NCBI GenBank assembly: GCA_947626095.1 | Contig: CANQQV010000001.1 | Location: forward strand, 32,001-96,000 | From: an uncultured Bacilli bacterium | GTDB lineage: Bacteria > Bacillota_I > Bacilli_A > RF39 > UBA660 | Length of the DNA stretch: 64,000 nt | Direction: 5' to 3' | In this document: positions 1 through 64,000 of the stretch, piece after piece | Layout: each line of letters starts with the position of its first letter | How positions within the stretch are numbered: the stretch's first letter is position 1 | Made by a program: the position numbers and the translations under genes | Notes under the pieces: model-generated | What the model was told of the DNA's origin: nothing | Seen by the model: the letters and a program-made list of their open reading frames with translations, nothing else | Database searches by the model: none

Positions 1-299
1 GCTATTTTATCATCAATCAACGTCCCATTAGTAAGAATTGAAAAACTATATAAGTCACTATCTTTTTTAAATTCATCTAAAATTTTAAAAAAGAAAGGAC
101 AGCATAAAGGTTCTCCACCAGTTAGATTTATATGTCCTTTCATATTAAGTTTCTTCAAAAGTTCTCTATATTGATTAAGAATTATCAATAATTCTTCATA
201 CTTTAATTGTATAGGTTTATGGTCTTTTTGGTAACAATGTTTACATTTTAAATTACATACTTCACTTAAATGCCACTGCAAAACAAATTTTTTTACCAA
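1..299 (-). CDS. Radical SAM enzyme (probably SPASM/twitch type), N-terminal part only; runs off the window start
   Basis: Manual translation from TTG at 299: MVKKFVLQWHLSEVCNLKCKHCYQ...HINLTGGEPL...FSILTNGTLIDD. It has the CxxxCxxC, GGEP and TNG motifs. The start overlaps the DUF2207 stop, and GGAGG from the upstream Gly codons can act as RBS. Missing from the ORF track. Confidence 0.9.
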   Translation of the reverse strand, partial: MVKKFVLQWHLSEVCNLKCKHCYQKDHKPIQLKYEELLIILNQYRELLKKLNMKGHINLTGGEPLCCPFFFKILDEFKKDSDLYSFSILTNGTLIDDKI

Positions 300-2395
300 G
301 AGCCTCCACCTCCACAAGATGAACAACCTCCACCACAGGAAGAACAACCTCCACCACAAGATGAAGACGATGAAGATGAGGTAGAATGAATTGAATTTGA
401 TAAATTATTAAAAGAATAATAATTATAATAATCAAAATTACCTTTATCGAGTCTAGAAATTGAAATGTTTTTAAATTTACCTATCCAAATTTTAGAACAC
501 CCTAAAACATAGGCATAAGGTAAAATATCATAGAAATATTTAGGATTATCTTTAACTAATTTTTTAACTTGTTCTTCGCTTACTGTTTCTAGATAATTTG
601 CAAATCCATCTATTTCAGCAATTATTTGTTCACCATATTTATTTTTTCTTTTCATTAAAATAATAAAAATAAATATAACAATTAAAGAAATAAATGCTAA
701 TAAGTAAATAAAATTAAACTTAGGATCTAAATCTTCAAAAACACAAAACGCATAACTAAAATAACATACCCCAATAAAGAACATTACACTTACTATAGCC
801 ATATTTATATAAGAAGCAGTATCATTTATTTTATCATCTAATTCTTTTTGCAGATTTTCTATTAATTTGTTAAAGTCCATATGAAGAGTTCTACCTTCTG
901 ATAAGGTAATAACATCACTATTAGCAAATAACTGATTATATATTATTTCTTCATTTGAAGTCATTTCTGGTTTACCGCGAAATGCTTTTTCTTTTATTTG
1001 ATTTGCTTTTTCATCAAGTTCCTCTTGCGTATAATTATTAATAGTATCTGAATTAATTCGAATATATCCTTTTTCAACTAATTGTTTAGTATTAGCATAA
1101 AAATCATCAAAATCTTCATTAATTACACACGAAGTAGAATTACCTTCAAATAAACTATTCATCAATTTTTCATCAGCACTATTATCTGCTTCTTTTAATT
1201 TCGTAATTTTTATTTTTCTATTAATAGCTTTATTAATATCAGTTGAACATAAATTAGTTATTTTTATTTCTTTTTTATCTTCTAACTCATCTATTTCTAT
1301 AAATCCTTTACTTGCTAACTCTATTATAATAGAAATAACTAATCTAATTCCACTATCACTTTTATAAATATAACCAATATCTGCTGAATCATATCCTTCT
1401 GGTGGATAAAACTTAATAGCTTTTTTATCATAACGTTTATTATAATCCTTACCATATATTAACCATTTAATAAAAGCAATTATCGCAAAAATTATTACCA
1501 ACAAACATAACGTTAAAGATAAATAACCATAATTACTCTTAGCCCCTACAAAATATCCTTCAGGTAACTCAATATCAACCGTAAGTGAGTTTTCCAAATC
1601 ATAATCAGATGATAAATTGGCATACAAAGTATTTCCTGAAACATAGTAATCAACATAAGGTGTTATATCCTCACTTCTATATTTATCTGCAAAGAAAGTT
1701 ATTGAATTTTCATCAATAGTTTTTGGCATTGTTATTTCCAAAGAAGCATCATTAATTCTTGTTCCCCAATAATCGCCATATGCATGAAAAATAAATTCAT
1801 CAAATCCTTCAAATGGATCTTCACCCATATCATATTGATAAGTAATAGTATAAGTTTTTAACCCCGTATCTAAAGTTTCATCAGGTGATCCTATTTTAAT
1901 TCTATCTTTGCCATTTACTGTATCAATACTATATTTTTCATCTTCTGCTTTTAAATTTTGAACCTCAGAGATACGTGAAGTAGTATTCCCATCTTTTCCC
2001 GTATATTCCAACAAACCAGGTACAAATTTATATATACCATGATGTCCTGTTTCATAAAAATCAACAGTTATCATTTCTGTAACATCAACTACATTATTTT
2101 CATTTACATTTAATTTAACTTTATATGTTTCTATTGTAAAACCATCAGCAACACTAGAAGAATCTGAAGAATATCTAGAGCTAAGATTTTTTAAATAAGA
2201 TATTCCAGCTATAAATAGAATAATCCAGCCAAATATCATTAAAACTAAACTAAAATTTTTATGCTTTATAATTTTAGACTTTTGTTTTGCTAATAAATGA
2301 GTAAATAACCAAATAATAAATATTGGAACCATTATAAAAAGAGTTAAATATAATACCGCTCTCAAACAACCAGTAATACCATTTAAAATATCCAT
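293..2395 (-). CDS. DUF2207-family membrane protein with Ser/Gly/Cys low-complexity C-terminal tail
   Basis: N-terminal TMs, YKVKLNVNENNVVDVTEMITVDF / HHGIYK beta domain, FYPPEG, ILPYAYVLG, and terminal GGGGSW typical of DUF2207; the tail is S8-CGGGCSSCGGGCSSCGGGGSW. Confidence 0.8.
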   Translation of the reverse strand: MDILNGITGCLRAVLYLTLFIMVPIFIIWLFTHLLAKQKSKIIKHKNFSLVLMIFGWIILFIAGISYLKNLSSRYSSDSSSVADGFTIETYKVKLNVNENNVVDVTEMITVDFYETGHHGIYKFVPGLLEYTGKDGNTTSRISEVQNLKAEDEKYSIDTVNGKDRIKIGSPDETLDTGLKTYTITYQYDMGEDPFEGFDEFIFHAYGDYWGTRINDASLEITMPKTIDENSITFFADKYRSEDITPYVDYYVSGNTLYANLSSDYDLENSLTVDIELPEGYFVGAKSNYGYLSLTLCLLVIIFAIIAFIKWLIYGKDYNKRYDKKAIKFYPPEGYDSADIGYIYKSDSGIRLVISIIIELASKGFIEIDELEDKKEIKITNLCSTDINKAINRKIKITKLKEADNSADEKLMNSLFEGNSTSCVINEDFDDFYANTKQLVEKGYIRINSDTINNYTQEELDEKANQIKEKAFRGKPEMTSNEEIIYNQLFANSDVITLSEGRTLHMDFNKLIENLQKELDDKINDTASYINMAIVSVMFFIGVCYFSYAFCVFEDLDPKFNFIYLLAFISLIVIFIFIILMKRKNKYGEQIIAEIDGFANYLETVSEEQVKKLVKDNPKYFYDILPYAYVLGCSKIWIGKFKNISISRLDKGNFDYYNYYSFNNLSNSIHSTSSSSSSSCGGGCSSCGGGCSSCGGGGSW

Positions 2396-2579
2396 ATTCC
2401 ACCTACAATTAAATTTTAATATCAGTCTTATAACTTTCTCAAACCTTTAATTTACTTTCTAATCTATAATAGGATTATACCACATCCTTCTTTTTCTATC
2501 ATTAAATTAATCCTATTTTTTATTACAACTATCTTTTAACCTTTAAAAAAAAGAACTTTATAAGTTCTTCTAACCTAGT

Positions 2580-3587
2580 TTACTCTAAAATAATTCCATC
2601 AATATAAGAAGATAAATAATTTTCCTCTAATATTAACTTTTTATTATCAATAATAAAATTAGAAACAACTGGAATATTAATATTATCGCCTTTTACTTCA
2701 ATATTTTTTCTATAATAAGTTAATACATTATCATTTATTTCATACGTACCAGTTGAACGTTCAATAGCATAGTAATCACCTTCATCTCTAACGTATACCT
2801 GCATTCTTCCCTCAAATACATTACTATCAACACTTATACCAGGTAAAAATGCAACATGTATTTTTTCATCTTCATTTTCATAGTGAAAAAAAGCTAATAA
2901 TTTGCCTAATTTTTTACCATATTCATTAATCTTTAACATATTACAATAATTCCCATATCTAACATCATAAGTTATTGTATTATATAAGAAATGGTTTTCT
3001 ACTTGATAATCAACTATTGTAATATTAGATTCTTTATCATAGTAATAAGCTGTATTCTTACAAGTGATATGTTCTAATTTATTAACATAATTTTTCATTT
3101 CACTCTTTAAAACGTTACTACCTCTTAAACTCTTAAAAGAATAACTATTCTCATTATATTTCATTAAAAATGAGAACTTAGGTACTCCCAAACTAATCTC
3201 TTCATCACCTTTGTTGTACTCTACTGGTATAACATTATAACCAAAAGGTAAAAGCTTAAATAAAGTAATTAAAACTATCAAAGTAATTGGTATCGCAATA
3301 ATTATATTTCTTCTATTTAACTGCTTCTTTATCTTTACTCTTTCTTCTTCTAATATCTTTTCAATTTTAACATTCCTTTTATTTTCAATTTGCAACAACT
3401 CATAAATATCCGTATCTAATATCTCAGCTAGTTTTTCTAAAATAGCAATATCTGGTAAACAGATTCCTCGTTCCCATTTACTTACTGCTTTATCCGTCAC
3501 AAATAATTTATCTCCTAACTCTTGTTGAGTTAACTTTTTCTTTTTTCTTAGTGTTGCAATATTTAAACCAATCTTTTTTAAATCCAT
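2580..3587 (-). CDS. Membrane-tethered XRE-family HTH regulator with extracellular C-terminal domain
   Basis: LTQQELGDKLFVTDKAVSKWERGICLPD HTH_3 motif, one TM near aa 96-113, then a soluble domain. Confidence 0.85.
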   Translation of the reverse strand: MDLKKIGLNIATLRKKKKLTQQELGDKLFVTDKAVSKWERGICLPDIAILEKLAEILDTDIYELLQIENKRNVKIEKILEEERVKIKKQLNRRNIIIAIPITLIVLITLFKLLPFGYNVIPVEYNKGDEEISLGVPKFSFLMKYNENSYSFKSLRGSNVLKSEMKNYVNKLEHITCKNTAYYYDKESNITIVDYQVENHFLYNTITYDVRYGNYCNMLKINEYGKKLGKLLAFFHYENEDEKIHVAFLPGISVDSNVFEGRMQVYVRDEGDYYAIERSTGTYEINDNVLTYYRKNIEVKGDNINIPVVSNFIIDNKKLILEENYLSSYIDGIILE

Positions 3588-3666
3588 CGCCCTTCACCAC
3601 TTCTAATTATATACCAATTAATCTCTATTTTATCTCGACTTATGGTTTAGTAAATATTTTTCTAAC

Positions 3667-3691
3667 AAAAAAGTACTCACTTGAGTACTTT
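3667..3691 (-). terminator. Intrinsic terminator
   Basis: AAAGTACTCA-CT-TGAGTACTTT hairpin with an A-tract on + (T-tract on -), just after the 3690..6197 stop. Confidence 0.6.
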
Positions 3692-6197
3692 AATATTCTT
3701 TTACTTCATTCTTAGCTATATCATATACATACGTTTTAATATCATCTTCAAAACCATTAGATCCTACTATAAAAGAATAAAATGAATAATATATTTTACC
3801 TTTATAATATAATCTATTATATATATAAGAATAATCTTTAAAACTTATTTTATCTAATACTTTATTATCAAACGAATTATTAATTACTTTAGCATATTCA
3901 TCATATCTAGTAGTTGAATTTTTATTTAAATTACTAGGTAACAATGAACTAATAAAATAAGCAAATACTTCATCATCATACCATTTAGTATCTTTTTCTT
4001 GTTCATATAATTTAATAAGCATATCTATATAATACATTGTTTCTTTATCCGAATTATCATCAATATGAAAACGATCAGTTAATTCATTAAATTTAATAAT
4101 ATCATCATATGTATAACCAGCCTGAGTAAATTTCTTAAATAATGGATATTTACCTTCTCTACCAAAGAATAAGTTTCTAACAAAATCATCTCCATATAAA
4201 TAACTTAACATATTATACATCATAACTTGTTTAGGATATGTTCCACTAACCATATCATTAAGATAAATAGACGAATTATATTCTGCTCCTCCTTCTACTA
4301 AGAAATTAAAATCAAATCCTAATAAAGCTTCTACCTTTTTCTTCTCTGTGCTTGATAATTTTTCATACTCACTTTCTGAAATATAATCACCTAAATACTT
4401 ATAAACCCCAATCGATGTTAAACTACCTTCTCTATTAATACAATCATCAACAAAATGCGTAAATTCATGATTTATAGTCGAATCATTAACTGGTATTAAT
4501 AATTCAATATTTATCTTATCATTATAATATACTCCCGCTGTATTTTCTTCTTTCATTTCATAAACATCTTTAATAATTAATTGTTTTAAACGATATAAGA
4601 AATAATCTTTATCTAAATGTTCTTTATTAGCAATCACTTCTTGATAACCTAACAAAATATTTCTTTTATAATTCCCTATCCCATTACTATTTTCTACTAC
4701 ATACGCATATTGCTTAAAAAATTCTTGATCTATCTTAATTTCTTCTTTAATACTATCTAACTCATATTTGGTAATTATTTTATCAATATCTATCTTATTA
4801 TAATCATCTACTTTTGAATGTAATTTTTCTTGATTTAAATAATTACCATCCCCTAATAAAAAGTAATCTATTTTATATGAATCTTCAGCTACAATAGCTT
4901 TATCAAATAACTGAATATTATTATATACCGGTTCTATTAATACATTATTCCCATATAATAAACCATATAATCTATCTTTTTCTACATAGCAATAAGATCC
5001 ATTACATTCTATATCATCATATTTATCTGTTACTAGTTTAAAAGATTCATCTACTAAATACCCAGTATCATCATCATGACATACATACAAGTTATCTTTA
5101 TAATAAGAAAACCCATTCTGACAAGTATGATCTACTTTTTCATTCTTTTCATTATAAATAGTTAACTCATCAGTATTAGAATCAACATAATATTTACCAA
5201 CCTTTACTCTTTCTTCTATTTCACCATCAACTAAATAATGCATATCATTATTATCATCTATTATATATAAGTTATCATACGCATCATAATAAACAGATAT
5301 AAAACACTTATCACTAAGTAACTTATTATCTTTAGCTAATTTAAAACCTTTATTACAAGCTGTAAAATCAAATTGATACCCTTGATAATTAATTTTATCT
5401 TCATACTTTATTATATCGGAATTTAAATAAAGATATTTATCACTACCTTGATATAATATTCTTCCTAAGTCACTATCTTCATATTTCGTATATTTATTTA
5501 ATTCATCTTTTTCTGTATCAAGATAATAATAATTATTTTTAATTTCTATTTCTACATATTTATTCATTTTATAATAGCTTATTATATCTATAACTTCATT
5601 AGTCTTTAAATTTATTAGCTTTCCCTTAGTATCATCAGTATATATTACATAAGAGCCATATACATTAAATCTAAAAGAAAATACACTAGTATCTACTCCT
5701 TTAAATAAATCTTTATATATTAATTTATTATCTTCATCATATAAACTATTTTCATATACATAATAACTTTTATTATTATGCCAATCATTACTTATCATAA
5801 TAATATTATTAGATGTTCTAACCAGTTCTCCATTAATATTAAATAGTTTATATTCATCATCTATTTTATAACTATATAACTTAATAATATCCTCTGCTGT
5901 AAATTCTATATTTGCTAAATCTTCTTCTTTAATTTCTATTTCAAACTTTTTATTACCTGTTTCTTTATCAAAAGCAATATACTTATTACCATTATTAATA
6001 TAATAATTAATTTGTTTTACTGAATCATAAGTATAACCAACATATTCTTCTTTACTAACAATATTGTGTTTGAAAAATTGTTCACTATTTGTTTTTTCTA
6101 AATTTTGTTCAAAAATTAAAAAACCATCAATACATATTAAAACAACAAATAATAATCCACTGATAATAATAGCTATATCCTTCTTCTTCATTTTCAC
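3690..6197 (-). CDS. Membrane-anchored extracellular protein with beta-repeat region and C-terminal HEXXH zinc-metallopeptidase-like domain
   Basis: N-terminal TM anchor; WG-repeat-like segment (YGLLYGNNVLIEPVY); TINHEFTHF followed by LVEGGAE (gluzincin-like third ligand). Confidence 0.6.
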   Translation of the reverse strand: MKMKKKDIAIIISGLLFVVLICIDGFLIFEQNLEKTNSEQFFKHNIVSKEEYVGYTYDSVKQINYYINNGNKYIAFDKETGNKKFEIEIKEEDLANIEFTAEDIIKLYSYKIDDEYKLFNINGELVRTSNNIIMISNDWHNNKSYYVYENSLYDEDNKLIYKDLFKGVDTSVFSFRFNVYGSYVIYTDDTKGKLINLKTNEVIDIISYYKMNKYVEIEIKNNYYYLDTEKDELNKYTKYEDSDLGRILYQGSDKYLYLNSDIIKYEDKINYQGYQFDFTACNKGFKLAKDNKLLSDKCFISVYYDAYDNLYIIDDNNDMHYLVDGEIEERVKVGKYYVDSNTDELTIYNEKNEKVDHTCQNGFSYYKDNLYVCHDDDTGYLVDESFKLVTDKYDDIECNGSYCYVEKDRLYGLLYGNNVLIEPVYNNIQLFDKAIVAEDSYKIDYFLLGDGNYLNQEKLHSKVDDYNKIDIDKIITKYELDSIKEEIKIDQEFFKQYAYVVENSNGIGNYKRNILLGYQEVIANKEHLDKDYFLYRLKQLIIKDVYEMKEENTAGVYYNDKINIELLIPVNDSTINHEFTHFVDDCINREGSLTSIGVYKYLGDYISESEYEKLSSTEKKKVEALLGFDFNFLVEGGAEYNSSIYLNDMVSGTYPKQVMMYNMLSYLYGDDFVRNLFFGREGKYPLFKKFTQAGYTYDDIIKFNELTDRFHIDDNSDKETMYYIDMLIKLYEQEKDTKWYDDEVFAYFISSLLPSNLNKNSTTRYDEYAKVINNSFDNKVLDKISFKDYSYIYNRLYYKGKIYYSFYSFIVGSNGFEDDIKTYVYDIAKNEVKEY

Positions 6198-6346
6198 ACC
6201 AACTCTTATATAATACGAATATTATAACAAATAAAATACTTCAATACTATTTCTAACTATATTAATTATTAGTTAAATTTTTTTACACCAAAAAACATCT
6301 AATACCATTATCTCTATTTTATATGATATAATGAAAAAGAATATAG

Positions 6347-9187
6347 GTGATGTTTATGAAAAAGAAAAAATATAAATTTTTAATCAACTTAAGTATAATT
6401 GTTACCTTTTTACTATTTATTTCTATTTATACATATAATAGTCTTAATTTAACAATTTCTAACTCTGCTACAACTTCTCCTACACCTATAGCAACTAATT
6501 CATATACAAGAAAAGAATTACAAAATATGGTAGTAGCTACTGCTAAAAGCTTTTATTATAATGGTAAATACTCTGACTATGAACAACATGGTATGGACAA
6601 TAAAGTAAAAGTCCCAAGTAGTGCTGATAGTGCTTTTTCTAGTTTCGCTTGGCGAAATTTAAATATAACACCTGAAGCAGTAAGTAGATCAAACCGATAT
6701 GCTACCGATTGCTCTGGTCTTATCTTTGCGATATATAATTCTACTTTAGGATATGACTTTTATAATTTAATTCAAAATTATATGGTTGAACAAAATAATT
6801 ATATAAAAACTGATGGTAGTCTATCACATGGTAAAACTAGTCATAACAACTATATAGAATCACTTAATTATGGAATTGGCCCATCAACCTTTAATTTTGT
6901 TAATGCTTCTCGTGTCAAAAATTCAGGTGTTAAAACAGATAGCTCAGTAGTTTACTATTATAACTTCTCTTCAACATATTATTATACAGATACTACTAAA
7001 ACTTATACTAAAGAAAAGAAAACGATAGAAACAGTAGAAAATAATATTCACAACACTCTCCAACCAGGAGACATATATGTTTATCGTCGTAAAAATAACA
7101 GTACTGGCGTATATAGTGGTCATGTCGTCATCTATATAGGCAATAATGAATTTGTTCAATCTATCGGCGATGACTATCCAATTAGTACTAGTGGCGTCGT
7201 TTCAGACTACAAAAAAATGGTTGAATCTGGTCCTAACCACGATACTTCAGTTGTTTTAAGTACTTGGGATGCTGATAGTAGCAAAAATTCAAGAGGAATT
7301 AAAAATTTAAGCCTTCATGATAGTACAACAACTCCTACTGAAGTCGTTATTTTAAGACCGATAAATAACTACTGTAATGGTAATAATTGTACTATTAATA
7401 CTTTAAATGAAAATGCTAAAGCTAGAGCTCAACTAAGTGATGTTGCCATTGAACAATGGATGAGTGAACTAACACCAATCTCTAAAATTATAACTCAATA
7501 TAATTCAGTTAATGTTGGTGACAAAGTTGTCTTCTATTTAGAATTTAATAATAAATCTTCTAGTTCTAAAACAATCAGTGAAATAAGTGTTGAAAGACCA
7601 AATAATACAGAATTTTCATCTGCAGCAAGTGGTTATTCAGGCAAAGATAAAATAGTATGGAAAAATATAACTATTCCTGCTAATTCTAAAAAACAAATAT
7701 TCTACGCTGTCAAAATTTCAAAGAATAGTAACATAACTCATCCTGGCTATAAAATAACAGTTAATGGTACTACTTTAAAAATGGCCAGTCTAACAGTCAC
7801 TGTAAATAATACTATTAATAGCACAAGCGATATTAAACAACTTCAAAATATTGAACCATCAATCACCGCCGATGATGAACTAGAGGCAATTAAAAAAATA
7901 TATAAAAACGGCTTAAAAATGGATATAGATGAAATTGGCACTTACAGTGATATCCAAAAAGATGTTTTCACTAAATATCAGAATAATTACTTTACAAAAA
8001 GTACATCAAACGCAAAAACAAATAAAATGGTTGTTCCAGGTTTATATGGTGGTCGTTTATTAAAAGGTGATACAACCAAAGATCGTGTTAAACTATTTAC
8101 TTTATCTTCTTTAGAAGCTGGAGATATCATCATAACATGGAAAGGTGACACAACTGCCGCTTTCATGTATAATGGTCAAAATAGTGAACAAAGATTCCAA
8201 ATAGCTAGATATCTAGCTGATGAAAAAACTGGTCAAGAGAGAATAATGTATTATAACGATAAACAAGATGAAAAAGATAAAAGTAAAATCATTGAAAACG
8301 CTAACCAAATATTTAGAGAAATCTTTTCTAAAGACTTATTTGTTGTTTTAAGACCAAGTCGTGTTGTTAGTCTTCCATCTAAAACAACAACGACAAAACC
8401 TAGTACAGGTAATAACACTACACCTTCAACTGGTAACAATACAAAACCTTCTACTAACAACAATAACAGCAACAATAACAGCAATAATAATAATAATAGT
8501 AGTAACAACAATACTACAAATAATAACAATAATTCTAGTAATCAAGAAAACAATAATTCAGAAAATGAAACTCCAGAAATTGTTAGTGAAAAAATTGAAG
8601 TTCAAGCTAAAAAAGGTTCTAAATTACCAAACTTAGAGACTCCAAAAAGAACAGGTTATTCCTTTGAAGGTTATTATTCAGAAACAAATGGTAATGGCAC
8701 TAAATATTATAATTCTACTGGAACTAGCGATATTATATGGAATCAAAATTCCACAACTGTCTCAATGTATTCCAACTGGACCCCAAACAAATACACCATA
8801 ACTTATGATTCCAATGGCGGTAAAGGTAATACTACAAATTCTAATCACGTCTACGATTCAAAACAAAAATTAAGTAAAAACACCTATAGCAAAGAAGGCT
8901 ATACATTCCTTGGTTGGAGTACAGATAAAAATGCTACAACAGCTGAATTTTTAGATGAAGAAGTAATAGTTAATTTAACAAGTAATCCAAATGACAATGT
9001 TACATTATATGCTGTTTGGATAGACGATAATGACTTACTACCAAATAAAAATTATATTAATGCTGAAGAGAAAAAAGAAACAGTTAAAGATGCTGGTAGA
9101 ACAAGTAAAATAATTATAATTTCTATTTTAATCATTATTACTTTAAGCATTTTAGGTTACTCGCTTACCAAACTTCTTAAAAGATAA
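6347..9187 (+). CDS. Surface protein with NlpC/P60-like domain, Ig-like domain, Asn-rich linker, InlB B-repeats and C-terminal TM
   Basis: ATDCSGLI (catalytic Cys), LQPGDI and GHVVIYIGNNEFV (His); TPKRTGYSFEGYY and YTFLGWST..VTLYAVW B-repeat motifs; C-terminal TM plus KR. Confidence 0.7.
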   Translation: MMFMKKKKYKFLINLSIIVTFLLFISIYTYNSLNLTISNSATTSPTPIATNSYTRKELQNMVVATAKSFYYNGKYSDYEQHGMDNKVKVPSSADSAFSSFAWRNLNITPEAVSRSNRYATDCSGLIFAIYNSTLGYDFYNLIQNYMVEQNNYIKTDGSLSHGKTSHNNYIESLNYGIGPSTFNFVNASRVKNSGVKTDSSVVYYYNFSSTYYYTDTTKTYTKEKKTIETVENNIHNTLQPGDIYVYRRKNNSTGVYSGHVVIYIGNNEFVQSIGDDYPISTSGVVSDYKKMVESGPNHDTSVVLSTWDADSSKNSRGIKNLSLHDSTTTPTEVVILRPINNYCNGNNCTINTLNENAKARAQLSDVAIEQWMSELTPISKIITQYNSVNVGDKVVFYLEFNNKSSSSKTISEISVERPNNTEFSSAASGYSGKDKIVWKNITIPANSKKQIFYAVKISKNSNITHPGYKITVNGTTLKMASLTVTVNNTINSTSDIKQLQNIEPSITADDELEAIKKIYKNGLKMDIDEIGTYSDIQKDVFTKYQNNYFTKSTSNAKTNKMVVPGLYGGRLLKGDTTKDRVKLFTLSSLEAGDIIITWKGDTTAAFMYNGQNSEQRFQIARYLADEKTGQERIMYYNDKQDEKDKSKIIENANQIFREIFSKDLFVVLRPSRVVSLPSKTTTTKPSTGNNTTPSTGNNTKPSTNNNNSNNNSNNNNNSSNNNTTNNNNNSSNQENNNSENETPEIVSEKIEVQAKKGSKLPNLETPKRTGYSFEGYYSETNGNGTKYYNSTGTSDIIWNQNSTTVSMYSNWTPNKYTITYDSNGGKGNTTNSNHVYDSKQKLSKNTYSKEGYTFLGWSTDKNATTAEFLDEEVIVNLTSNPNDNVTLYAVWIDDNDLLPNKNYINAEEKKETVKDAGRTSKIIIISILIIITLSILGYSLTKLLKR

Positions 9188-9209
9188 GAAATCATTCTTA
9201 TCTTTTTTT
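9183..9209 (+). terminator. Intrinsic terminator
   Basis: GATAAGAA-ATCA-TTCTTATC hairpin followed by a T-run. Confidence 0.6.
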
Positions 9210-9264
9210 AATCAAAATTTGGCAAATTTAAAAATCTTTGTTATATTTTTTATAGGGTGATTAG

Positions 9265-10248
9265 ATGGGTGTTATAACAAAAAGACAATTAACAGCTTTA
9301 CTAACTGGCACTTTAATAGCTGCTAATACTTTTTCTATGTCTACTCACTACTCTAATCTACATCTTAAAAACGCTTACCAATTAACTTCAACAACTGTAT
9401 ATGCTTCATCATATGATTATGCAAACTATCAAGATTTAATGACTGAAACTAACATTCAAGTTCCAATCTATAATGCCATGGTTCCTCAAGGTTTAACCAA
9501 AGTAAACGACAACTTTCTAATGAGTTCATATGATTATAGCAAAACAAGTCCATCAACTATCTATATATATGATAATAATGGCAATCTAGTAAATGAATGT
9601 CCTTTAGATAATAAATCTCATGTTGGTGGTATTTCATACGATCAAAAAAATGATTTAATATGGGTTGCAAGTAGTAGCGGCTATATTAATTCCTATCCAT
9701 GTTCTTCTATCTTCAATTCTTCACAAGAGACTAAATACCAAAATACTTTTAATGTTGGTGAAGGATGTAAAAATTATATTTATCCATGGAAAAATGCCAT
9801 ATCATATTTATCTGTTGATAACAATTATCTATACGTAGGTAGTTTCTCTTTATATAAAAATGGCTTAGTAAAAAAATATTTGATCGAAAACAAAGATGGT
9901 GATATTAATTTATCTTTAGTTAATACTTTTAAAGTTCCAACTAAAGTTCAAGGTTTAACTATCTATCATAAAAATGACCAAGACTACTTAATCCTTAGTC
10001 GATCTTTTGGTGAAAATAATCCATCTATTCTACAAATATATAAATATCAGGAAGACATAGATGATTATACTAATCCTCAAATAAAGAGCGTATGCTATAA
10101 AACAGATGCAATGATGGAACAAATAATTATCGATAACGACTATCTATATGCTGTATTTGAATCATCAGCTTATCCATATCGTTATAGTCCATCAAGCGCT
10201 GATCATCTTCAAAAAACCGATATGTCTTTAGTCTTACTACCTAAATAA
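9265..10248 (+). CDS. Secreted beta-propeller-like protein of unknown function
   Basis: Signal peptide; repeated blade motifs VPQGLT, SHVGGISYD, KVQGLTI; overlaps the LSR1 stop by 12 bp (convergent). Confidence 0.55.
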   Translation: MGVITKRQLTALLTGTLIAANTFSMSTHYSNLHLKNAYQLTSTTVYASSYDYANYQDLMTETNIQVPIYNAMVPQGLTKVNDNFLMSSYDYSKTSPSTIYIYDNNGNLVNECPLDNKSHVGGISYDQKNDLIWVASSSGYINSYPCSSIFNSSQETKYQNTFNVGEGCKNYIYPWKNAISYLSVDNNYLYVGSFSLYKNGLVKKYLIENKDGDINLSLVNTFKVPTKVQGLTIYHKNDQDYLILSRSFGENNPSILQIYKYQEDIDDYTNPQIKSVCYKTDAMMEQIIIDNDYLYAVFESSAYPYRYSPSSADHLQKTDMSLVLLPK

Positions 10249-11859
10249 TACCTTTACTTCATAATATACTATATATCTTTTAGTTCCCTTAGTATCAAAT
10301 CCTCTTTTAAATTCATAATTATCATTCACTTGTTTATTAAAATAATTTAAATAAATATCTAATATTATTTTACTATCTACTTTATCTACTTCTATTCTCT
10401 TAAGTAATAAACTAATTACATTCTCTAAAATATTATCTATCTTAACTTTAGCTTCTATTACTTCTTTTAATTTAATAATACTTCTATCTTCTTTATTTAA
10501 CTCATCTATCTTTTGTTCTAATAACTTTACCTTTTCATTAAATTCATTATTTTTCTTTTTAAATTCTCTATCACTTATAAGCTCATTTATCTTTAAATCT
10601 AACAACTTATCTTTCTTTATATTTATTCTATTTATTTCCTTTAATATGTCTTTATCTTTCTTACTATCTCTATTTAACTCTTTATAATAATTAACTAAGA
10701 TACTAACAACTTCTTTTAAATTAATATCTAACTTTTTTATTATATCTTTAAATATATAATTAAGTTCTGACTCTCTTATATTAGCTGAATCACAATATTC
10801 TTTACCATATCTTAAATATTCCGAACAAACCCAAGTAACATCTTTATTACTACATCTAAATATTCGCCGATAATATAAAGTCTTATGCTTCTTACAATAT
10901 ATCTTCGAACTATATAAATATTTATTATGATAACTATTTATCTTTTTCTTTCTTGCTTCTAATCTTTGATTAGCTATCTCCCATAACTTATCATCAATAA
11001 TTGGTGGTATTTTTTCTTTGTCTTCATACATTATCCATTCATCTTTTTTAAAGTATTTAATTCTTTTTGTCATATAATCTTCTACTTCTATTTTTTTTCC
11101 ACAATAAAAACCTTTATACTTAGGATTTTCTATCATTCTTGAAATAGTAGCTACTGACCACTTACTACCTTCTCTAGATAATATCTTATCTCTATTTAAT
11201 CTTTTACCTATTTCTGATAATGATAACTTATCTACCACATACCATTCAAATATCTTTCTTACTACTTTAGCTTCTTCATTTATAATAACTAACTTCTTTG
11301 TATTCTTATCTTTTCTATAACCATATAATAAATTATTACCTAGTATTTCTCCTCTTAAAATAGCTCTATTCATCCCAAACTTAACTCTTTCTGATAATCT
11401 TCTTATTTCATCCTGTGCCATTGAAGCCATTATTGTAAGTCTTAATTCTGCATCCGGTAAAGCCGTATTAATATTATCATTAAGAAATAAAACAGCTACC
11501 CCATAAGAAAGTAATTCTCTTGTATATTTAATACTATCTAAGGTATTTCTAGAAAACCTCGATATTTCTTTAGTAACTATTAAATCAAATTTATTCTTTT
11601 TAGCATCTTCTATCATTTTCATAAAGTTATCTCTTTTAATATCACTAGTTCCCGTAATACCTTCATCAATATATCCTGGTATATAAGTCCAATTAGGATT
11701 ATCTTTAATCATTTCTTCAAAATGTTCTTTTTGATTTATTAATGACTTCTTCTGTTCTATATGATTAGTTGAAACTCTCACATAATCAGTTACTCTTAAT
11801 TTAATATTAGTAAGTGAAACTCCCATACTTAATTCTTTACGTACTTGATATAAATCCAT
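10237..11859 (-). CDS. Large serine recombinase LSR1 (resolvase + recombinase + Zn-ribbon + coiled coil; SpoIVCA/CisA-like architecture)
   Basis: YVRVST catalytic Ser, DEGITGT, KEISRFSRN, AQDEIRRLSERVKFG, LYGY, IENPKYKG, PPIID, CxxH...C Zn ribbon. Confidence 0.95.
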   Translation of the reverse strand: MDLYQVRKELSMGVSLTNIKLRVTDYVRVSTNHIEQKKSLINQKEHFEEMIKDNPNWTYIPGYIDEGITGTSDIKRDNFMKMIEDAKKNKFDLIVTKEISRFSRNTLDSIKYTRELLSYGVAVLFLNDNINTALPDAELRLTIMASMAQDEIRRLSERVKFGMNRAILRGEILGNNLLYGYRKDKNTKKLVIINEEAKVVRKIFEWYVVDKLSLSEIGKRLNRDKILSREGSKWSVATISRMIENPKYKGFYCGKKIEVEDYMTKRIKYFKKDEWIMYEDKEKIPPIIDDKLWEIANQRLEARKKKINSYHNKYLYSSKIYCKKHKTLYYRRIFRCSNKDVTWVCSEYLRYGKEYCDSANIRESELNYIFKDIIKKLDINLKEVVSILVNYYKELNRDSKKDKDILKEINRINIKKDKLLDLKINELISDREFKKKNNEFNEKVKLLEQKIDELNKEDRSIIKLKEVIEAKVKIDNILENVISLLLKRIEVDKVDSKIILDIYLNYFNKQVNDNYEFKRGFDTKGTKRYIVYYEVKVLFR

Positions 11860-11987
11860 TATTCTTTTCCTAACTCCCCAAGTATTTTATTTTCAACTAT
11901 TTTATAATCTTGATAATTTATCATTCCATCTGTGTATAACTCTCTATTTATTAACAAAGCTATTTCTAAATATAATCTATTATTCAC
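11859..11987 (-). CDS. 42-aa small ORF coupled to LSR1 (SHOCT-like; candidate recombination directionality/accessory factor)
   Basis: GTG start at 11987 after an AAGTGA RBS-like motif: MNNRLYLEIALLINRELYTDGMINYQDYKIVENKILGELGKE*. Its TAA overlaps the LSR1 ATG (TAATG). Below the ORF-track size cutoff. Confidence 0.65.
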   Translation of the reverse strand: MNNRLYLEIALLINRELYTDGMINYQDYKIVENKILGELGKE

Positions 11988-12055
11988 AATTCATCACTTA
12001 CTTAAAGCTATGAATAATAACCATTATTTAGTACTTTCTTACTCTTACATTAAGT

Positions 12056-12463
12056 GAACCAAATGCAACAAAGTTAGAAAAAGAAGGTTTAGGTTATGTC
12101 GTTGGAAGTATTGGTGAATTATCTGGTGAAATGCCATATACTGCTTTCTATGCTCGTCAAAGTTATCTAGATAAAAATGAAGATCTAATAAAAAAATTTA
12201 ACAATGCTATTAATAAAGGTTTAGATTATGTTAAAACGCATAATGAAAAAGAAATTGCAAAAATCATACTACCACAATTTCCAGATACCTCACTTAATGA
12301 TATTGAAGCAATTGTTAAAAGATATAAAGATGCTGATTCATGGCTTAATAATACAACCATAAGTGAAGAATCATATCGAAATTTAGAGAATATAATGATA
12401 GATAATGATTTATTAGATGATTACGTTCCATTTAAAGATTTAGTAATTAATTTAAATGACTAA
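12056..12463 (+). CDS. 3' fragment (135 aa) of a NitT/TauT (NMT1/THI5-like, YtlA-like) ABC substrate-binding protein gene; 5' part separated
   Basis: Frame reads EPNATKLEKEGLGYVVGSIGELSGEMPYTAFYARQSY..., matching the conserved (F)EP..LEKEG.GY.V.S.G..SG..PYT region. Similarity stops just upstream, with an in-frame TAG at 12029-12031 and no signal peptide or start. Confidence 0.85.
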   Translation, partial: EPNATKLEKEGLGYVVGSIGELSGEMPYTAFYARQSYLDKNEDLIKKFNNAINKGLDYVKTHNEKEIAKIILPQFPDTSLNDIEAIVKRYKDADSWLNNTTISEESYRNLENIMIDNDLLDDYVPFKDLVINLND

Positions 12464-12876
12464 AATCTTAGAAGTTAAAAATATAAGTAAAAAGTTTAAT
12501 ACTACTAAAGGTGAAATAGAAGCTATTAAAGATATTAGTTTTACTGTTAATGAAGGAGAATTTATTGCCATAGTTGGCACCTCAGGTTGTGGTAAAAGTA
12601 CCTTACTTTCCATTTTAGCTAATCTAACCAATCAAACTAATGGTTCTATTAAATATTATAAAGATAATCCTATTATTGGTTACATGCTCCAAGAAGATGC
12701 TTTATTTGAACATTTAAAGATCATTGATAATGTTTATCTCGGTTTAAAAGTTCAACATAAATTAACCGAAGATAACAAACAATATGCTTTAGACTTATTA
12801 AAAAAATATAACTTAGATAAATTCATTAATCAAAAACCAAGCGAATTATCTGGTGGTATGAAACAAAGAGTTGCTT
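12456..12876 (+). CDS. 5' half of a split NitT/TauT ABC ATPase (YtlC-like)
   Basis: Walker A GTSGCGKST, Q-loop YMLQED and signature LSGGMKQRVA, then an abrupt TGA created at the element junction; no Walker B or H-loop. Confidence 0.92.
12864..12876 (+). repeat. Left attachment core (attL) CAAAGAGTTGCTT
   Basis: Identical to 20974-20986; in frame with the ATPase (codons Q-R-V-A-L). Confidence 0.9.
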
Positions 12877-12901
12877 GAATACTACAAACACACTTTCACA
12901 T

Positions 12902-12932
12902 AAAAAAACTGATAAAATTATTTATCAGTTTT
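12902..12932 (-). terminator. Intrinsic terminator closing the cargo operon just inside the left element end
   Basis: AAAACTGATAAA-ATTA-TTTATCAGTTTT hairpin with a T-tract on the minus strand. Confidence 0.6.
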
Positions 12933-13922
12933 AATATCTTTAACTTTTTTAGGTTTTATTGCTAAGAAACAAATTGTTCCCGCTATACCTACTAAAGCAA
13001 CTCCAATAACAATCTCAACTATTTTAGAAATTAAACTATCATCATCTTCTGAATCAGTAGATTCTTCATCACTACCATCTTTATCTTCAGTATCATCATC
13101 TGTATCATAGTCATAATCATAATCACCATTATCATTGTTATCATCGTCATCTTGTTTATCATCATCTGTAGACGTTTTATCATCAGAGCTGTTATCATTT
13201 TGATTACTACCATTATTTCCTGAATTGTTTGCTGAACTATTATTGTTATTATTTGATCCATTATTAGAACTTCCCGAATTTGAATTATTACCAGAAGATC
13301 CATTATTATTTGAACCACTATTATTACCAGAAGATTGATTATTATTTTTATCATCATCTTTACTATCATCTGGTTTACTATCTTCACCAGGTTTCTTATC
13401 GTCTTTATCTTCTGTTGTACTACTTACTTTAAAAGTAAATGATTTATCTTTACTTTCTGGAGCAACAGTATTTAATTTCCAAGTATTATCTAGAATCATT
13501 AATTTAGTACACTCTAAACTATACTTCACTTCTTTTGTAGTACCATTTTCAAAAATAATGTTACCTATAACTAGTTCTTTATTGATATTTAATAAATTAT
13601 TTTTATTACTAACTCCACCAGTTGTTACTTTAATGTTTATTGTTTTATTTTTCTCATCATGTGTAACATTTTGTGTATATTCTTTTTTAGTTAGTCCACT
13701 ATCTAAGTTAATCTGTTTGTATTTAACGTTACCACTATATTTAAGTGTTATATCAATACCACCAACAAATCCATCTTCAAAATGAATAGAAGTTTTAATG
13801 TTTCCGTTACTAGTCTCATCAAACACCATTTTAGTAGCAGCTTTAACAGAAGTAAGTGAGATAAAGATGCTTATAAGAAGCAATCCAATAGTTGTAATTA
13901 TTCTCTTTTGCATCTTTATCAT
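12918..13922 (-). CDS. Membrane-anchored cohesin-like scaffold protein
   Basis: Signal peptide (..VKA), about 140-aa beta-sandwich with cohesin-like patterns (GIDITLKYS, KELVIGNIIF), long N/S/G/D-rich linker, C-terminal TM plus basic tail; 4-bp overlap with the upstream dockerin-bearing gene. Confidence 0.55.
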   Translation of the reverse strand: MIKMQKRIITTIGLLLISIFISLTSVKAATKMVFDETSNGNIKTSIHFEDGFVGGIDITLKYSGNVKYKQINLDSGLTKKEYTQNVTHDEKNKTINIKVTTGGVSNKNNLLNINKELVIGNIIFENGTTKEVKYSLECTKLMILDNTWKLNTVAPESKDKSFTFKVSSTTEDKDDKKPGEDSKPDDSKDDDKNNNQSSGNNSGSNNNGSSGNNSNSGSSNNGSNNNNNSSANNSGNNGSNQNDNSSDDKTSTDDDKQDDDDNNDNGDYDYDYDTDDDTEDKDGSDEESTDSEDDDSLISKIVEIVIGVALVGIAGTICFLAIKPKKVKDIKTDK

Positions 13923-16900
13923 CTCCTATCAGTTATTTGCATTCCTGGTAAATTATCATAAGGAACTAAATTATTAACAGTTTTCGATGTACTAGTTAAT
14001 CTTTGACCATCATTTGTCTCTGCATCATTGACACGATATAAATATGCGCGAATAGCTTCTGCATCAGTTAGCATTTTTTCATATTCTTCTTTACTCATAA
14101 TGTATAACCAAGTACCATCAGCAACTTCATATACCGAGCGATCACTATTTAATGTCGCAAATATTAGCTCTTCACCAGCATAAACAATTGTTTCGTTATT
14201 AGCTTTACCAATTAGTATTGCATTCAATGCAGGATTACCACGATATGATCCTTGAATTACAACTGAACCAGCTTTTATTACGCCCTTCTTACCTATTACC
14301 TTGCCATTTTTATCTACTTCGTCTTTTTCACATTCTTTTTCATCTGTTAAGTAACAATAATCACTTTCTAACTTACCTACAGTGGTAATATCAACATTAT
14401 CTCCAGGAGGAGCAATGACATCAATCTCTGCTCCAGATAAACTAGTCTTACTATCAGATTCTATCTTGATATAATTAATTTTATTATAAGTCCATAATTG
14501 ATTCTTGCTATCAGTACCTTCTTTCATAAAGTAAATAGTATCTTCAAGAGTTTCATCACTACCTACTGAAGTGTTAAATGTACCAACAGCTGCTTGTTTC
14601 CAACTATTATTTTCACCATCTTCACTTACATAAATCTTATATTTAGTAATTGTATTAGGATCTATTTGTCCATCAGTAACTAAAGCACGATACTTAATAC
14701 CACTTACAGACATTGGATTATTTAAATTAATAATTACATAAGCATTACCATTATCAGTAGTCATACTAGGTATTTGATTAGCATCATACTTTAATGTTGG
14801 AATCTTCTTAGTACCAATAAAACCAGTATTAATATTGCCATCAATTAAGTTATTAACGCTTAATTTAGAATAATCAAAGTCTTTATCTTCATAATCAACT
14901 TCTTCATTTTCTGCTTGTACATTTGATGAAATAGTAAATGCATCTTTCTTAACACTACCATCATGAGCTATCTTAACTTCTGGTAGAACTACTTCATTAG
15001 TTTTATTTAAATAATAATCATAAGCAACAACTGAATATGTATAAGCACGATTATTTTCTGCTCCTACATTATCAACAAAACTACTTACACCATCTTCATT
15101 TTCTACAAAACCAATAGAAACACCATTACGTAATATTTCAAATCCTAAAATTTTATCGCTATCTTTATTTAAATTAAAATTAATAGTTACACGTTTATCT
15201 TTACTACTAGCTTCAACAACACTAGCTTCTAGAATTTCAGCTCCTTCGCTAATACTTCCAACTTTAGCTAACTTTTGACGCCATGCATTATCATTTAAAT
15301 AATAAATAGCTCTAGTTTCTTTTGAAATACCTTCAATTGAATCAATTTCTTTTTTCAATTTATCATTTGTAACTTTTAATCCCCAAGCTTCAAAGAAATC
15401 TGTTAAATCCTTTTTCGTTGCCATTGAAGCAAACAAGATTGTTAATTCATCTCTTGAATAATTATTTTCATTTTTATAATTTCTTGCAATTCTATTTACC
15501 TTAGCATAGATAGAATTTTCATCTTTAAATGTTTTACCTTCATCATAAGCTAAATGTAATTGCCAATACATACCTAATTGAACAAATACATTTTGTGCTC
15601 GACCAGTCGTATGTGATGTAACTTTTTCATAAATCTTATCATAACCTTGATTTTCTAAACGAGATTCATCATGATCATTACTTGTTTGCGCAAGTAAAGC
15701 ATAAATATTATTTGTAACTTCAGCAAATACTGTATCTTTTAAATTGATTTGGTGTCCAACTTCATGGCTAATTCCCCAACCAAAGTATCCAGTTTTACTA
15801 TCAGTATTTCTACTAGCTTGAACAAGTCCAGCAATTGAACCATATTCAATACCAACATGGTAACCACCAGCATACATAAATGCTCCATAGAACATTTGCA
15901 TGTAGCGAATATTAATTCTAGCTTTAGGCATTCTATCAGTCGATTTTGTATCGTCTGTTTCAATAAATCCTTTTTGACGATAGAAGAAATCCATCATTTC
16001 GTCAAATGCTTCCATAGATTCATATAATCTATTAACTTTTTGTTCTAATGTAGTATTATCATTTTTTAATGCCTCTTCAACAGCAACACTAGATACAGAA
16101 AATAATCCATATTTTGTAACAATTTCTGTTGATCCTAAAACACTAGAAGATTTATCAAATTTACCATCTATTAATTTATTTTCATCAGCATAAACTTTAT
16201 ATTCTGTTCTTAATTTACTATTATATGCTTCTAATTCATTAATATATTCTCTAATTGCATTTTTCTTTTCATCTGTGCTAGTTAGATTAGTTGTATCAAC
16301 CATTGGTATTTTAGTACCACCACTAACACGTACTCTAATCGGCGTATTAGCATTTGGAGTTGATGTATAACGTATATAAACGCTACCACCACGTTCAGCA
16401 TCAGATGCAGAACCAATTTGTTGTATCTCAATTACATTTAATCCTCTTTTTAGTTTCCCAGCTGATTTTTGCCATGCAGCAGCTTCAGCATGATATTGTG
16501 TATATATTAATTCAGCTGTAACATAACCATTTCTATCAACTGGTGCATCACTAGCAACATAGACATTTAGTTTTTCACCAGGTCTAGCTACTATTCCTAA
16601 TGGTTGATAATCACTAATTGTCATTGCAAATCTAACATGATTATTATAATAATTTGATATATTTGGATTTAAAGTAATTATATCATCTATTTTTTCATCA
16701 TTTAAAATCTTTTGTGCATATTCTAAATCTGCTAAAATACTTTCTTTATAAGGATTATCTTCACCATGATCTTGTTCTTCTGCTCTTGCTTTCAACTCGT
16801 TTATCTTATTTTGATCTACATTTTCTTTTAATGTTAATCTAAAGTCATCAGCAAATAAAGCAGCCACCTCATCAACTAATGAATCATACTGATAAAATTT

Positions 16901-19180
16901 AACTTCATCTATTTTTATATCACGTTGATTATTAGCAACAGTTAAACCAAAAGCAACCGCTTTAGCTTCAATAGGATCTTCAAGTTTTAATAAATAATAA
17001 GTACGACCTTGTTTATCAGTTTTAGCTGTTAAAGTACCTGGTACTTCTTGACGATCTTTATTATCATAAATATCATGTGCATCAGCCCAATAATGTACTT
17101 TAATATCATTACTATTTGGTCCACCACTTTTTAATTTAGCACCATAATTATCTGGAATCGTTAAAACAAATTCATCCATTTTATACTTATTATCTAATAC
17201 AAATACTGGTGTTCCAGTATTATATCCATTACTAGCTGAAATCGTCCAATCACTATGATACCAATAAGTATTATAGTCATCATCAACCATTGAATACTTA
17301 TCACCATTAACCATTGTACCTGCTGTATAATGAACTTCTTCAACACGAACTGTCTTACCATCTTTAACTTCATCATTAATTAATTTATATCTAGGTACTA
17401 TAGCAGCACCTCCAACTAAAGTTCTAGCTTCTACCATTGTATAACTATCACTTTCACCGATTGGATTAACACCTATTACATAAGCTTCATAAACTGTATC
17501 AGCATTTAATCCAGTAACAACATAACTATTATTTGTAAGGTTATCCACTAAATTAAACACAGATGTACCTTTTTCACGCCAATATAATTTATAAGATGTT
17601 GTATCATCCATTTTTTTCCAAGAATAAGTAATTTTACCATAACCAGGAGTTGCACTAACATTATCTACTTTTGGTGCTTTACCAGAAGCTTTAGGTGTAC
17701 CTTCATGTTCATCACTCCAGCCACTACGCCATTCTTGATTAGTTGATCTAACTTTTATTTTATAAGTTACATAGTTCTTTAAATCTTCAATCGTAAATTC
17801 AGAGAATGTTGTTTGGAATACTACACCATTTTTAGTACCACCATTAATTTCAATTTCATAACCTGTTACATTAGGAACATCTTGAAATTTAATTGTTAAT
17901 TGTTCACTTTTTGAATCATCAATACGAATATTTTGTGGTGTATAGAATCCCTCTGGTTCTTTTGTTTCTACCTTAACATTATTTAAGAATTCTACTTTAG
18001 CTATATCAGCTAAAGTATTTGAAGAAGTCTCAGTAATAACTATTGTTACTTTTTTAACAGCTACTTGACTGCCTAAATCAACTTTAATAGTTCCTTCAGC
18101 TACTTCATCAGTAAACTTATGAACTCCTTCTTCAGCCTTAGGTGTTGTATTATCAACCACGTATTCATGAGTCTCACCTTCACTGTCTTCTACATATAAT
18201 TTCATTTTTTGTGGTACATTATCTTGTCCAACAGCTATTCTTATTTCACTCATTTCAATAGTTTCTGATTGTTTACTACCTAAATCTAAAGCTAACTTAA
18301 CTGGATTATCTTCTGAAATAGAACCTTCACTATCACTTTTTAGTTGTACTACCTCATTTGAATCAATAAATATATTACTTATGTCACTACCTTCTACAAT
18401 ACTAGTACCTTGTGGTAATTCTACAGCTACATTATCATTACTCATAATTGCACTAGTATCCTCAATTAGTAATTCACCTTTAGAAGAATTCATAACTGCT
18501 GTAATATAATTTAAATCAGCTATATCTACAACACCATCTAGATTTAAATCCTTACTAGTATCGTTATTTTCAATAGCTTCAATCATTATTTTTTCATCTG
18601 CTTCATTTACTTTATTATCGTGATTAACATCACCTATTTCAAATAAACCAGCCGTATTAGATAAACTAACTCTTTTTGAAAAATCTTTTAATGTTACTGG
18701 AACGCTATAAGTAACAAAGTTAGTTCCACTAAATTCTAATGTATATTTACCAGTCTTTAATGAATATAAATTAATACTATAATAAACAATATTATCTTCA
18801 TTTTCACCAGATATGACATTTCCATTAAAATCACGTTTAGTAATTAAAACACGAATATTTTGTTCTTCACCTATATTAACAGTTGTGTTATAAATACCAC
18901 TTTGATCTTTTTCAACGTCATCTAATTTTATTGACCCTTTATTATTATTTTCGTCAATAACACTTAAAGTAATATTTGATTTATTTTTATTTCTAATTGG
19001 TAAAGCTAATTGAAGTTCAACTTCAATATTTCCTTTAGCTTCAATGTTATCTAACTGTACACTATGGGCGACTTCATTATTTAACCCATCCATCGCCATT
19101 ACGATTAATGGCGAAAAACTATTAAATAGCATTGCAACTACCAATAAAATTGATAATATTTTGTTCCATATTTTAATCAT
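13919..19180 (-). CDS. Secreted M60-family (enhancin-like) metallopeptidase with dockerin, FN3 and discoidin/CBM32-like domains
   Basis: WGISHEVGHQ..FAEVTNN M60 motif (about 15752-15766); YQPLGIVARPGE and RGGSVYI M60-like N-domain; dockerin repeats GDVNHDNKVNEAD / DLNLDGVVDIADL (about 18490-18634); FN3 signatures LKNYVTYKIKV and LNADTVYEAYV. Confidence 0.88.
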   Translation of the reverse strand: MIKIWNKILSILLVVAMLFNSFSPLIVMAMDGLNNEVAHSVQLDNIEAKGNIEVELQLALPIRNKNKSNITLSVIDENNNKGSIKLDDVEKDQSGIYNTTVNIGEEQNIRVLITKRDFNGNVISGENEDNIVYYSINLYSLKTGKYTLEFSGTNFVTYSVPVTLKDFSKRVSLSNTAGLFEIGDVNHDNKVNEADEKIMIEAIENNDTSKDLNLDGVVDIADLNYITAVMNSSKGELLIEDTSAIMSNDNVAVELPQGTSIVEGSDISNIFIDSNEVVQLKSDSEGSISEDNPVKLALDLGSKQSETIEMSEIRIAVGQDNVPQKMKLYVEDSEGETHEYVVDNTTPKAEEGVHKFTDEVAEGTIKVDLGSQVAVKKVTIVITETSSNTLADIAKVEFLNNVKVETKEPEGFYTPQNIRIDDSKSEQLTIKFQDVPNVTGYEIEINGGTKNGVVFQTTFSEFTIEDLKNYVTYKIKVRSTNQEWRSGWSDEHEGTPKASGKAPKVDNVSATPGYGKITYSWKKMDDTTSYKLYWREKGTSVFNLVDNLTNNSYVVTGLNADTVYEAYVIGVNPIGESDSYTMVEARTLVGGAAIVPRYKLINDEVKDGKTVRVEEVHYTAGTMVNGDKYSMVDDDYNTYWYHSDWTISASNGYNTGTPVFVLDNKYKMDEFVLTIPDNYGAKLKSGGPNSNDIKVHYWADAHDIYDNKDRQEVPGTLTAKTDKQGRTYYLLKLEDPIEAKAVAFGLTVANNQRDIKIDEVKFYQYDSLVDEVAALFADDFRLTLKENVDQNKINELKARAEEQDHGEDNPYKESILADLEYAQKILNDEKIDDIITLNPNISNYYNNHVRFAMTISDYQPLGIVARPGEKLNVYVASDAPVDRNGYVTAELIYTQYHAEAAAWQKSAGKLKRGLNVIEIQQIGSASDAERGGSVYIRYTSTPNANTPIRVRVSGGTKIPMVDTTNLTSTDEKKNAIREYINELEAYNSKLRTEYKVYADENKLIDGKFDKSSSVLGSTEIVTKYGLFSVSSVAVEEALKNDNTTLEQKVNRLYESMEAFDEMMDFFYRQKGFIETDDTKSTDRMPKARINIRYMQMFYGAFMYAGGYHVGIEYGSIAGLVQASRNTDSKTGYFGWGISHEVGHQINLKDTVFAEVTNNIYALLAQTSNDHDESRLENQGYDKIYEKVTSHTTGRAQNVFVQLGMYWQLHLAYDEGKTFKDENSIYAKVNRIARNYKNENNYSRDELTILFASMATKKDLTDFFEAWGLKVTNDKLKKEIDSIEGISKETRAIYYLNDNAWRQKLAKVGSISEGAEILEASVVEASSKDKRVTINFNLNKDSDKILGFEILRNGVSIGFVENEDGVSSFVDNVGAENNRAYTYSVVAYDYYLNKTNEVVLPEVKIAHDGSVKKDAFTISSNVQAENEEVDYEDKDFDYSKLSVNNLIDGNINTGFIGTKKIPTLKYDANQIPSMTTDNGNAYVIINLNNPMSVSGIKYRALVTDGQIDPNTITKYKIYVSEDGENNSWKQAAVGTFNTSVGSDETLEDTIYFMKEGTDSKNQLWTYNKINYIKIESDSKTSLSGAEIDVIAPPGDNVDITTVGKLESDYCYLTDEKECEKDEVDKNGKVIGKKGVIKAGSVVIQGSYRGNPALNAILIGKANNETIVYAGEELIFATLNSDRSVYEVADGTWLYIMSKEEYEKMLTDAEAIRAYLYRVNDAETNDGQRLTSTSKTVNNLVPYDNLPGMQITDRR

Positions 19181-19358
19181 AATTTCACCTCGCTAATATT
19201 ATATATTATGACTAAATTTCTGACAATAGAATTTTGCAATTTTTTCCCTAAAATACCCTAAAAAGTTCTATATATTAAATTCTTTAATACAATAATATTA
19301 AGTTTTAAAATTTTTATAACTGTTTATAACGATTATATAAATAAAAGGTGAATAAAAA

Positions 19359-19460
19359 ATGTCATATAAAATTATTAATTTATATCAAAATATAAACTCT
19401 GAAATTATTAATTATAAACTATCACTTATTCTTAAATTAATGGAGTCAAATAATGATTAA
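19359..19460 (+). CDS. 33-aa small ORF overlapping the LSR2 start (candidate directionality/accessory factor)
   Basis: AAAAGGTGA RBS then ATG: MSYKIINLYQNINSEIINYKLSLILKLMESNND*; overlaps the LSR2 ATG by 8 bp. Confidence 0.5.
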   Translation: MSYKIINLYQNINSEIINYKLSLILKLMESNND

Positions 19461-20958
19461 AGTTGGTATATATTTAAGATTATCTAAAGAAGATAAAGAT
19501 AAAATAAATATTGAAGACAATAGTGAATCTATTAAAAACCAACGTCATCTTCTTTTAGATTACATCTCTAAACATCAAGATTACATCTTAGTAAATGAAT
19601 ATTGTGATGAAGATTTATCTGGTGCCGGTACATATCGTCCTGAATTTACCAGATTAATTAAAGATTGTGAAAACCACAAACTAGATCTTGTCCTTTGTAA
19701 AAGTCAATCAAGATTCTCTCGTGATATGGAAGTAATTGAAAAATACTTACATAACAAGTTTAATGAATGGCACATTAGATTTATTAGTTTAGCTGATAAT
19801 GCTGATACTAATAATCTCGGTAATAAAAAAGCTCGTCAGATAAATGGTTTAGTTAATGAATGGTATTTAGAAGATATTTCAAATAATATCCGTAGTGCTT
19901 TTAATATTAAAATGAAACAAGGTGAATATATCTCACCTTTTGCTCCTTATGGTTATGAAATATCTTCTAAAGATAATAATAAACTTATTATTGATCCTAT
20001 TGCTTCTTACATAGTAAAAGATATTTATACTTTCTACTTAAAAGGTTATAGCTATACAAAAATAGCTAATTACTTAAATAATAAAAATATCCCTAGTCCC
20101 TCATACTATAAATATCTAAAAGGTAGTAAATTAAATATCATCAGTAATAAACCTCGTAAAGATATTCTCTGGTCTCCTAATGCTATAAAACATATTTTAA
20201 CTAATGAAATATATATTGGTAACTTAGTTCAAGGTAAAAGAACAACTATTAGTTATAAAAATCATAAAATAATTACTAAAGAACAAAGTAAATGGATTAA
20301 GTCATTAAATACCCATGAACCAATAATAAATAAAGATACTTTTACTAAAGTCCAAGAATTAATTAAGCAAAAAGCAAGACCTCTAAAAAACAACAAAATT
20401 ATTCACTCTTTTTCTCATAAAGTCTATTGCCTTCATTGTCACCATTTAATGCGTAAGAAAAATTCTCATACTCACGAATATCTTTTCTGTCCTAATCCTA
20501 ATTGTTCTAACACTTCCATTAGATATGATACTTTAGAACAAATAATCTTATCTAAAATAAATAACTTAGTTAAAAAATACTATAACAAAGATTTACTTAA
20601 TAAATATCTCAATAACCAAGATCAATTAAATAATTTAATAAAAGAACAAAAAGATTTAGAAACTAAAATAATTAATCACCAAAATATCTTATTTAGTATT
20701 TACGAAGATAGATTAAATAAGCTTCTTACTACTACTGAGTTTAAAGACCTAACAACTAACTACCAAAAAAGAAAAACTATCTACCAAAAACAACTAAACC
20801 AAATTACAAAGCAAATCTCTTTATATAATCCCCCTTCTCTTAACTTTAAATCATTTACTAAACTAAATTATCTTATAACTAATGAATTTATCTCTAAGAT
20901 CTTCATTAGTTCAATAAAAAACCAAGTAAGAACAATTAATATTATCTGGAACTTTTAG
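19453..20958 (+). CDS. Large serine recombinase LSR2 (TnpX/SpoIVCA-like architecture)
   Basis: YLRLSKED catalytic Ser, SESIKNQ, DEDLSGA, KSQSRFSRD, APYGY, ILTNEIYIG, THEPII, CLHC..CPNPNC Zn ribbon, coiled coil. Confidence 0.95.
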   Translation: MIKVGIYLRLSKEDKDKINIEDNSESIKNQRHLLLDYISKHQDYILVNEYCDEDLSGAGTYRPEFTRLIKDCENHKLDLVLCKSQSRFSRDMEVIEKYLHNKFNEWHIRFISLADNADTNNLGNKKARQINGLVNEWYLEDISNNIRSAFNIKMKQGEYISPFAPYGYEISSKDNNKLIIDPIASYIVKDIYTFYLKGYSYTKIANYLNNKNIPSPSYYKYLKGSKLNIISNKPRKDILWSPNAIKHILTNEIYIGNLVQGKRTTISYKNHKIITKEQSKWIKSLNTHEPIINKDTFTKVQELIKQKARPLKNNKIIHSFSHKVYCLHCHHLMRKKNSHTHEYLFCPNPNCSNTSIRYDTLEQIILSKINNLVKKYYNKDLLNKYLNNQDQLNNLIKEQKDLETKIINHQNILFSIYEDRLNKLLTTTEFKDLTTNYQKRKTIYQKQLNQITKQISLYNPPSLNFKSFTKLNYLITNEFISKIFISSIKNQVRTINIIWNF

Positions 20959-20973
20959 TGTCTTTACTACTTT

Positions 20974-20986
20974 CAAAGAGTTGCTT
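20974..20986 (+). repeat. Right attachment core (attR) CAAAGAGTTGCTT
   Basis: Identical to 12864-12876; followed by TAATCAGAACACTAGCT (L-I-R-T-L-A). Confidence 0.9.
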
Positions 20987-21315
20987 TAATCAGAACACTA
21001 GCTATTAAACCTGATATTCTTCTTTTAGACGAACCATTTTCCGCTTTAGATTTTCCAACTAGTCTCGAAGTAAGTAATGATGTCTATAAAATAATTAAAA
21101 ATGAAAAGAAAACTGCTATTATGGTTACTCATGATATTGCATCAGCCATTAGTATGGCTGATAAGATAATTGTCTTAAGTAAAAGTCCAGCGATAATTAA
21201 AAATATCTATGATATAAACTTAGATAATAAAGATATTCCTACCACTAATCGTCAGGATAATAAATTTAATTACTATTATGATTTAATATGGAAAGATCTT
21301 GATAACATTGTCTAA
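20974..21315 (+). CDS. 3' half of the split NitT/TauT ABC ATPase (YtlC-like)
   Basis: [26 protein letters not shown] (Walker B and D-loop) ... MVTHD (H-loop); in frame with the track ORF 21121..21315. Confidence 0.92.
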   Translation, partial: [113 protein letters not shown]

Positions 21316-22090
21316 AGAACAAAAAGCTTTTTTAAAAAAGTATCATCAAAATAAAAGAATTATTCTTTTAATCCAAATTATCATTATTCTTCTTTTCCTT
21401 ATTATATGGGAACTACTAAGTAAATACGGTATTATTAATTCTTTTATTTTTAGTCGCCCATCTAAAGTAATTAAAACTATCTATGATTTATATCTTAAAC
21501 ATCAATTATTTAATCATATCGGTATTACTATTTATGAAACATTAATAGCTTTTATTATTAGTTTACTAATCAGTATTATTCTTTCTATACTATTATATCT
21601 ATATCATAACTTTTACAAAGTAATGGACCCATTCTTAACATGTTTTAATTCCTTACCAAAAGTAGCACTAGGTCCCATGATTATTATTATAGTTGGTGCT
21701 AATATTAAAAGTATTATTGTTACAGCTATTTTAATAAATGTTATGGTTAGTACCATTGTTATTACTAATGGCTTTTATAATACTGATAAAACTAAGTTAA
21801 AACTTATGTTATCTCTAAAAGCTAATAAGTATCAAATTCTTAAATACTTAGTAATACCTAGTTCTTATAAAATTATTATCTCTTCCTTCAAATTAGGGAT
21901 AAGTATGAGTTTAATTGGTGTTGTAACTGGGGAATTCTTAGTTAGTCGTGCTGGCTTAGGTTACTTAATTATATATGGTACTCAAGTTTTTAACTTAGAT
22001 CTTGTAATTAGTGGTATTTTACTTCTCATTATCATCTCTTATATTCTATATAAATTAATTGAATTACTCGAAAAAAAATTATTAAGTTAG
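21299..22090 (+). CDS. NitT/TauT ABC transporter permease (YtlD-like)
   Basis: LIIWELL..FIFSRPS, NSLPKVALGP, GVVTGEFLVSRAGLGYLI; multiple TMs; start may be the TTG at 21308. Confidence 0.9.
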   Translation: MITLSKEQKAFLKKYHQNKRIILLIQIIIILLFLIIWELLSKYGIINSFIFSRPSKVIKTIYDLYLKHQLFNHIGITIYETLIAFIISLLISIILSILLYLYHNFYKVMDPFLTCFNSLPKVALGPMIIIIVGANIKSIIVTAILINVMVSTIVITNGFYNTDKTKLKLMLSLKANKYQILKYLVIPSSYKIIISSFKLGISMSLIGVVTGEFLVSRAGLGYLIIYGTQVFNLDLVISGILLLIIISYILYKLIELLEKKLLS

Positions 22091-22096
22091 AAAGCC

Positions 22097-22124
22097 AAAG
22101 AAGTAAATTAAGATTTACTTCTTT
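22097..22124 (+). terminator. Terminator-like hairpin after the ABC operon
   Basis: CAAAGAAGTAAAT-TAAG-ATTTACTTCTTTG inverted repeat. Confidence 0.55.
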
Positions 22125-22195
22125 GTTGTAAATAAAAAAATATTAAATTTAGATAATAAAACTAATATGTTATAATTTACATAGTAGGTGGTTAA

Positions 22196-23314
22196 ATGAG
22201 TAATGTAAAAAAGGAAAAAGCTTTAGATAATAAGTGTCCTAGTTGTAAGGCCCCTATCTTTTTTAATCCAAGTTTAGGCAAATGGAAATGTGAATATTGT
22301 AATAGTGAATTTACTTTAGAAGAAATCCAAGCTAAAACTAACGCTGGCTCACTAGATAATAACGAACTTCCCAAAGTAAAAGATTCTAAAGCAAAAGAAC
22401 CTGAAGTTGTTGAAGAGGATAACACAAGCTACATTTCTTATCGTTGTGAAAACTGTGGTGCTGAAATTGTTTCTGATGAACAAACTGCAGCTACTTTCTG
22501 TTTATACTGTGGTAATACTGCTATCTTAAAAAATAAACTATCTGGTAAATTTGCTCCTAACTATCTGATTCCTTTTAAAGTTGAAAAAGAAAAAGCCATT
22601 GAAGCTTTTAAAAATTTATCTAATGGTCGACCATTCGTCCCTAAAGATTTTAATAATGAACAAAATATTGAAAAAATTAAAGGATTATATGTTCCATTCT
22701 GGTTATTTGATATAGAAGTATCAGGATCAGTAGATTGTGATGCTACTAATGTTACTAGTTGGACTAGTGGTGATCGTGTCTATACAAAAAAAGATTTCTA
22801 TAAATTATTTCGAACTGGAAGTATGAAATTTAATAATATTCCTGCTGATGGTTCAACTAGATTTGATGATAAAATAATGAATTCTATCGAACCATTCAAT
22901 TTTAAAGAATTAGTACCATATAATCACGCTTATCTATCTGGTTTCTTTGCGGAAAAGTACGATACTGAAGCTGATAAAGTATCCAACTTAGCTGCCGATC
23001 GTGCTAAAGAAACAGCTAAAGATACAATGTATAACGATAGTCAAGGTTATTCCGTTAAGGTAATAACCAACAATACCTTAGTACCAAATATTATTGAAAA
23101 TAAATATGTATTATTACCTGTTTGGATGGTTAATGTTAAATATAAAGATAAATATTATATCTTCGCTATGAATGGTCAAACAGGTGAATTTATTGGTGAT
23201 ATACCACTAGATAAAAACAAAGTAGTTCTTTGGTCCATCTTAATGTTTTTAGGTATCTTTGTTCTTGTTATCGTTATTAGTCTTATATTACATATAATGG
23301 GTGGTGGTGCATAA
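22196..23314 (+). CDS. Double zinc-ribbon membrane protein (TFIIB-type Zn ribbon family)
   Basis: CPSC..CEYC and CENC..CLYC motifs, YVPFWLFD, LLPVW, MNGQTG, C-terminal TM. Confidence 0.8.
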   Translation: MSNVKKEKALDNKCPSCKAPIFFNPSLGKWKCEYCNSEFTLEEIQAKTNAGSLDNNELPKVKDSKAKEPEVVEEDNTSYISYRCENCGAEIVSDEQTAATFCLYCGNTAILKNKLSGKFAPNYLIPFKVEKEKAIEAFKNLSNGRPFVPKDFNNEQNIEKIKGLYVPFWLFDIEVSGSVDCDATNVTSWTSGDRVYTKKDFYKLFRTGSMKFNNIPADGSTRFDDKIMNSIEPFNFKELVPYNHAYLSGFFAEKYDTEADKVSNLAADRAKETAKDTMYNDSQGYSVKVITNNTLVPNIIENKYVLLPVWMVNVKYKDKYYIFAMNGQTGEFIGDIPLDKNKVVLWSILMFLGIFVLVIVISLILHIMGGGA

Positions 23315-24228
23315 TGAAAAAAGTAATTCTTACTATTATCTTATTTTTAATAAGTTTCAATATTTGCTATGCATCTACTAATACTTATGAACGTACAGAA
23401 GATAATCTACGTGTTAATAAGAAATGGAATATCGACAGCCATAATATCGCTGATGTTTTAAGTACACCAAGTGTCGATGCCAACGAAAAAGTATATGACT
23501 TTGCTAATATTCTTACTGATGAAGAAGAAAGAACAATTAAAAATCTAATCGATAATTTTATTGATCATACTGGTTTCGATATGGTCTTTGTCTCTGATAG
23601 TTTTAATTATTATACTGATGATAAAAATGAAGAATACGCAACAAACTTCTACGATTATAATGACTTTGGCCTTGACGATAAATATTATAGTGGTATTATT
23701 CTTTTCCGTAATGCTAATGAAACTGATCCATATTATGGTGCCTATCTATTTGGCGAAGCTCAACTATATTATCCACCAGAAACACTTGATATCATTCTAG
23801 ATGACGTATATTATGATTTTAGTCACAAATATTATTCTTCTGGTATTGAACTATTCCTAGATAAAACAGAATCTTATTATGATGATGGAATACCATATAG
23901 TATGAGAAATTATTATATTGATGATATGGGCTATTTAAAAAAGAAATACGTTCCACCAATTCTTCTAGGTTTAGTAATATCAGGCATTGCTACAGCAATT
24001 ATCATAAGTATTCTAGTTAGTAAAAACAAAATGATTGCTCAAGCCACTAAAGCCGCTGAATATCTTGATCAAAATAGTACTCAATATTCTACAAGATTAG
24101 ATCAATTCCTTACTTCAAATACTACTTCATATGTTAGATCATCAAGTAGTGGCGGTGGTGGTGGAAGCTACCATAGTAGTAGTGGTTCATCTGGTGGTGG
24201 ACACTCAGGCGGCGGACGACATGGTTAA
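23314..24228 (+). CDS. TPM-domain membrane protein
   Basis: VYDFANILTDEEE TPM start, TM segment, Gly/Ser-rich tail ending HSGGGRHG. Confidence 0.8.
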   Translation: MKKVILTIILFLISFNICYASTNTYERTEDNLRVNKKWNIDSHNIADVLSTPSVDANEKVYDFANILTDEEERTIKNLIDNFIDHTGFDMVFVSDSFNYYTDDKNEEYATNFYDYNDFGLDDKYYSGIILFRNANETDPYYGAYLFGEAQLYYPPETLDIILDDVYYDFSHKYYSSGIELFLDKTESYYDDGIPYSMRNYYIDDMGYLKKKYVPPILLGLVISGIATAIIISILVSKNKMIAQATKAAEYLDQNSTQYSTRLDQFLTSNTTSYVRSSSSGGGGGSYHSSSGSSGGGHSGGGRHG

Positions 24229-24255
24229 AAAAAGTTCTCATAACGAGAACTTTTT
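24227..24255. terminator. Bidirectional intrinsic terminator
   Basis: AAAAAGTTCTC-ATAAC-GAGAACTTTTT between convergent genes. Confidence 0.7.
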
Positions 24256-25567
24256 ATTTTGTCTTTTCAATAACAATTAACTTCTTTTTAGGTTTTGGTT
24301 TACTCCTATTTACCCTTTTAACACTACGTGGATTTAAATTTAAATTTCGATTCCCTCCACGTCTATTAGACGTTCTATTAGGTCTTCTAACCTTTTTAAC
24401 ATTACGTGGATTTAAATTTAATTGTTTATTGTTACTACTACTATTTTTCTTCTTAGGATTAATATCAACACTATCAGGTCTAGCTATAACTTTACGATTG
24501 TTTTCTTTTGGAATAATATCTTCTAACTCTTCATTATTCATCTTTTCTTCATAATCTAAATCAATAATCTGATTAGTTGTTTTTTCTTCTTTAGAACCAA
24601 CCTTTTTTCTCTTTTTCTTGGCTTCTTCAACCTTCGTAACTTTAATATGTTGTTCCTTTAAGAAATTATCTTCTACTATAACTTCTTCTGGCTTTTCTTC
24701 CTCTGTTTCCTCTTCTGTAACTTCTTTACTCATACGTTTAAGTACTTTATCTAACTGGTCTATACGATCATCATATTCCTTTATCCTTGTTGTTAAAGGA
24801 TCAGTATCTAATACTTCAACATGATCTTCCCTATACTTCGCTATTTCCTCTTCAGTGGTCGGTAAAGGCACTGGATTTAAAGTAGCATTCCTAATTTTTA
24901 ACTCTTCTTTAATTTTTTCCTTACGTGCTTCTTCATACTCTTCTTGTTGCCTTAAAGCTACATCGCTATTATTTTCTACTACTTCTTTTACCTTATTCTT
25001 AATACTAAATAAATTAAATAATTTATATATCTCAATAAACGTATAAATTGATACTGGAATAAGTAATAAGAATAACCAACCCTTTTGATTAGCTATTAAA
25101 AATTGAATTTTTCCTAAATAAGGAATAATTAATATTTCTTTACCAATAACTTGATCATAACTAACATACAACTTATCAGGTTCTTTATTATTATCACCCT
25201 GTGTACGATATTCGTAGCCACCATCAGGTAACTGATTAACTTCTATAACACGATGTGTAATCGTCATTCCTTCTGAAGTTGAAGCTTTAGATTCATAAGT
25301 AATAATATCGCCAACTTTAATATTCTCTGGTTTATCTTCTCTTATATTTATAACAACATCATAAACTTTAATCGCCGGTGTCATACTTGGACTAACGATT
25401 GTATAAATAGATACCTTCGGACGATAATCTTCATTATTAATATTCATTTGAGAAGATACAATATAATATAATAAGAATAAGGCAATTAAACATATAAAAG
25501 CAATCACTACATAATATAGTAATTTACCAATCATTGAAAATATGTTTTTATTTTGACTACTTGTCAT
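24254..25567 (-). CDS. Signal peptidase I, S26B (SipW-like), with long charged cytoplasmic tail
   Basis: IVSPSMTPAI (Ser), ITHRVIEV (His), YRTQGDNN, IPYLG motifs. Confidence 0.85.
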   Translation of the reverse strand: MTSSQNKNIFSMIGKLLYYVVIAFICLIALFLLYYIVSSQMNINNEDYRPKVSIYTIVSPSMTPAIKVYDVVINIREDKPENIKVGDIITYESKASTSEGMTITHRVIEVNQLPDGGYEYRTQGDNNKEPDKLYVSYDQVIGKEILIIPYLGKIQFLIANQKGWLFLLLIPVSIYTFIEIYKLFNLFSIKNKVKEVVENNSDVALRQQEEYEEARKEKIKEELKIRNATLNPVPLPTTEEEIAKYREDHVEVLDTDPLTTRIKEYDDRIDQLDKVLKRMSKEVTEEETEEEKPEEVIVEDNFLKEQHIKVTKVEEAKKKRKKVGSKEEKTTNQIIDLDYEEKMNNEELEDIIPKENNRKVIARPDSVDINPKKKNSSSNNKQLNLNPRNVKKVRRPNRTSNRRGGNRNLNLNPRSVKRVNRSKPKPKKKLIVIEKTK

Positions 25568-25585
25568 TATTTCCCTCTATTTCTG

Positions 25586-26215
25586 CTACTGTTCTAATAA
25601 GCTAGACTTATTATCTGTTTGTTCAATTATAATAGATGCATGATAATAATTATTCGTTTCTTCCAAAGGAATAGTTCCTTGAAATACCACATTTATCGTA
25701 TAAGTCTTCGTCTCGTTAGGCCCTAATTTAATATTATCCATAATTACTTTATCCGATAATGGTAATTGTTTAGTACTACTATTCTCTCCATTACTATCAA
25801 TCGTATAAAATAAATTATTTGAAGATATAAAAGAAGTTTTTATACTAGCTATCTTTATATTAAAAGTAGCTTCTGTATTTCCTTCATTACTAACTTTAAT
25901 TACTTTAGGGGTATTTAACCTATAACCCGTTACAATATTATTTAACTCCATTTTAGGTCCATTAATATATACAACAACTAACGTTTGATAATATATCTTT
26001 TCTGTTTCACTAATATCTTCATGAGCTTTAGTACTACCACGATAAGCCATAAAAGCAAATACCGTACTGACAACAACCGATACTAAAGTTAAAACAAGAA
26101 TAACCAAAAGAGCTATAAACTGTCTTTTTTCACTGCGTTCTTGTGCTTGGATAAGAATGGTATATTGAGTTTCAAGTTCAGATTTAAAATTTTCATTTTT
26201 CTCCATTCTTATCAC
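25586..26215 (-). CDS. TasA/camelysin-like protein (probable SipW substrate)
   Basis: N-terminal TM ending VFAF, IKVSNEGN and LGPNETKTYTINVVF motifs; adjacent to the SipW-like gene. Confidence 0.5.
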   Translation of the reverse strand: MIRMEKNENFKSELETQYTILIQAQERSEKRQFIALLVILVLTLVSVVVSTVFAFMAYRGSTKAHEDISETEKIYYQTLVVVYINGPKMELNNIVTGYRLNTPKVIKVSNEGNTEATFNIKIASIKTSFISSNNLFYTIDSNGENSSTKQLPLSDKVIMDNIKLGPNETKTYTINVVFQGTIPLEETNNYYHASIIIEQTDNKSSLLEQ

Positions 26216-26221
26216 TTCCTT

Positions 26222-26758
26222 CTATTCTTTTATTACAACCTTATAAGTTCCAGTAAATGAACCATTTGCCACATTTAATTGATTAGCAATATTACTAACA
26301 TTTATCTTAAGCGTACATTCATTAGTCTTATTAGTTGCTAATTCTAAATTATCTACAATAACCTCATTCGTTAAAGGCATATCTTTGTTTTCAACCTTTT
26401 CCCCATTACTACAATTAAGTGAATAAGTAAATGTATCATTACTATCCTGCCATGAATTAGATACATTCTGCCACTCTATACGATACTTAATTGCATTTGA
26501 ATTATTATTAGTAATATTAAATTTATACTCTTTATTATAACCAAGATTAATTACTGCTATATTTAATGAATTATTTTCATCATAATTAATAGCTGTTCTT
26601 TTATATATATTCTTATTAGCTAAAACCTTATGGCTATTCGCCTCAGTTCTTACTTCATCATTCATAAACACAAAGAAGCTACTAACTACTGAGGATATAA
26701 AAGTAAGTACGGAAAAAAAACATAATAGTATCACCCATTTTTTGTCCATTCCAATCAC
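26222..26758 (-). CDS. TasA/camelysin-like protein (probable SipW substrate)
   Basis: N-terminal TM, YKFNITNNNSNAIKY and GSFTGTYKV beta-sandwich motifs; co-oriented with the SipW-like gene. Confidence 0.45.
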   Translation of the reverse strand: MIGMDKKWVILLCFFSVLTFISSVVSSFFVFMNDEVRTEANSHKVLANKNIYKRTAINYDENNSLNIAVINLGYNKEYKFNITNNNSNAIKYRIEWQNVSNSWQDSNDTFTYSLNCSNGEKVENKDMPLTNEVIVDNLELATNKTNECTLKINVSNIANQLNVANGSFTGTYKVVIKE

Positions 26759-26848
26759 CCTTTATTATATATAATAATAGCAAAATAATGCTTCTTTATC
26801 AAGATTATATTTATGTAGATAATATTTAAATATATGCTATAATGATTA

Positions 26849-27805
26849 ATGAGGTGCAATATGAAATTAAGTATTATAATTCCCTGTAAAAACGAAGAAG
26901 GTAACGTTTCTAACCTTTATGAAGTAATTTCTAAAGTACTAGGTAAAAAGAAATATGAAATAATTTTTATAGATGATGGTTCTAAGGATAATACCTTAAA
27001 TGAACTTAAAAAACTATATGAAAAAGATATGCAACATATTAAAGTTTTATCTTTTTCACGAAATTTTATGAAAGAAGCAGCTATTATTGCTGGTTTAGAA
27101 GCCAGTAGCGGTGAATATACTTGTATTATCGATGGCGACTTACAACAAAATCCTAAATATTTAATAGATATGATGGATTTCTTAGATGATAATAGTGAAT
27201 ATGACGAAGTAGCCATGGTCATGAGTAAAAGAACAGCTGAATCAAAATTCATGTCATTCTGTAAAAACATGTTTTATAAAACCATGAATAAACTATGTGA
27301 AATCAACCTTGAAAATGCCGCATCAGACTTCAGAATGTTTAGAAAAAATGTTAAAGAAGCTTTAATTAGTTTAAGTGAAAGAAATAGATTTTCTAAAGGT
27401 TTATTTAGCTGGATTGGTTTTAATATCAAATATATGCCATATGACGTTGAACCACGTAATTCTGGTAATTCATCATTTGGTTTTAAAGCAAGTCTTAACT
27501 ATGCTATAAATGGTATTATTGCTTTCTCTGATAAACCATTAAAACTCGGTATATCTCTAGGTATATTATCCGTAATATCAAGTTTTATTTACTTAATAAC
27601 AATTATAGTTTTAATGTTATGTTCTGGCTTTGAAATGACTGCTGTTCATGCTCTTATTATCTTAATTTTATTCTTATTTGGTATTCTATTTATCTTACTT
27701 GGTATTATTGGTAAATACTTAGGTACTATTAATTATGAAGTAAGAAAAAGACCATTATATATAGTTAGAGAAAAATTAGGTTTTGATAACGAAACAATAC
27801 TTTAA
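26849..27805 (+). CDS. GT2 polyprenol-phosphate glycosyltransferase (GtrB/YkoT/CsbB-like)
   Basis: IIIPCKNEE, IDDGSKD, SFSRNF, IDGDLQ, ASDFRM, two C-terminal TMs, RPLYIV. Confidence 0.9.
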   Translation: MRCNMKLSIIIPCKNEEGNVSNLYEVISKVLGKKKYEIIFIDDGSKDNTLNELKKLYEKDMQHIKVLSFSRNFMKEAAIIAGLEASSGEYTCIIDGDLQQNPKYLIDMMDFLDDNSEYDEVAMVMSKRTAESKFMSFCKNMFYKTMNKLCEINLENAASDFRMFRKNVKEALISLSERNRFSKGLFSWIGFNIKYMPYDVEPRNSGNSSFGFKASLNYAINGIIAFSDKPLKLGISLGILSVISSFIYLITIIVLMLCSGFEMTAVHALIILILFLFGILFILLGIIGKYLGTINYEVRKRPLYIVREKLGFDNETIL

Positions 27806-27937
27806 GTATTGTTTTTTTAGTCAATGATAATGTCTACTATATTTAAGTTCCCTTGCATAAAGAAAAGAGAAATACTATAATAATCTTAATGGTAGAATAA
27901 CTATCTTAGTTAAAATTTATTAAATGGAGGTATTAAA

Positions 27938-29077
27938 ATGGGTTTAATTAAAGCTTTAACTAGTTCAACATCTAGTGCTCTAGGTGATCAGTTTAAAGAG
28001 TACGTCACTTGTCCTAGTGTTGATAAAAATGTAATGATTGTCAAAGGTACAGTTAACCATGGCGAAGGTAATAAAAATCCTTCTGAAGGAGTTATTTCTA
28101 ATGGTAGCAAAATTGTTGTTCCTCAAGGATGGGCAATGATGCTAATCGACAATGGTAAAGTTATTGAATTCTCAGCTGAACCTGGTGAATATACTTATGA
28201 TAACAGTAGTGAACCAAGTATATTCTATGGTGGCTTATGGAAAGGTATTGGAGACACATTTAAAACTATTGGTTCAAGGATTACATATGGTGGTCAAACA
28301 GCTAGGGATCAAAGAGTTTACTATGTTAACTTACTTAATGTTTTAGGTAATAAATTTGGTTCACCACAACCTAAAAAAATTACTGATGAAAAATACGGAA
28401 TTATTGAAGTTACATTCTTTGGCGAATATGCCTATAAAGTAGAAGATCCAATTGCTTTAGTAGCTAATGTAATCGGAGCTAATGCTAAAGACCAAGTAAC
28501 TTTCGACGAAGTAATGGGTTCACAATTAAAAAATGAATTCGTTGAACAAATAACTAAAGCTATTACTGAAGTAATGAGACTTAAAAAAGTTTCTTTCGGT
28601 GATATGGGTATGTATGGTAGCGATATTTCAGATAAGATGAATGAAATATTAAGCTCTTCATGGAAAGAAAAATATGGTATTATCGTAACTGATGTTGCTA
28701 TGGGTGATATCAACGTTACTGATGAATCAATGGAAAGAATTAACAAGATTGATGATGCAACTATCTTCTCAGATGCTAAATTACAATCTGGTTTATTGGC
28801 TAACGCTTCTGCTGAAGCTCTTAAAGCTGCTGCAAGCAATGAAAATGGTGCAATGATGGGCTTCGCTGGATTAAACATGGCTAATAATGCCGGTGCTGTT
28901 ATGATGGGTGTTGCTAATCAAAATGCTCAAGCTCAAGCTGCTACTAATCCTGCCCCAGCTCCTACTGCTCCTGTAGCTGGTGCTGTAACAGGTACAGCTC
29001 CAAAATTCTGCCCTAACTGTGGAACACCAACTAATGGTGGAAACTTCTGTGGTAACTGCGGACAAAAATTAAATTAA
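27938..29077 (+). CDS. SPFH/band-7-like protein with C-terminal zinc ribbon
   Basis: ISNGSKIVVPQG, EPGEYTY, DQRVYYVN, KFGS, AASNENGAMMGF, KFCPNCG..NFCGNCG. Confidence 0.85.
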   Translation: MGLIKALTSSTSSALGDQFKEYVTCPSVDKNVMIVKGTVNHGEGNKNPSEGVISNGSKIVVPQGWAMMLIDNGKVIEFSAEPGEYTYDNSSEPSIFYGGLWKGIGDTFKTIGSRITYGGQTARDQRVYYVNLLNVLGNKFGSPQPKKITDEKYGIIEVTFFGEYAYKVEDPIALVANVIGANAKDQVTFDEVMGSQLKNEFVEQITKAITEVMRLKKVSFGDMGMYGSDISDKMNEILSSSWKEKYGIIVTDVAMGDINVTDESMERINKIDDATIFSDAKLQSGLLANASAEALKAAASNENGAMMGFAGLNMANNAGAVMMGVANQNAQAQAATNPAPAPTAPVAGAVTGTAPKFCPNCGTPTNGGNFCGNCGQKLN

Positions 29078-29106
29078 AAAAATCTACGAAAGTAGATTTT
29101 TTTTTT
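29077..29106. terminator. Bidirectional intrinsic terminator
   Basis: AAAAAATCTAC-GAAA-GTAGATTTTTT. Confidence 0.75.
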
Positions 29107-29110
29107 GCTC

Positions 29111-29785
29111 TTAAACTTCTAAATACTTATAAAATAAATTAACTAGTTCTTCATAATCAGAGAATAATTTAACATTACCATCTAAATCAACAATTTCATA
29201 ATCAAAAGAACAACCAATCTCTGTACAAACCATAACCATTGAAAGATCTGTTATATTCTTAACTGATTCAACTAATTCTGGCTTATAATTAGAATCTAAC
29301 ATTTTTTCAATTTGATCATTTCCCGTCGTAACTAAGTATAAATTACCATCACTAGTAATTGCAAATAACATTTCTAAAGCATCTAAGCCATAACTATCAA
29401 TTTTAAAGATATCAACGACGTTAGCAAGATTTAATTTAATTCCTACTGATCCTGAATCTCCAGGTATATCAACTTTATTAACATCACCCATACTATCTTC
29501 ATATTCTAAATATAAATTATTATCCGTACCTAAATCGTATATATATCCACTATTATCTGTACCTTTACCAATCGTAAATGTTTTAACCCAACCTTTTCTT
29601 CCTTTTGCTATATTAGCTAAATAACTTTTATAACGTTCATTTATCGAAGTTTCCTCAGCTTTAACTTCTTCTTTTTGTTCCAGCACAGTAGGACATTCTT
29701 TCTTATTAATAACTTCCGTATTAAGTAAATAACCACCTAATAAAATAACTACTAAACTTAAAACAACAATAACAACATTCTTCAT
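29111..29785 (-). CDS. Hypothetical membrane-anchored extracellular protein
   Basis: N-terminal TM then soluble domain; RBS GAAGGGA. Confidence 0.7.
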   Translation of the reverse strand: MKNVVIVVLSLVVILLGGYLLNTEVINKKECPTVLEQKEEVKAEETSINERYKSYLANIAKGRKGWVKTFTIGKGTDNSGYIYDLGTDNNLYLEYEDSMGDVNKVDIPGDSGSVGIKLNLANVVDIFKIDSYGLDALEMLFAITSDGNLYLVTTGNDQIEKMLDSNYKPELVESVKNITDLSMVMVCTEIGCSFDYEIVDLDGNVKLFSDYEELVNLFYKYLEV

Positions 29786-29820
29786 TTAATCTATCCCTTC
29801 TCTTTTAATTATAATACATA

Positions 29821-30036
29821 TTACTTTTTTAATCTTTTAAACTTATCCATCATTCTTTTTCTTCTAATTTCTTCTTCATCTAAATCTAATTCATACTTAT
29901 CATTTCTTAATATTACAATAGAACCTTCTCTATAACCTTTAGGTAATAAAGTAATATCTATTTCTTTTTTTTCTTTATTTTCAATATTCTCTAATACCGC
30001 AATATTATTTTCAATACGATCAATACTATATTTCAT
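29821..30036 (-). CDS. DUF3006 family protein
   Basis: YSIDRIENNIAVLE..LPKGYREGS; usual position downstream of a ComEC-like MBL hydrolase. Confidence 0.85.
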   Translation of the reverse strand: MKYSIDRIENNIAVLENIENKEKKEIDITLLPKGYREGSIVILRNDKYELDLDEEEIRRKRMMDKFKRLKK

Positions 30037-30044
30037 CTTCTCAC

Positions 30045-30938
30045 CTACCCATTCGTATCTGTTTCAAAACCACTAATTTCTATCTTACTCCCATTACTAG
30101 TCAGTAATATAGTTCCTATTTCACTAGTCATATAAATCTTTTTCGTATAATTTCTTATTCTATTTAAAGTATCTTTACTAGGATGTCCATAACTATTTTC
30201 TTTAGCTACTGATATAATAGCATACTTAGGTGTTACTTTATCTAAGAATTCCTTAGTACTACTATAAGCTGATCCATGATGTCCTACTTTTAATACATCA
30301 ACATCAATATTTTTATCTAATAATATCTTTTCTACTTTATCTGTAGCATCCCCCGTAAATAAATAAGAGTATTCACCAAAGATCATCTTTAAAATAATTG
30401 ACGTATTATTTAAATCCGAATCATCTGTTCCTGTATACATAACTTCTAAGTCAGCTTCCCCTAATTTAAATTTATCTCCTATTTTTGGAACCGTTATTTG
30501 TAATCCTTTCTTATCTATCGCATCCAATACATCTTCAAATGTCTTAGTCGTTGTAATAACTTCAGGCATATAAACTGTATCTACATCAAAATTATTTATA
30601 ATATCATCTAAACCACCAATATGATCTTCATGGGGATGAGTTCCAACAACATAATCAAACTTACTTATTCCTAAATCTTTTTTAAAATACTTAACTAACT
30701 TTTCGCCATCTTCATTATTCCCAGCATCAATTAACATATTATGTCCTTGATTAGTTATTAAAATACTATCAGCTTGACCAACATCTATAAAATAAACTTG
30801 TAAATCACTACTTACTGTATTTTTATTTGAATAAGTTTCTTCTTGATTATTACATAGAGAGATTAAATAACCAATAACTGCTACTAAAAATATAAAAGTA
30901 ACTAAATAATTATTCTTTCTTTTTCTTCTTCTACCCAT
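30045..30938 (-). CDS. ComEC/Rec2-related MBL-fold metallo-hydrolase
   Basis: FIDVGQADS, LIDAG, THPHEDHIGG, LFTGDA, LKVGHHGS, YGHP. Confidence 0.9.
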   Translation of the reverse strand: MGRRRKRKNNYLVTFIFLVAVIGYLISLCNNQEETYSNKNTVSSDLQVYFIDVGQADSILITNQGHNMLIDAGNNEDGEKLVKYFKKDLGISKFDYVVGTHPHEDHIGGLDDIINNFDVDTVYMPEVITTTKTFEDVLDAIDKKGLQITVPKIGDKFKLGEADLEVMYTGTDDSDLNNTSIILKMIFGEYSYLFTGDATDKVEKILLDKNIDVDVLKVGHHGSAYSSTKEFLDKVTPKYAIISVAKENSYGHPSKDTLNRIRNYTKKIYMTSEIGTILLTSNGSKIEISGFETDTNG

Positions 30939-30996
30939 AATAAAAACCTACTTTATATAAATATTATACCATGTATAACATTTAAGTAGGTTATAA

Positions 30997-31989
30997 TTAT
31001 TCTTTATTATCTTTTGGTTTTAACATTAGTTTCTTTAGTACTTCTTCTTTACCTTCTTTAGCAATTACCTTATCACTAAACGTAATATCATCATACTTAT
31101 TATTAACATATAAATCTATTAACATATATATAGCATCCATTAAAAATTCACTATCTTGTAATAACATCCTTACTATTTCATCTACTGAATTCTTTTCATA
31201 TACCTCAATATGTTCTTTTAAAACTTTATTATCTTCAACTAAATTAACTAAATATTTACTAGCTCGATAATCAATTAAAGCTAATTGCAAAATTAATTCT
31301 TTAGCATTCTTTTGATCTACTTTAAATAAATTATGCATAAAACCTTCAACACTATAAACAATTCCTTCAGGGAAATTAATCATTATTGTTTGTTTATATA
31401 AACGACTTTGTTCTCTAATACTCTTTACTACCTTATCAATTGTTACATCTTCATTATAAGTATCTAAATCTAACTCATGACAAGGAAATATTTCTTTTAA
31501 TTTTTTATTTTCTGAAGGCGATAATGATCTAACTAAGATAACTTTTCCTAATTCATTTAAATTATAAAAATCATATGAAGCTTTAATCATTGTATTAAAT
31601 AAACCAATATTAGCACTTATCTCTGCTAATAAATCATTAAAATCAACAATATTCCATAACTGGAAGAATATATCTATATCTTCTTCTGTTGCTATTCCTT
31701 CTCTTTGACGATAAGCAAACATCTTATATGCATCTAAATAAACAACACCCATAAAAAATTCACGATATATTTCTAAAGACTTTTCATTAGAATCTTCTAA
31801 AGAATATACATAATCCATTATCTTATCTATACCCTCTTTAGTACTAACTCCAACTAATAAATTTTTTTCAACTATACTATTTATTTTTTCTCTAATACTT
31901 TGATTAAAATTCATTATTTTATACTCTGTCATAACCATTCCCCCAATGGTTCTTATTGTAGCAAATTTTCTTATATTAAAAAAGAGCAA
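30997..31989 (-). CDS. Hypothetical helical cytoplasmic protein (true start probably the Met near 31938)
   Basis: 330-aa ORF; a GGGGGA RBS-like motif precedes MVMTEY. Confidence 0.65.
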   Translation of the reverse strand: MLFFNIRKFATIRTIGGMVMTEYKIMNFNQSIREKINSIVEKNLLVGVSTKEGIDKIMDYVYSLEDSNEKSLEIYREFFMGVVYLDAYKMFAYRQREGIATEEDIDIFFQLWNIVDFNDLLAEISANIGLFNTMIKASYDFYNLNELGKVILVRSLSPSENKKLKEIFPCHELDLDTYNEDVTIDKVVKSIREQSRLYKQTIMINFPEGIVYSVEGFMHNLFKVDQKNAKELILQLALIDYRASKYLVNLVEDNKVLKEHIEVYEKNSVDEIVRMLLQDSEFLMDAIYMLIDLYVNNKYDDITFSDKVIAKEGKEEVLKKLMLKPKDNKE

Positions 31990-32060
31990 ATTTTATATAT
32001 AGTCAATTGCTAAAATACCAATTATGTGATTTAATTTTATTAGAGTAAAGGAATGTTAAT

Positions 32061-32744
32061 ATGAAAAAACTATCATCGGATAAAGCCTTAGAATTATTAA
32101 TTAAAGATGTTATTCATCAAAAAGAAGAACTTGAATTACCAAAGAATAAATGGGTTAAACACTGTATATTTACTGCCATCGCCGCTGGACGCATAGCTCG
32201 AAAACTTAATTTAGATGAAGACTACGCTAATGCCTTAGGTTATATCCATGATATTGGTCGTAAAATAAGTCATGATAATCATCCAATTTATGGTTACAGA
32301 TACATGGTTAAAGAAGGTTATGAAGAAGAAGCTAGAAGTTGTATAACTCACTCTTTCATTGATAACGATATCAATCTTACAGCTGGACCTCCTCCAGAAG
32401 GAGAAGCTTACGAGTTTATGAGCGATTATCTAGCTAATACTGAATTAACTATCTATGATAACATTGTTCAAATGTGCGATTTATTCTGTTTAGAAACTGG
32501 TTTTACTACTGTCGAAAGAAGATTACTAGACATTACTAAAAGAAAAGGTGTATATTCACAATCTGCAGCTCACCTAGAAAGTACCTTTAATTTAAAAGAA
32601 CGTCTAGAAACCCAAATGGGTTGTTCACTATATTCTCTATTCCCTGAAATAAGTCCAGATATTATTGCTTCTATTGAAACAGATCATCAAGAACTAGTTA
32701 CATTAATTGAGCAATCTAAACAACAAAACAAAAGATCACTATAG
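32061..32744 (+). CDS. HD-domain phosphohydrolase
   Basis: WVKHC..GYIHDIGRK..HPIYGY..CITHSF..QMCD. Confidence 0.85.
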   Translation: MKKLSSDKALELLIKDVIHQKEELELPKNKWVKHCIFTAIAAGRIARKLNLDEDYANALGYIHDIGRKISHDNHPIYGYRYMVKEGYEEEARSCITHSFIDNDINLTAGPPPEGEAYEFMSDYLANTELTIYDNIVQMCDLFCLETGFTTVERRLLDITKRKGVYSQSAAHLESTFNLKERLETQMGCSLYSLFPEISPDIIASIETDHQELVTLIEQSKQQNKRSL

Positions 32745-32760
32745 TTTTAAGGAGGTTCAT

Positions 32761-34134
32761 ATGGAAAAGAAAAAACCAAATATTATCTTATACACAATTT
32801 TAATGTGTATCATCTTTCTTTTTATTACTGAAGGAATTATCTGGGGCTACGGTGGAAGACTAATCTATAGTGCTATTGCTACCCTTCCCCAAGGTCATCT
32901 AGTTATTAGTGAAGCAGTATTAGCTGTAATGGTTCTTATCGTTATGCTAATTTTTAAAAATTCCTATGTCTTCACGCAAAAAAAAGAAAAACTATCAACT
33001 AGTTTATTTTATGGATTATTCGATATAATTTGTGCCTGCATTTTCACTTTACTATATGGTGTATTAAGTGGTGGTTTATTTAGTGGCCTTGCTGTCATAA
33101 ACATATTCATTGGTTGTATCCTTGTAGGTATATGTGAAGAATTTCTCTGTCGTGGTTGGTTACTAAACGAATTCCTAGAAAGATTTGGTGACACCAAAAA
33201 AGGTATTTGGTATTCAATTATTATAAGTGGTATCATCTTTGGTCTAATGCATATTGGTAATATCTTTACTGTCGGTCAAAGTGTTATTTCCACCATCAGT
33301 CAAGTTGTAAATGCCACAGGGGCTGGTATTTTCTATGGCATAATATACTACAAAACTAAAAATATATGGTCCGTAATAATCCTTCATGCCTTTTGGGATT
33401 TTTCCTTATTTTTAGGAGATTTAGCTCCAGTAACTGAACTAGTAGAAACGCACCAAACAATAAGTATCATTTCACTTATTTTTACCATCTTAATTGTTTT
33501 AGCTCAATTAATTAATATTATTCCCTATCTAAAAGATATTAATAATAAACCTAAAAAAAGCGTAATCATCTACTTAGCAATCCTAAGTACATTCCTATAC
33601 CTAGTATTTACAATAACTATGGTAGTCTTAACAACTAAAAGTAGTAATACATATGAATTTGGTAATCTTCGCTTAGATAACTATGCTATAACTAGAGATA
33701 ACTATCAAGAATACAATATCTATTATACTGGTTCGGATAATTACTCGTTCAAAATAAGTAAAACTAACAAAAATAACCTATTAATTACTAACTTAAACAC
33801 TGAATCATCAGTCGAAATTGAATGTGAACAATTAATTGATTATCTAATTTTAGAACAAGATAAATACTATATTCTAAGTTACCTAGATTATACAGATAGC
33901 CAAAACTATTTCTTAAACTACATTTATTTACCTAAGGAAGAATTATCTAATGAAGATGAATACTTAGATCATATTAAGAATGACATGAAGAAATATTTAG
34001 TTAACGAAAGTAGTGAACTAGTCGTAATAAGTGACAATGCTAATCACACTTCATATGTTAGTAGTTATAATGTCGATTATGGTTATTACGTTCTTACTAG
34101 TGAAGACAGTGTTTCTATCTTAAACCGTGATTAA
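32761..34134 (+). CDS. CPBP (Abi/CAAX) intramembrane metalloprotease with C-terminal extracellular domain
   Basis: GICEEFLCRG, IFGLMH, LHAFWD motifs; ATG at 32761 follows AAGGAGG (the track start at 32707 is probably too early). Confidence 0.88.
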   Translation: MEKKKPNIILYTILMCIIFLFITEGIIWGYGGRLIYSAIATLPQGHLVISEAVLAVMVLIVMLIFKNSYVFTQKKEKLSTSLFYGLFDIICACIFTLLYGVLSGGLFSGLAVINIFIGCILVGICEEFLCRGWLLNEFLERFGDTKKGIWYSIIISGIIFGLMHIGNIFTVGQSVISTISQVVNATGAGIFYGIIYYKTKNIWSVIILHAFWDFSLFLGDLAPVTELVETHQTISIISLIFTILIVLAQLINIIPYLKDINNKPKKSVIIYLAILSTFLYLVFTITMVVLTTKSSNTYEFGNLRLDNYAITRDNYQEYNIYYTGSDNYSFKISKTNKNNLLITNLNTESSVEIECEQLIDYLILEQDKYYILSYLDYTDSQNYFLNYIYLPKEELSNEDEYLDHIKNDMKKYLVNESSELVVISDNANHTSYVSSYNVDYGYYVLTSEDSVSILNRD

Positions 34135-34177
34135 TATGATATAATAACTCCTAGTTAACAAAATTAAGGAGGTTTAT

Positions 34178-34684
34178 ATGAAAGCAAGATGTAAAATATT
34201 TATTGCTGCCATCCTAAGCTGTGGTATCATTACCAACGTTAGATCATGTTCTGGTAATATTAAAATGTCCAAACCTCCCATTATTAATTATGAACAATAT
34301 GATATTGAAGATAATCCTATCTTTGCTACATATAGTGAAGGAAAAATATATATAACCGAAAATCCCCAAGATATAACTGACGAACAGGAAAAAGATATCG
34401 TCATTGCTGATTATCGTGACATAAAAGAAGATATGCAAATAACATCTTCATATCGTATTAATGACATATCAACTCAATTAAAAATTATTGATTTACTTCT
34501 AACATACAATGAACTATATCCTAGTGATACTCCATGGAATAGAACAAAAAACTCCATGTTAAACGAATGGATAGCTCATAACATCGCCTACCTTTGTAAT
34601 TACGAAAGACAAAGTAGTGAAAGTGTTGATTTTGAAAACAATGAAGAAGAAAGATACAATATCTTAAAATTAATAAAAAAATAA
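34178..34684 (+). CDS. Hypothetical secreted protein
   Basis: AAGGAGG RBS, signal-like N-terminus, WNRT..SMLNEWIAHN motif. Confidence 0.65.
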   Translation: MKARCKIFIAAILSCGIITNVRSCSGNIKMSKPPIINYEQYDIEDNPIFATYSEGKIYITENPQDITDEQEKDIVIADYRDIKEDMQITSSYRINDISTQLKIIDLLLTYNELYPSDTPWNRTKNSMLNEWIAHNIAYLCNYERQSSESVDFENNEEERYNILKLIKK

Positions 34685-34730
34685 ACTAGAATATAAGAAC
34701 CTATATTCTAGTTTTTATGTAAATATATTA

Positions 34731-36533
34731 TTAAGATATTAAATAACTTATTTTCTTTCTCATATACATCATAGTAGGAAATAATAGTATTAAAAAAACA
34801 TAACCTATTATTACAATAGAAAACAATAATAAATAACTAACTGGTAAAATCAAATTAAAGTTATATCTAAATAACAAGAATAATAAAGACAAATAAAATA
34901 TAAAAATACTTAATAATAAACAAATAATAATTTGATAAATATATTCATAATATATAATAAATACTATCTGTGATTTTCTTAAACCAAATATCTGTAAATA
35001 CCCTATTTCTTTTTTACGATAAAACAAACTAAGTCTTATTTGATTAAAAATAAACAGCAATCCTATTAAACTAATTATAAAAGCAATAATAAATATAACA
35101 TCAGCAATAGTATTGGCAATACTTGTAACATTTGCTATTTTATTTTCTAATGACAAATAATTACTAAATGGATTATCAATCAAATACTTATAGTATATAC
35201 TTTCTTTATCATAAATATTATTATCTCCTATATACTTATACATACTCGTATTTTCATCAATAATACTACCAATTATCTTTAACTCATCATACATCATAAA
35301 AACAGCCGGTTTATTAATATTTTGATATAAATAATTCCAATCGTATTGAAAGTAAATGTTATTATCATAATTATCTTCAGCCTTACCAACAACACCAACT
35401 ATTTTATATTTAACATCTTTAATTATTATTTCTCTATTAATAGCTTCCTTGTATGTCATATGTAAAACATCTTCAACATACCTGTAATCAACCAATACCT
35501 CCAATTGATTTTCAGGAGTTCTTCCACACTCTAAAACACCTGGTATCTTAAAATTAACAGCATCATAATCATATATAGGATATACATCATATAATTCATC
35601 ATTAAAAACATAACTATCATATTTTATAAATTCACTAGAATTAATTAATTGTTCAGCTTCTGAATATTGTTCTAAACCAGGAATCATATTATAACTTATA
35701 TACATATAAGGATAGCTATTTTTAGAATAATTAACATATTCGTTAGGAAAATACATTTTTAAAGATATAGCCAATAATATTAATATTAAAAATACTACAA
35801 TAATGATTTTAGTAAAGTAGTTATGTTTAATTTTACTACGTGCATATTTACAAAGATACTTCAAATTAAAATTATTTATTTCCTCACTACTTTCAATATA
35901 TGACTTTGATTCGAATTTATCTTTTTTACGTTTTTCTATCTTACCATAATTCAAATGTACTACTTCTCCATATGCATCAAAAATATCTTTATGAGTAACT
36001 AAAATAATTATCCTATCTTTAATTTTAGATAAATATTTAATAAAAATTAAAGAATTTTTAATATCTAAAGCAGATGTCGGTTCATCTAACAAAATAATTT
36101 TTCGATTGTTTAACAATGTCCTTATTAAAGCAAAACGTTGTCGTTCTCCACCAGATATTTCATTTGGATATTTATTAAGTAAATGAAAAACACCAAACAA
36201 TTTAGTATATCTAATAATCTCATTTAGATTATCATTTATGAGCATTAAATTATCTATTAAAGTTAGTGATGAAATAAGTAATGAATTTTGACACATATAA
36301 CCAATCATACTATGTAATTTTTTGGATGAGATTTTTCGTGTATCCACATCATCTATCAAATATTTTCCTTCATATTCATCAATAATTCCACAAAGAATAT
36401 TTAGTAAAGTAGTCTTACCACAGCCACTAACACCTTTAATTATATATATATTATTATATTCAAAAGTTATATTTATATCATCTAACACTTTATTTCCATT
36501 ATAACATTTAGTAATGTTTTTCAAAGTAATCAT
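34731..36533 (-). CDS. ABC exporter, fused ATPase + FtsX/MacB-like permease
   Basis: GVSGCGKTT, ISGGERQR, ILLDEPTSALD, VTH; RKKEIGYLQIFG FtsX motif with TMs. Confidence 0.85.
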   Translation of the reverse strand: MITLKNITKCYNGNKVLDDINITFEYNNIYIIKGVSGCGKTTLLNILCGIIDEYEGKYLIDDVDTRKISSKKLHSMIGYMCQNSLLISSLTLIDNLMLINDNLNEIIRYTKLFGVFHLLNKYPNEISGGERQRFALIRTLLNNRKIILLDEPTSALDIKNSLIFIKYLSKIKDRIIILVTHKDIFDAYGEVVHLNYGKIEKRKKDKFESKSYIESSEEINNFNLKYLCKYARSKIKHNYFTKIIIVVFLILILLAISLKMYFPNEYVNYSKNSYPYMYISYNMIPGLEQYSEAEQLINSSEFIKYDSYVFNDELYDVYPIYDYDAVNFKIPGVLECGRTPENQLEVLVDYRYVEDVLHMTYKEAINREIIIKDVKYKIVGVVGKAEDNYDNNIYFQYDWNYLYQNINKPAVFMMYDELKIIGSIIDENTSMYKYIGDNNIYDKESIYYKYLIDNPFSNYLSLENKIANVTSIANTIADVIFIIAFIISLIGLLFIFNQIRLSLFYRKKEIGYLQIFGLRKSQIVFIIYYEYIYQIIICLLLSIFIFYLSLLFLLFRYNFNLILPVSYLLLFSIVIIGYVFLILLFPTMMYMRKKISYLIS

Positions 36534-38398
36534 AATAAATCCCTACCTTTATAACTAACTTTTAACCAACCATCTATCTTTAAATGTCTAAAAGTAATTA
36601 AAGTTAATAAAATAGATATTACAAGTATTGATAAAAACATTATAAAAACAAAAGGTACATTACAACTAAATAAAACATAATTAGTAAAATTACATATATT
36701 ATTTAAAGTATTAAGTACAAAGCTTAATAATATCGACAAAATAAAAGATATAGTAAATAACTTAATAATTTCCACTATATAAACCAATTGCGTGGCTATT
36801 CTAATTTTATTTACTTTAAAACCTAAAGAGGCATAAATTCCTAAAATGTATTCATTATATTTTAAATCAATCAATTTATATTGTAGGTAAAAAATAATAA
36901 CAGTTATAATACTAATTACTATAGCTGGATATAAATAAACAGATAAAGAAGCTAAAAACATTTTTTGATCAACAAAATTTTCTCCTAAAGCATCAACTTC
37001 AATATTATCGGTATTAATGTCGCCATCTTCATTAAAATAATCTTTGTAAAATCTCATTAAATCTTTTTCTTCAGTAAAATAAAGTTCTAATGATAATTTA
37101 TTTAAGTTTAGGTTACTATCAGCAAAATACTTATCAAAATATTTACCATTAATAAAATATAAAGAATTTATTCCCTCAAGATTAGGATATAATCCGCCAC
37201 CACTAAAATACATGATTTCTTTTTCATTAAGCGAATCCATAATACCGATTATTTCAAATTCTTCAATATCATCAAATAAGTTAATTTTTATTTTTTCGCC
37301 AATTAAGTTGCTTGGTTTATTAGAAATTGAAAGAGCTTTATCCTGTGACAATATAACTTGCTTTTCCTTGGTAAAATAACTACCATATTTTATTATACTA
37401 GTTAATGGAAAGTTGCTACTTTTAGATGGCAAAGCTGAAATCATGTAATCATAATTTTCATTATAAGGTAAATTAGAAATATTTTCACGATAACTAAATA
37501 TTACTTCGCTTATATTATATTTTTCTTTAAGTTTTTCCAAATCATAATTCTGTGGAACCCTCACGCTTAAATAATTAACGCTACTCTTCCTTAAAGACGA
37601 CATAAGCATTTTACCATCTACATCAGAACAAAAATATACTATTAACAAACTTATTACAAAAACAAATATAAGTACAATTTTTGAGAATAAATTATTACGA
37701 TATGAGTTCTGTTTAAGCACAAATTTATATAAATTAGGTTTTTTAAGTTTAACTGTTTTTTCAGCAACTAACTCAGTATCAACAATTAAAGAATTATTTA
37801 CCTCAAAGCTAAAATCGGCATATTTTTTAGCATCTTTATCATGGGAAGCAAAAATAATCAACTTATCTTTTCCCATATTTTTCAATAACTTAAAAAGTTC
37901 TATTTTATTATTAAAATCTAATGAAGAACTAACTTCATCTAATAAAAATATTTTATTATCCAAAAGTAAAAATTGACATATTATTACTCTTTGCTGTTCA
38001 CCACCAGATATTTCTGAAGGCATTTTATCTAATATGTTATTAATTTTAAATTTTTTAGCCAATAAAGCTATTTTTTTGCAATCATCAGAACATAATCGCA
38101 AATTATCCATAATATTTAAATATTCAATAAGACGACTATCCTGACTTATATAAGCAATCAAGTCTTCTATTTCTTCTTTACATACTCTACCCGAATATGT
38201 TTTAGCATTTATTACAATACTCCCTGAATCAAAAGATTCAAAACCATATATAATATTCAAAAGAGTACTCTTACCACTTCCAGAATAACCATATAATAAA
38301 TAAAATCCATTTTTTCCAAAAGAATAACTAAAATCACTAATAACTGTTCTCTCACCAAAAGATTTAAAAATTTTTTTTAAGACAATAAAGCTTTCCAT
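36530..38398 (-). CDS. ABC exporter, fused ATPase + FtsX/MacB-like permease
   Basis: GYSGSGKST, ISGGEQQR, FLLDEVSSSLD, ASHD; ILGIYASLG and C-terminal TMs. Confidence 0.85.
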   Translation of the reverse strand: MESFIVLKKIFKSFGERTVISDFSYSFGKNGFYLLYGYSGSGKSTLLNIIYGFESFDSGSIVINAKTYSGRVCKEEIEDLIAYISQDSRLIEYLNIMDNLRLCSDDCKKIALLAKKFKINNILDKMPSEISGGEQQRVIICQFLLLDNKIFLLDEVSSSLDFNNKIELFKLLKNMGKDKLIIFASHDKDAKKYADFSFEVNNSLIVDTELVAEKTVKLKKPNLYKFVLKQNSYRNNLFSKIVLIFVFVISLLIVYFCSDVDGKMLMSSLRKSSVNYLSVRVPQNYDLEKLKEKYNISEVIFSYRENISNLPYNENYDYMISALPSKSSNFPLTSIIKYGSYFTKEKQVILSQDKALSISNKPSNLIGEKIKINLFDDIEEFEIIGIMDSLNEKEIMYFSGGGLYPNLEGINSLYFINGKYFDKYFADSNLNLNKLSLELYFTEEKDLMRFYKDYFNEDGDINTDNIEVDALGENFVDQKMFLASLSVYLYPAIVISIITVIIFYLQYKLIDLKYNEYILGIYASLGFKVNKIRIATQLVYIVEIIKLFTISFILSILLSFVLNTLNNICNFTNYVLFSCNVPFVFIMFLSILVISILLTLITFRHLKIDGWLKVSYKGRDLL

Positions 38399-38401
38399 AT
38401 T

Positions 38402-39196
38402 CTATCTCCCAAAATTTTCTAATAAAGCAAAAAGACTATCATATTCTCTTGGTAAATAATCAAAATGTTTAATTGTCTGTTCAATATTATGCTGTAAAAT
38501 ATAATTTTCTATTTTCAAAATCATATTATACATATCTTTATTTTTTGTTTTTCCACTTTCAACATTATCTCTTAACGAACCTGTTTCTGAGTTAATATAA
38601 TCAATTCTAACTCTCGAAATATACCCATAATCACTCAATAAAGCAACTTGCCAATGATTATTATTTATTTCCACCGATTGTTCCATTCCCCAATATACAT
38701 CAGGTCCAGGTTCTCTAATATATTCTTTATTAAATACATCATTAAAAAGGTATACCAAATCTTCTTTAGAAAAATGTTCAGTATCTAAGTCATCCAAATC
38801 TTTAACAGAAATTTCGCTACTAAAATTCTTATTTTCAAAAAAATCTATTATTTCCAATATTTCCTTAGTATATGTTTTATTATAAATCTTAGAAACCATT
38901 GGAATTTCTACTTGATCGATTTCTTCACCAGTATCTCCATCATAAATTGGCATATAATAACCATCCATATGTGGATATTTTAAATTATAAGAATCAAAAG
39001 CATAACTACATATATTACCTTTTTCATCTCTTACCATTGTAAACTCATAAACCCAATCATCATCTTTATCCAAATAGCTATTTACATTAAAATATCTTAG
39101 GCTATCGTTACTTTCTGAAGGTTGTTCTTTCTTTTCGCAGCCAAAAGAGAGAAATATAATACAGCTTAAAACTAGGGTTAAAGAAAATCGTTTCAA
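38402..39196 (-). CDS. Hypothetical lipoprotein
   Basis: Lipobox LSFGC; AGGAGG RBS before the TTG start. Confidence 0.75.
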   Translation of the reverse strand: MKRFSLTLVLSCIIFLSFGCEKKEQPSESNDSLRYFNVNSYLDKDDDWVYEFTMVRDEKGNICSYAFDSYNLKYPHMDGYYMPIYDGDTGEEIDQVEIPMVSKIYNKTYTKEILEIIDFFENKNFSSEISVKDLDDLDTEHFSKEDLVYLFNDVFNKEYIREPGPDVYWGMEQSVEINNNHWQVALLSDYGYISRVRIDYINSETGSLRDNVESGKTKNKDMYNMILKIENYILQHNIEQTIKHFDYLPREYDSLFALLENFGR

Positions 39197-39273
39197 ATCA
39201 AAAACCTCCTTTTAGCAAAAAAGAGAAAATTACTTTCTCGATTTTACAAACTATATCATATAAACTAAAATAT

Positions 39274-39765
39274 CTATAATACAGATATATTATAAGTAAA
39301 GAATGAATTAGTAGCTGAATTTGGATCACCAGCAATTCTCATCAACAAGAACTTTAAATAAAGCTCAACTCCAGAGTCTCCAGCACTATCCAAATTTCCA
39401 TTATCATTTGTAACTACATCACAGCTCAATATTTTTAACCCACTAAATGGACATGTATATGTCCTAGCAAGTTCATCATCGTTTGGATAAACATCTTGCT
39501 CATACAAATAACTAAACAATCTCCTATTGTTATTTGCAACAAAAGTTGAAGGAAGACTAGCTTTATACTTAATATCAGCAGAAACCATATGACCTGTAAC
39601 ACTTGAGCTACTTGGCGAAGTCAAATCATACTTCTCTGTACTATAAAATGAACCAGCTGTTAACTTAGGTCCATTAATTACACCTGTTGAAGATTTTGCA
39701 CAAACGTTTTTAACACCTAAAACAATTGTTAAAATCAAAAACATAATAACTAATGATTTCTTCAT
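39274..39765 (-). CDS. Hypothetical secreted protein
   Basis: Signal peptide ending VCA; AGGAGG RBS. Confidence 0.75.
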   Translation of the reverse strand: MKKSLVIMFLILTIVLGVKNVCAKSSTGVINGPKLTAGSFYSTEKYDLTSPSSSSVTGHMVSADIKYKASLPSTFVANNNRRLFSYLYEQDVYPNDDELARTYTCPFSGLKILSCDVVTNDNGNLDSAGDSGVELYLKFLLMRIAGDPNSATNSFFTYNISVL

Positions 39766-39829
39766 TTTTTACCTCCTTTCTTCTAATATTTTATTAAATC
39801 TAAAAATAGAATTAATAACCAAATTACAA

Positions 39830-40543
39830 TTATATATATACACCTTTCATTTGATCAAAAAAATTTAGAATTGTTGTATTATCAAACAAGAATACACCTC
39901 CAGCACCTTCTGATGAGATAGTATATCTTTTGCTAATCGATAAAGATATAGTATTTACAGCATGTTGATAACTTGCATAAACTGTTCCGCCTTTAGAAAC
40001 ACGAAAATATTGAGTAATATGCATATCATCGCCATTTGGTATTAATTTAACAGATACTCCAAATCCATTAGAAAAATTAACCATTTCAGTAGAGCGTAAA
40101 AAATCTGTAGAATTAGAAACATATGTTACAGGAGTAGAAGTCAAACTTGTATTTACAAAACGTGCTCCAATTAAATCATAACTACGCACAACAGGTGTTT
40201 TAAGCCAGTCGACAACAACAGTTACTAAACAGTCAGTGGAACAAGAACTTGCTATTTTTATTGTTTTACTACTAGTTGTATGAGAAGTATCTAATAGAGC
40301 ATAACTACTATTTGTTGTTATTTTACTATTACTTATATCATCCGAAAAAATATTTATATAATCTTCCTTATTTAACAAATTTTGAAATCCCTCATAAAAA
40401 ACTTCACTTATAAATTCGTACTCTTCCTTTGTTAAAACAACTCCATTCTCGTTAGTGTAATAAATCTGGGCATTCACTTTTAACGTAAAAATCATAACTA
40501 ATAAATATAACAAAAACCAACACTTTTTTCTCATAACATTCAC
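39830..40543 (-). CDS. Hypothetical secreted protein
   Basis: Signal peptide ending VNA; YYTNENGVVLT N-terminal region and beta-rich C-terminal domain. Confidence 0.75.
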   Translation of the reverse strand: MNVMRKKCWFLLYLLVMIFTLKVNAQIYYTNENGVVLTKEEYEFISEVFYEGFQNLLNKEDYINIFSDDISNSKITTNSSYALLDTSHTTSSKTIKIASSCSTDCLVTVVVDWLKTPVVRSYDLIGARFVNTSLTSTPVTYVSNSTDFLRSTEMVNFSNGFGVSVKLIPNGDDMHITQYFRVSKGGTVYASYQHAVNTISLSISKRYTISSEGAGGVFLFDNTTILNFFDQMKGVYI

Positions 40544-40584
40544 CTCATTAAAATCACAATACCATACCCATCTCCAAGAATAAA

Positions 40585-40633
40585 GTGAATTAAATTCACG
40601 TTAGCTTTTATAGTATCAGTGATTTTAGTTCAC
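40585..40633. promoter_or_regulatory. Two 15-bp GTGA-N7-TCAC palindromes (candidate operators)
   Basis: GTGAATTAAATTCAC at 40585-40599 and GTGATTTTAGTTCAC at 40619-40633, between the XRE gene and the secreted-protein operon. Confidence 0.45.
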
Positions 40634-40650
40634 AAAAAAATAGTGCTTTA

Positions 40651-41769
40651 CTAAGCACTATTCACAGCATTGTTTATAAGGTCAATAAAATAATTAGTTT
40701 TCTCTTTCATACTTTTTTCACTGCCACATTGTCCACTTTTGCAAATATATGTTTTATTATAATCAAAACTATATTTTTTATCACTATAATTATTATATGT
40801 TAAAGTATTATAATTATAAAAATAGTAAAAATCTTCAACAGCTTGAGTACCATTATAAACAACAACATTAACAGTTCTTTCTGATAAAATATAAACAATT
40901 TCAATATTCATATTGTCCTTTTTTAAATGGTAATAATAGTAACCTTTGTTTAATTCATCAAATTTTAATTTCATTTTCTCTTCAACATCTAGTAAATCAT
41001 CAGTTTTTTCTTTATTAGTATCGTTACTTGTTGAATCTACCGCTACTTTTGGTTTCTTTGAAAAAAACAAACTATCATTAACATAATCTTCAGTAAAAGA
41101 TAACTTAAAAATTTCATTTGTGTCGTTATAGTAAATTTTAACATACATATTTTCTATAATAGAATTAATATTATTCATATCAAAGTATTCTTCATATCCA
41201 ACTTTATCAAATAAAAGAATATTTTCATCATAACTTGATACTAAAATTGTTTGTTCATCATCTAAAGTATAATATACTTCAACTTTTTCAATTTTATTAG
41301 TTTTATCATAATTCAAACATGAAACATTTCCAAGATTAAAATAAACCTTTTCTTTTGTAATAACAAAAAGTCCACTATTTATTTCAAAATTATCACCTTT
41401 ACCATGTACAGTATATATATTAATTGATTTGTATAAATTAATAAAATAATATGAAAAAAATAAAAGAAGTGAAAGAATCAAAAGCGTAACTAAAATCGTA
41501 ATTCTTTTTTTCAAAATAAAACGTTCATTATAAAGCTTTAAGGTGATATTTTCCTTAGGCATCCTTTCGCCAGCAAGTAGTTCATCTATATTTACTGAAA
41601 AAATTTCCGAAAGTTTTTGCAAAGAAGATATATCTGGTAAACTTTTTCCATTCTCCCATTTACTAATAGCTTCTCTACCTAAAGGTATTTTAGAAGCTAA
41701 TTGCTCCTGTGTCCATTTTTTCTCTTCTCTTAGTTTTTTTATAAACTTACCAGTATTATCAAAATTCAT
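40651..41769 (-). CDS. Membrane-tethered XRE-family HTH regulator
   Basis: WTQEQLASKIPLGREAISKWENGKSLPD HTH, one TM, extracellular domain similar to that of 62201..63397. Confidence 0.85.
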   Translation of the reverse strand: MNFDNTGKFIKKLREEKKWTQEQLASKIPLGREAISKWENGKSLPDISSLQKLSEIFSVNIDELLAGERMPKENITLKLYNERFILKKRITILVTLLILSLLLFFSYYFINLYKSINIYTVHGKGDNFEINSGLFVITKEKVYFNLGNVSCLNYDKTNKIEKVEVYYTLDDEQTILVSSYDENILLFDKVGYEEYFDMNNINSIIENMYVKIYYNDTNEIFKLSFTEDYVNDSLFFSKKPKVAVDSTSNDTNKEKTDDLLDVEEKMKLKFDELNKGYYYYHLKKDNMNIEIVYILSERTVNVVVYNGTQAVEDFYYFYNYNTLTYNNYSDKKYSFDYNKTYICKSGQCGSEKSMKEKTNYFIDLINNAVNSA

Positions 41770-41880
41770 ATAAGCACCTCAATTTACATAGTTAGTATTA
41801 TATCACTAAAAAATTAAAAAACATCACCTCATAATTAAATATTACATGTTATAATTATTAAAATAAGAGAGTGTGATTTT

Positions 41881-43284
41881 ATGAATAATAACAATAATAA
41901 TCAAAATTCTAATAATCAAATAGGTTCTACTCCACCACCAGACTTTAATACAATCTTTGGTATTGCACCAGAACCCGAAACACCACAACCTGTTCAAACA
42001 GCAGAAACTCTAGAACCAAGTCCATCACAAAATAAATTTTTTCAAACAGCACCTACAAATAATAACAACCAAGTACCAAACAACGCAACTTTAAATCAAT
42101 CAATTGAACCACCAATTAATAATTCTATTACCCCACCTACAGAAAATTATAATCAAACACTGCCAAGCAATAGTGATTCTAACAATCTTTCAAACCCAAC
42201 TACAAATAACATCAATAACATGCCATCTAATACAATCGAATATCAAACTGATTACATCGACGATGATATATTGTTAAGAGCATATATAGGTAATAACTAT
42301 GAAAAAATAACAACGCAACCTTTTAATATAGCCGGTTTCTTTTTTACAGGTCTCTATATGTTCTATCGTAAAATGTTTCTATATGCTTTAATATTTATTA
42401 TTGTAAATACGGCCATAACAGCAATAATAAATTCATCTATTATTTCTTTAATAATGTGTGGCCTAGTTGGTTTATTCATTAACAAAATATATATATCATT
42501 TGCTAAACAAAAAATAGCAAAAATAAAAGCTACTAACCCAAACAGTACTCAAGAAGAATTAAGAGCGATTTGTACTAGTAAAGGTGGTACAAGTATTTTA
42601 AATATTTTCTTAGGTATATTTACCGAAATAATAATTGCTATTATAATCATAATAATATCTGCTTTACTTGGTTTTAGTAGTATTTTAAAGGATTTTGTTA
42701 ATCCATTTAATTGGAATGTTACCCACGAAGATAGTAATCAAAATAATGATACAGGAACTTTAATTGAAGACGTTACTATTGGTGGTTATATATGTTCTGA
42801 TAGTGATTGTACTATTACTATTACTGACAAAAACAACAACTCAACTGATTACATGATGAAATCAATTGATACTGATTATATTGAACTATTAGAAAGCTAT
42901 AATGAATATATTAAAATAAATATCTATTATAAAGAAAAAAATATTACAAGCATTAAGGTATATGTAAAAGAAAGTAATGAAGATATAAGTAGTATTAAAG
43001 ATGAAAATTCATTAAGAGGAAAATTAGGTTTATACACTCTAGGAACTCATACAGATACTTTTACGTTAACTAAAATTGGATTACCAGGTGCAGGCTTTAA
43101 TAATAATAGTTCATATACATATAACAGTTATACATTTACTGACAGTAAAAATAGTCAGTATGAAATGAAATACATTAATCCACCAAGTAAGTTAAAATTA
43201 AAAGAAGGTCAAAAATATACAGTTACCTTTGAAGTCATAGAAGGAACATTTGATGTTGAATATAATATAAAATCAATAAAATAA
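41881..43284 (+). CDS. DUF2628-like membrane protein with N/P/Q-rich N-terminus
   Basis: FNIAGFFFTGLYMFYRKM..NKIY..KGGTS motif set. Confidence 0.7.
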   Translation: MNNNNNNQNSNNQIGSTPPPDFNTIFGIAPEPETPQPVQTAETLEPSPSQNKFFQTAPTNNNNQVPNNATLNQSIEPPINNSITPPTENYNQTLPSNSDSNNLSNPTTNNINNMPSNTIEYQTDYIDDDILLRAYIGNNYEKITTQPFNIAGFFFTGLYMFYRKMFLYALIFIIVNTAITAIINSSIISLIMCGLVGLFINKIYISFAKQKIAKIKATNPNSTQEELRAICTSKGGTSILNIFLGIFTEIIIAIIIIIISALLGFSSILKDFVNPFNWNVTHEDSNQNNDTGTLIEDVTIGGYICSDSDCTITITDKNNNSTDYMMKSIDTDYIELLESYNEYIKINIYYKEKNITSIKVYVKESNEDISSIKDENSLRGKLGLYTLGTHTDTFTLTKIGLPGAGFNNNSSYTYNSYTFTDSKNSQYEMKYINPPSKLKLKEGQKYTVTFEVIEGTFDVEYNIKSIK

Positions 43285-43317
43285 AAACTTACAAACAATA
43301 ATGTTTGTAAGTTTTTT
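43285..43317. terminator. Bidirectional intrinsic terminator
   Basis: AAAACTTACAAACA-ATAA-TGTTTGTAAGTTTT. Confidence 0.7.
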
Positions 43318-43462
43318 ATACCCTTATTAGAAGAAATAACAAATAATAAAAGCTAAATATATGTATGTTACTCGTATGTTATTGAAATGATTTCAAACGA
43401 TATTTACAAAAAAGCAAAAGAAAACAAACCCAGTAAATAGAAGGGTTTGTTAAAAATCTATA

Positions 43463-43536
43463 TGGAGGGGCCTACCGGATTCGAACCGGTGCTCAGGGAG
43501 TTGCAGTCCCTTGCCTTACCGCTTGGCTAAAGCCCC
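43463..43536 (-). tRNA. tRNA-Cys (GCA)
   Basis: GGGGCTTTAGCCAAGCGGTAAGGCAAGGGACTGCAACTCCCTGAGCACCGGTTCGAATCCGGTAGGCCCCTCCA: cloverleaf, anticodon GCA, TTCGAATC T-loop, encoded CCA. Confidence 0.95.
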
Positions 43537-43596
43537 ATCATGACATGTCCTAAGACATGTCTTAATTTTATAATAATGATCTTTAAAAGTCAATTA

Positions 43597-45213
43597 TTAT
43601 TTAACTTCTATTGTATATATTTTATTTCTTATTTTAACTATCATATCTATTTCTACAGACTTAGTTATTGTCCCCGAAACCTCATATACTTTAACATCCT
43701 TTAAAGCACTCGGTGTAACATTTTTCATTACTGTTACATTATATTTATCACTACCCAATTCAACTCCTGAAGTAGGTTGATACTTATAACTTAATGTTGC
43801 AAAATCTTTATAAAAATCTTTTGTTCCATTTTTATAATAATCAGAAGATTCATCCCATTTTATTTCATCTTCAATTATTACTAACGCATTACCAGCTGAT
43901 GGTACAATCGTTCCTGTTGCATTAGTACATTTCTTTCCTTCGCAATTTTGTGAATTATAAGTATAATAATTAACAACTTTTAAACTATTTAATTTATATA
44001 TAGTATCACCAATCATCGAAGTTTTAAATGATACCTCAGAACCTAATTTTATAGTTCCTTTATTTGTTTCAGTTTTTAATAATTTCGTAGGTTTAATGTT
44101 AATCTTTTTATATCTTTTAATTAATTTATTACCCTTAGCACTTAATCCATTAAGAATTCTCATCTGATAAGAATTCTTTATTTGATCTTTAGTTAACTCA
44201 TAAACTAAAACATACTCACCACCAGGATAATCTTTAACATTAGGTATTATTTCTCCTTGATATATTTTACCAACATCTATAAATCTTGATGCTCTATCAT
44301 AACTAGGATATAGCGACTCATTATCTAAGAATATTCTAAAGTTAGAACTATTAATACTAGCAGCTCTACCATTATTAATAATTCCCAGTTTAATAGCTAA
44401 AAAATACTTACCTTCAGCAATTACTCTACCACTATAATCAGTATCAGTTAAATAACTATCTTTTAATGATATTGTAAAGTTTTCCATACTCAATTCTTGA
44501 TTTATCGAATAAGTTTTATTATATACTTGAAAATTCCATACTAAGGATGTAATAATCGCTATTGTAGCTACAACAGCAAAACAAGTAAATACAAATTTAT
44601 TCTCTAATACATAATATTTTAATTCTCTAAATAAATGAACTACATTCTTCTTTAAACTATTATCTTCACTACCTATACGTAATTCAATATTCTCATCATC
44701 TTTTTCATTAATTATTAACTCAGCGTTATTATCAAATCTTAATGTTCTAACATTAAAACCTGCTCCTTTAGCTAGCCCAACAACAAAGAAAAAATATGAA
44801 GGCAACGGACATAAATTAGCACAGTCTCGAACAAAATTAGCAAACGTCTGATCCAATGCTTGCAATTGCATATTTTCCATTGTAACTCTAAAAAATAAAG
44901 CAAAAAATAGTAAAATAATATAGTATCCCATTGCTGTTAAAAAGTATAAAACTCTCTTCTTTTTCGACAAACAAATAAAATATAATGCCCCATTAATTAT
45001 TATCATGAGGAATAATACTAAAAAGGTTAAAGTTGTAACATATTTTACCGCATAATCTGTTTCTGGGGTTGTATAATTAGCTTTAACAAAATCTCTAAAG
45101 AAACCACCAATATCACCAAACTTAAAGGCAATATATAGTAATGGAACTAGTAATAATAAGTTTATTATCTTATAATGCTTAGCTATAAAACCATAAGGAT
45201 TTCTTATTATCAT
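43597..45213 (-). CDS. Hypothetical membrane protein (multi-TM N-terminus, extracellular Ig-like C-terminus)
   Basis: About 5 TMs then beta-rich domains (YFLAIKLGIINNG); GGAGGGG RBS. Confidence 0.7.
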   Translation of the reverse strand: MIIRNPYGFIAKHYKIINLLLLVPLLYIAFKFGDIGGFFRDFVKANYTTPETDYAVKYVTTLTFLVLFLMIIINGALYFICLSKKKRVLYFLTAMGYYIILLFFALFFRVTMENMQLQALDQTFANFVRDCANLCPLPSYFFFVVGLAKGAGFNVRTLRFDNNAELIINEKDDENIELRIGSEDNSLKKNVVHLFRELKYYVLENKFVFTCFAVVATIAIITSLVWNFQVYNKTYSINQELSMENFTISLKDSYLTDTDYSGRVIAEGKYFLAIKLGIINNGRAASINSSNFRIFLDNESLYPSYDRASRFIDVGKIYQGEIIPNVKDYPGGEYVLVYELTKDQIKNSYQMRILNGLSAKGNKLIKRYKKINIKPTKLLKTETNKGTIKLGSEVSFKTSMIGDTIYKLNSLKVVNYYTYNSQNCEGKKCTNATGTIVPSAGNALVIIEDEIKWDESSDYYKNGTKDFYKDFATLSYKYQPTSGVELGSDKYNVTVMKNVTPSALKDVKVYEVSGTITKSVEIDMIVKIRNKIYTIEVK

Positions 45214-45285
45214 TTAAAGCCCCTCCTACTCTATTAATAATTATATCATATTTTATATCAAGAAAAAAATATGATTACTCATATT

Positions 45286-45735
45286 TTAATTCTTTTTAAC
45301 TAATAATTGACCAGGTAATAAGTAAATTGTTTCATTAATATCTATTATCTTATCTTTAGGTTCATTAAACTTTTCACTTACTATATCTAAAGTATCTCCC
45401 TCTTTAGTAACATAATAACTATAATTACTTTTAGGAATTAATATCTCTTGATCAGGATATATATAATCTTGACTATCTAACCCATTTAATATTGCTAATA
45501 ATTCTGGATTTATATTATATTGTCGTCCTATTGCATATAAAGAATCTCCCTTTTTTATTGTATAATATTCAAAGTATTTTTCTTTATTAATAGGTACTAT
45601 TATCTCTTTGCCTTCTCTTATCATATCAGGAAAAGGTATATTATTTAAATCCATTATAATACTTTCTTTCGTATTAAACTTTTTCGCAATACTACTTATA
45701 TCATCACCAGGTTGTATTAGGTATTTATCATACAT
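45286..45735 (-). CDS. Tandem LysM-domain protein without signal peptide (spore coat/cortex-associated type)
   Basis: Three LysM repeats (YLIQPGDD, YTIKKGDSLYAIG, YVTKEGDTL). Confidence 0.85.
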   Translation of the reverse strand: MYDKYLIQPGDDISSIAKKFNTKESIIMDLNNIPFPDMIREGKEIIVPINKEKYFEYYTIKKGDSLYAIGRQYNINPELLAILNGLDSQDYIYPDQEILIPKSNYSYYVTKEGDTLDIVSEKFNEPKDKIIDINETIYLLPGQLLVKKN

Positions 45736-45773
45736 AAAATCACTCCTAATATAACTTATGACTAATTTTAAAT

Positions 45774-46913
45774 TTAGTTATTAATAAATATTAAATTTTG
45801 ATAATTAAATTCCCACTCACTATATTCTACTAATTTAACTTCACCTTGTTTAATATTATATTTATATAAAGTATTATCTACTAAGTAATATATACTATCA
45901 TCACTTGTATATACAACATACCTTATATCATTATCAGATACCTTTATTTTATAATCTTTATTCCAGTAATATAAATATAACTTATTATCTTCTACTATAT
46001 AATTATAATTTGTTTTATAAGTAAAACTTTTATTATCCGTTACTAATGACTTAATATTTATTTTTTCTTCTTCCCCATTCTTATATATAACGCCATTCTT
46101 ATTTTTTGAAGCTAATATACGCATTTTCTTTTTATGAGGAACTAACTCATATTCTATACCATTCTTTTTATCAACTAAATAAATCGATTTATCATTAATA
46201 CCTAATATATAACTATCATATGAAATAGTATATTTCATCTTCCAAGTATTAACTTTTAAATCATCTAAATCAATAATATATACTCTATTAAATTCATATT
46301 CTTGTTCATAATCAGGTACTACTAAATAATTATTTATCTTTGTTGCTAAAGGTATATCATATATATCTTTATCAAATAATTTAATAAATTCTACATCACT
46401 ACCATTTAAATAATTAAAGCCTTTATAATTCCATATTAAAACATTATTACTAGTATTATATATTTTATAGTTTTTATAAGCATCATCTTTAATAACTGGT
46501 TTATCATAATAATCTTTTAATTCTTCTTGTAACTCACTATTAACTAAATAAAATGATATTTGCTCATTTTCATAACTACATAATGGCATCGAACTAATAC
46601 TTGTACTATCTATTTCTAAACACGTATACCCATCTTTTTCATGTTTTTTAATATCTTTTATTAACTTCTTATCTTTTTGAAAATCTGTTTCACTTACAAA
46701 TGTATATTTCATCCCATTATCAGTTATTTCATAATAATACAACTTGTTATCTTTATCATAGTTTTCATTAATTCCATAGTTATCAATATTATATTCTAAA
46801 CTATAAGACTTACTATCAAATAAAGATACAATAAACCATATCAGTGCTATTATAGCAATTAAGATTAAAATCAGAACGATTTTAGCACTCTTTTTTAATC
46901 TATACCTTGTCAT
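45774..46913 (-). CDS. Hypothetical membrane-anchored extracellular protein
   Basis: Basic N-terminus plus TM, Tyr-rich beta-repeat domain. Confidence 0.7.
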   Translation of the reverse strand: MTRYRLKKSAKIVLILILIAIIALIWFIVSLFDSKSYSLEYNIDNYGINENYDKDNKLYYYEITDNGMKYTFVSETDFQKDKKLIKDIKKHEKDGYTCLEIDSTSISSMPLCSYENEQISFYLVNSELQEELKDYYDKPVIKDDAYKNYKIYNTSNNVLIWNYKGFNYLNGSDVEFIKLFDKDIYDIPLATKINNYLVVPDYEQEYEFNRVYIIDLDDLKVNTWKMKYTISYDSYILGINDKSIYLVDKKNGIEYELVPHKKKMRILASKNKNGVIYKNGEEEKINIKSLVTDNKSFTYKTNYNYIVEDNKLYLYYWNKDYKIKVSDNDIRYVVYTSDDSIYYLVDNTLYKYNIKQGEVKLVEYSEWEFNYQNLIFINN

Positions 46914-46926
46914 ATTCTAACTCCAA

Positions 46927-47376
46927 TTATTCAGGTACTCTATTAAAAGATCCATACTTTTTCTTTTCTTTCATCATATATTCTGTAATAGCTGTTTCTA
47001 CTTCTGGTAAACAATTCTTATCTAAGTTAGTAATAACTACTACTTCTTTAATCGTATCAATAGTTATTTTACCAAATAACAATCCTCTAAATACTTGCAT
47101 ATCATTATATAAATCAGGCGTAATTGAATTTAATGAATAACCATAAAGAATATGATCTTGCCCAATTAAAATACGTTTATTAGTTAAACATACAACACAA
47201 GTTGAAAAAACATCTAACATATCATCATTCTTTTGTCCAGCAAAGGTATAAATTGGTTCTTCTCCTGGATTTAAATGTTGTTCTACTACTTTAGCATGTT
47301 TTCTAAGTCTCCACCATGTAATAGTTCTTGGAAACTTTGCCTTAAACATACATACTTGATCATATACTTTTCCCAT
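46927..47376 (-). CDS. Bacterial PH-domain protein
   Basis: LNPGEEP..VVCLTNKRILI..GLLFGKITID bPH pattern. Confidence 0.7.
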   Translation of the reverse strand: MGKVYDQVCMFKAKFPRTITWWRLRKHAKVVEQHLNPGEEPIYTFAGQKNDDMLDVFSTCVVCLTNKRILIGQDHILYGYSLNSITPDLYNDMQVFRGLLFGKITIDTIKEVVVITNLDKNCLPEVETAITEYMMKEKKKYGSFNRVPE

Positions 47377-47378
47377 TT

Positions 47379-47891
47379 TTATTCACCTATTCCTTTTTCT
47401 AATATATTTAAATATTCATTTTCAAATGTGGTTAAAGCTAATATCTTACTATCTCTTATTGTTACTATATAATTACTCTTTAATGTTCTAAATCTATCAT
47501 CCAACCCATAAAAATCTATTTCATTTTTAGTTGACAACTTACTTGTTTCTAATAAATATATATTTATTCCATTGTAATAAGCTAACTTATTAACTACTTC
47601 TAAATACTTATTATAAGTATTTGACGAATTATCAATAATTGCCACTATTCTTACTTTATCATCTTTATAATATTTTTTAAACTTACTATAACCAATTTTT
47701 ATATAATACTCTTTTTCTTTATCATAAGGTCCTTCTACCTTTTCATAAACATATTCTTCATTAGTTACTACATTTTTATTCTTATAACTTTTTCTAATAA
47801 AGTATATATTAGTCATAACAAGAACTAAGATAATTCCTATTAAAACAATAAATAGTATAGTGTCTTTTTTACTTTTAAACACCTTAACCAC
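47379..47891 (-). CDS. Hypothetical membrane-anchored protein (possible thioredoxin-like fold without CxxC)
   Basis: N-terminal TM; alpha/beta pattern; no catalytic motif. Confidence 0.6.
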   Translation of the reverse strand: MVKVFKSKKDTILFIVLIGIILVLVMTNIYFIRKSYKNKNVVTNEEYVYEKVEGPYDKEKEYYIKIGYSKFKKYYKDDKVRIVAIIDNSSNTYNKYLEVVNKLAYYNGINIYLLETSKLSTKNEIDFYGLDDRFRTLKSNYIVTIRDSKILALTTFENEYLNILEKGIGE

Positions 47892-47952
47892 CCTTTACTT
47901 ATGTTTATTTTATAATGATTTTCCCTTTATTGCAATAAAAAGGGAACTATCA

Positions 47953-49239
47953 CTAGCTCCTCATTTTAAGTATTATATATGCAACTCCAACTGCTATTCC
48001 GCATATCAATCCTACTATTGATATCAAAATAGAAGCTATCGTAAATCCTCCACTATCCTTTTCATTTTCAACTGTTAATTTAACACCATCACTATTTTCT
48101 TTCTTTTTATTAGCATTAATTGCATCTTTATGATCCTTAGGATTAATTGGATATTTCTTTTGTATTAAATCTAACTTTGTTGTAACTCTAACATTAAGAC
48201 TTTGAGTGGCCATCGTTCTTTCTACTTTATTAGCTCTTTGACCTTTTTCTTTCTTCGCTTCCATATCATCATAACTCTTAGCTACTTTATTTAAATTAGC
48301 TAATATCATATCTTCCAAAACAGAAGCATGAGCAATATCTGTATTGTTATAAATAATTCTACCAATCGCATCAGTATATAACTTCTTAGCATCTGCAACA
48401 GCTTGAGCTAATTTATTAATATCTTTTAAATACTTTTCATATAAAACATCCAATAAAGCATCTCTATCTATATATTTATTATTTAAAACATACTCATTAT
48501 TAGCAATTAACTCTTCTTTACCTAAATTACTATTTATAGATACTGGTGCAAAATAAGCATCTAACCATACTGGTTTACCATTATCATTAACTTTACTAAT
48601 CAAATAGTAATCAAATCCACGATATTTTTTACCAATTATATAATCAAACAAAATCATTCTTAAATAATTTTTTCTAATTGCTTTACCTGCTTTAGCATCT
48701 ATTGGTGTTCCCATTTGTAATTCAATTGTCTTATTTAATGAATATATGCCTAAATCAATTATATCAGCTATTTGTTCATGATCTTTAATACAATTTTCTT
48801 TTGAACCCGTAGGATATTTAAACACTTTATCAACCCATAATGCTTCCTCAGGATCAACTTGTTTATTATTAATAGCATTGACTATTGCATTAATTGTTGC
48901 TGTTCCTGAAATACGTGTTTCAATATCTTTACTATAATTTAATGTTGTAAAAGTCCCAATTGTTTGATCTTCTGTAACAATTCGTCTTGATTCTTCATGA
49001 TCGATATCAAATAACTCAGCTATATCTGCCTTAATAATTGCATAATCATCTATATACATCGTTTCTGGTTTTAAACTATTAACATTTAAAACCCCAAACG
49101 CCATATTATTTAATTGAACAAGTTTTGAACCATCTTTAAAACTATTAAACAATTCAATAGTTACTGGTTCTTCCTTGCGGATTCCATTATCTAAAGATAC
49201 TATATAATATTGTTCATTTTTATAGTCTTTCTCCATCAT
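47953..49239 (-). CDS. Membrane-anchored HipA/CtkA-like kinase-fold protein with degenerate catalytic motifs
   Basis: IKADIAELFDI, YLRMILFDYIIG and YFAPV resemble HipA-like motifs; C-terminal TM. Confidence 0.45.
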   Translation of the reverse strand: MMEKDYKNEQYYIVSLDNGIRKEEPVTIELFNSFKDGSKLVQLNNMAFGVLNVNSLKPETMYIDDYAIIKADIAELFDIDHEESRRIVTEDQTIGTFTTLNYSKDIETRISGTATINAIVNAINNKQVDPEEALWVDKVFKYPTGSKENCIKDHEQIADIIDLGIYSLNKTIELQMGTPIDAKAGKAIRKNYLRMILFDYIIGKKYRGFDYYLISKVNDNGKPVWLDAYFAPVSINSNLGKEELIANNEYVLNNKYIDRDALLDVLYEKYLKDINKLAQAVADAKKLYTDAIGRIIYNNTDIAHASVLEDMILANLNKVAKSYDDMEAKKEKGQRANKVERTMATQSLNVRVTTKLDLIQKKYPINPKDHKDAINANKKKENSDGVKLTVENEKDSGGFTIASILISIVGLICGIAVGVAYIILKMRS

Positions 49240-49481
49240 AACAGCTCCTTATTCTTATAACAAAATTATAGCAAATAATTATTAAATATGGTAGATATAA
49301 TTATTTAAAATATCATTTTACTCTCATAAATATAACTATTTATCTATTATACCGCTGAATGTAAAATAAGAATGTTACTTTTTTGTCAATTTTTTACTCG
49401 TTATTATAATTTATAATTATATTTAAAAATACTTCAATTTTTTATGTTATAATATTTCTATAATAGAAATGGGGTATTTTA

Positions 49482-50195
49482 ATGGCCACTGCACATATAG
49501 AAAGTAACAAAGAGGACATAGCTAAAGTTGTCTTAATGCCTGGTGATCCACTAAGAGCCAAATACATTGCTGAAAAATATTTACAAAACGTTAAACAAGT
49601 TAATAAAGTAAGAAATATTTTTGCTTATACTGGTACATACAAAGGAAGAAAAATAACTGTCTTCTCATCAGGTATGGGTAATCCTAGCATGGGTATTTAT
49701 TCCTACGAATTATTTAAATATTATGATGTCGACTATATAATACGTATCGGAACAGCTGGTGCTTATACTAAAGAATTAAAACTTATGGATTTATTAGTCG
49801 TCACAAATTGCTATTCTGAATCATCATATGCTAAAGAATTATATAATGGACAAAGTTCAGTTGCTACTGCTTCTAATGCTGTAGTTCAAACAATCAAAGA
49901 AACAGCTTATGCCCAAGAAAAAATATTAAAATATGGTCGAGTTCACTGTTCTGATGCCTTCTATAGTGATAATACTGATATTAGAAAACTTAACGAAGAA
50001 TATGGTTGTCTAGCCGTCGAAATGGAAACATTCGCCCTATTTAACAATGCCAAATTATTAAAAAAAGATGCTGGCTGTATTTTAACTGTCTCTAATAGTC
50101 TAATCACTAATGAAGAAACAACTAGTGAACAACGAGAAAAAGGTTTAGACGATATGATCACCTTAGCCTTAGAAAGTGGTATCAGATTATTATGA
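49482..50195 (+). CDS. deoD: Purine nucleoside phosphorylase DeoD
   Basis: VLMPGDPLRAKYIAE, GMGNPSMGIYSYEL, IRIGTAG, VEMETFALF, LTVS. Confidence 0.95.
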   Translation: MATAHIESNKEDIAKVVLMPGDPLRAKYIAEKYLQNVKQVNKVRNIFAYTGTYKGRKITVFSSGMGNPSMGIYSYELFKYYDVDYIIRIGTAGAYTKELKLMDLLVVTNCYSESSYAKELYNGQSSVATASNAVVQTIKETAYAQEKILKYGRVHCSDAFYSDNTDIRKLNEEYGCLAVEMETFALFNNAKLLKKDAGCILTVSNSLITNEETTSEQREKGLDDMITLALESGIRLL

Positions 50196-51166
50196 GTATT
50201 AATTTTAAAACTATACCTAAAGTTGAACTACACTTACATTTAGATGGCTCAGTACCACTAGAGCTATTATCTAATTATATAAATAAGGACGCTTCATCTA
50301 TCGCTCAAGCTCCAGATAAATGTCAGAATTTAGCTGACTACTTAACTAAATTTGATTTACCAATCGACTATTTAAAACATAAAGTCAATTTAAAGGATGC
50401 ATCCTATCAACTAAGTAAAGATTTAGAAAATGACGGCGTTATCTACGCTGAAGTCAGATACGCTCCTAATCTTTTATTAAGTAGTGAACTAGATTTAAAT
50501 GAAACTATTAAAACTATTCTTGAAGGTTTTAGTCTTGGCAATGTCAAAATAAATCTTATCCTTTGTATGATGCGTCATCACTCATATGAAGAAAACCTTG
50601 AAGTAATCAATGTAGCTGAAAAATATCTAAATAAAGGTGTATGTGCCATTGATTTAGCTGGTGATGAAGAACATTTCCCAACTAGTAATTTCGAAGAACT
50701 ATTTAAAATAGCTCAAGAAAAACATATTCCTTATACTATTCATGCTGGAGAAGTAAATTTAAAAGATAGTTTAGCAAGTGCAATAAGCTTTAAAACAACC
50801 AGACTAGGACATGGCATTCAAGCTATTAACTATCCTGATCTTCTAGCGCAAATTATAGATAAAAAAATATTATTAGAAATCTGTCCAACTAGCAATATTC
50901 AAACTAATGTTATTGATACTTACGATAAGCATCCTATTAAACAATTAGATGAACAAGGTGCCTTAATATCTATTAGTACTGATAATCGTACTGTCTCTAA
51001 TATTACATTATCAGATGAATACGCTAAACTAAATAAATATTTTAATTATACTATTCAAGATTTCTGTCGTTTTAATCTTAATGCCATCAACAGTTCTTTC
51101 TTATCAAATAAAGAAAAACAAGAACTTACTAATATTATTTTAGAATACATGAATAAAAGTATCTAA
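50192..51166 (+). CDS. add: Adenosine deaminase
   Basis: PKVELHLHLDGS, YAEVRYAP, DLAGDE, TIHAGE, RLGHG, LEICPTSN, STDN. Confidence 0.93.
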   Translation: MSINFKTIPKVELHLHLDGSVPLELLSNYINKDASSIAQAPDKCQNLADYLTKFDLPIDYLKHKVNLKDASYQLSKDLENDGVIYAEVRYAPNLLLSSELDLNETIKTILEGFSLGNVKINLILCMMRHHSYEENLEVINVAEKYLNKGVCAIDLAGDEEHFPTSNFEELFKIAQEKHIPYTIHAGEVNLKDSLASAISFKTTRLGHGIQAINYPDLLAQIIDKKILLEICPTSNIQTNVIDTYDKHPIKQLDEQGALISISTDNRTVSNITLSDEYAKLNKYFNYTIQDFCRFNLNAINSSFLSNKEKQELTNIILEYMNKSI

Positions 51167-51192
51167 TCAGATACTTTTTTTAGTTGTAACAT

Positions 51193-51221
51193 TTTACATT
51201 AAAACAAATGTTTGATATAAT
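51193..51221 (+). promoter_or_regulatory. SigA-type promoter of the small toxin-like gene
   Basis: TTTACA (51193-51198) - 17 bp - TATAAT (51216-51221) with extended -10 TG. Confidence 0.65.
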
Positions 51222-51291
51222 TGCTTTTGGAATACTTAGTTAATTTAGGTACTATTCTCCTTTACTTTTTAAAGTGAAAGGAGGTGCAGTT

Positions 51292-51384
51292 ATGAGAAAA
51301 TCAGAGAGATATCTTTGTACTATCATAATACTCCTTATTATTGTGATTTTAATCATACTAATAAAAATAGTACCAACTATATAA
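51292..51384 (+). CDS. 30-aa hydrophobic single-TM peptide, candidate type I toxin
   Basis: AAGGAGGT RBS; MRKSERYLCTIIILLIIVILIILIKIVPTI*; RBS base-paired with upstream CTCCTTTACTTT. Confidence 0.7.
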   Translation: MRKSERYLCTIIILLIIVILIILIKIVPTI

Positions 51385-51468
51385 GTCGGTACTAAAGCCA
51401 AAATATGGAATAGTATCTAGCTCTTCAAAACTAGGTATTCATTTTTATTATATTCAAGTTTCCTTGAC
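51362..51468 (-). ncRNA. Candidate antisense antitoxin RNA (about 105 nt)
   Basis: Minus-strand promoter TTGATA (51503-51498) - 17 bp - TATTAT (51480-51475) with TG; terminator TAGTACCGACT-TATAT-AGTTGGTACTA-TTTTT, fully paired only on the minus strand (G-U); overlaps the peptide gene 3' end. Confidence 0.55.
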
Positions 51469-51548
51469 AAATTCATAATATCATAAAAACTACTCTTTAT
51501 CAAGCCGCTATCTATCTTTACTCGTCTACCACGAGTTTAAAATTCTAA

Positions 51549-51623
51549 TGGTGCCGACTACCGGATTTGAACCAGTGACCTACGCGTTACGAGGGCGTTG
51601 CACTACCACTGTGCTAAGTCGGC
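51549..51623 (-). tRNA. tRNA-Thr (CGT)
   Basis: GCCGACTTAGCACAGTGGTAGTGCAACGCCCTCGTAACGCGTAGGTCACTGGTTCAAATCCGGTAGTCGGCACCA; anticodon CGT, encoded CCA. Confidence 0.95.
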
Positions 51624-51713
51624 CTAAGTAAATTATACACATTTTTTAAGAAAATAGAAATATTTTAGAAAAAATTTTTTGATTAATGGTATAATACATT
51701 TAGAATAAAGGAG

Positions 51714-52748
51714 TTGTCTATGATGAATTGTGTTTCTTTAAAAGGTCTTAAACAATTTGAAGTAAAAAAAATAAACGAACCAAAATCTGTTAATGGTTCA
51801 GTTGTTATTGATGTTAAAAAATCCGGTATTTGTGGTTCAGATATTCACTATTGGGTAGCAGGTGCTCCCGAAGGTTTAGTAATGGGCCATGAATTTTGTG
51901 GTACAGTTATAAATCCTGGCAGTCGTGATGATATTAAAATAGGTGATCGTGTAACTGCTCTACCTATTTCACCTTGTGGTCATTGCCCAGCTTGTCTAAG
52001 TGGTAATCCTCAGTATTGCCCAGATACATGGACATATGCTGTCGGTTTATCTCTAACTAATCCTGGGGCTTATGCTGAAAAAACATCTGTCCGCCCTGAT
52101 TTAGTTATTAAAGTCCCAAGTAATATTACTGATGCTGAAGGTGCCATGGTTGAACCAACTGCAGTTGGCTTACATGCCGTAAACCTAGCTGATATTAAAA
52201 TCGGTTCTAAAGTCTTAGTAATCGGTGCTGGTATCATTGGTGATATATGTGCTATGTTTGCTAAAATGAATGGTGCCTCTTATGTAGCTGTTAGTGAAAC
52301 CAACATTGCTCGTGGTGAAAAAGCCGTTAGCTTAAAATGTGCTGATGAATTCTTCAATGCTAAAGATCCTGAATTTATGACTAAAGCTCGTAAAAATTGT
52401 CCATATGGATACGACTATGTCTTTGATTGCTCAGGTAACTCAGCAGCTGTTAGTACAGCTTTAGCTATGGCTAAACCAAATGGTACAGTTGTTATGGTTG
52501 GTGTCTCAATGGATAGCATTACTATTCCATCAGTTCTAATCGTTATGCACGAATTAAAAGTATATGGTGCAATTGGTTATACAGTTGAAGAATTTAAAGA
52601 ATGCGTTGATTTAATGTCTACAAGAAAAATTGATATGTTAAAATTCGTTGATGACATTGTTGGTCTAGATGGTGTTCAACATGCTTATGAAAGATTAACA
52701 TCTGGTACTGATGATGCTATCAAAATCTTAATTGAACCACAAAAATAA
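51714..52748 (+). CDS. Zinc-dependent alcohol dehydrogenase (MDR family; butanediol/threonine/sorbitol dehydrogenase-like)
   Basis: GICGSD, GHEF, CGHCPAC..C structural Zn site, GAGIIG Rossmann motif. Confidence 0.9.
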   Translation: MSMMNCVSLKGLKQFEVKKINEPKSVNGSVVIDVKKSGICGSDIHYWVAGAPEGLVMGHEFCGTVINPGSRDDIKIGDRVTALPISPCGHCPACLSGNPQYCPDTWTYAVGLSLTNPGAYAEKTSVRPDLVIKVPSNITDAEGAMVEPTAVGLHAVNLADIKIGSKVLVIGAGIIGDICAMFAKMNGASYVAVSETNIARGEKAVSLKCADEFFNAKDPEFMTKARKNCPYGYDYVFDCSGNSAAVSTALAMAKPNGTVVMVGVSMDSITIPSVLIVMHELKVYGAIGYTVEEFKECVDLMSTRKIDMLKFVDDIVGLDGVQHAYERLTSGTDDAIKILIEPQK

Positions 52749-52824
52749 TGCTTAAAAAGCATTGTTTTTTAATTGTTTAAATAATATAAATAAGATATAA
52801 TTTTATTATTATAGGGTGGTTTAA

Positions 52825-53781
52825 ATGGAAAAAAATAAAGAAAAGTTAGAATATCAAAGAAAAAAATTTATGAATAGATATACTATCGAAAAATTAAAAA
52901 ACAATCCTGCCAAAAAAAGAGTAATAGCTATCATGTTAGATTTACAAGGTACTATTGACGATATGACTGATGAAACAACTCAAATATTTATGGAACAATT
53001 AACTAAACTAAAAACCAAATTTAACGTTCATCAAGTTTTATTAAATATCTCTACTCATACCGATCTACCATCACCTACTTTAGACAAATATATGTCTATT
53101 CTTGCTAACAATCTTAAACCTCATATTATTTTAGATGAGGCAACTTACTTATTCGGTACATATAACTTTTATACCAAAGAATGCAATCCCCTACCTAATC
53201 AGCAAAATAACTATAACAAAACTGAAGTTTTTGAATCGCGATACTTAGATAATCCTCAATACGATGTTATTTGGTTTGGACTAGTTGATGACTACTTAAA
53301 CCCCAATTACTTTCGTAAATTTCAAAACCATCGCTTAATGGCCGAGTTTATACCTTCCCTACATGATGAAAATAATAAAAAATATGATAACTTAATGAGT
53401 ATTAGTAGTTTAACTCCTGGTTTCTTAGGTGTTATTGAATGTTTCGCTACATATTTAAATTACATAAAGGACATGACATCTAATAGTATAGCTGAAACTC
53501 AAAAAGCTCTTATTCCTTATTTAAACGATTCTGATATCAAATTTCTAATCTACAACCATCGTTATCATGACATCATCAAATATCTAAAAAGCCATAAAAT
53601 AAATATCGAAGATTACCAAGTTATCATCCGTGAACTTCATTTAACTTTAGAAATACTTGAATTAACTAGTGAAGAATTATCATCAATTAAAGAAATATAT
53701 AAATTAGTAGTCCCTCATCTTAATCCAGATAATAAACACCTCCTAGCTCTCAAAAAATTAACTGAAACAATTCCTCTATAA
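52825..53781 (+). CDS. Hypothetical protein, possible degenerate HAD-like fold
   Basis: IMLDLQGTID (DxDGT-like), NIST, NKTE, LVDD in HAD-like order. Confidence 0.5.
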   Translation: MEKNKEKLEYQRKKFMNRYTIEKLKNNPAKKRVIAIMLDLQGTIDDMTDETTQIFMEQLTKLKTKFNVHQVLLNISTHTDLPSPTLDKYMSILANNLKPHIILDEATYLFGTYNFYTKECNPLPNQQNNYNKTEVFESRYLDNPQYDVIWFGLVDDYLNPNYFRKFQNHRLMAEFIPSLHDENNKKYDNLMSISSLTPGFLGVIECFATYLNYIKDMTSNSIAETQKALIPYLNDSDIKFLIYNHRYHDIIKYLKSHKINIEDYQVIIRELHLTLEILELTSEELSSIKEIYKLVVPHLNPDNKHLLALKKLTETIPL

Positions 53782-53799
53782 TTGTTTCTTTTTTATTAA

Positions 53800-55104
<1,305 letters not shown>

Positions 55105-55254
55105 TAAGGACTAGATAACTAGTCTTTTTTACTTGTTAATAAATAATAAGTTGTAAACAACTAGAATAAAATGTTATAATCAAGTCTGTATTTACTAGAA
55201 GTTTTTAACTTTTTATGTTAATCTAACTAATTAGAGATTCATGGGGGTGAAAAA

Positions 55255-57096
55255 ATGAAGCAGCTAGATAAAATAAATAATTTAAATGATCTAAAAAAAT
55301 TAGATTTAACTGCCAAAAAAGAACTAGCTAACGAAATAAGAGAATTCTTAATTGAAAAAGTTTCCCAAAATGGTGGTCATCTAGCTTCTAATTTAGGTAT
55401 CGTTGAACTAACGGTAAGCCTTTGTGATGTCTTTGACTTTAATGAAGATAAAATTGTCTTTGATGTGGGTCATCAAAGTTATGTCTATAAAATATTAACT
55501 GGTCGTAAAGACAAATTTGATACATTACGAAAATATAAAGGTTTAAGAGGATTCCCATATAAAAAGGAAAGTCCTTATGATTACTTTGAAACTGGCCATA
55601 GTAGTACATCTATTAGTGCTACTATTGGTATGGCTAGAGCTCGTGACTTACAACATAAAGATTATAATATTATAGCTGTCATTGGTGATGGTGCTATTGC
55701 TAGTGGCATGGCTTTTGAAGCTATTAACGATATTGGTTACAATAAAACAAAATTAATTATTATTTTAAATGATAACGGTATGAGTATATCTTCTAATGTC
55801 GGTGGTTTATCAAGTTATTTAAGCCGATTAAGTTTAAATGAACGTTATATAAAACTTAAAAATAAAATTAAATACTGCTTAGACGATACAAAAATAGGTA
55901 CAATTTCCTTTAATTTATTATCACGTATTAAAGATGGTATTAGAAAAACTCTAGTTCCTTCTAAATACTTTGAAGATATGGGCTTAACTTATATTGGTCC
56001 TATTGATGGTCATAATATTAAAGAAATAGAAAAAGTTTTAAAAAGAGCTAAAAAGATTGATGGCCCAGTTATTATTCATACCGTTACCAAAAAAGGTAAA
56101 GGCTATCAATTTGCCGAAGAAAACCCAGAAAAATATCACGGAGTATCATCATTCAATAAAGAATATGGTGTTTTATCAAGTGGTAAAAAAACATATTCAG
56201 CAGCTTTTGGTCGTGCCTTAACTACAATTGCTTCCCACAATAAAAAAGTTGTCGCTATCACTGCCGCTATGCAAGATGGTGTTGGCTTAGAGAAATTCGC
56301 TAAGAAATATCCTGACCGTTACTTTGACGTCGGCATTTCTGAAGAACATGCTGTTACTCTTGCTGCTGGTATGTCAGTATCAAATATCAAACCAGTCTTT
56401 GCTGTCTACTCTACTTTTTTACAACGTGGTTTCGACCAAATTGTACATGATGTTTGTATGCAAAATTCACCAGTTGTTTTTGCTATTGATCGTGCAGGTC
56501 TTGTTGGTAGTGATGGCGAAACTCACCAAGGTATTTTAGATCTATCATATTTATCTATCATCCCTAACATGACTATCATCTCCCCTAAATGTATATCAGA
56601 ATTAGAAATACTTTTAAAATGGGCAGTCAAACAAAAATTTCCTATAGCTCTTCGTTATCCGCGTGGTGGCGACTACTTAGAAATGAAACCATTAAAAGAA
56701 ATCAAATATGGTAAATGGGAATATATTACTAAAGGTCGTAACTTAACTATTATTGCCACAGGTAAAATGGTCCAAAAAGCCTGTCAAATAATCTCTGAAT
56801 ATGATTTAGATATAACCCTTATAAATGCCACTTTTATTAAACCATTAGATATCGATGCTTTAAAAAAGATTGTCAAAGATAATGACAACGTTTTAACATT
56901 AGAAGATAACCTTATTAATGGTGGTCTAGGTCATAACATTTTACTAGCTTTAAATAATCTTAATTACCAAGGTCAAATTAAAATATTAGGTTTTAATGAT
57001 AAATTCATTGAACAAGGCAGTATCGAAGAACTATATACTCAAGAGCAATTAGATAATCCTTCTATTAAAGAAGAAATAGATAAACTATTAAAATAG
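55255..57096 (+). CDS. dxs: 1-deoxy-D-xylulose-5-phosphate synthase
   Basis: GGHLASNLG, FDVGHQ, GHSSTSISA, GDGA, NDNGMSI, FDVGISEEHAV, DRAGLVGSDGETHQG, RYPRG. Confidence 0.97.
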   Translation: MKQLDKINNLNDLKKLDLTAKKELANEIREFLIEKVSQNGGHLASNLGIVELTVSLCDVFDFNEDKIVFDVGHQSYVYKILTGRKDKFDTLRKYKGLRGFPYKKESPYDYFETGHSSTSISATIGMARARDLQHKDYNIIAVIGDGAIASGMAFEAINDIGYNKTKLIIILNDNGMSISSNVGGLSSYLSRLSLNERYIKLKNKIKYCLDDTKIGTISFNLLSRIKDGIRKTLVPSKYFEDMGLTYIGPIDGHNIKEIEKVLKRAKKIDGPVIIHTVTKKGKGYQFAEENPEKYHGVSSFNKEYGVLSSGKKTYSAAFGRALTTIASHNKKVVAITAAMQDGVGLEKFAKKYPDRYFDVGISEEHAVTLAAGMSVSNIKPVFAVYSTFLQRGFDQIVHDVCMQNSPVVFAIDRAGLVGSDGETHQGILDLSYLSIIPNMTIISPKCISELEILLKWAVKQKFPIALRYPRGGDYLEMKPLKEIKYGKWEYITKGRNLTIIATGKMVQKACQIISEYDLDITLINATFIKPLDIDALKKIVKDNDNVLTLEDNLINGGLGHNILLALNNLNYQGQIKILGFNDKFIEQGSIEELYTQEQLDNPSIKEEIDKLLK

Positions 57097-57173
57097 GAAC
57101 TTATTGTCAAGATAAGTCCTTTTTTAATGAAATTAATTCTCTAATTAGCTATAATTACATTATAGGTGAAAAT

Positions 57174-57809
57174 ATGAAAAATAAAGTTGAACGAAAATTA
57201 AAAGATGATGGTACATATGTAGAAATAAAAACAACTACTATCACTCCAGAAGATGGTTTCATACCAAACGAAAATAATCCCAAAAACTATATGAAAGGTT
57301 ATAAAACAAATAAAACTATCGAAACCAGTGATCCACGAATTGTTAAACCATTCTTATATGGTATGTGTACTATCTTTTATATTATTGGTATTATATTAAT
57401 AATCTTCAAATTTTATCTTATGGGAATATATTTCTTTATCATTAATACTATTACTTTAATTTCTATGTTAAAAGACATAAAAAAGAATGAAAGAGAACTA
57501 CTACAAAACCCAACTTATAATCCTAATGATAAAGAAGTATTAAAAGAATTTAATCAAACTATCAAAAACGAAATGAAAGAAGTTTCAACTACTACTTTTA
57601 CTAAAGAAAACTTTAAATGGTTTGTTAAAACCTCTATCCCCTTCTATGTCATTATAACTTTAATTACCAGCATCATAATAAGTATTGTTGTAGGTGTTAT
57701 ATCATCATCCATTCTTTATGGTATATTAACTTTCTTTGGCTTAATAATTCTCTTTATTATCATTGCTATTATTTATTTTGCTTTAGTATCTTTGCTATTT
57801 AAACATTAA
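57174..57809 (+). CDS. Hypothetical membrane protein
   Basis: Four predicted TM segments; AGGTGA RBS. Confidence 0.7.
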   Translation: MKNKVERKLKDDGTYVEIKTTTITPEDGFIPNENNPKNYMKGYKTNKTIETSDPRIVKPFLYGMCTIFYIIGIILIIFKFYLMGIYFFIINTITLISMLKDIKKNERELLQNPTYNPNDKEVLKEFNQTIKNEMKEVSTTTFTKENFKWFVKTSIPFYVIITLITSIIISIVVGVISSSILYGILTFFGLIILFIIIAIIYFALVSLLFKH

Positions 57810-57840
57810 TAAAACTTGAGTATTTAAACTCAAGTTTTTT
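57810..57840. terminator. Bidirectional intrinsic terminator
   Basis: AAAACTTGAGT-ATTTAA-ACTCAAGTTTT. Confidence 0.7.
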
Positions 57841-58141
57841 ATTCATCAACTACTACTTGGTATTCATCTTTATATATAATATTATTAACTTCCATATATA
57901 CTTTAATTTTAATTAAATCTTTATCTAAGTATTTATTTATAATAGGTAACGTCTTATCTCTAAAGTATTCATAACCCTTCTCCGTAAAATAAGATCTATT
58001 ATTACTAGCATAAGAAGGCGGTTTAGGCAACCAAGTAAATTCTTGTTTATTTAATAGTTCTAACCAAACATCTTTACCTACCATCTTTTTTAATTCATTA
58101 TATATTCCTTTATTATTATAAGTAACACGATAAAAACTCAT
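57839..58141 (-). CDS. Small hypothetical protein
   Basis: 100 aa; WLPKP, SYFTEKGY, YKDEYQVVV; follows the 58146 gene in the operon. Confidence 0.7.
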   Translation of the reverse strand: MSFYRVTYNNKGIYNELKKMVGKDVWLELLNKQEFTWLPKPPSYASNNRSYFTEKGYEYFRDKTLPIINKYLDKDLIKIKVYMEVNNIIYKDEYQVVVDE

Positions 58142-58145
58142 CTAA

Positions 58146-59393
58146 TCAACCTTTTAAAAAATTTTGTACATTAATATTTAAGTCTTTCGCATAACTAGAA
58201 TAATTACCCACATACTTAGCACTATTAATTATTTCAGCAACCTTACTAAGTACCGTTACATCACGAATACTTCCTTTGAAAATAATAGTCGTATGCATTG
58301 TAAATTCTTGTTTACTAGGAATAGCACTGATTACAATATAACCAATATACTCTGAATCAGATACATCATACACTAACATATCAACTCCTGAGTAATATGT
58401 ACTACGGAAATTTGTTAAAGTAACTCCTTCTTGATTATATGAACTAGGATCTTGTAAAAGTTGTGTTTTAACAGATTGATAAGGACTTTCAATAGGTGTC
58501 AATAAAACAGCATATGAACTATCTGATGGTGTAACAATTAATCCTTCCGTACTTTCAGTATAATTAAAACCATCTAATTTATCATAAGTAAATCCACTAT
58601 TAGTAATAGTACTAGTCTGATTATTATTATTGTTATTAGTATTGTTGTTATTATTGTTATTATTAATAGCTATATTATTATCTGAATCATCTTCATAATC
58701 ATTTGTATTCTTATATTTCTTTTCTTCTACTTTATTATCGTCTTTTGGTACAGATAAAACAACATAAGTAACTCCACCACCAATAGCTGCAATAAATAAA
58801 ATAATTACTAATATTAATAAAACAGGACTACTCTTTTTAGGAGTTTGATAAACTGGTTGACTATAATACTGTGCATTAGGTTGATTATAATACTGATTAT
58901 TCATAACATTATTTTGATAACCAGTATAAGGCTGTTGATAACCATTATTATAATTACCCATATTATTAACAGTTTGATTATTATTTACTGGATAAGTATT
59001 ATTAACAACATTCTGATTATAAACTTGCCCACTATTAGGATAAGTATTACTTAATGGTGTAGTACTAGCAACCTGAGTACTATCAGTATAAGTATTATTC
59101 ACTGGAGTAGTACTAGCAACTGGAGTATTACCAGCATAAGTATTATTCACTAGGGTAGTACTAGCAACTGGAGTATTACCAGCATAAGTATTATTCACTG
59201 GCATAGCACTAGCAACAGGAGTATTGTCAGCATAAGTATTATTCACTGGCGTAGTACTAGCAGCTGAAGTATTATCAGTATAAGTATTATTTACTGGATT
59301 GGTACTAGCAACTGGAGTATTATCAGTATAAGTATTATTTACTTGATTAGTACCATAATTCTGAGCATTATTTTGATTTTGTTCATTATTCAT
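58146..59393 (-). CDS. Single-TM protein with 16-aa tandem repeats in the N-terminal region
   Basis: VNNTYxxNTPVASTTP repeated six times, TM near aa 190-215, extracellular C-terminal domain. Confidence 0.75.
   Translation of the reverse strand: MNNEQNQNNAQNYGTNQVNNTYTDNTPVASTNPVNNTYTDNTSAASTTPVNNTYADNTPVASAMPVNNTYAGNTPVASTTLVNNTYAGNTPVASTTPVNNTYTDSTQVASTTPLSNTYPNSGQVYNQNVVNNTYPVNNNQTVNNMGNYNNGYQQPYTGYQNNVMNNQYYNQPNAQYYSQPVYQTPKKSSPVLLILVIILFIAAIGGGVTYVVLSVPKDDNKVEEKKYKNTNDYEDDSDNNIAINNNNNNNNTNNNNNNQTSTITNSGFTYDKLDGFNYTESTEGLIVTPSDSSYAVLLTPIESPYQSVKTQLLQDPSSYNQEGVTLTNFRSTYYSGVDMLVYDVSDSEYIGYIVISAIPSKQEFTMHTTIIFKGSIRDVTVLSKVAEIINSAKYVGNYSSYAKDLNINVQNFLKG
59055..59342 (-). repeat. Six imperfect 48-bp coding tandem repeats
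   Basis: Recurrent + strand unit containing TACTAGCAACTGGAGTATTA..AG.ATAAGTATTATT. Confidence 0.85.
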
Positions 59394-59411
59394 ATTACTT
59401 TCCTCCCTATA

Positions 59412-61388
59412 TTACATTTTTACTAATTTAGAAAAGTAACTATTATTAGTTGTATCATATATTTGGAAAACACAGTAATAATCAGCACCATCATCAAGTT
59501 TATCTATTCTAAGATCTAATGCTTCAACTTCACTTTCAATACCTTCAAAAATTCCATTACTTTCCCAATCAGTTGTGTAATTACCATTTTTATCTAATAT
59601 TTTATATTTACTACTACCAAAAACAATATGTGTATACTTATTAATATCAACTGCCACCGTATTAGGTAAATCTTCATCATCACTAATTAATAAGAGTTTA
59701 GAAATACCTATTTTCTGTGTTTCTTTATTATATACTAATGTCATCATAGCACTATCAATTAACCACTTAGAAATATCTTCATCAGAGAAATTCTCTAAAA
59801 TAACAGCTGTTTGATATTCAATATATTTATCATTATTTTCAGTTTCACTTAGATGAAGTTGATCTTCAATATGGTTACCATCTTTATCTTCACCAACTAT
59901 TTTTAACTGTCTATCCTTTATATTAGCCGTTAATGTATTACCATTTAACTTTACTTCTTTACCACGATAAATAGGTGTAAAATAACCATCTTTCTCGGCT
60001 TTAAATACAATATATTGTGCACTAGCAAATCCTTCTAATTGTTCATCAGTAAGTTGTAAAGTAAAATCAGGTTCACTAGAATTCTTATCAATCTTAACAT
60101 CATTCTGCGCAAAAGAGAAATTATAAGATGTACTAGTTTGAATAGAATTAAATCTCTTAATAAATGAATAATAATCTTCTAAATCATCAAAAGATTGATA
60201 TATCTTCAAAAATGCTTCTTTTTCAGCACTACTACCTTGATAAGGAAAATAAATACTCAAACCACGTGATTTATTATTCGTTGCAAAATTGTATAAAACT
60301 GTATTTTCAAAATTATTTAATACCTTATCAGCTTTTGCACTAGAATAACTTTTTAAACTATCAACTAAATTATAAAGATCAACCATATCATAAGCTTTTT
60401 CCGTATCACCATATTGATATAAACCATTTCTTACTCTGGCTATATCATTATAATTTTTTGAAACATCAATGTCCTCAAAGAAATCATTAACACTATCAAT
60501 TAAATTATCAACATTACTTAAATCAATTATTGAATATGTAGAATATAATGAAGGTGTATTACCTGTATATGAAAAATATAAATTTTTATAGTTACCTATT
60601 AAACCTTTATAAGAATCAATAAACTTTAAAGCCATATCATAAGAGGTATCTTCTTGTTTAATCTTATTTATAAATTCTAAAGGAGAATCCATTGTATTAC
60701 CAATTGTTACTTCCTCAGATGCTACTAAATAATCTGCATAATCACCTAACATTGAAGCAACTTCTAAATTACCATTTAAACATGTTCTAAATATTATTGT
60801 CTCCAATTTATTATTCTTATTAAAAGGTGAACCAGACAAACCTTTATTTATTTCATACAAAGATAAAAAATCATTAGCTAGTTCATCATGTTCAGAACCT
60901 AATATTGCTGAACCATGATCCCAAAACATTAAATTATATTTATCTGTTTTATAATTCTCATAAACATAATCTAAGAAGTTACTTAATACTTTAGGTTCCC
61001 CCATATTTTGAATATTTTGTTTTTTAACTTTTTCAAAGCCACCTTTTTTTAATTCATAAATAGATGTTTCATCAACATCAACATAATCATTATTCCATTG
61101 CTTACTACCACCAGCAATTAAAACAACCTTTGTATCTTCAGCACTTGTTTTTTTATAATCTATTGTACTTAAATCAAATGAAGCAATTCCATTACTAGAT
61201 TCCAAGTCTGCTCCTACCATATAGATCATTATTGTTCTAGAACCTGGTTTGGAATTATCAGTTACATCCTTATCTTGCATTTTATTAAGAATTAAACCGC
61301 CTTCAACCACTATTACAACAATTAAAATAACTACTAATATAATATATAATACATTTTTATTAGATTTTTTTTGCTCAGTACCATTCAT
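59412..61388 (-). CDS. Clostripain-family (C11) cysteine peptidase, membrane-anchored
   Basis: TIMIYMVGADLES, NMGEPKVL, LMFWDHGS (His), FRTCLNG (Cys), LVASEE, GLSIYFP. Confidence 0.88.
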   Translation of the reverse strand: MNGTEQKKSNKNVLYIILVVILIVVIVVEGGLILNKMQDKDVTDNSKPGSRTIMIYMVGADLESSNGIASFDLSTIDYKKTSAEDTKVVLIAGGSKQWNNDYVDVDETSIYELKKGGFEKVKKQNIQNMGEPKVLSNFLDYVYENYKTDKYNLMFWDHGSAILGSEHDELANDFLSLYEINKGLSGSPFNKNNKLETIIFRTCLNGNLEVASMLGDYADYLVASEEVTIGNTMDSPLEFINKIKQEDTSYDMALKFIDSYKGLIGNYKNLYFSYTGNTPSLYSTYSIIDLSNVDNLIDSVNDFFEDIDVSKNYNDIARVRNGLYQYGDTEKAYDMVDLYNLVDSLKSYSSAKADKVLNNFENTVLYNFATNNKSRGLSIYFPYQGSSAEKEAFLKIYQSFDDLEDYYSFIKRFNSIQTSTSYNFSFAQNDVKIDKNSSEPDFTLQLTDEQLEGFASAQYIVFKAEKDGYFTPIYRGKEVKLNGNTLTANIKDRQLKIVGEDKDGNHIEDQLHLSETENNDKYIEYQTAVILENFSDEDISKWLIDSAMMTLVYNKETQKIGISKLLLISDDEDLPNTVAVDINKYTHIVFGSSKYKILDKNGNYTTDWESNGIFEGIESEVEALDLRIDKLDDGADYYCVFQIYDTTNNSYFSKLVKM

Positions 61389-61494
61389 AAGTCAACACCT
61401 CTATTCTAAGTATATCAAATTCACTTCTAAAAAACTATTTATTTTAAATTATTTATTGTTATAATGTTTAATAATTATCAAATACTAATAATAG

Positions 61495-62181
61495 GTGATT
61501 ATTATGGAAACTTTAAAACGTTCACTTATTATGTTCTTTATTCTTTTTATAATAGTTAAATTACTCGGTAAAAAACAAATTAAAAGTTTTACTTTATACG
61601 ACTATATCTTAAGTATTACTATTGGTTCTATAACAGCAGATACAATAATTAGTACTGATACACCACTATTAGATGGTATTATTGCTCTATCTATCTTTGG
61701 TATTATTGGCATAATACTATCTCTAGTTACTAGTCATAATCATTCTGCTGAAGAAATAGTTGATGGTGAGCCATTAGTATTATTTGAAAATGATAACTTT
61801 AATTACGAAAATCTAGAAACCGCCAAAATAAGTATTGCTAAGTTATTAGAACATTGTCGTTTAAAAAATTGTTTTGATATTAATGAACTAGGTTGTGCTA
61901 TTCTAGAACCATCTAGTGATATCTCTATTCTTTTAAAAGAAAACTATCAATCAATCACTAGTAATGACTTAAAACAAGATATTCAAAAAAATACTAAGAA
62001 ACAAACTTATAACTATGAAATAATTGTTGATGTTGCTCTTAATGAATCAGAACTTAAAAAAGCTAAAAAAAGTAAAGTATGGTTAAATACCTATTTAAAA
62101 GATATTAATAAAAATATCGAAGATATCAGTTTATTATCAATAGATAAAAATGACAAAGTAACAACCTTTTACCGAATTTAA
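61495..62181 (+). CDS. DUF421 (YetF/YdfS) membrane protein
   Basis: KLLGKKQIKSFTLYDYILSITIGSI, DGEPLVL, AILEPSSDISILLK. Confidence 0.88.
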   Translation: MIIMETLKRSLIMFFILFIIVKLLGKKQIKSFTLYDYILSITIGSITADTIISTDTPLLDGIIALSIFGIIGIILSLVTSHNHSAEEIVDGEPLVLFENDNFNYENLETAKISIAKLLEHCRLKNCFDINELGCAILEPSSDISILLKENYQSITSNDLKQDIQKNTKKQTYNYEIIVDVALNESELKKAKKSKVWLNTYLKDINKNIEDISLLSIDKNDKVTTFYRI

Positions 62182-62202
62182 AAAGACCAATAGGTCTTTT
62201 TT
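62180..62202. terminator. Bidirectional intrinsic terminator
   Basis: AAAAAGACC-AATA-GGTCTTTTT. Confidence 0.7.
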
Positions 62203-63397
62203 ATAATTCTAAAATATATTTTTTATATAATTCAGCAACTCTTAAGGCTTGCTCTTCTTCATCGTCAGTACGTTCTTCACCCATTAATGAATTATTACGA
62301 TATGATAATATCTTATAGATTTCATCATTACGATCAAATCTAATATCTACATTTTTATGTATTCCATTACTAAGTAAAACATTATTAGACATATGACTAT
62401 ATATTTGCAAATCTCCTAAATCTCTATGATAACTAAAACTTTTATCAAAATAGTTAATTTTTAAATATTCATTATCGCCAAGCTTTTTCAGTAATCCACC
62501 ATTACATATACCATCATTATTTAGCTCTTCCGTAAATCCTTCTTTTATCAATCTATTATAATAAGCTTCTGAATTTTTATATGTTTCAAGATCTATTACT
62601 GGACTACTTCCTTCAGACATTACTCCATCGCTCTTCTTATTTACAAACTTATCATTGCTTAGAATCTTTTCCATTTTTATATTCATTTTTTCTAGAACTA
62701 ACTCTTTATCTTTGTTATATAATATAAATAAATAAAGATTAGAAACACCATTCTTATTATCTATTTTATCTAATTCTTCATCATAACCATAACTTTCCGA
62801 AAGGATTCGTATATTATTATATAACTCAATATCACTAAATGAATCACCTGAATGTCCTTCAATTAATTTATAATCATCCTTTTCTTTTACAGCTATAATT
62901 ATACTTTTAATGTTACTATAATCAACGGTATCACTTCTTAAATCGCCAATATCTAATATCGTATTAATATTTGATTTAACAAACATCCCACGCTTAATTG
63001 TGAAATTTTCACTTTGACCTTCTAATGAATAAATATTTATCTTTTTATAAGAATTAATAAAATATCCAAGCAGAAAAAGAACTAATACGAATAAACAAAT
63101 TATTACCATTTTAACTTTTTCTTGTTTCTTATCCATTTGGGCCTTATAAGCTAGATACTCTCCTAAAATATCATTGCTTTTATTTTTAGTCTTACTACCT
63201 CTTAATAATTCATCAGTTGTTATATCTAAAGTACGACATAAATTTCCAAAATAAGAATAATCTGGTAAACCTCTACCATTCTCCCATTTACTAATTGTTT
63301 TATCGCTACATCCTATCTTATCCGCTAATTCTTGTTGAGTAAGTCCTTTTTCTTTACGACATTGCGCGATAAACTTCCCAATTTGTATTTGATCCAT
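62201..63397 (-). CDS. Membrane-tethered XRE-family HTH regulator
   Basis: LTQQELADKIGCSDKTISKWENGRGLPD HTH, one TM, extracellular domain. Confidence 0.85.
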   Translation of the reverse strand: MDQIQIGKFIAQCRKEKGLTQQELADKIGCSDKTISKWENGRGLPDYSYFGNLCRTLDITTDELLRGSKTKNKSNDILGEYLAYKAQMDKKQEKVKMVIICLFVLVLFLLGYFINSYKKINIYSLEGQSENFTIKRGMFVKSNINTILDIGDLRSDTVDYSNIKSIIIAVKEKDDYKLIEGHSGDSFSDIELYNNIRILSESYGYDEELDKIDNKNGVSNLYLFILYNKDKELVLEKMNIKMEKILSNDKFVNKKSDGVMSEGSSPVIDLETYKNSEAYYNRLIKEGFTEELNNDGICNGGLLKKLGDNEYLKINYFDKSFSYHRDLGDLQIYSHMSNNVLLSNGIHKNVDIRFDRNDEIYKILSYRNNSLMGEERTDDEEEQALRVAELYKKYILEL

Positions 63398-63481
63398 AAT
63401 TATTCTCCTCTTTGAAATTTATTATACTAAAAATAATCTATAATGTATCTCTACGAACTGTATACATTACAAATAATTAAG

Positions 63482-64000
63482 TTATAATTCCAAATAATTA
63501 TCTTTATCTAATACAAATAAACATTCACTAATTGCTTCTCCACGACCATGTACTGCTATTAACTTATTTAAAATCCTTATAAAAGTATCATCACAATTAT
63601 GTTCTTTCATTATTTTTACATATTCATTCCATACATAAGATGAATTCCCTAAATGTTGTTTTAATGTTCTTATAATATCAATAGCTATATCTTTATCAAC
63701 ACCCTGTTTAAGTAAATAATCAAATATATCATCAACACTAGTTATCAATTCATTAATAGTTAATTTATTCTGTTTATATAATTCATCTTGATTATCTTTC
63801 CATAACTTCACACTATGAGCAAGACTCTTAACTTTAATATAATCATCTATTGTTTTTGGTTCTAAGACATTAGCTATTTTTAAATCATCAGGTGTCGATA
63901 ATGAATTAACTAATTCTGCTTTATTACTATCTACTAAGTATTCTTTTTCTTTTATTTGAACCATTAAGTAATATGGCCTATATTCACAATCTGTTTCTAA
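63482..64000 (-). CDS. Degenerate PolC (DNA polymerase III alpha) finger-domain-like protein; 5' end beyond the window
   Basis: The frame is open to the window edge. EPKTIDDYIKVKSLAH..W..NQDEL..ELITSVDDIFDYLL..MKEHNCDD..HGRGEA parallels the PolC pattern KPTTFSELVQISGLSH..W..NAQEL..VIGCRDDIMVYL..MRKHDVPE..FPKAHA, and the ORF stops shortly after. Confidence 0.55.
   Translation of the reverse strand, partial: LETDCEYRPYYLMVQIKEKEYLVDSNKAELVNSLSTPDDLKIANVLEPKTIDDYIKVKSLAHSVKLWKDNQDELYKQNKLTINELITSVDDIFDYLLKQGVDKDIAIDIIRTLKQHLGNSSYVWNEYVKIMKEHNCDDTFIRILNKLIAVHGRGEAISECLFVLDKDNYLEL

Follow-up and report, generated by a model that had tools for sequence, protein, structure and literature searches.

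Why does the DNA of an uncultured Bacilli bacterium show an ABC transporter gene with only its back part in place? The question is raised by a stretch of 64,000 nucleotides (the window, G000:C1:32001-96000) of a MAG, G000, which comprises 1.6 Mb in 34 contigs, is 91% complete and 7.9% contaminated, and has a G+C content of ~26%. In the window, a substrate-binding protein (SBP) gene without a 5' end stands beside a large serine recombinase (LSR) gene, and an earlier note, made from the letters of the window, took the break for an att junction. The present analysis points strongly to the following explanation: the headless gene is an attR site joined to the 3' half of the SBP gene, the cut was made by an element of the adjacent recombinase LSR1, another such insertion divides the operon's ATPase gene, and both elements are probably long-term residents that can still excise. 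The features on which this explanation rests are listed in Table 1.

Table 1. Features of the split operon and its two elements (window positions unless a contig is given)
Feature	Position	Strand	Remarks
Radical-SAM-like protein (presumed), element 1	3-359	-	Runs off the window; CxxxCxxC motif
DUF2207 protein, element 1	293-2395
HTH regulator, element 1	2580-3587
835-aa ORF, element 1			In the window
NlpC/P60 repeat protein, element 1	6347-9187
327-aa ORF, element 1	9265-10248
LSR1, large serine recombinase, 540 aa	10237..11859	-	Resolvase, Recombinase and Zn_ribbon_recom domains; at the attR edge
42-codon ORF, candidate directionality factor	11859..11987	-	Stop overlaps LSR1 start by one base (TAATG)
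Element 1, part in window	1..12055		Whole element 20,252 bp
attR of element 1 (attR1)	12034..12080		P arm ends ..CATTAAGT; GA 12056-12057; host-side (B') arm ACCAAATGC...
SBP 3' half, NMT1/SsuA-type (NitT/TauT) ABC substrate-binding protein	12056..12463	+	135 codons plus stop
ABC ATPase gene, 5' part	12456..12878	+	140 codons, ending ..LSGGMKQRVA, then element-encoded TGA
attL of element 2 (attL2)	12864..12876		13-bp core in common with attR2; crossover GT 12870-12871
Element 2	12872..20981		8,110 bp
334-aa ORF (orf334), element 2	12918-13922	-
M60/enhancin-like peptidase with fn3 domains, 1753 aa, element 2	13919-19180	-
LSR2, 501 aa, element 2	19453-20958	+
attR2 (core 20974-20986) and ATPase 3' part	20974..21315	+	ATPase 3' part: QRVALIRTLAIKPD...
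Permease of the same operon, BPD_transp_1, TauC/SsuC/SaoP-like	21299..22090	+
SBP 5' half	G000:C1:23228-23806	+	193 codons, then three element-encoded codons (LSV) and stop

The two halves of the SBP gene

The headless gene lies in a frame that is open from 12032 to the stop codon at 12461-12463 (143 codons). The earlier note had described an in-frame stop upstream, a short string before GAA CCA, an abrupt onset of protein similarity there, ~135 aa of a typically ~330-aa protein, an overlap with the ATPase start, and an LSR1 cassette ~70 bp away, and each of these details was borne out. A TAG at 12029-12031, within the element-side arm, shuts the frame, and the element-side string CTTTCTTACTCTTACATTAAGT (12034-12055) leads up to GAA CCA, which begins at 12056. 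From this position to 12463, the sequence holds the 3' 135 codons and the stop codon of a protein whose intact homologues have 328-332 aa. Its product corresponds to positions 177-251 of the 252 positions of the NMT1_2 profile (PF13379; 17.8-21.2 bits, under the cut-off of 24.7) and matches the last third of both the NMT1_2 and NMT1 profiles. The ATPase ATG is at 12456, before the end of the SBP stop codon at 12463. The cassette starts 69 bp to the left, with the 42-codon ORF overlapping the LSR1 start by one base.

The note had also predicted that an ORF for the N-terminal part, ending near LFEP, would be found elsewhere in the genome. A PF13379 profile search of the whole genome gave one further piece only, and this is the SBP 5' half (29.9 bits, profile positions 17-102; cut-off 24.7). 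It ends in ..GDFVNLFE and lies 8.2 kb to the left of the window, with a distance of 20,252 bp between the two halves. As to the proposal that the promoter and the 5' coding half of the operon lie elsewhere, the coding half is indeed located 20.25 kb upstream on the same contig and strand, and a promoter at that place is only presumed. A scan of window positions 11700-13000 returned three promoter-like sites versus 9.8 expected and no terminators, and is uninformative.

The two pieces fit each other exactly. In alignments with three intact homologues, the 3' piece, counted from the Pro codon at 12059, covers residues 197-330 (P0129), 199-332 (P0131), and 195-328 (P0134), and the 5' piece covers residues 1-196, 1-198, and 1-194 of the same proteins, so that the 3' piece takes the next residue in each case and no residue is lost or gained at the join. 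Together, the halves align end to end with the 328-332-aa homologues, and both lobes of the family fold are represented. Based on these alignments, the gene can be assigned to the NMT1/SsuA-type (NitT/TauT) family with both lobes accounted for, and window 12056-12463 is, as judged from the sequence, the back half of a nutrient-transporter gene cut by a 20-kb mobile element. The lack of a 5' half, or a join out of frame, had been named as observations that would speak against an att junction. Both were checked; the 5' half is present, and the GAA codon lies in the reading frame of either piece, giving a rejoined gene in frame. The interpretation of the note is supported.

Junctions and anatomy of element 1

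The crossover had been placed near TGAACC, with a short core expected at about 12050-12062. attL1 reads ..CTATTTGAACTTAGTG.. and attR1 reads ..CATTAAGTGAACCAAATG.., and both contain the core TGAAC. Comparison with the same junction in other genomes narrows the crossover to GA, the sole bases common to every attL/attR pair in 10 genomes; in attL1, this dinucleotide is at G000:C1:23804-23805, which is 8,196 bp to the left of window base 1. The two element-side arms had been expected to form an inverted repeat, and they do so imperfectly. Next to GA, eight of nine inner arm bases pair when counted by eye from the printed arms, but over the whole arms a script found the best symmetry axis on GA with only 12 of 22 paired, which is weak as a statistic.

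LSR1 has the three domains of its class (PF00239, 2.2e-30; PF07508, 4.7e-23; PF13408, 1.4e-5), and its catalytic serine, Ser30 in ..VRVST.., is invariant in 27 relatives. With these domains and the serine, a shared core with a non-palindromic 2-bp crossover, and empty attB sites in relatives (see below), element 1 can be classified as an LSR element. The first product in the window (3-359) is one that we take to be radical-SAM-like from its CxxxCxxC motif. Element 1 of G000 also carries an ABC-2 exporter pair and a 1343-aa protein with a C-terminal ADP-ribosyltransferase domain, located beside WXG100 genes. A relative of the ADP-ribosyltransferase part, 262-264 aa in length, is present in six of 10 elements, and the one that was scanned (from L020) matches PF03496 and adjoins two WXG100-like genes. 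The cargo of other elements includes a xanthine/uracil permease, a PfkB kinase, a PNP_UDP_1 phosphorylase, or an alpha/beta hydrolase.

When 10 proteins were compared with PHROGs, no phage structural, packaging, or lysis genes were found in either element. The clear matches were to integrase and repressor-type regulator families only, and two further proteins matched a family of unknown function and a regulator family weakly (E 0.003-0.005). By Pfam, the elements encode proteins such as transporters, a T7SS-type toxin module, and a peptidase. On this gene content, element 1 is best regarded as a non-phage integrative element, lacking what marks a temperate prophage.

Two other readings of element 1 were considered and rejected. 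One was that it donates a replacement 3' end to the SBP gene; it adds only three codons in G000, five residues in G005, and 4-22 elsewhere in the short forms shown. The other concerned a C-terminal Cys/Gly-rich peptide at ~300-440 as a separate precursor; this segment shares its frame with the DUF2207 ORF, whose end is at 293, and is read as the tail of that protein.

A second element in the ATPase gene

The ATPase ORF, which overlaps the SBP 3' half, is itself interrupted after ..GGMKQRVA, beyond what the earlier note described. The crossover GT of this second element is fixed by the junctions of G006, G010, and G034. LSR2 is 23% identical to LSR1, and both recombinases are intact with their catalytic-serine motifs present. 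From these features, the ATPase gene appears to have been cut independently, at the GT in the QRVA/L codons, by an element with an unrelated LSR. In its sequenced state, the operon is unable to make either the SBP or the ATPase. As to a partner gene for LSR2, no small ORF of at least 35 aa is conserved in all six elements.

Five sequencing runs, all in the form of assembled contigs, contain the stretch, and no RNA data set is listed among them. The integrated form is seen in contigs of the runs X1, X2, X4, and X5, which run across attR1 and attR2 (X1 and X2 are possibly the source sample), and one X1 contig extends 25 letters past attL2. The excised form (attB or attP) was not seen among the short assembled contigs of the four runs, which is uninformative on excision. 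None of the 15 joints listed (with 14 joints and 743 loose ends beyond these) is at 12871/20981 or 12056; the sides of these 15 joints are only 20-33 letters long and lie in AT-rich sequence.

Recurrence and empty sites

A search of 61 related genomes found the SBP 3' part in 33. In 10 of them the frame is short (138-163 aa), with the break at the same codon, and in the other 23 it is full length (306-354 aa). Besides G000, the 5' half was located elsewhere in all nine short cases. An LSR1 orthologue (identity 50-74%) lies between the halves on the opposite strand in 10 of 10 split genomes, and the junctions of the 10 genomes align to the base. The inserts are 20.25, 16.8, 16.1, 8.5, 5.95, 4.4, 3.8, 3.2, and 2.95 kb in size, the tenth case spanning two contigs. 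Empty sites were also found: 14 relatives have an uninterrupted attB1 (..TTTGAACC(A/T)AATGC..) in a full-length SBP gene, and 13 relatives have an empty attB2. The ATPase gene is split at the same place in seven of 24 loci (G000, G005, G010, G018, G019, G034, and G006), with an LSR2 orthologue in six of the seven; in G006, the halves are on different contigs.

These observations bear on the simplest reading of a headless gene, that is, a truncated gene or pseudogene, or a misassembly. The gene is headless within the window alone, and the source is a MAG of the stated completeness and contamination. This reading is nevertheless refuted by the 5' half linked on the same contig and strand, by junctions that recur base for base in 10 assemblies, and by the exact abutment of the halves on homologues; the contigs bridging both attR sites also oppose it. 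We consider it exceedingly improbable.

The arrangement extends beyond the genus. In a scan based on an LSR1 alignment, with one genome per species, 80 loci were kept, which come from uncultured Bacilli, Mollicutes, Candidatus Coprovivens MAGs, and various Clostridia; SBP halves were present in the 3-kb flanks of 26 of them. In an LSR tree of 65 rows, all SBP-flanked loci fall in one 44-row clade (support 100), and the sister clade of 21 rows contains none. The LSRs of this genus do not stand apart in the tree but are interspersed with LSRs from other genera. A survey of LSR2 across 150 genera of the family, each represented by a single genome, gave a similar picture: halves of this ATPase gene stand beside 12 of 17 LSR2 orthologues from other genera (53-71% identity) and beside none of 12 more distant relatives.

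Database clusters related to the SBP 5' half number 7,485, and the best 120 of them comprise 40 short, 79 full-length, and one intermediate form. Of the 40 short forms among these 120, 39 end just past (L/V/I/T)(F/L)(E/D), with NLF(E/D) in nearly all rows shown, which argues that the break is not a matter of chance. The six closest clusters among the matches listed (85-100% identity) are all short. No prior account of this system was found in the main-text literature searched on serine recombinases, split genes or gene-intervening elements, and Coprovivens.

The 42-aa partner of LSR1

A small gene accompanies LSR1 in most cases. An ORF of at least 40 aa is present in nine of the 10 elements of the genus; in G007, the matching frame is open and no ATG, GTG, or TTG start was seen. 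Most of the wider LSR1 relatives also have a small gene (42-70 aa) upstream of the LSR. The 42-aa protein matched no family in Pfam, PHROG, or NCBIfam, and its 369 database relatives are all unnamed or "hypothetical."

Known directionality factors bind the base of the LSR coiled coil, and complexes of LSRs with recombination directionality factors (RDFs) have already been solved. A complex model of the 42-aa protein with LSR1 scored 0.64 versus 0.01 for the best of three controls. Of 80 solved complexes, 58 reach the mark that the model passes, as do two of 110 mismatched pairs, a calibration that is only rough because the model was built on alignments made for this analysis; the pass may also partly reflect likeness to the solved LSR-RDF complexes. 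Three runs had at least 76% of contacts in common, and the partner had a pLDDT of at least 76. The predicted contacts on LSR1 involve residues 379-395, 464-485, and 505-507, just past the zinc ribbon, and the site is taken to be the base of the coiled coil. The 42-aa protein is a candidate RDF for LSR1. This assignment is weakened by the translational coupling of the small gene to LSR1, an odd layout for an RDF, which must be absent during integration.

Age of the elements and selection on the split genes

Both elements are syntenic in the sister genomes G000, G005, and G010, and the divergence of their genes can be compared with that of the host pieces (Table 2).

Table 2. Divergence by NG86 (genome ~26% G+C; YN00 gave very different values or no result)
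Gene or piece	dS	dN/dS	Genomes
Host pieces joined (SBP-N, SBP-C, ATPase-N)	0.56-0.65	0.10-0.12	G000/G005/G010
ATPase 3' part	0.61-0.74	0.13-0.17	G000/G005/G010
LSR1	0.62-0.65	0.27-0.29	G000/G005/G010
M60 peptidase	0.59-0.63	0.30-0.39	G000/G005/G010
orf334	0.62-0.73	0.45-0.59	G000/G005/G010
orf327	0.64-0.86	0.28-0.45	G000/G005/G010
LSR2	0.86-1.06	0.21-0.32	G000/G005/G010
Permease	0.78	0.11	G005-G010 pair
Intact-intact host pairs (comparison)	0.40-1.25	0.045-0.23

Because the dS values of element and host genes are similar (~0.6), the two sets of genes seem to have diverged together in these three genomes. The ABC-2 genes of element 1 have a dS of only 0.17-0.18 between G000 and G010, indicating that parts of the elements were exchanged more recently. 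The split pieces contain no stop codon, and their dN/dS is ~0.1. Simulated neutral change at 0.3 substitutions per site put a mean of 18 stops into the 468 codons and left the frame open in none of 2000 runs; even with 0.05 substitutions per site, only 1.6% of the runs kept an open frame. The split genes are under purifying selection without relaxation.

On the host-locus tree of 24 rows, the split state is only weakly clustered: it requires six changes, whereas shuffled states required 8.0 on average, and 57 of 500 shuffles reached an equally low count. Among members of the lineage L048-L058, DNA identity is 85-96% for the LSR genes, whereas it is 67-79% for the adjoining SBP 5' halves (45 pairs without L057; in pairs with L057, the LSR identity is 77-79%). 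This element lineage is evidently still moving between hosts. The pattern fits recent horizontal spread, and the intact halves in many genomes could accordingly reflect recent insertion.

It is conceivable, although on balance somewhat improbable, that these are ordinary selfish elements with a favoured intragenic attB. The operon would then be dispensable, insertions would come and go, and the halves would look selected since the insertions are young or since intact alleles recombine in. LSR identity far above host identity in the L048-L058 lineage, the patchy distribution with six changes on 24 rows, and the full-length SBP frame in 23 of the 33 related genomes are what such elements would produce. 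Their accessory cargo also varies, including an ADP-ribosyltransferase with WXG100 genes, a xanthine/uracil permease, a PfkB kinase, a phosphorylase, and the M60 peptidase. What this reading does not account for is the shared synteny of both elements in G000, G005, and G010 with a gene dS equal to that of the host, the split state of all six of the closest clusters among the matches listed, and the lack of a stop in any piece where a mean of 18 is expected under neutrality.

Proposed mechanism

Here, we return to the explanation given at the outset, in which the elements are resident and excisable. From the anatomy of the junctions, LSR1 would have inserted element 1 by serine-recombinase exchange at GA inside the F-E-P codons, and exact reversal at the same GA would restore an SBP of 328 aa. 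We infer that both elements are long-term residents still able to excise. Excision by LSR1 may require the 42-aa protein, encoded just upstream, as the directionality factor. If both elements still excise, the transporter genes would be restored in some cells or under some conditions and would thereby be kept under selection; the timing of such excision is likewise a matter of inference.

A bolder version of this scheme is a double DNA lock. In a family of uncultured gut Bacilli, two unrelated LSR elements, each specific for a single conserved run of codons (FE/P in the SBP and QRVA/L in the ATPase), would be inherited with the host across speciation, both would have to excise before the transporter could be made, and LSR1 would work with a new family of translationally coupled directionality factors of 42-70 aa. 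We offer this version tentatively and think it rather unlikely in its entirety. The lock might be tied to sporulation or to the nutrient state.

The first of these ties leads to a programmed rearrangement, in which the elements are domesticated gene-intervening elements of a spore former, excised in the mother cell or under a defined condition, thereby switching on the transporter, and kept in the germ line. G000 encodes Spo0A_C (E 2.9e-33) and SpoIVA (SpoIVA_ATPase, E 6.7e-104), both over the cut-offs, but sporulation is deduced from these two markers in a MAG with 7.9% contamination. The co-divergence of element and host, the unrelaxed selection on the split genes, and the split state of the six closest database clusters (six of six among the matches listed) agree with domestication. 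Some inserts measure only 3-4 kb and consist mainly of the LSR, the small gene, and a few cargo genes; transfer genes were not seen in them. The layout and size further recall gin, with GirC and the 42-aa GirX (PMC5595907). On the other hand, the target is a NitT/TauT-type importer, which is not a known mother-cell gene and which nothing so far links to sporulation. The recent mobility suggested by L048-L058 and the interspersion of LSRs from other genera in the part of the LSR tree occupied by this genus also speak against this reading. We regard a programmed rearrangement as doubtful, and the resident, excisable elements described above remain our preferred explanation.

Implications

An apparently dead transporter gene is shown here to be a split gene. 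Many "truncated" ABC genes in the MAG annotation of this lineage are att junctions; short forms make up 40 of the best 120 clusters listed. LSR/att parts serve as genome-engineering tools, and the present loci provide two natural LSR/attB/attP sets with crossovers located to the base, together with a candidate directionality factor. If excision is regulated, nutrient uptake in uncultured gut bacteria would join the sporulation and heterocyst genes as a target of DNA-rearrangement switches. If the double-lock version is true, programmed gene rearrangement would occur beyond its classical cases, the genes of sporulation and of heterocysts.

Comparison with known systems

Serine-recombinase elements of the gene-intervening or integrative class are already known, and the feature is one of them. 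Its unusual traits are the two independent locks on one importer operon, the persistence across speciation, and the unannotated small partner protein. The best NCBIfam matches of LSR1 are the fdxN element recombinase XisF of heterocystous cyanobacteria and the staphylococcal Ccr, which are likewise large serine recombinases of chromosomal elements. LSR1 is not an equivalog of either (92-100 bits versus cut-offs of 375-900), and the hosts and targets differ.

In Listeria, an A118-type prophage in comK uses a serine integrase at an intragenic site, and its reversible excision restores the gene, a switch that has been proven experimentally ("active lysogeny"). The present elements share the serine-recombinase site inside a gene; unlike this prophage, they are small cargo islands. 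Precise LSR excision has been demonstrated for skin (sigK) and SPbeta (spsM; SprA/SprB) of Bacillus subtilis and for skinCd of Clostridioides difficile. As in these systems, LSR elements interrupt genes and are kept over evolutionary time, and restoration by excision with a directionality factor would apply here by analogy. Whereas those are (defective) prophages in mother-cell genes, no phage structural genes were found here among the 10 proteins compared with PHROGs.

A close parallel is gin, a non-phage element that splits gerE of Bacillus cereus; in the published account (PMC5595907), GirC is its LSR, and GirX, a 42-aa protein with no known motif, is the directionality factor. In both cases, a non-phage element splits a coding gene, and the LSR exchange is placed at a dinucleotide in the middle of an imperfect inverted repeat (PMC5595907). 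A very small motif-less protein is also common to both, with GirX an RDF there and the 42-aa protein only a candidate here. The present small gene overlaps the LSR start, unlike that of gin as described there. The targets differ as well, being a sporulation regulator in gin and a nutrient ABC importer here, and in the present genome two unrelated LSR elements occupy two genes of one operon.

Split ATPase gene and related recombinases

Beside the split substrate-binding-protein (SBP) gene lies a second interrupted gene, that of the importer ATPase, which is broken by element 2 (table). The identical split of the ATPase gene was found at 7 of the 24 loci examined, and a split ATPase gene also adjoins the orthologues of LSR2 from other genera in 12 of 17 cases.

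Features of the inserts and of the related recombinase loci (L015, element 1 locus of the source genome G000)
Feature	Position	Remarks
ATPase gene pieces	window 12456-12878 and 20974-21315	adjoins split SBP gene
Element 2	window 12872-20981	8.1 kb; own LSR and M60/enhancin-like peptidase
ABC-2 exporter genes	L015:3834-5393	left end of element 1
1343-aa protein, C-terminal ADP-ribosyltransferase domain (PF03496)	L015:6137-11149 = G000:C1:26137-31149	within element 1, left of window
Third LSR, 527 aa	G000:C28:783-2366	outside window
Collagen-like-repeat ORF through third LSR	G000:C28:141-2366	close to contig end
LSR1 relative	L067:3001-4593

At most loci of the LSR1 sub-lineage L048-L058, the recombinase gene occupies the element's attL end, and ~55 bp separate its 3' end from the 5' half of the SBP gene; LSR1 of G000 is located at the attR end. 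At one locus, L058, the recombinase gene is positioned deeper within the element. A single in-frame stop interrupts the LSR1 relative at L067, which may have decayed; the 3 kb on either side of it showed no SBP half. Directly upstream of the third LSR of G000 is a 145-aa ORF of GPQ/GPT collagen-like repeats, which may be one more interrupted gene.

Cargo of the LSR1 elements

The small LSR1 elements (L018, L019, L021, and L023) carry mostly salvage-type genes, namely those for a xanthine/uracil permease, a PfkB kinase, and a PNP_UDP_1 phosphorylase. In element 1, the dS values of the ABC-2 exporter genes between G000 and the related genome G010 (element L017) were 0.17-0.18, lower than those of the surroundings (~0.6), which indicates a more recent exchange of this cargo. 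A 262-264-aa relative of the ADP-ribosyltransferase part of the 1343-aa protein was found in 6 of 10 LSR1 elements, and the single example scanned matched PF03496. Two WXG100-type genes adjoin the gene of the 1343-aa protein in element 1, and together they look like a polymorphic toxin module of the type VII secretion style.
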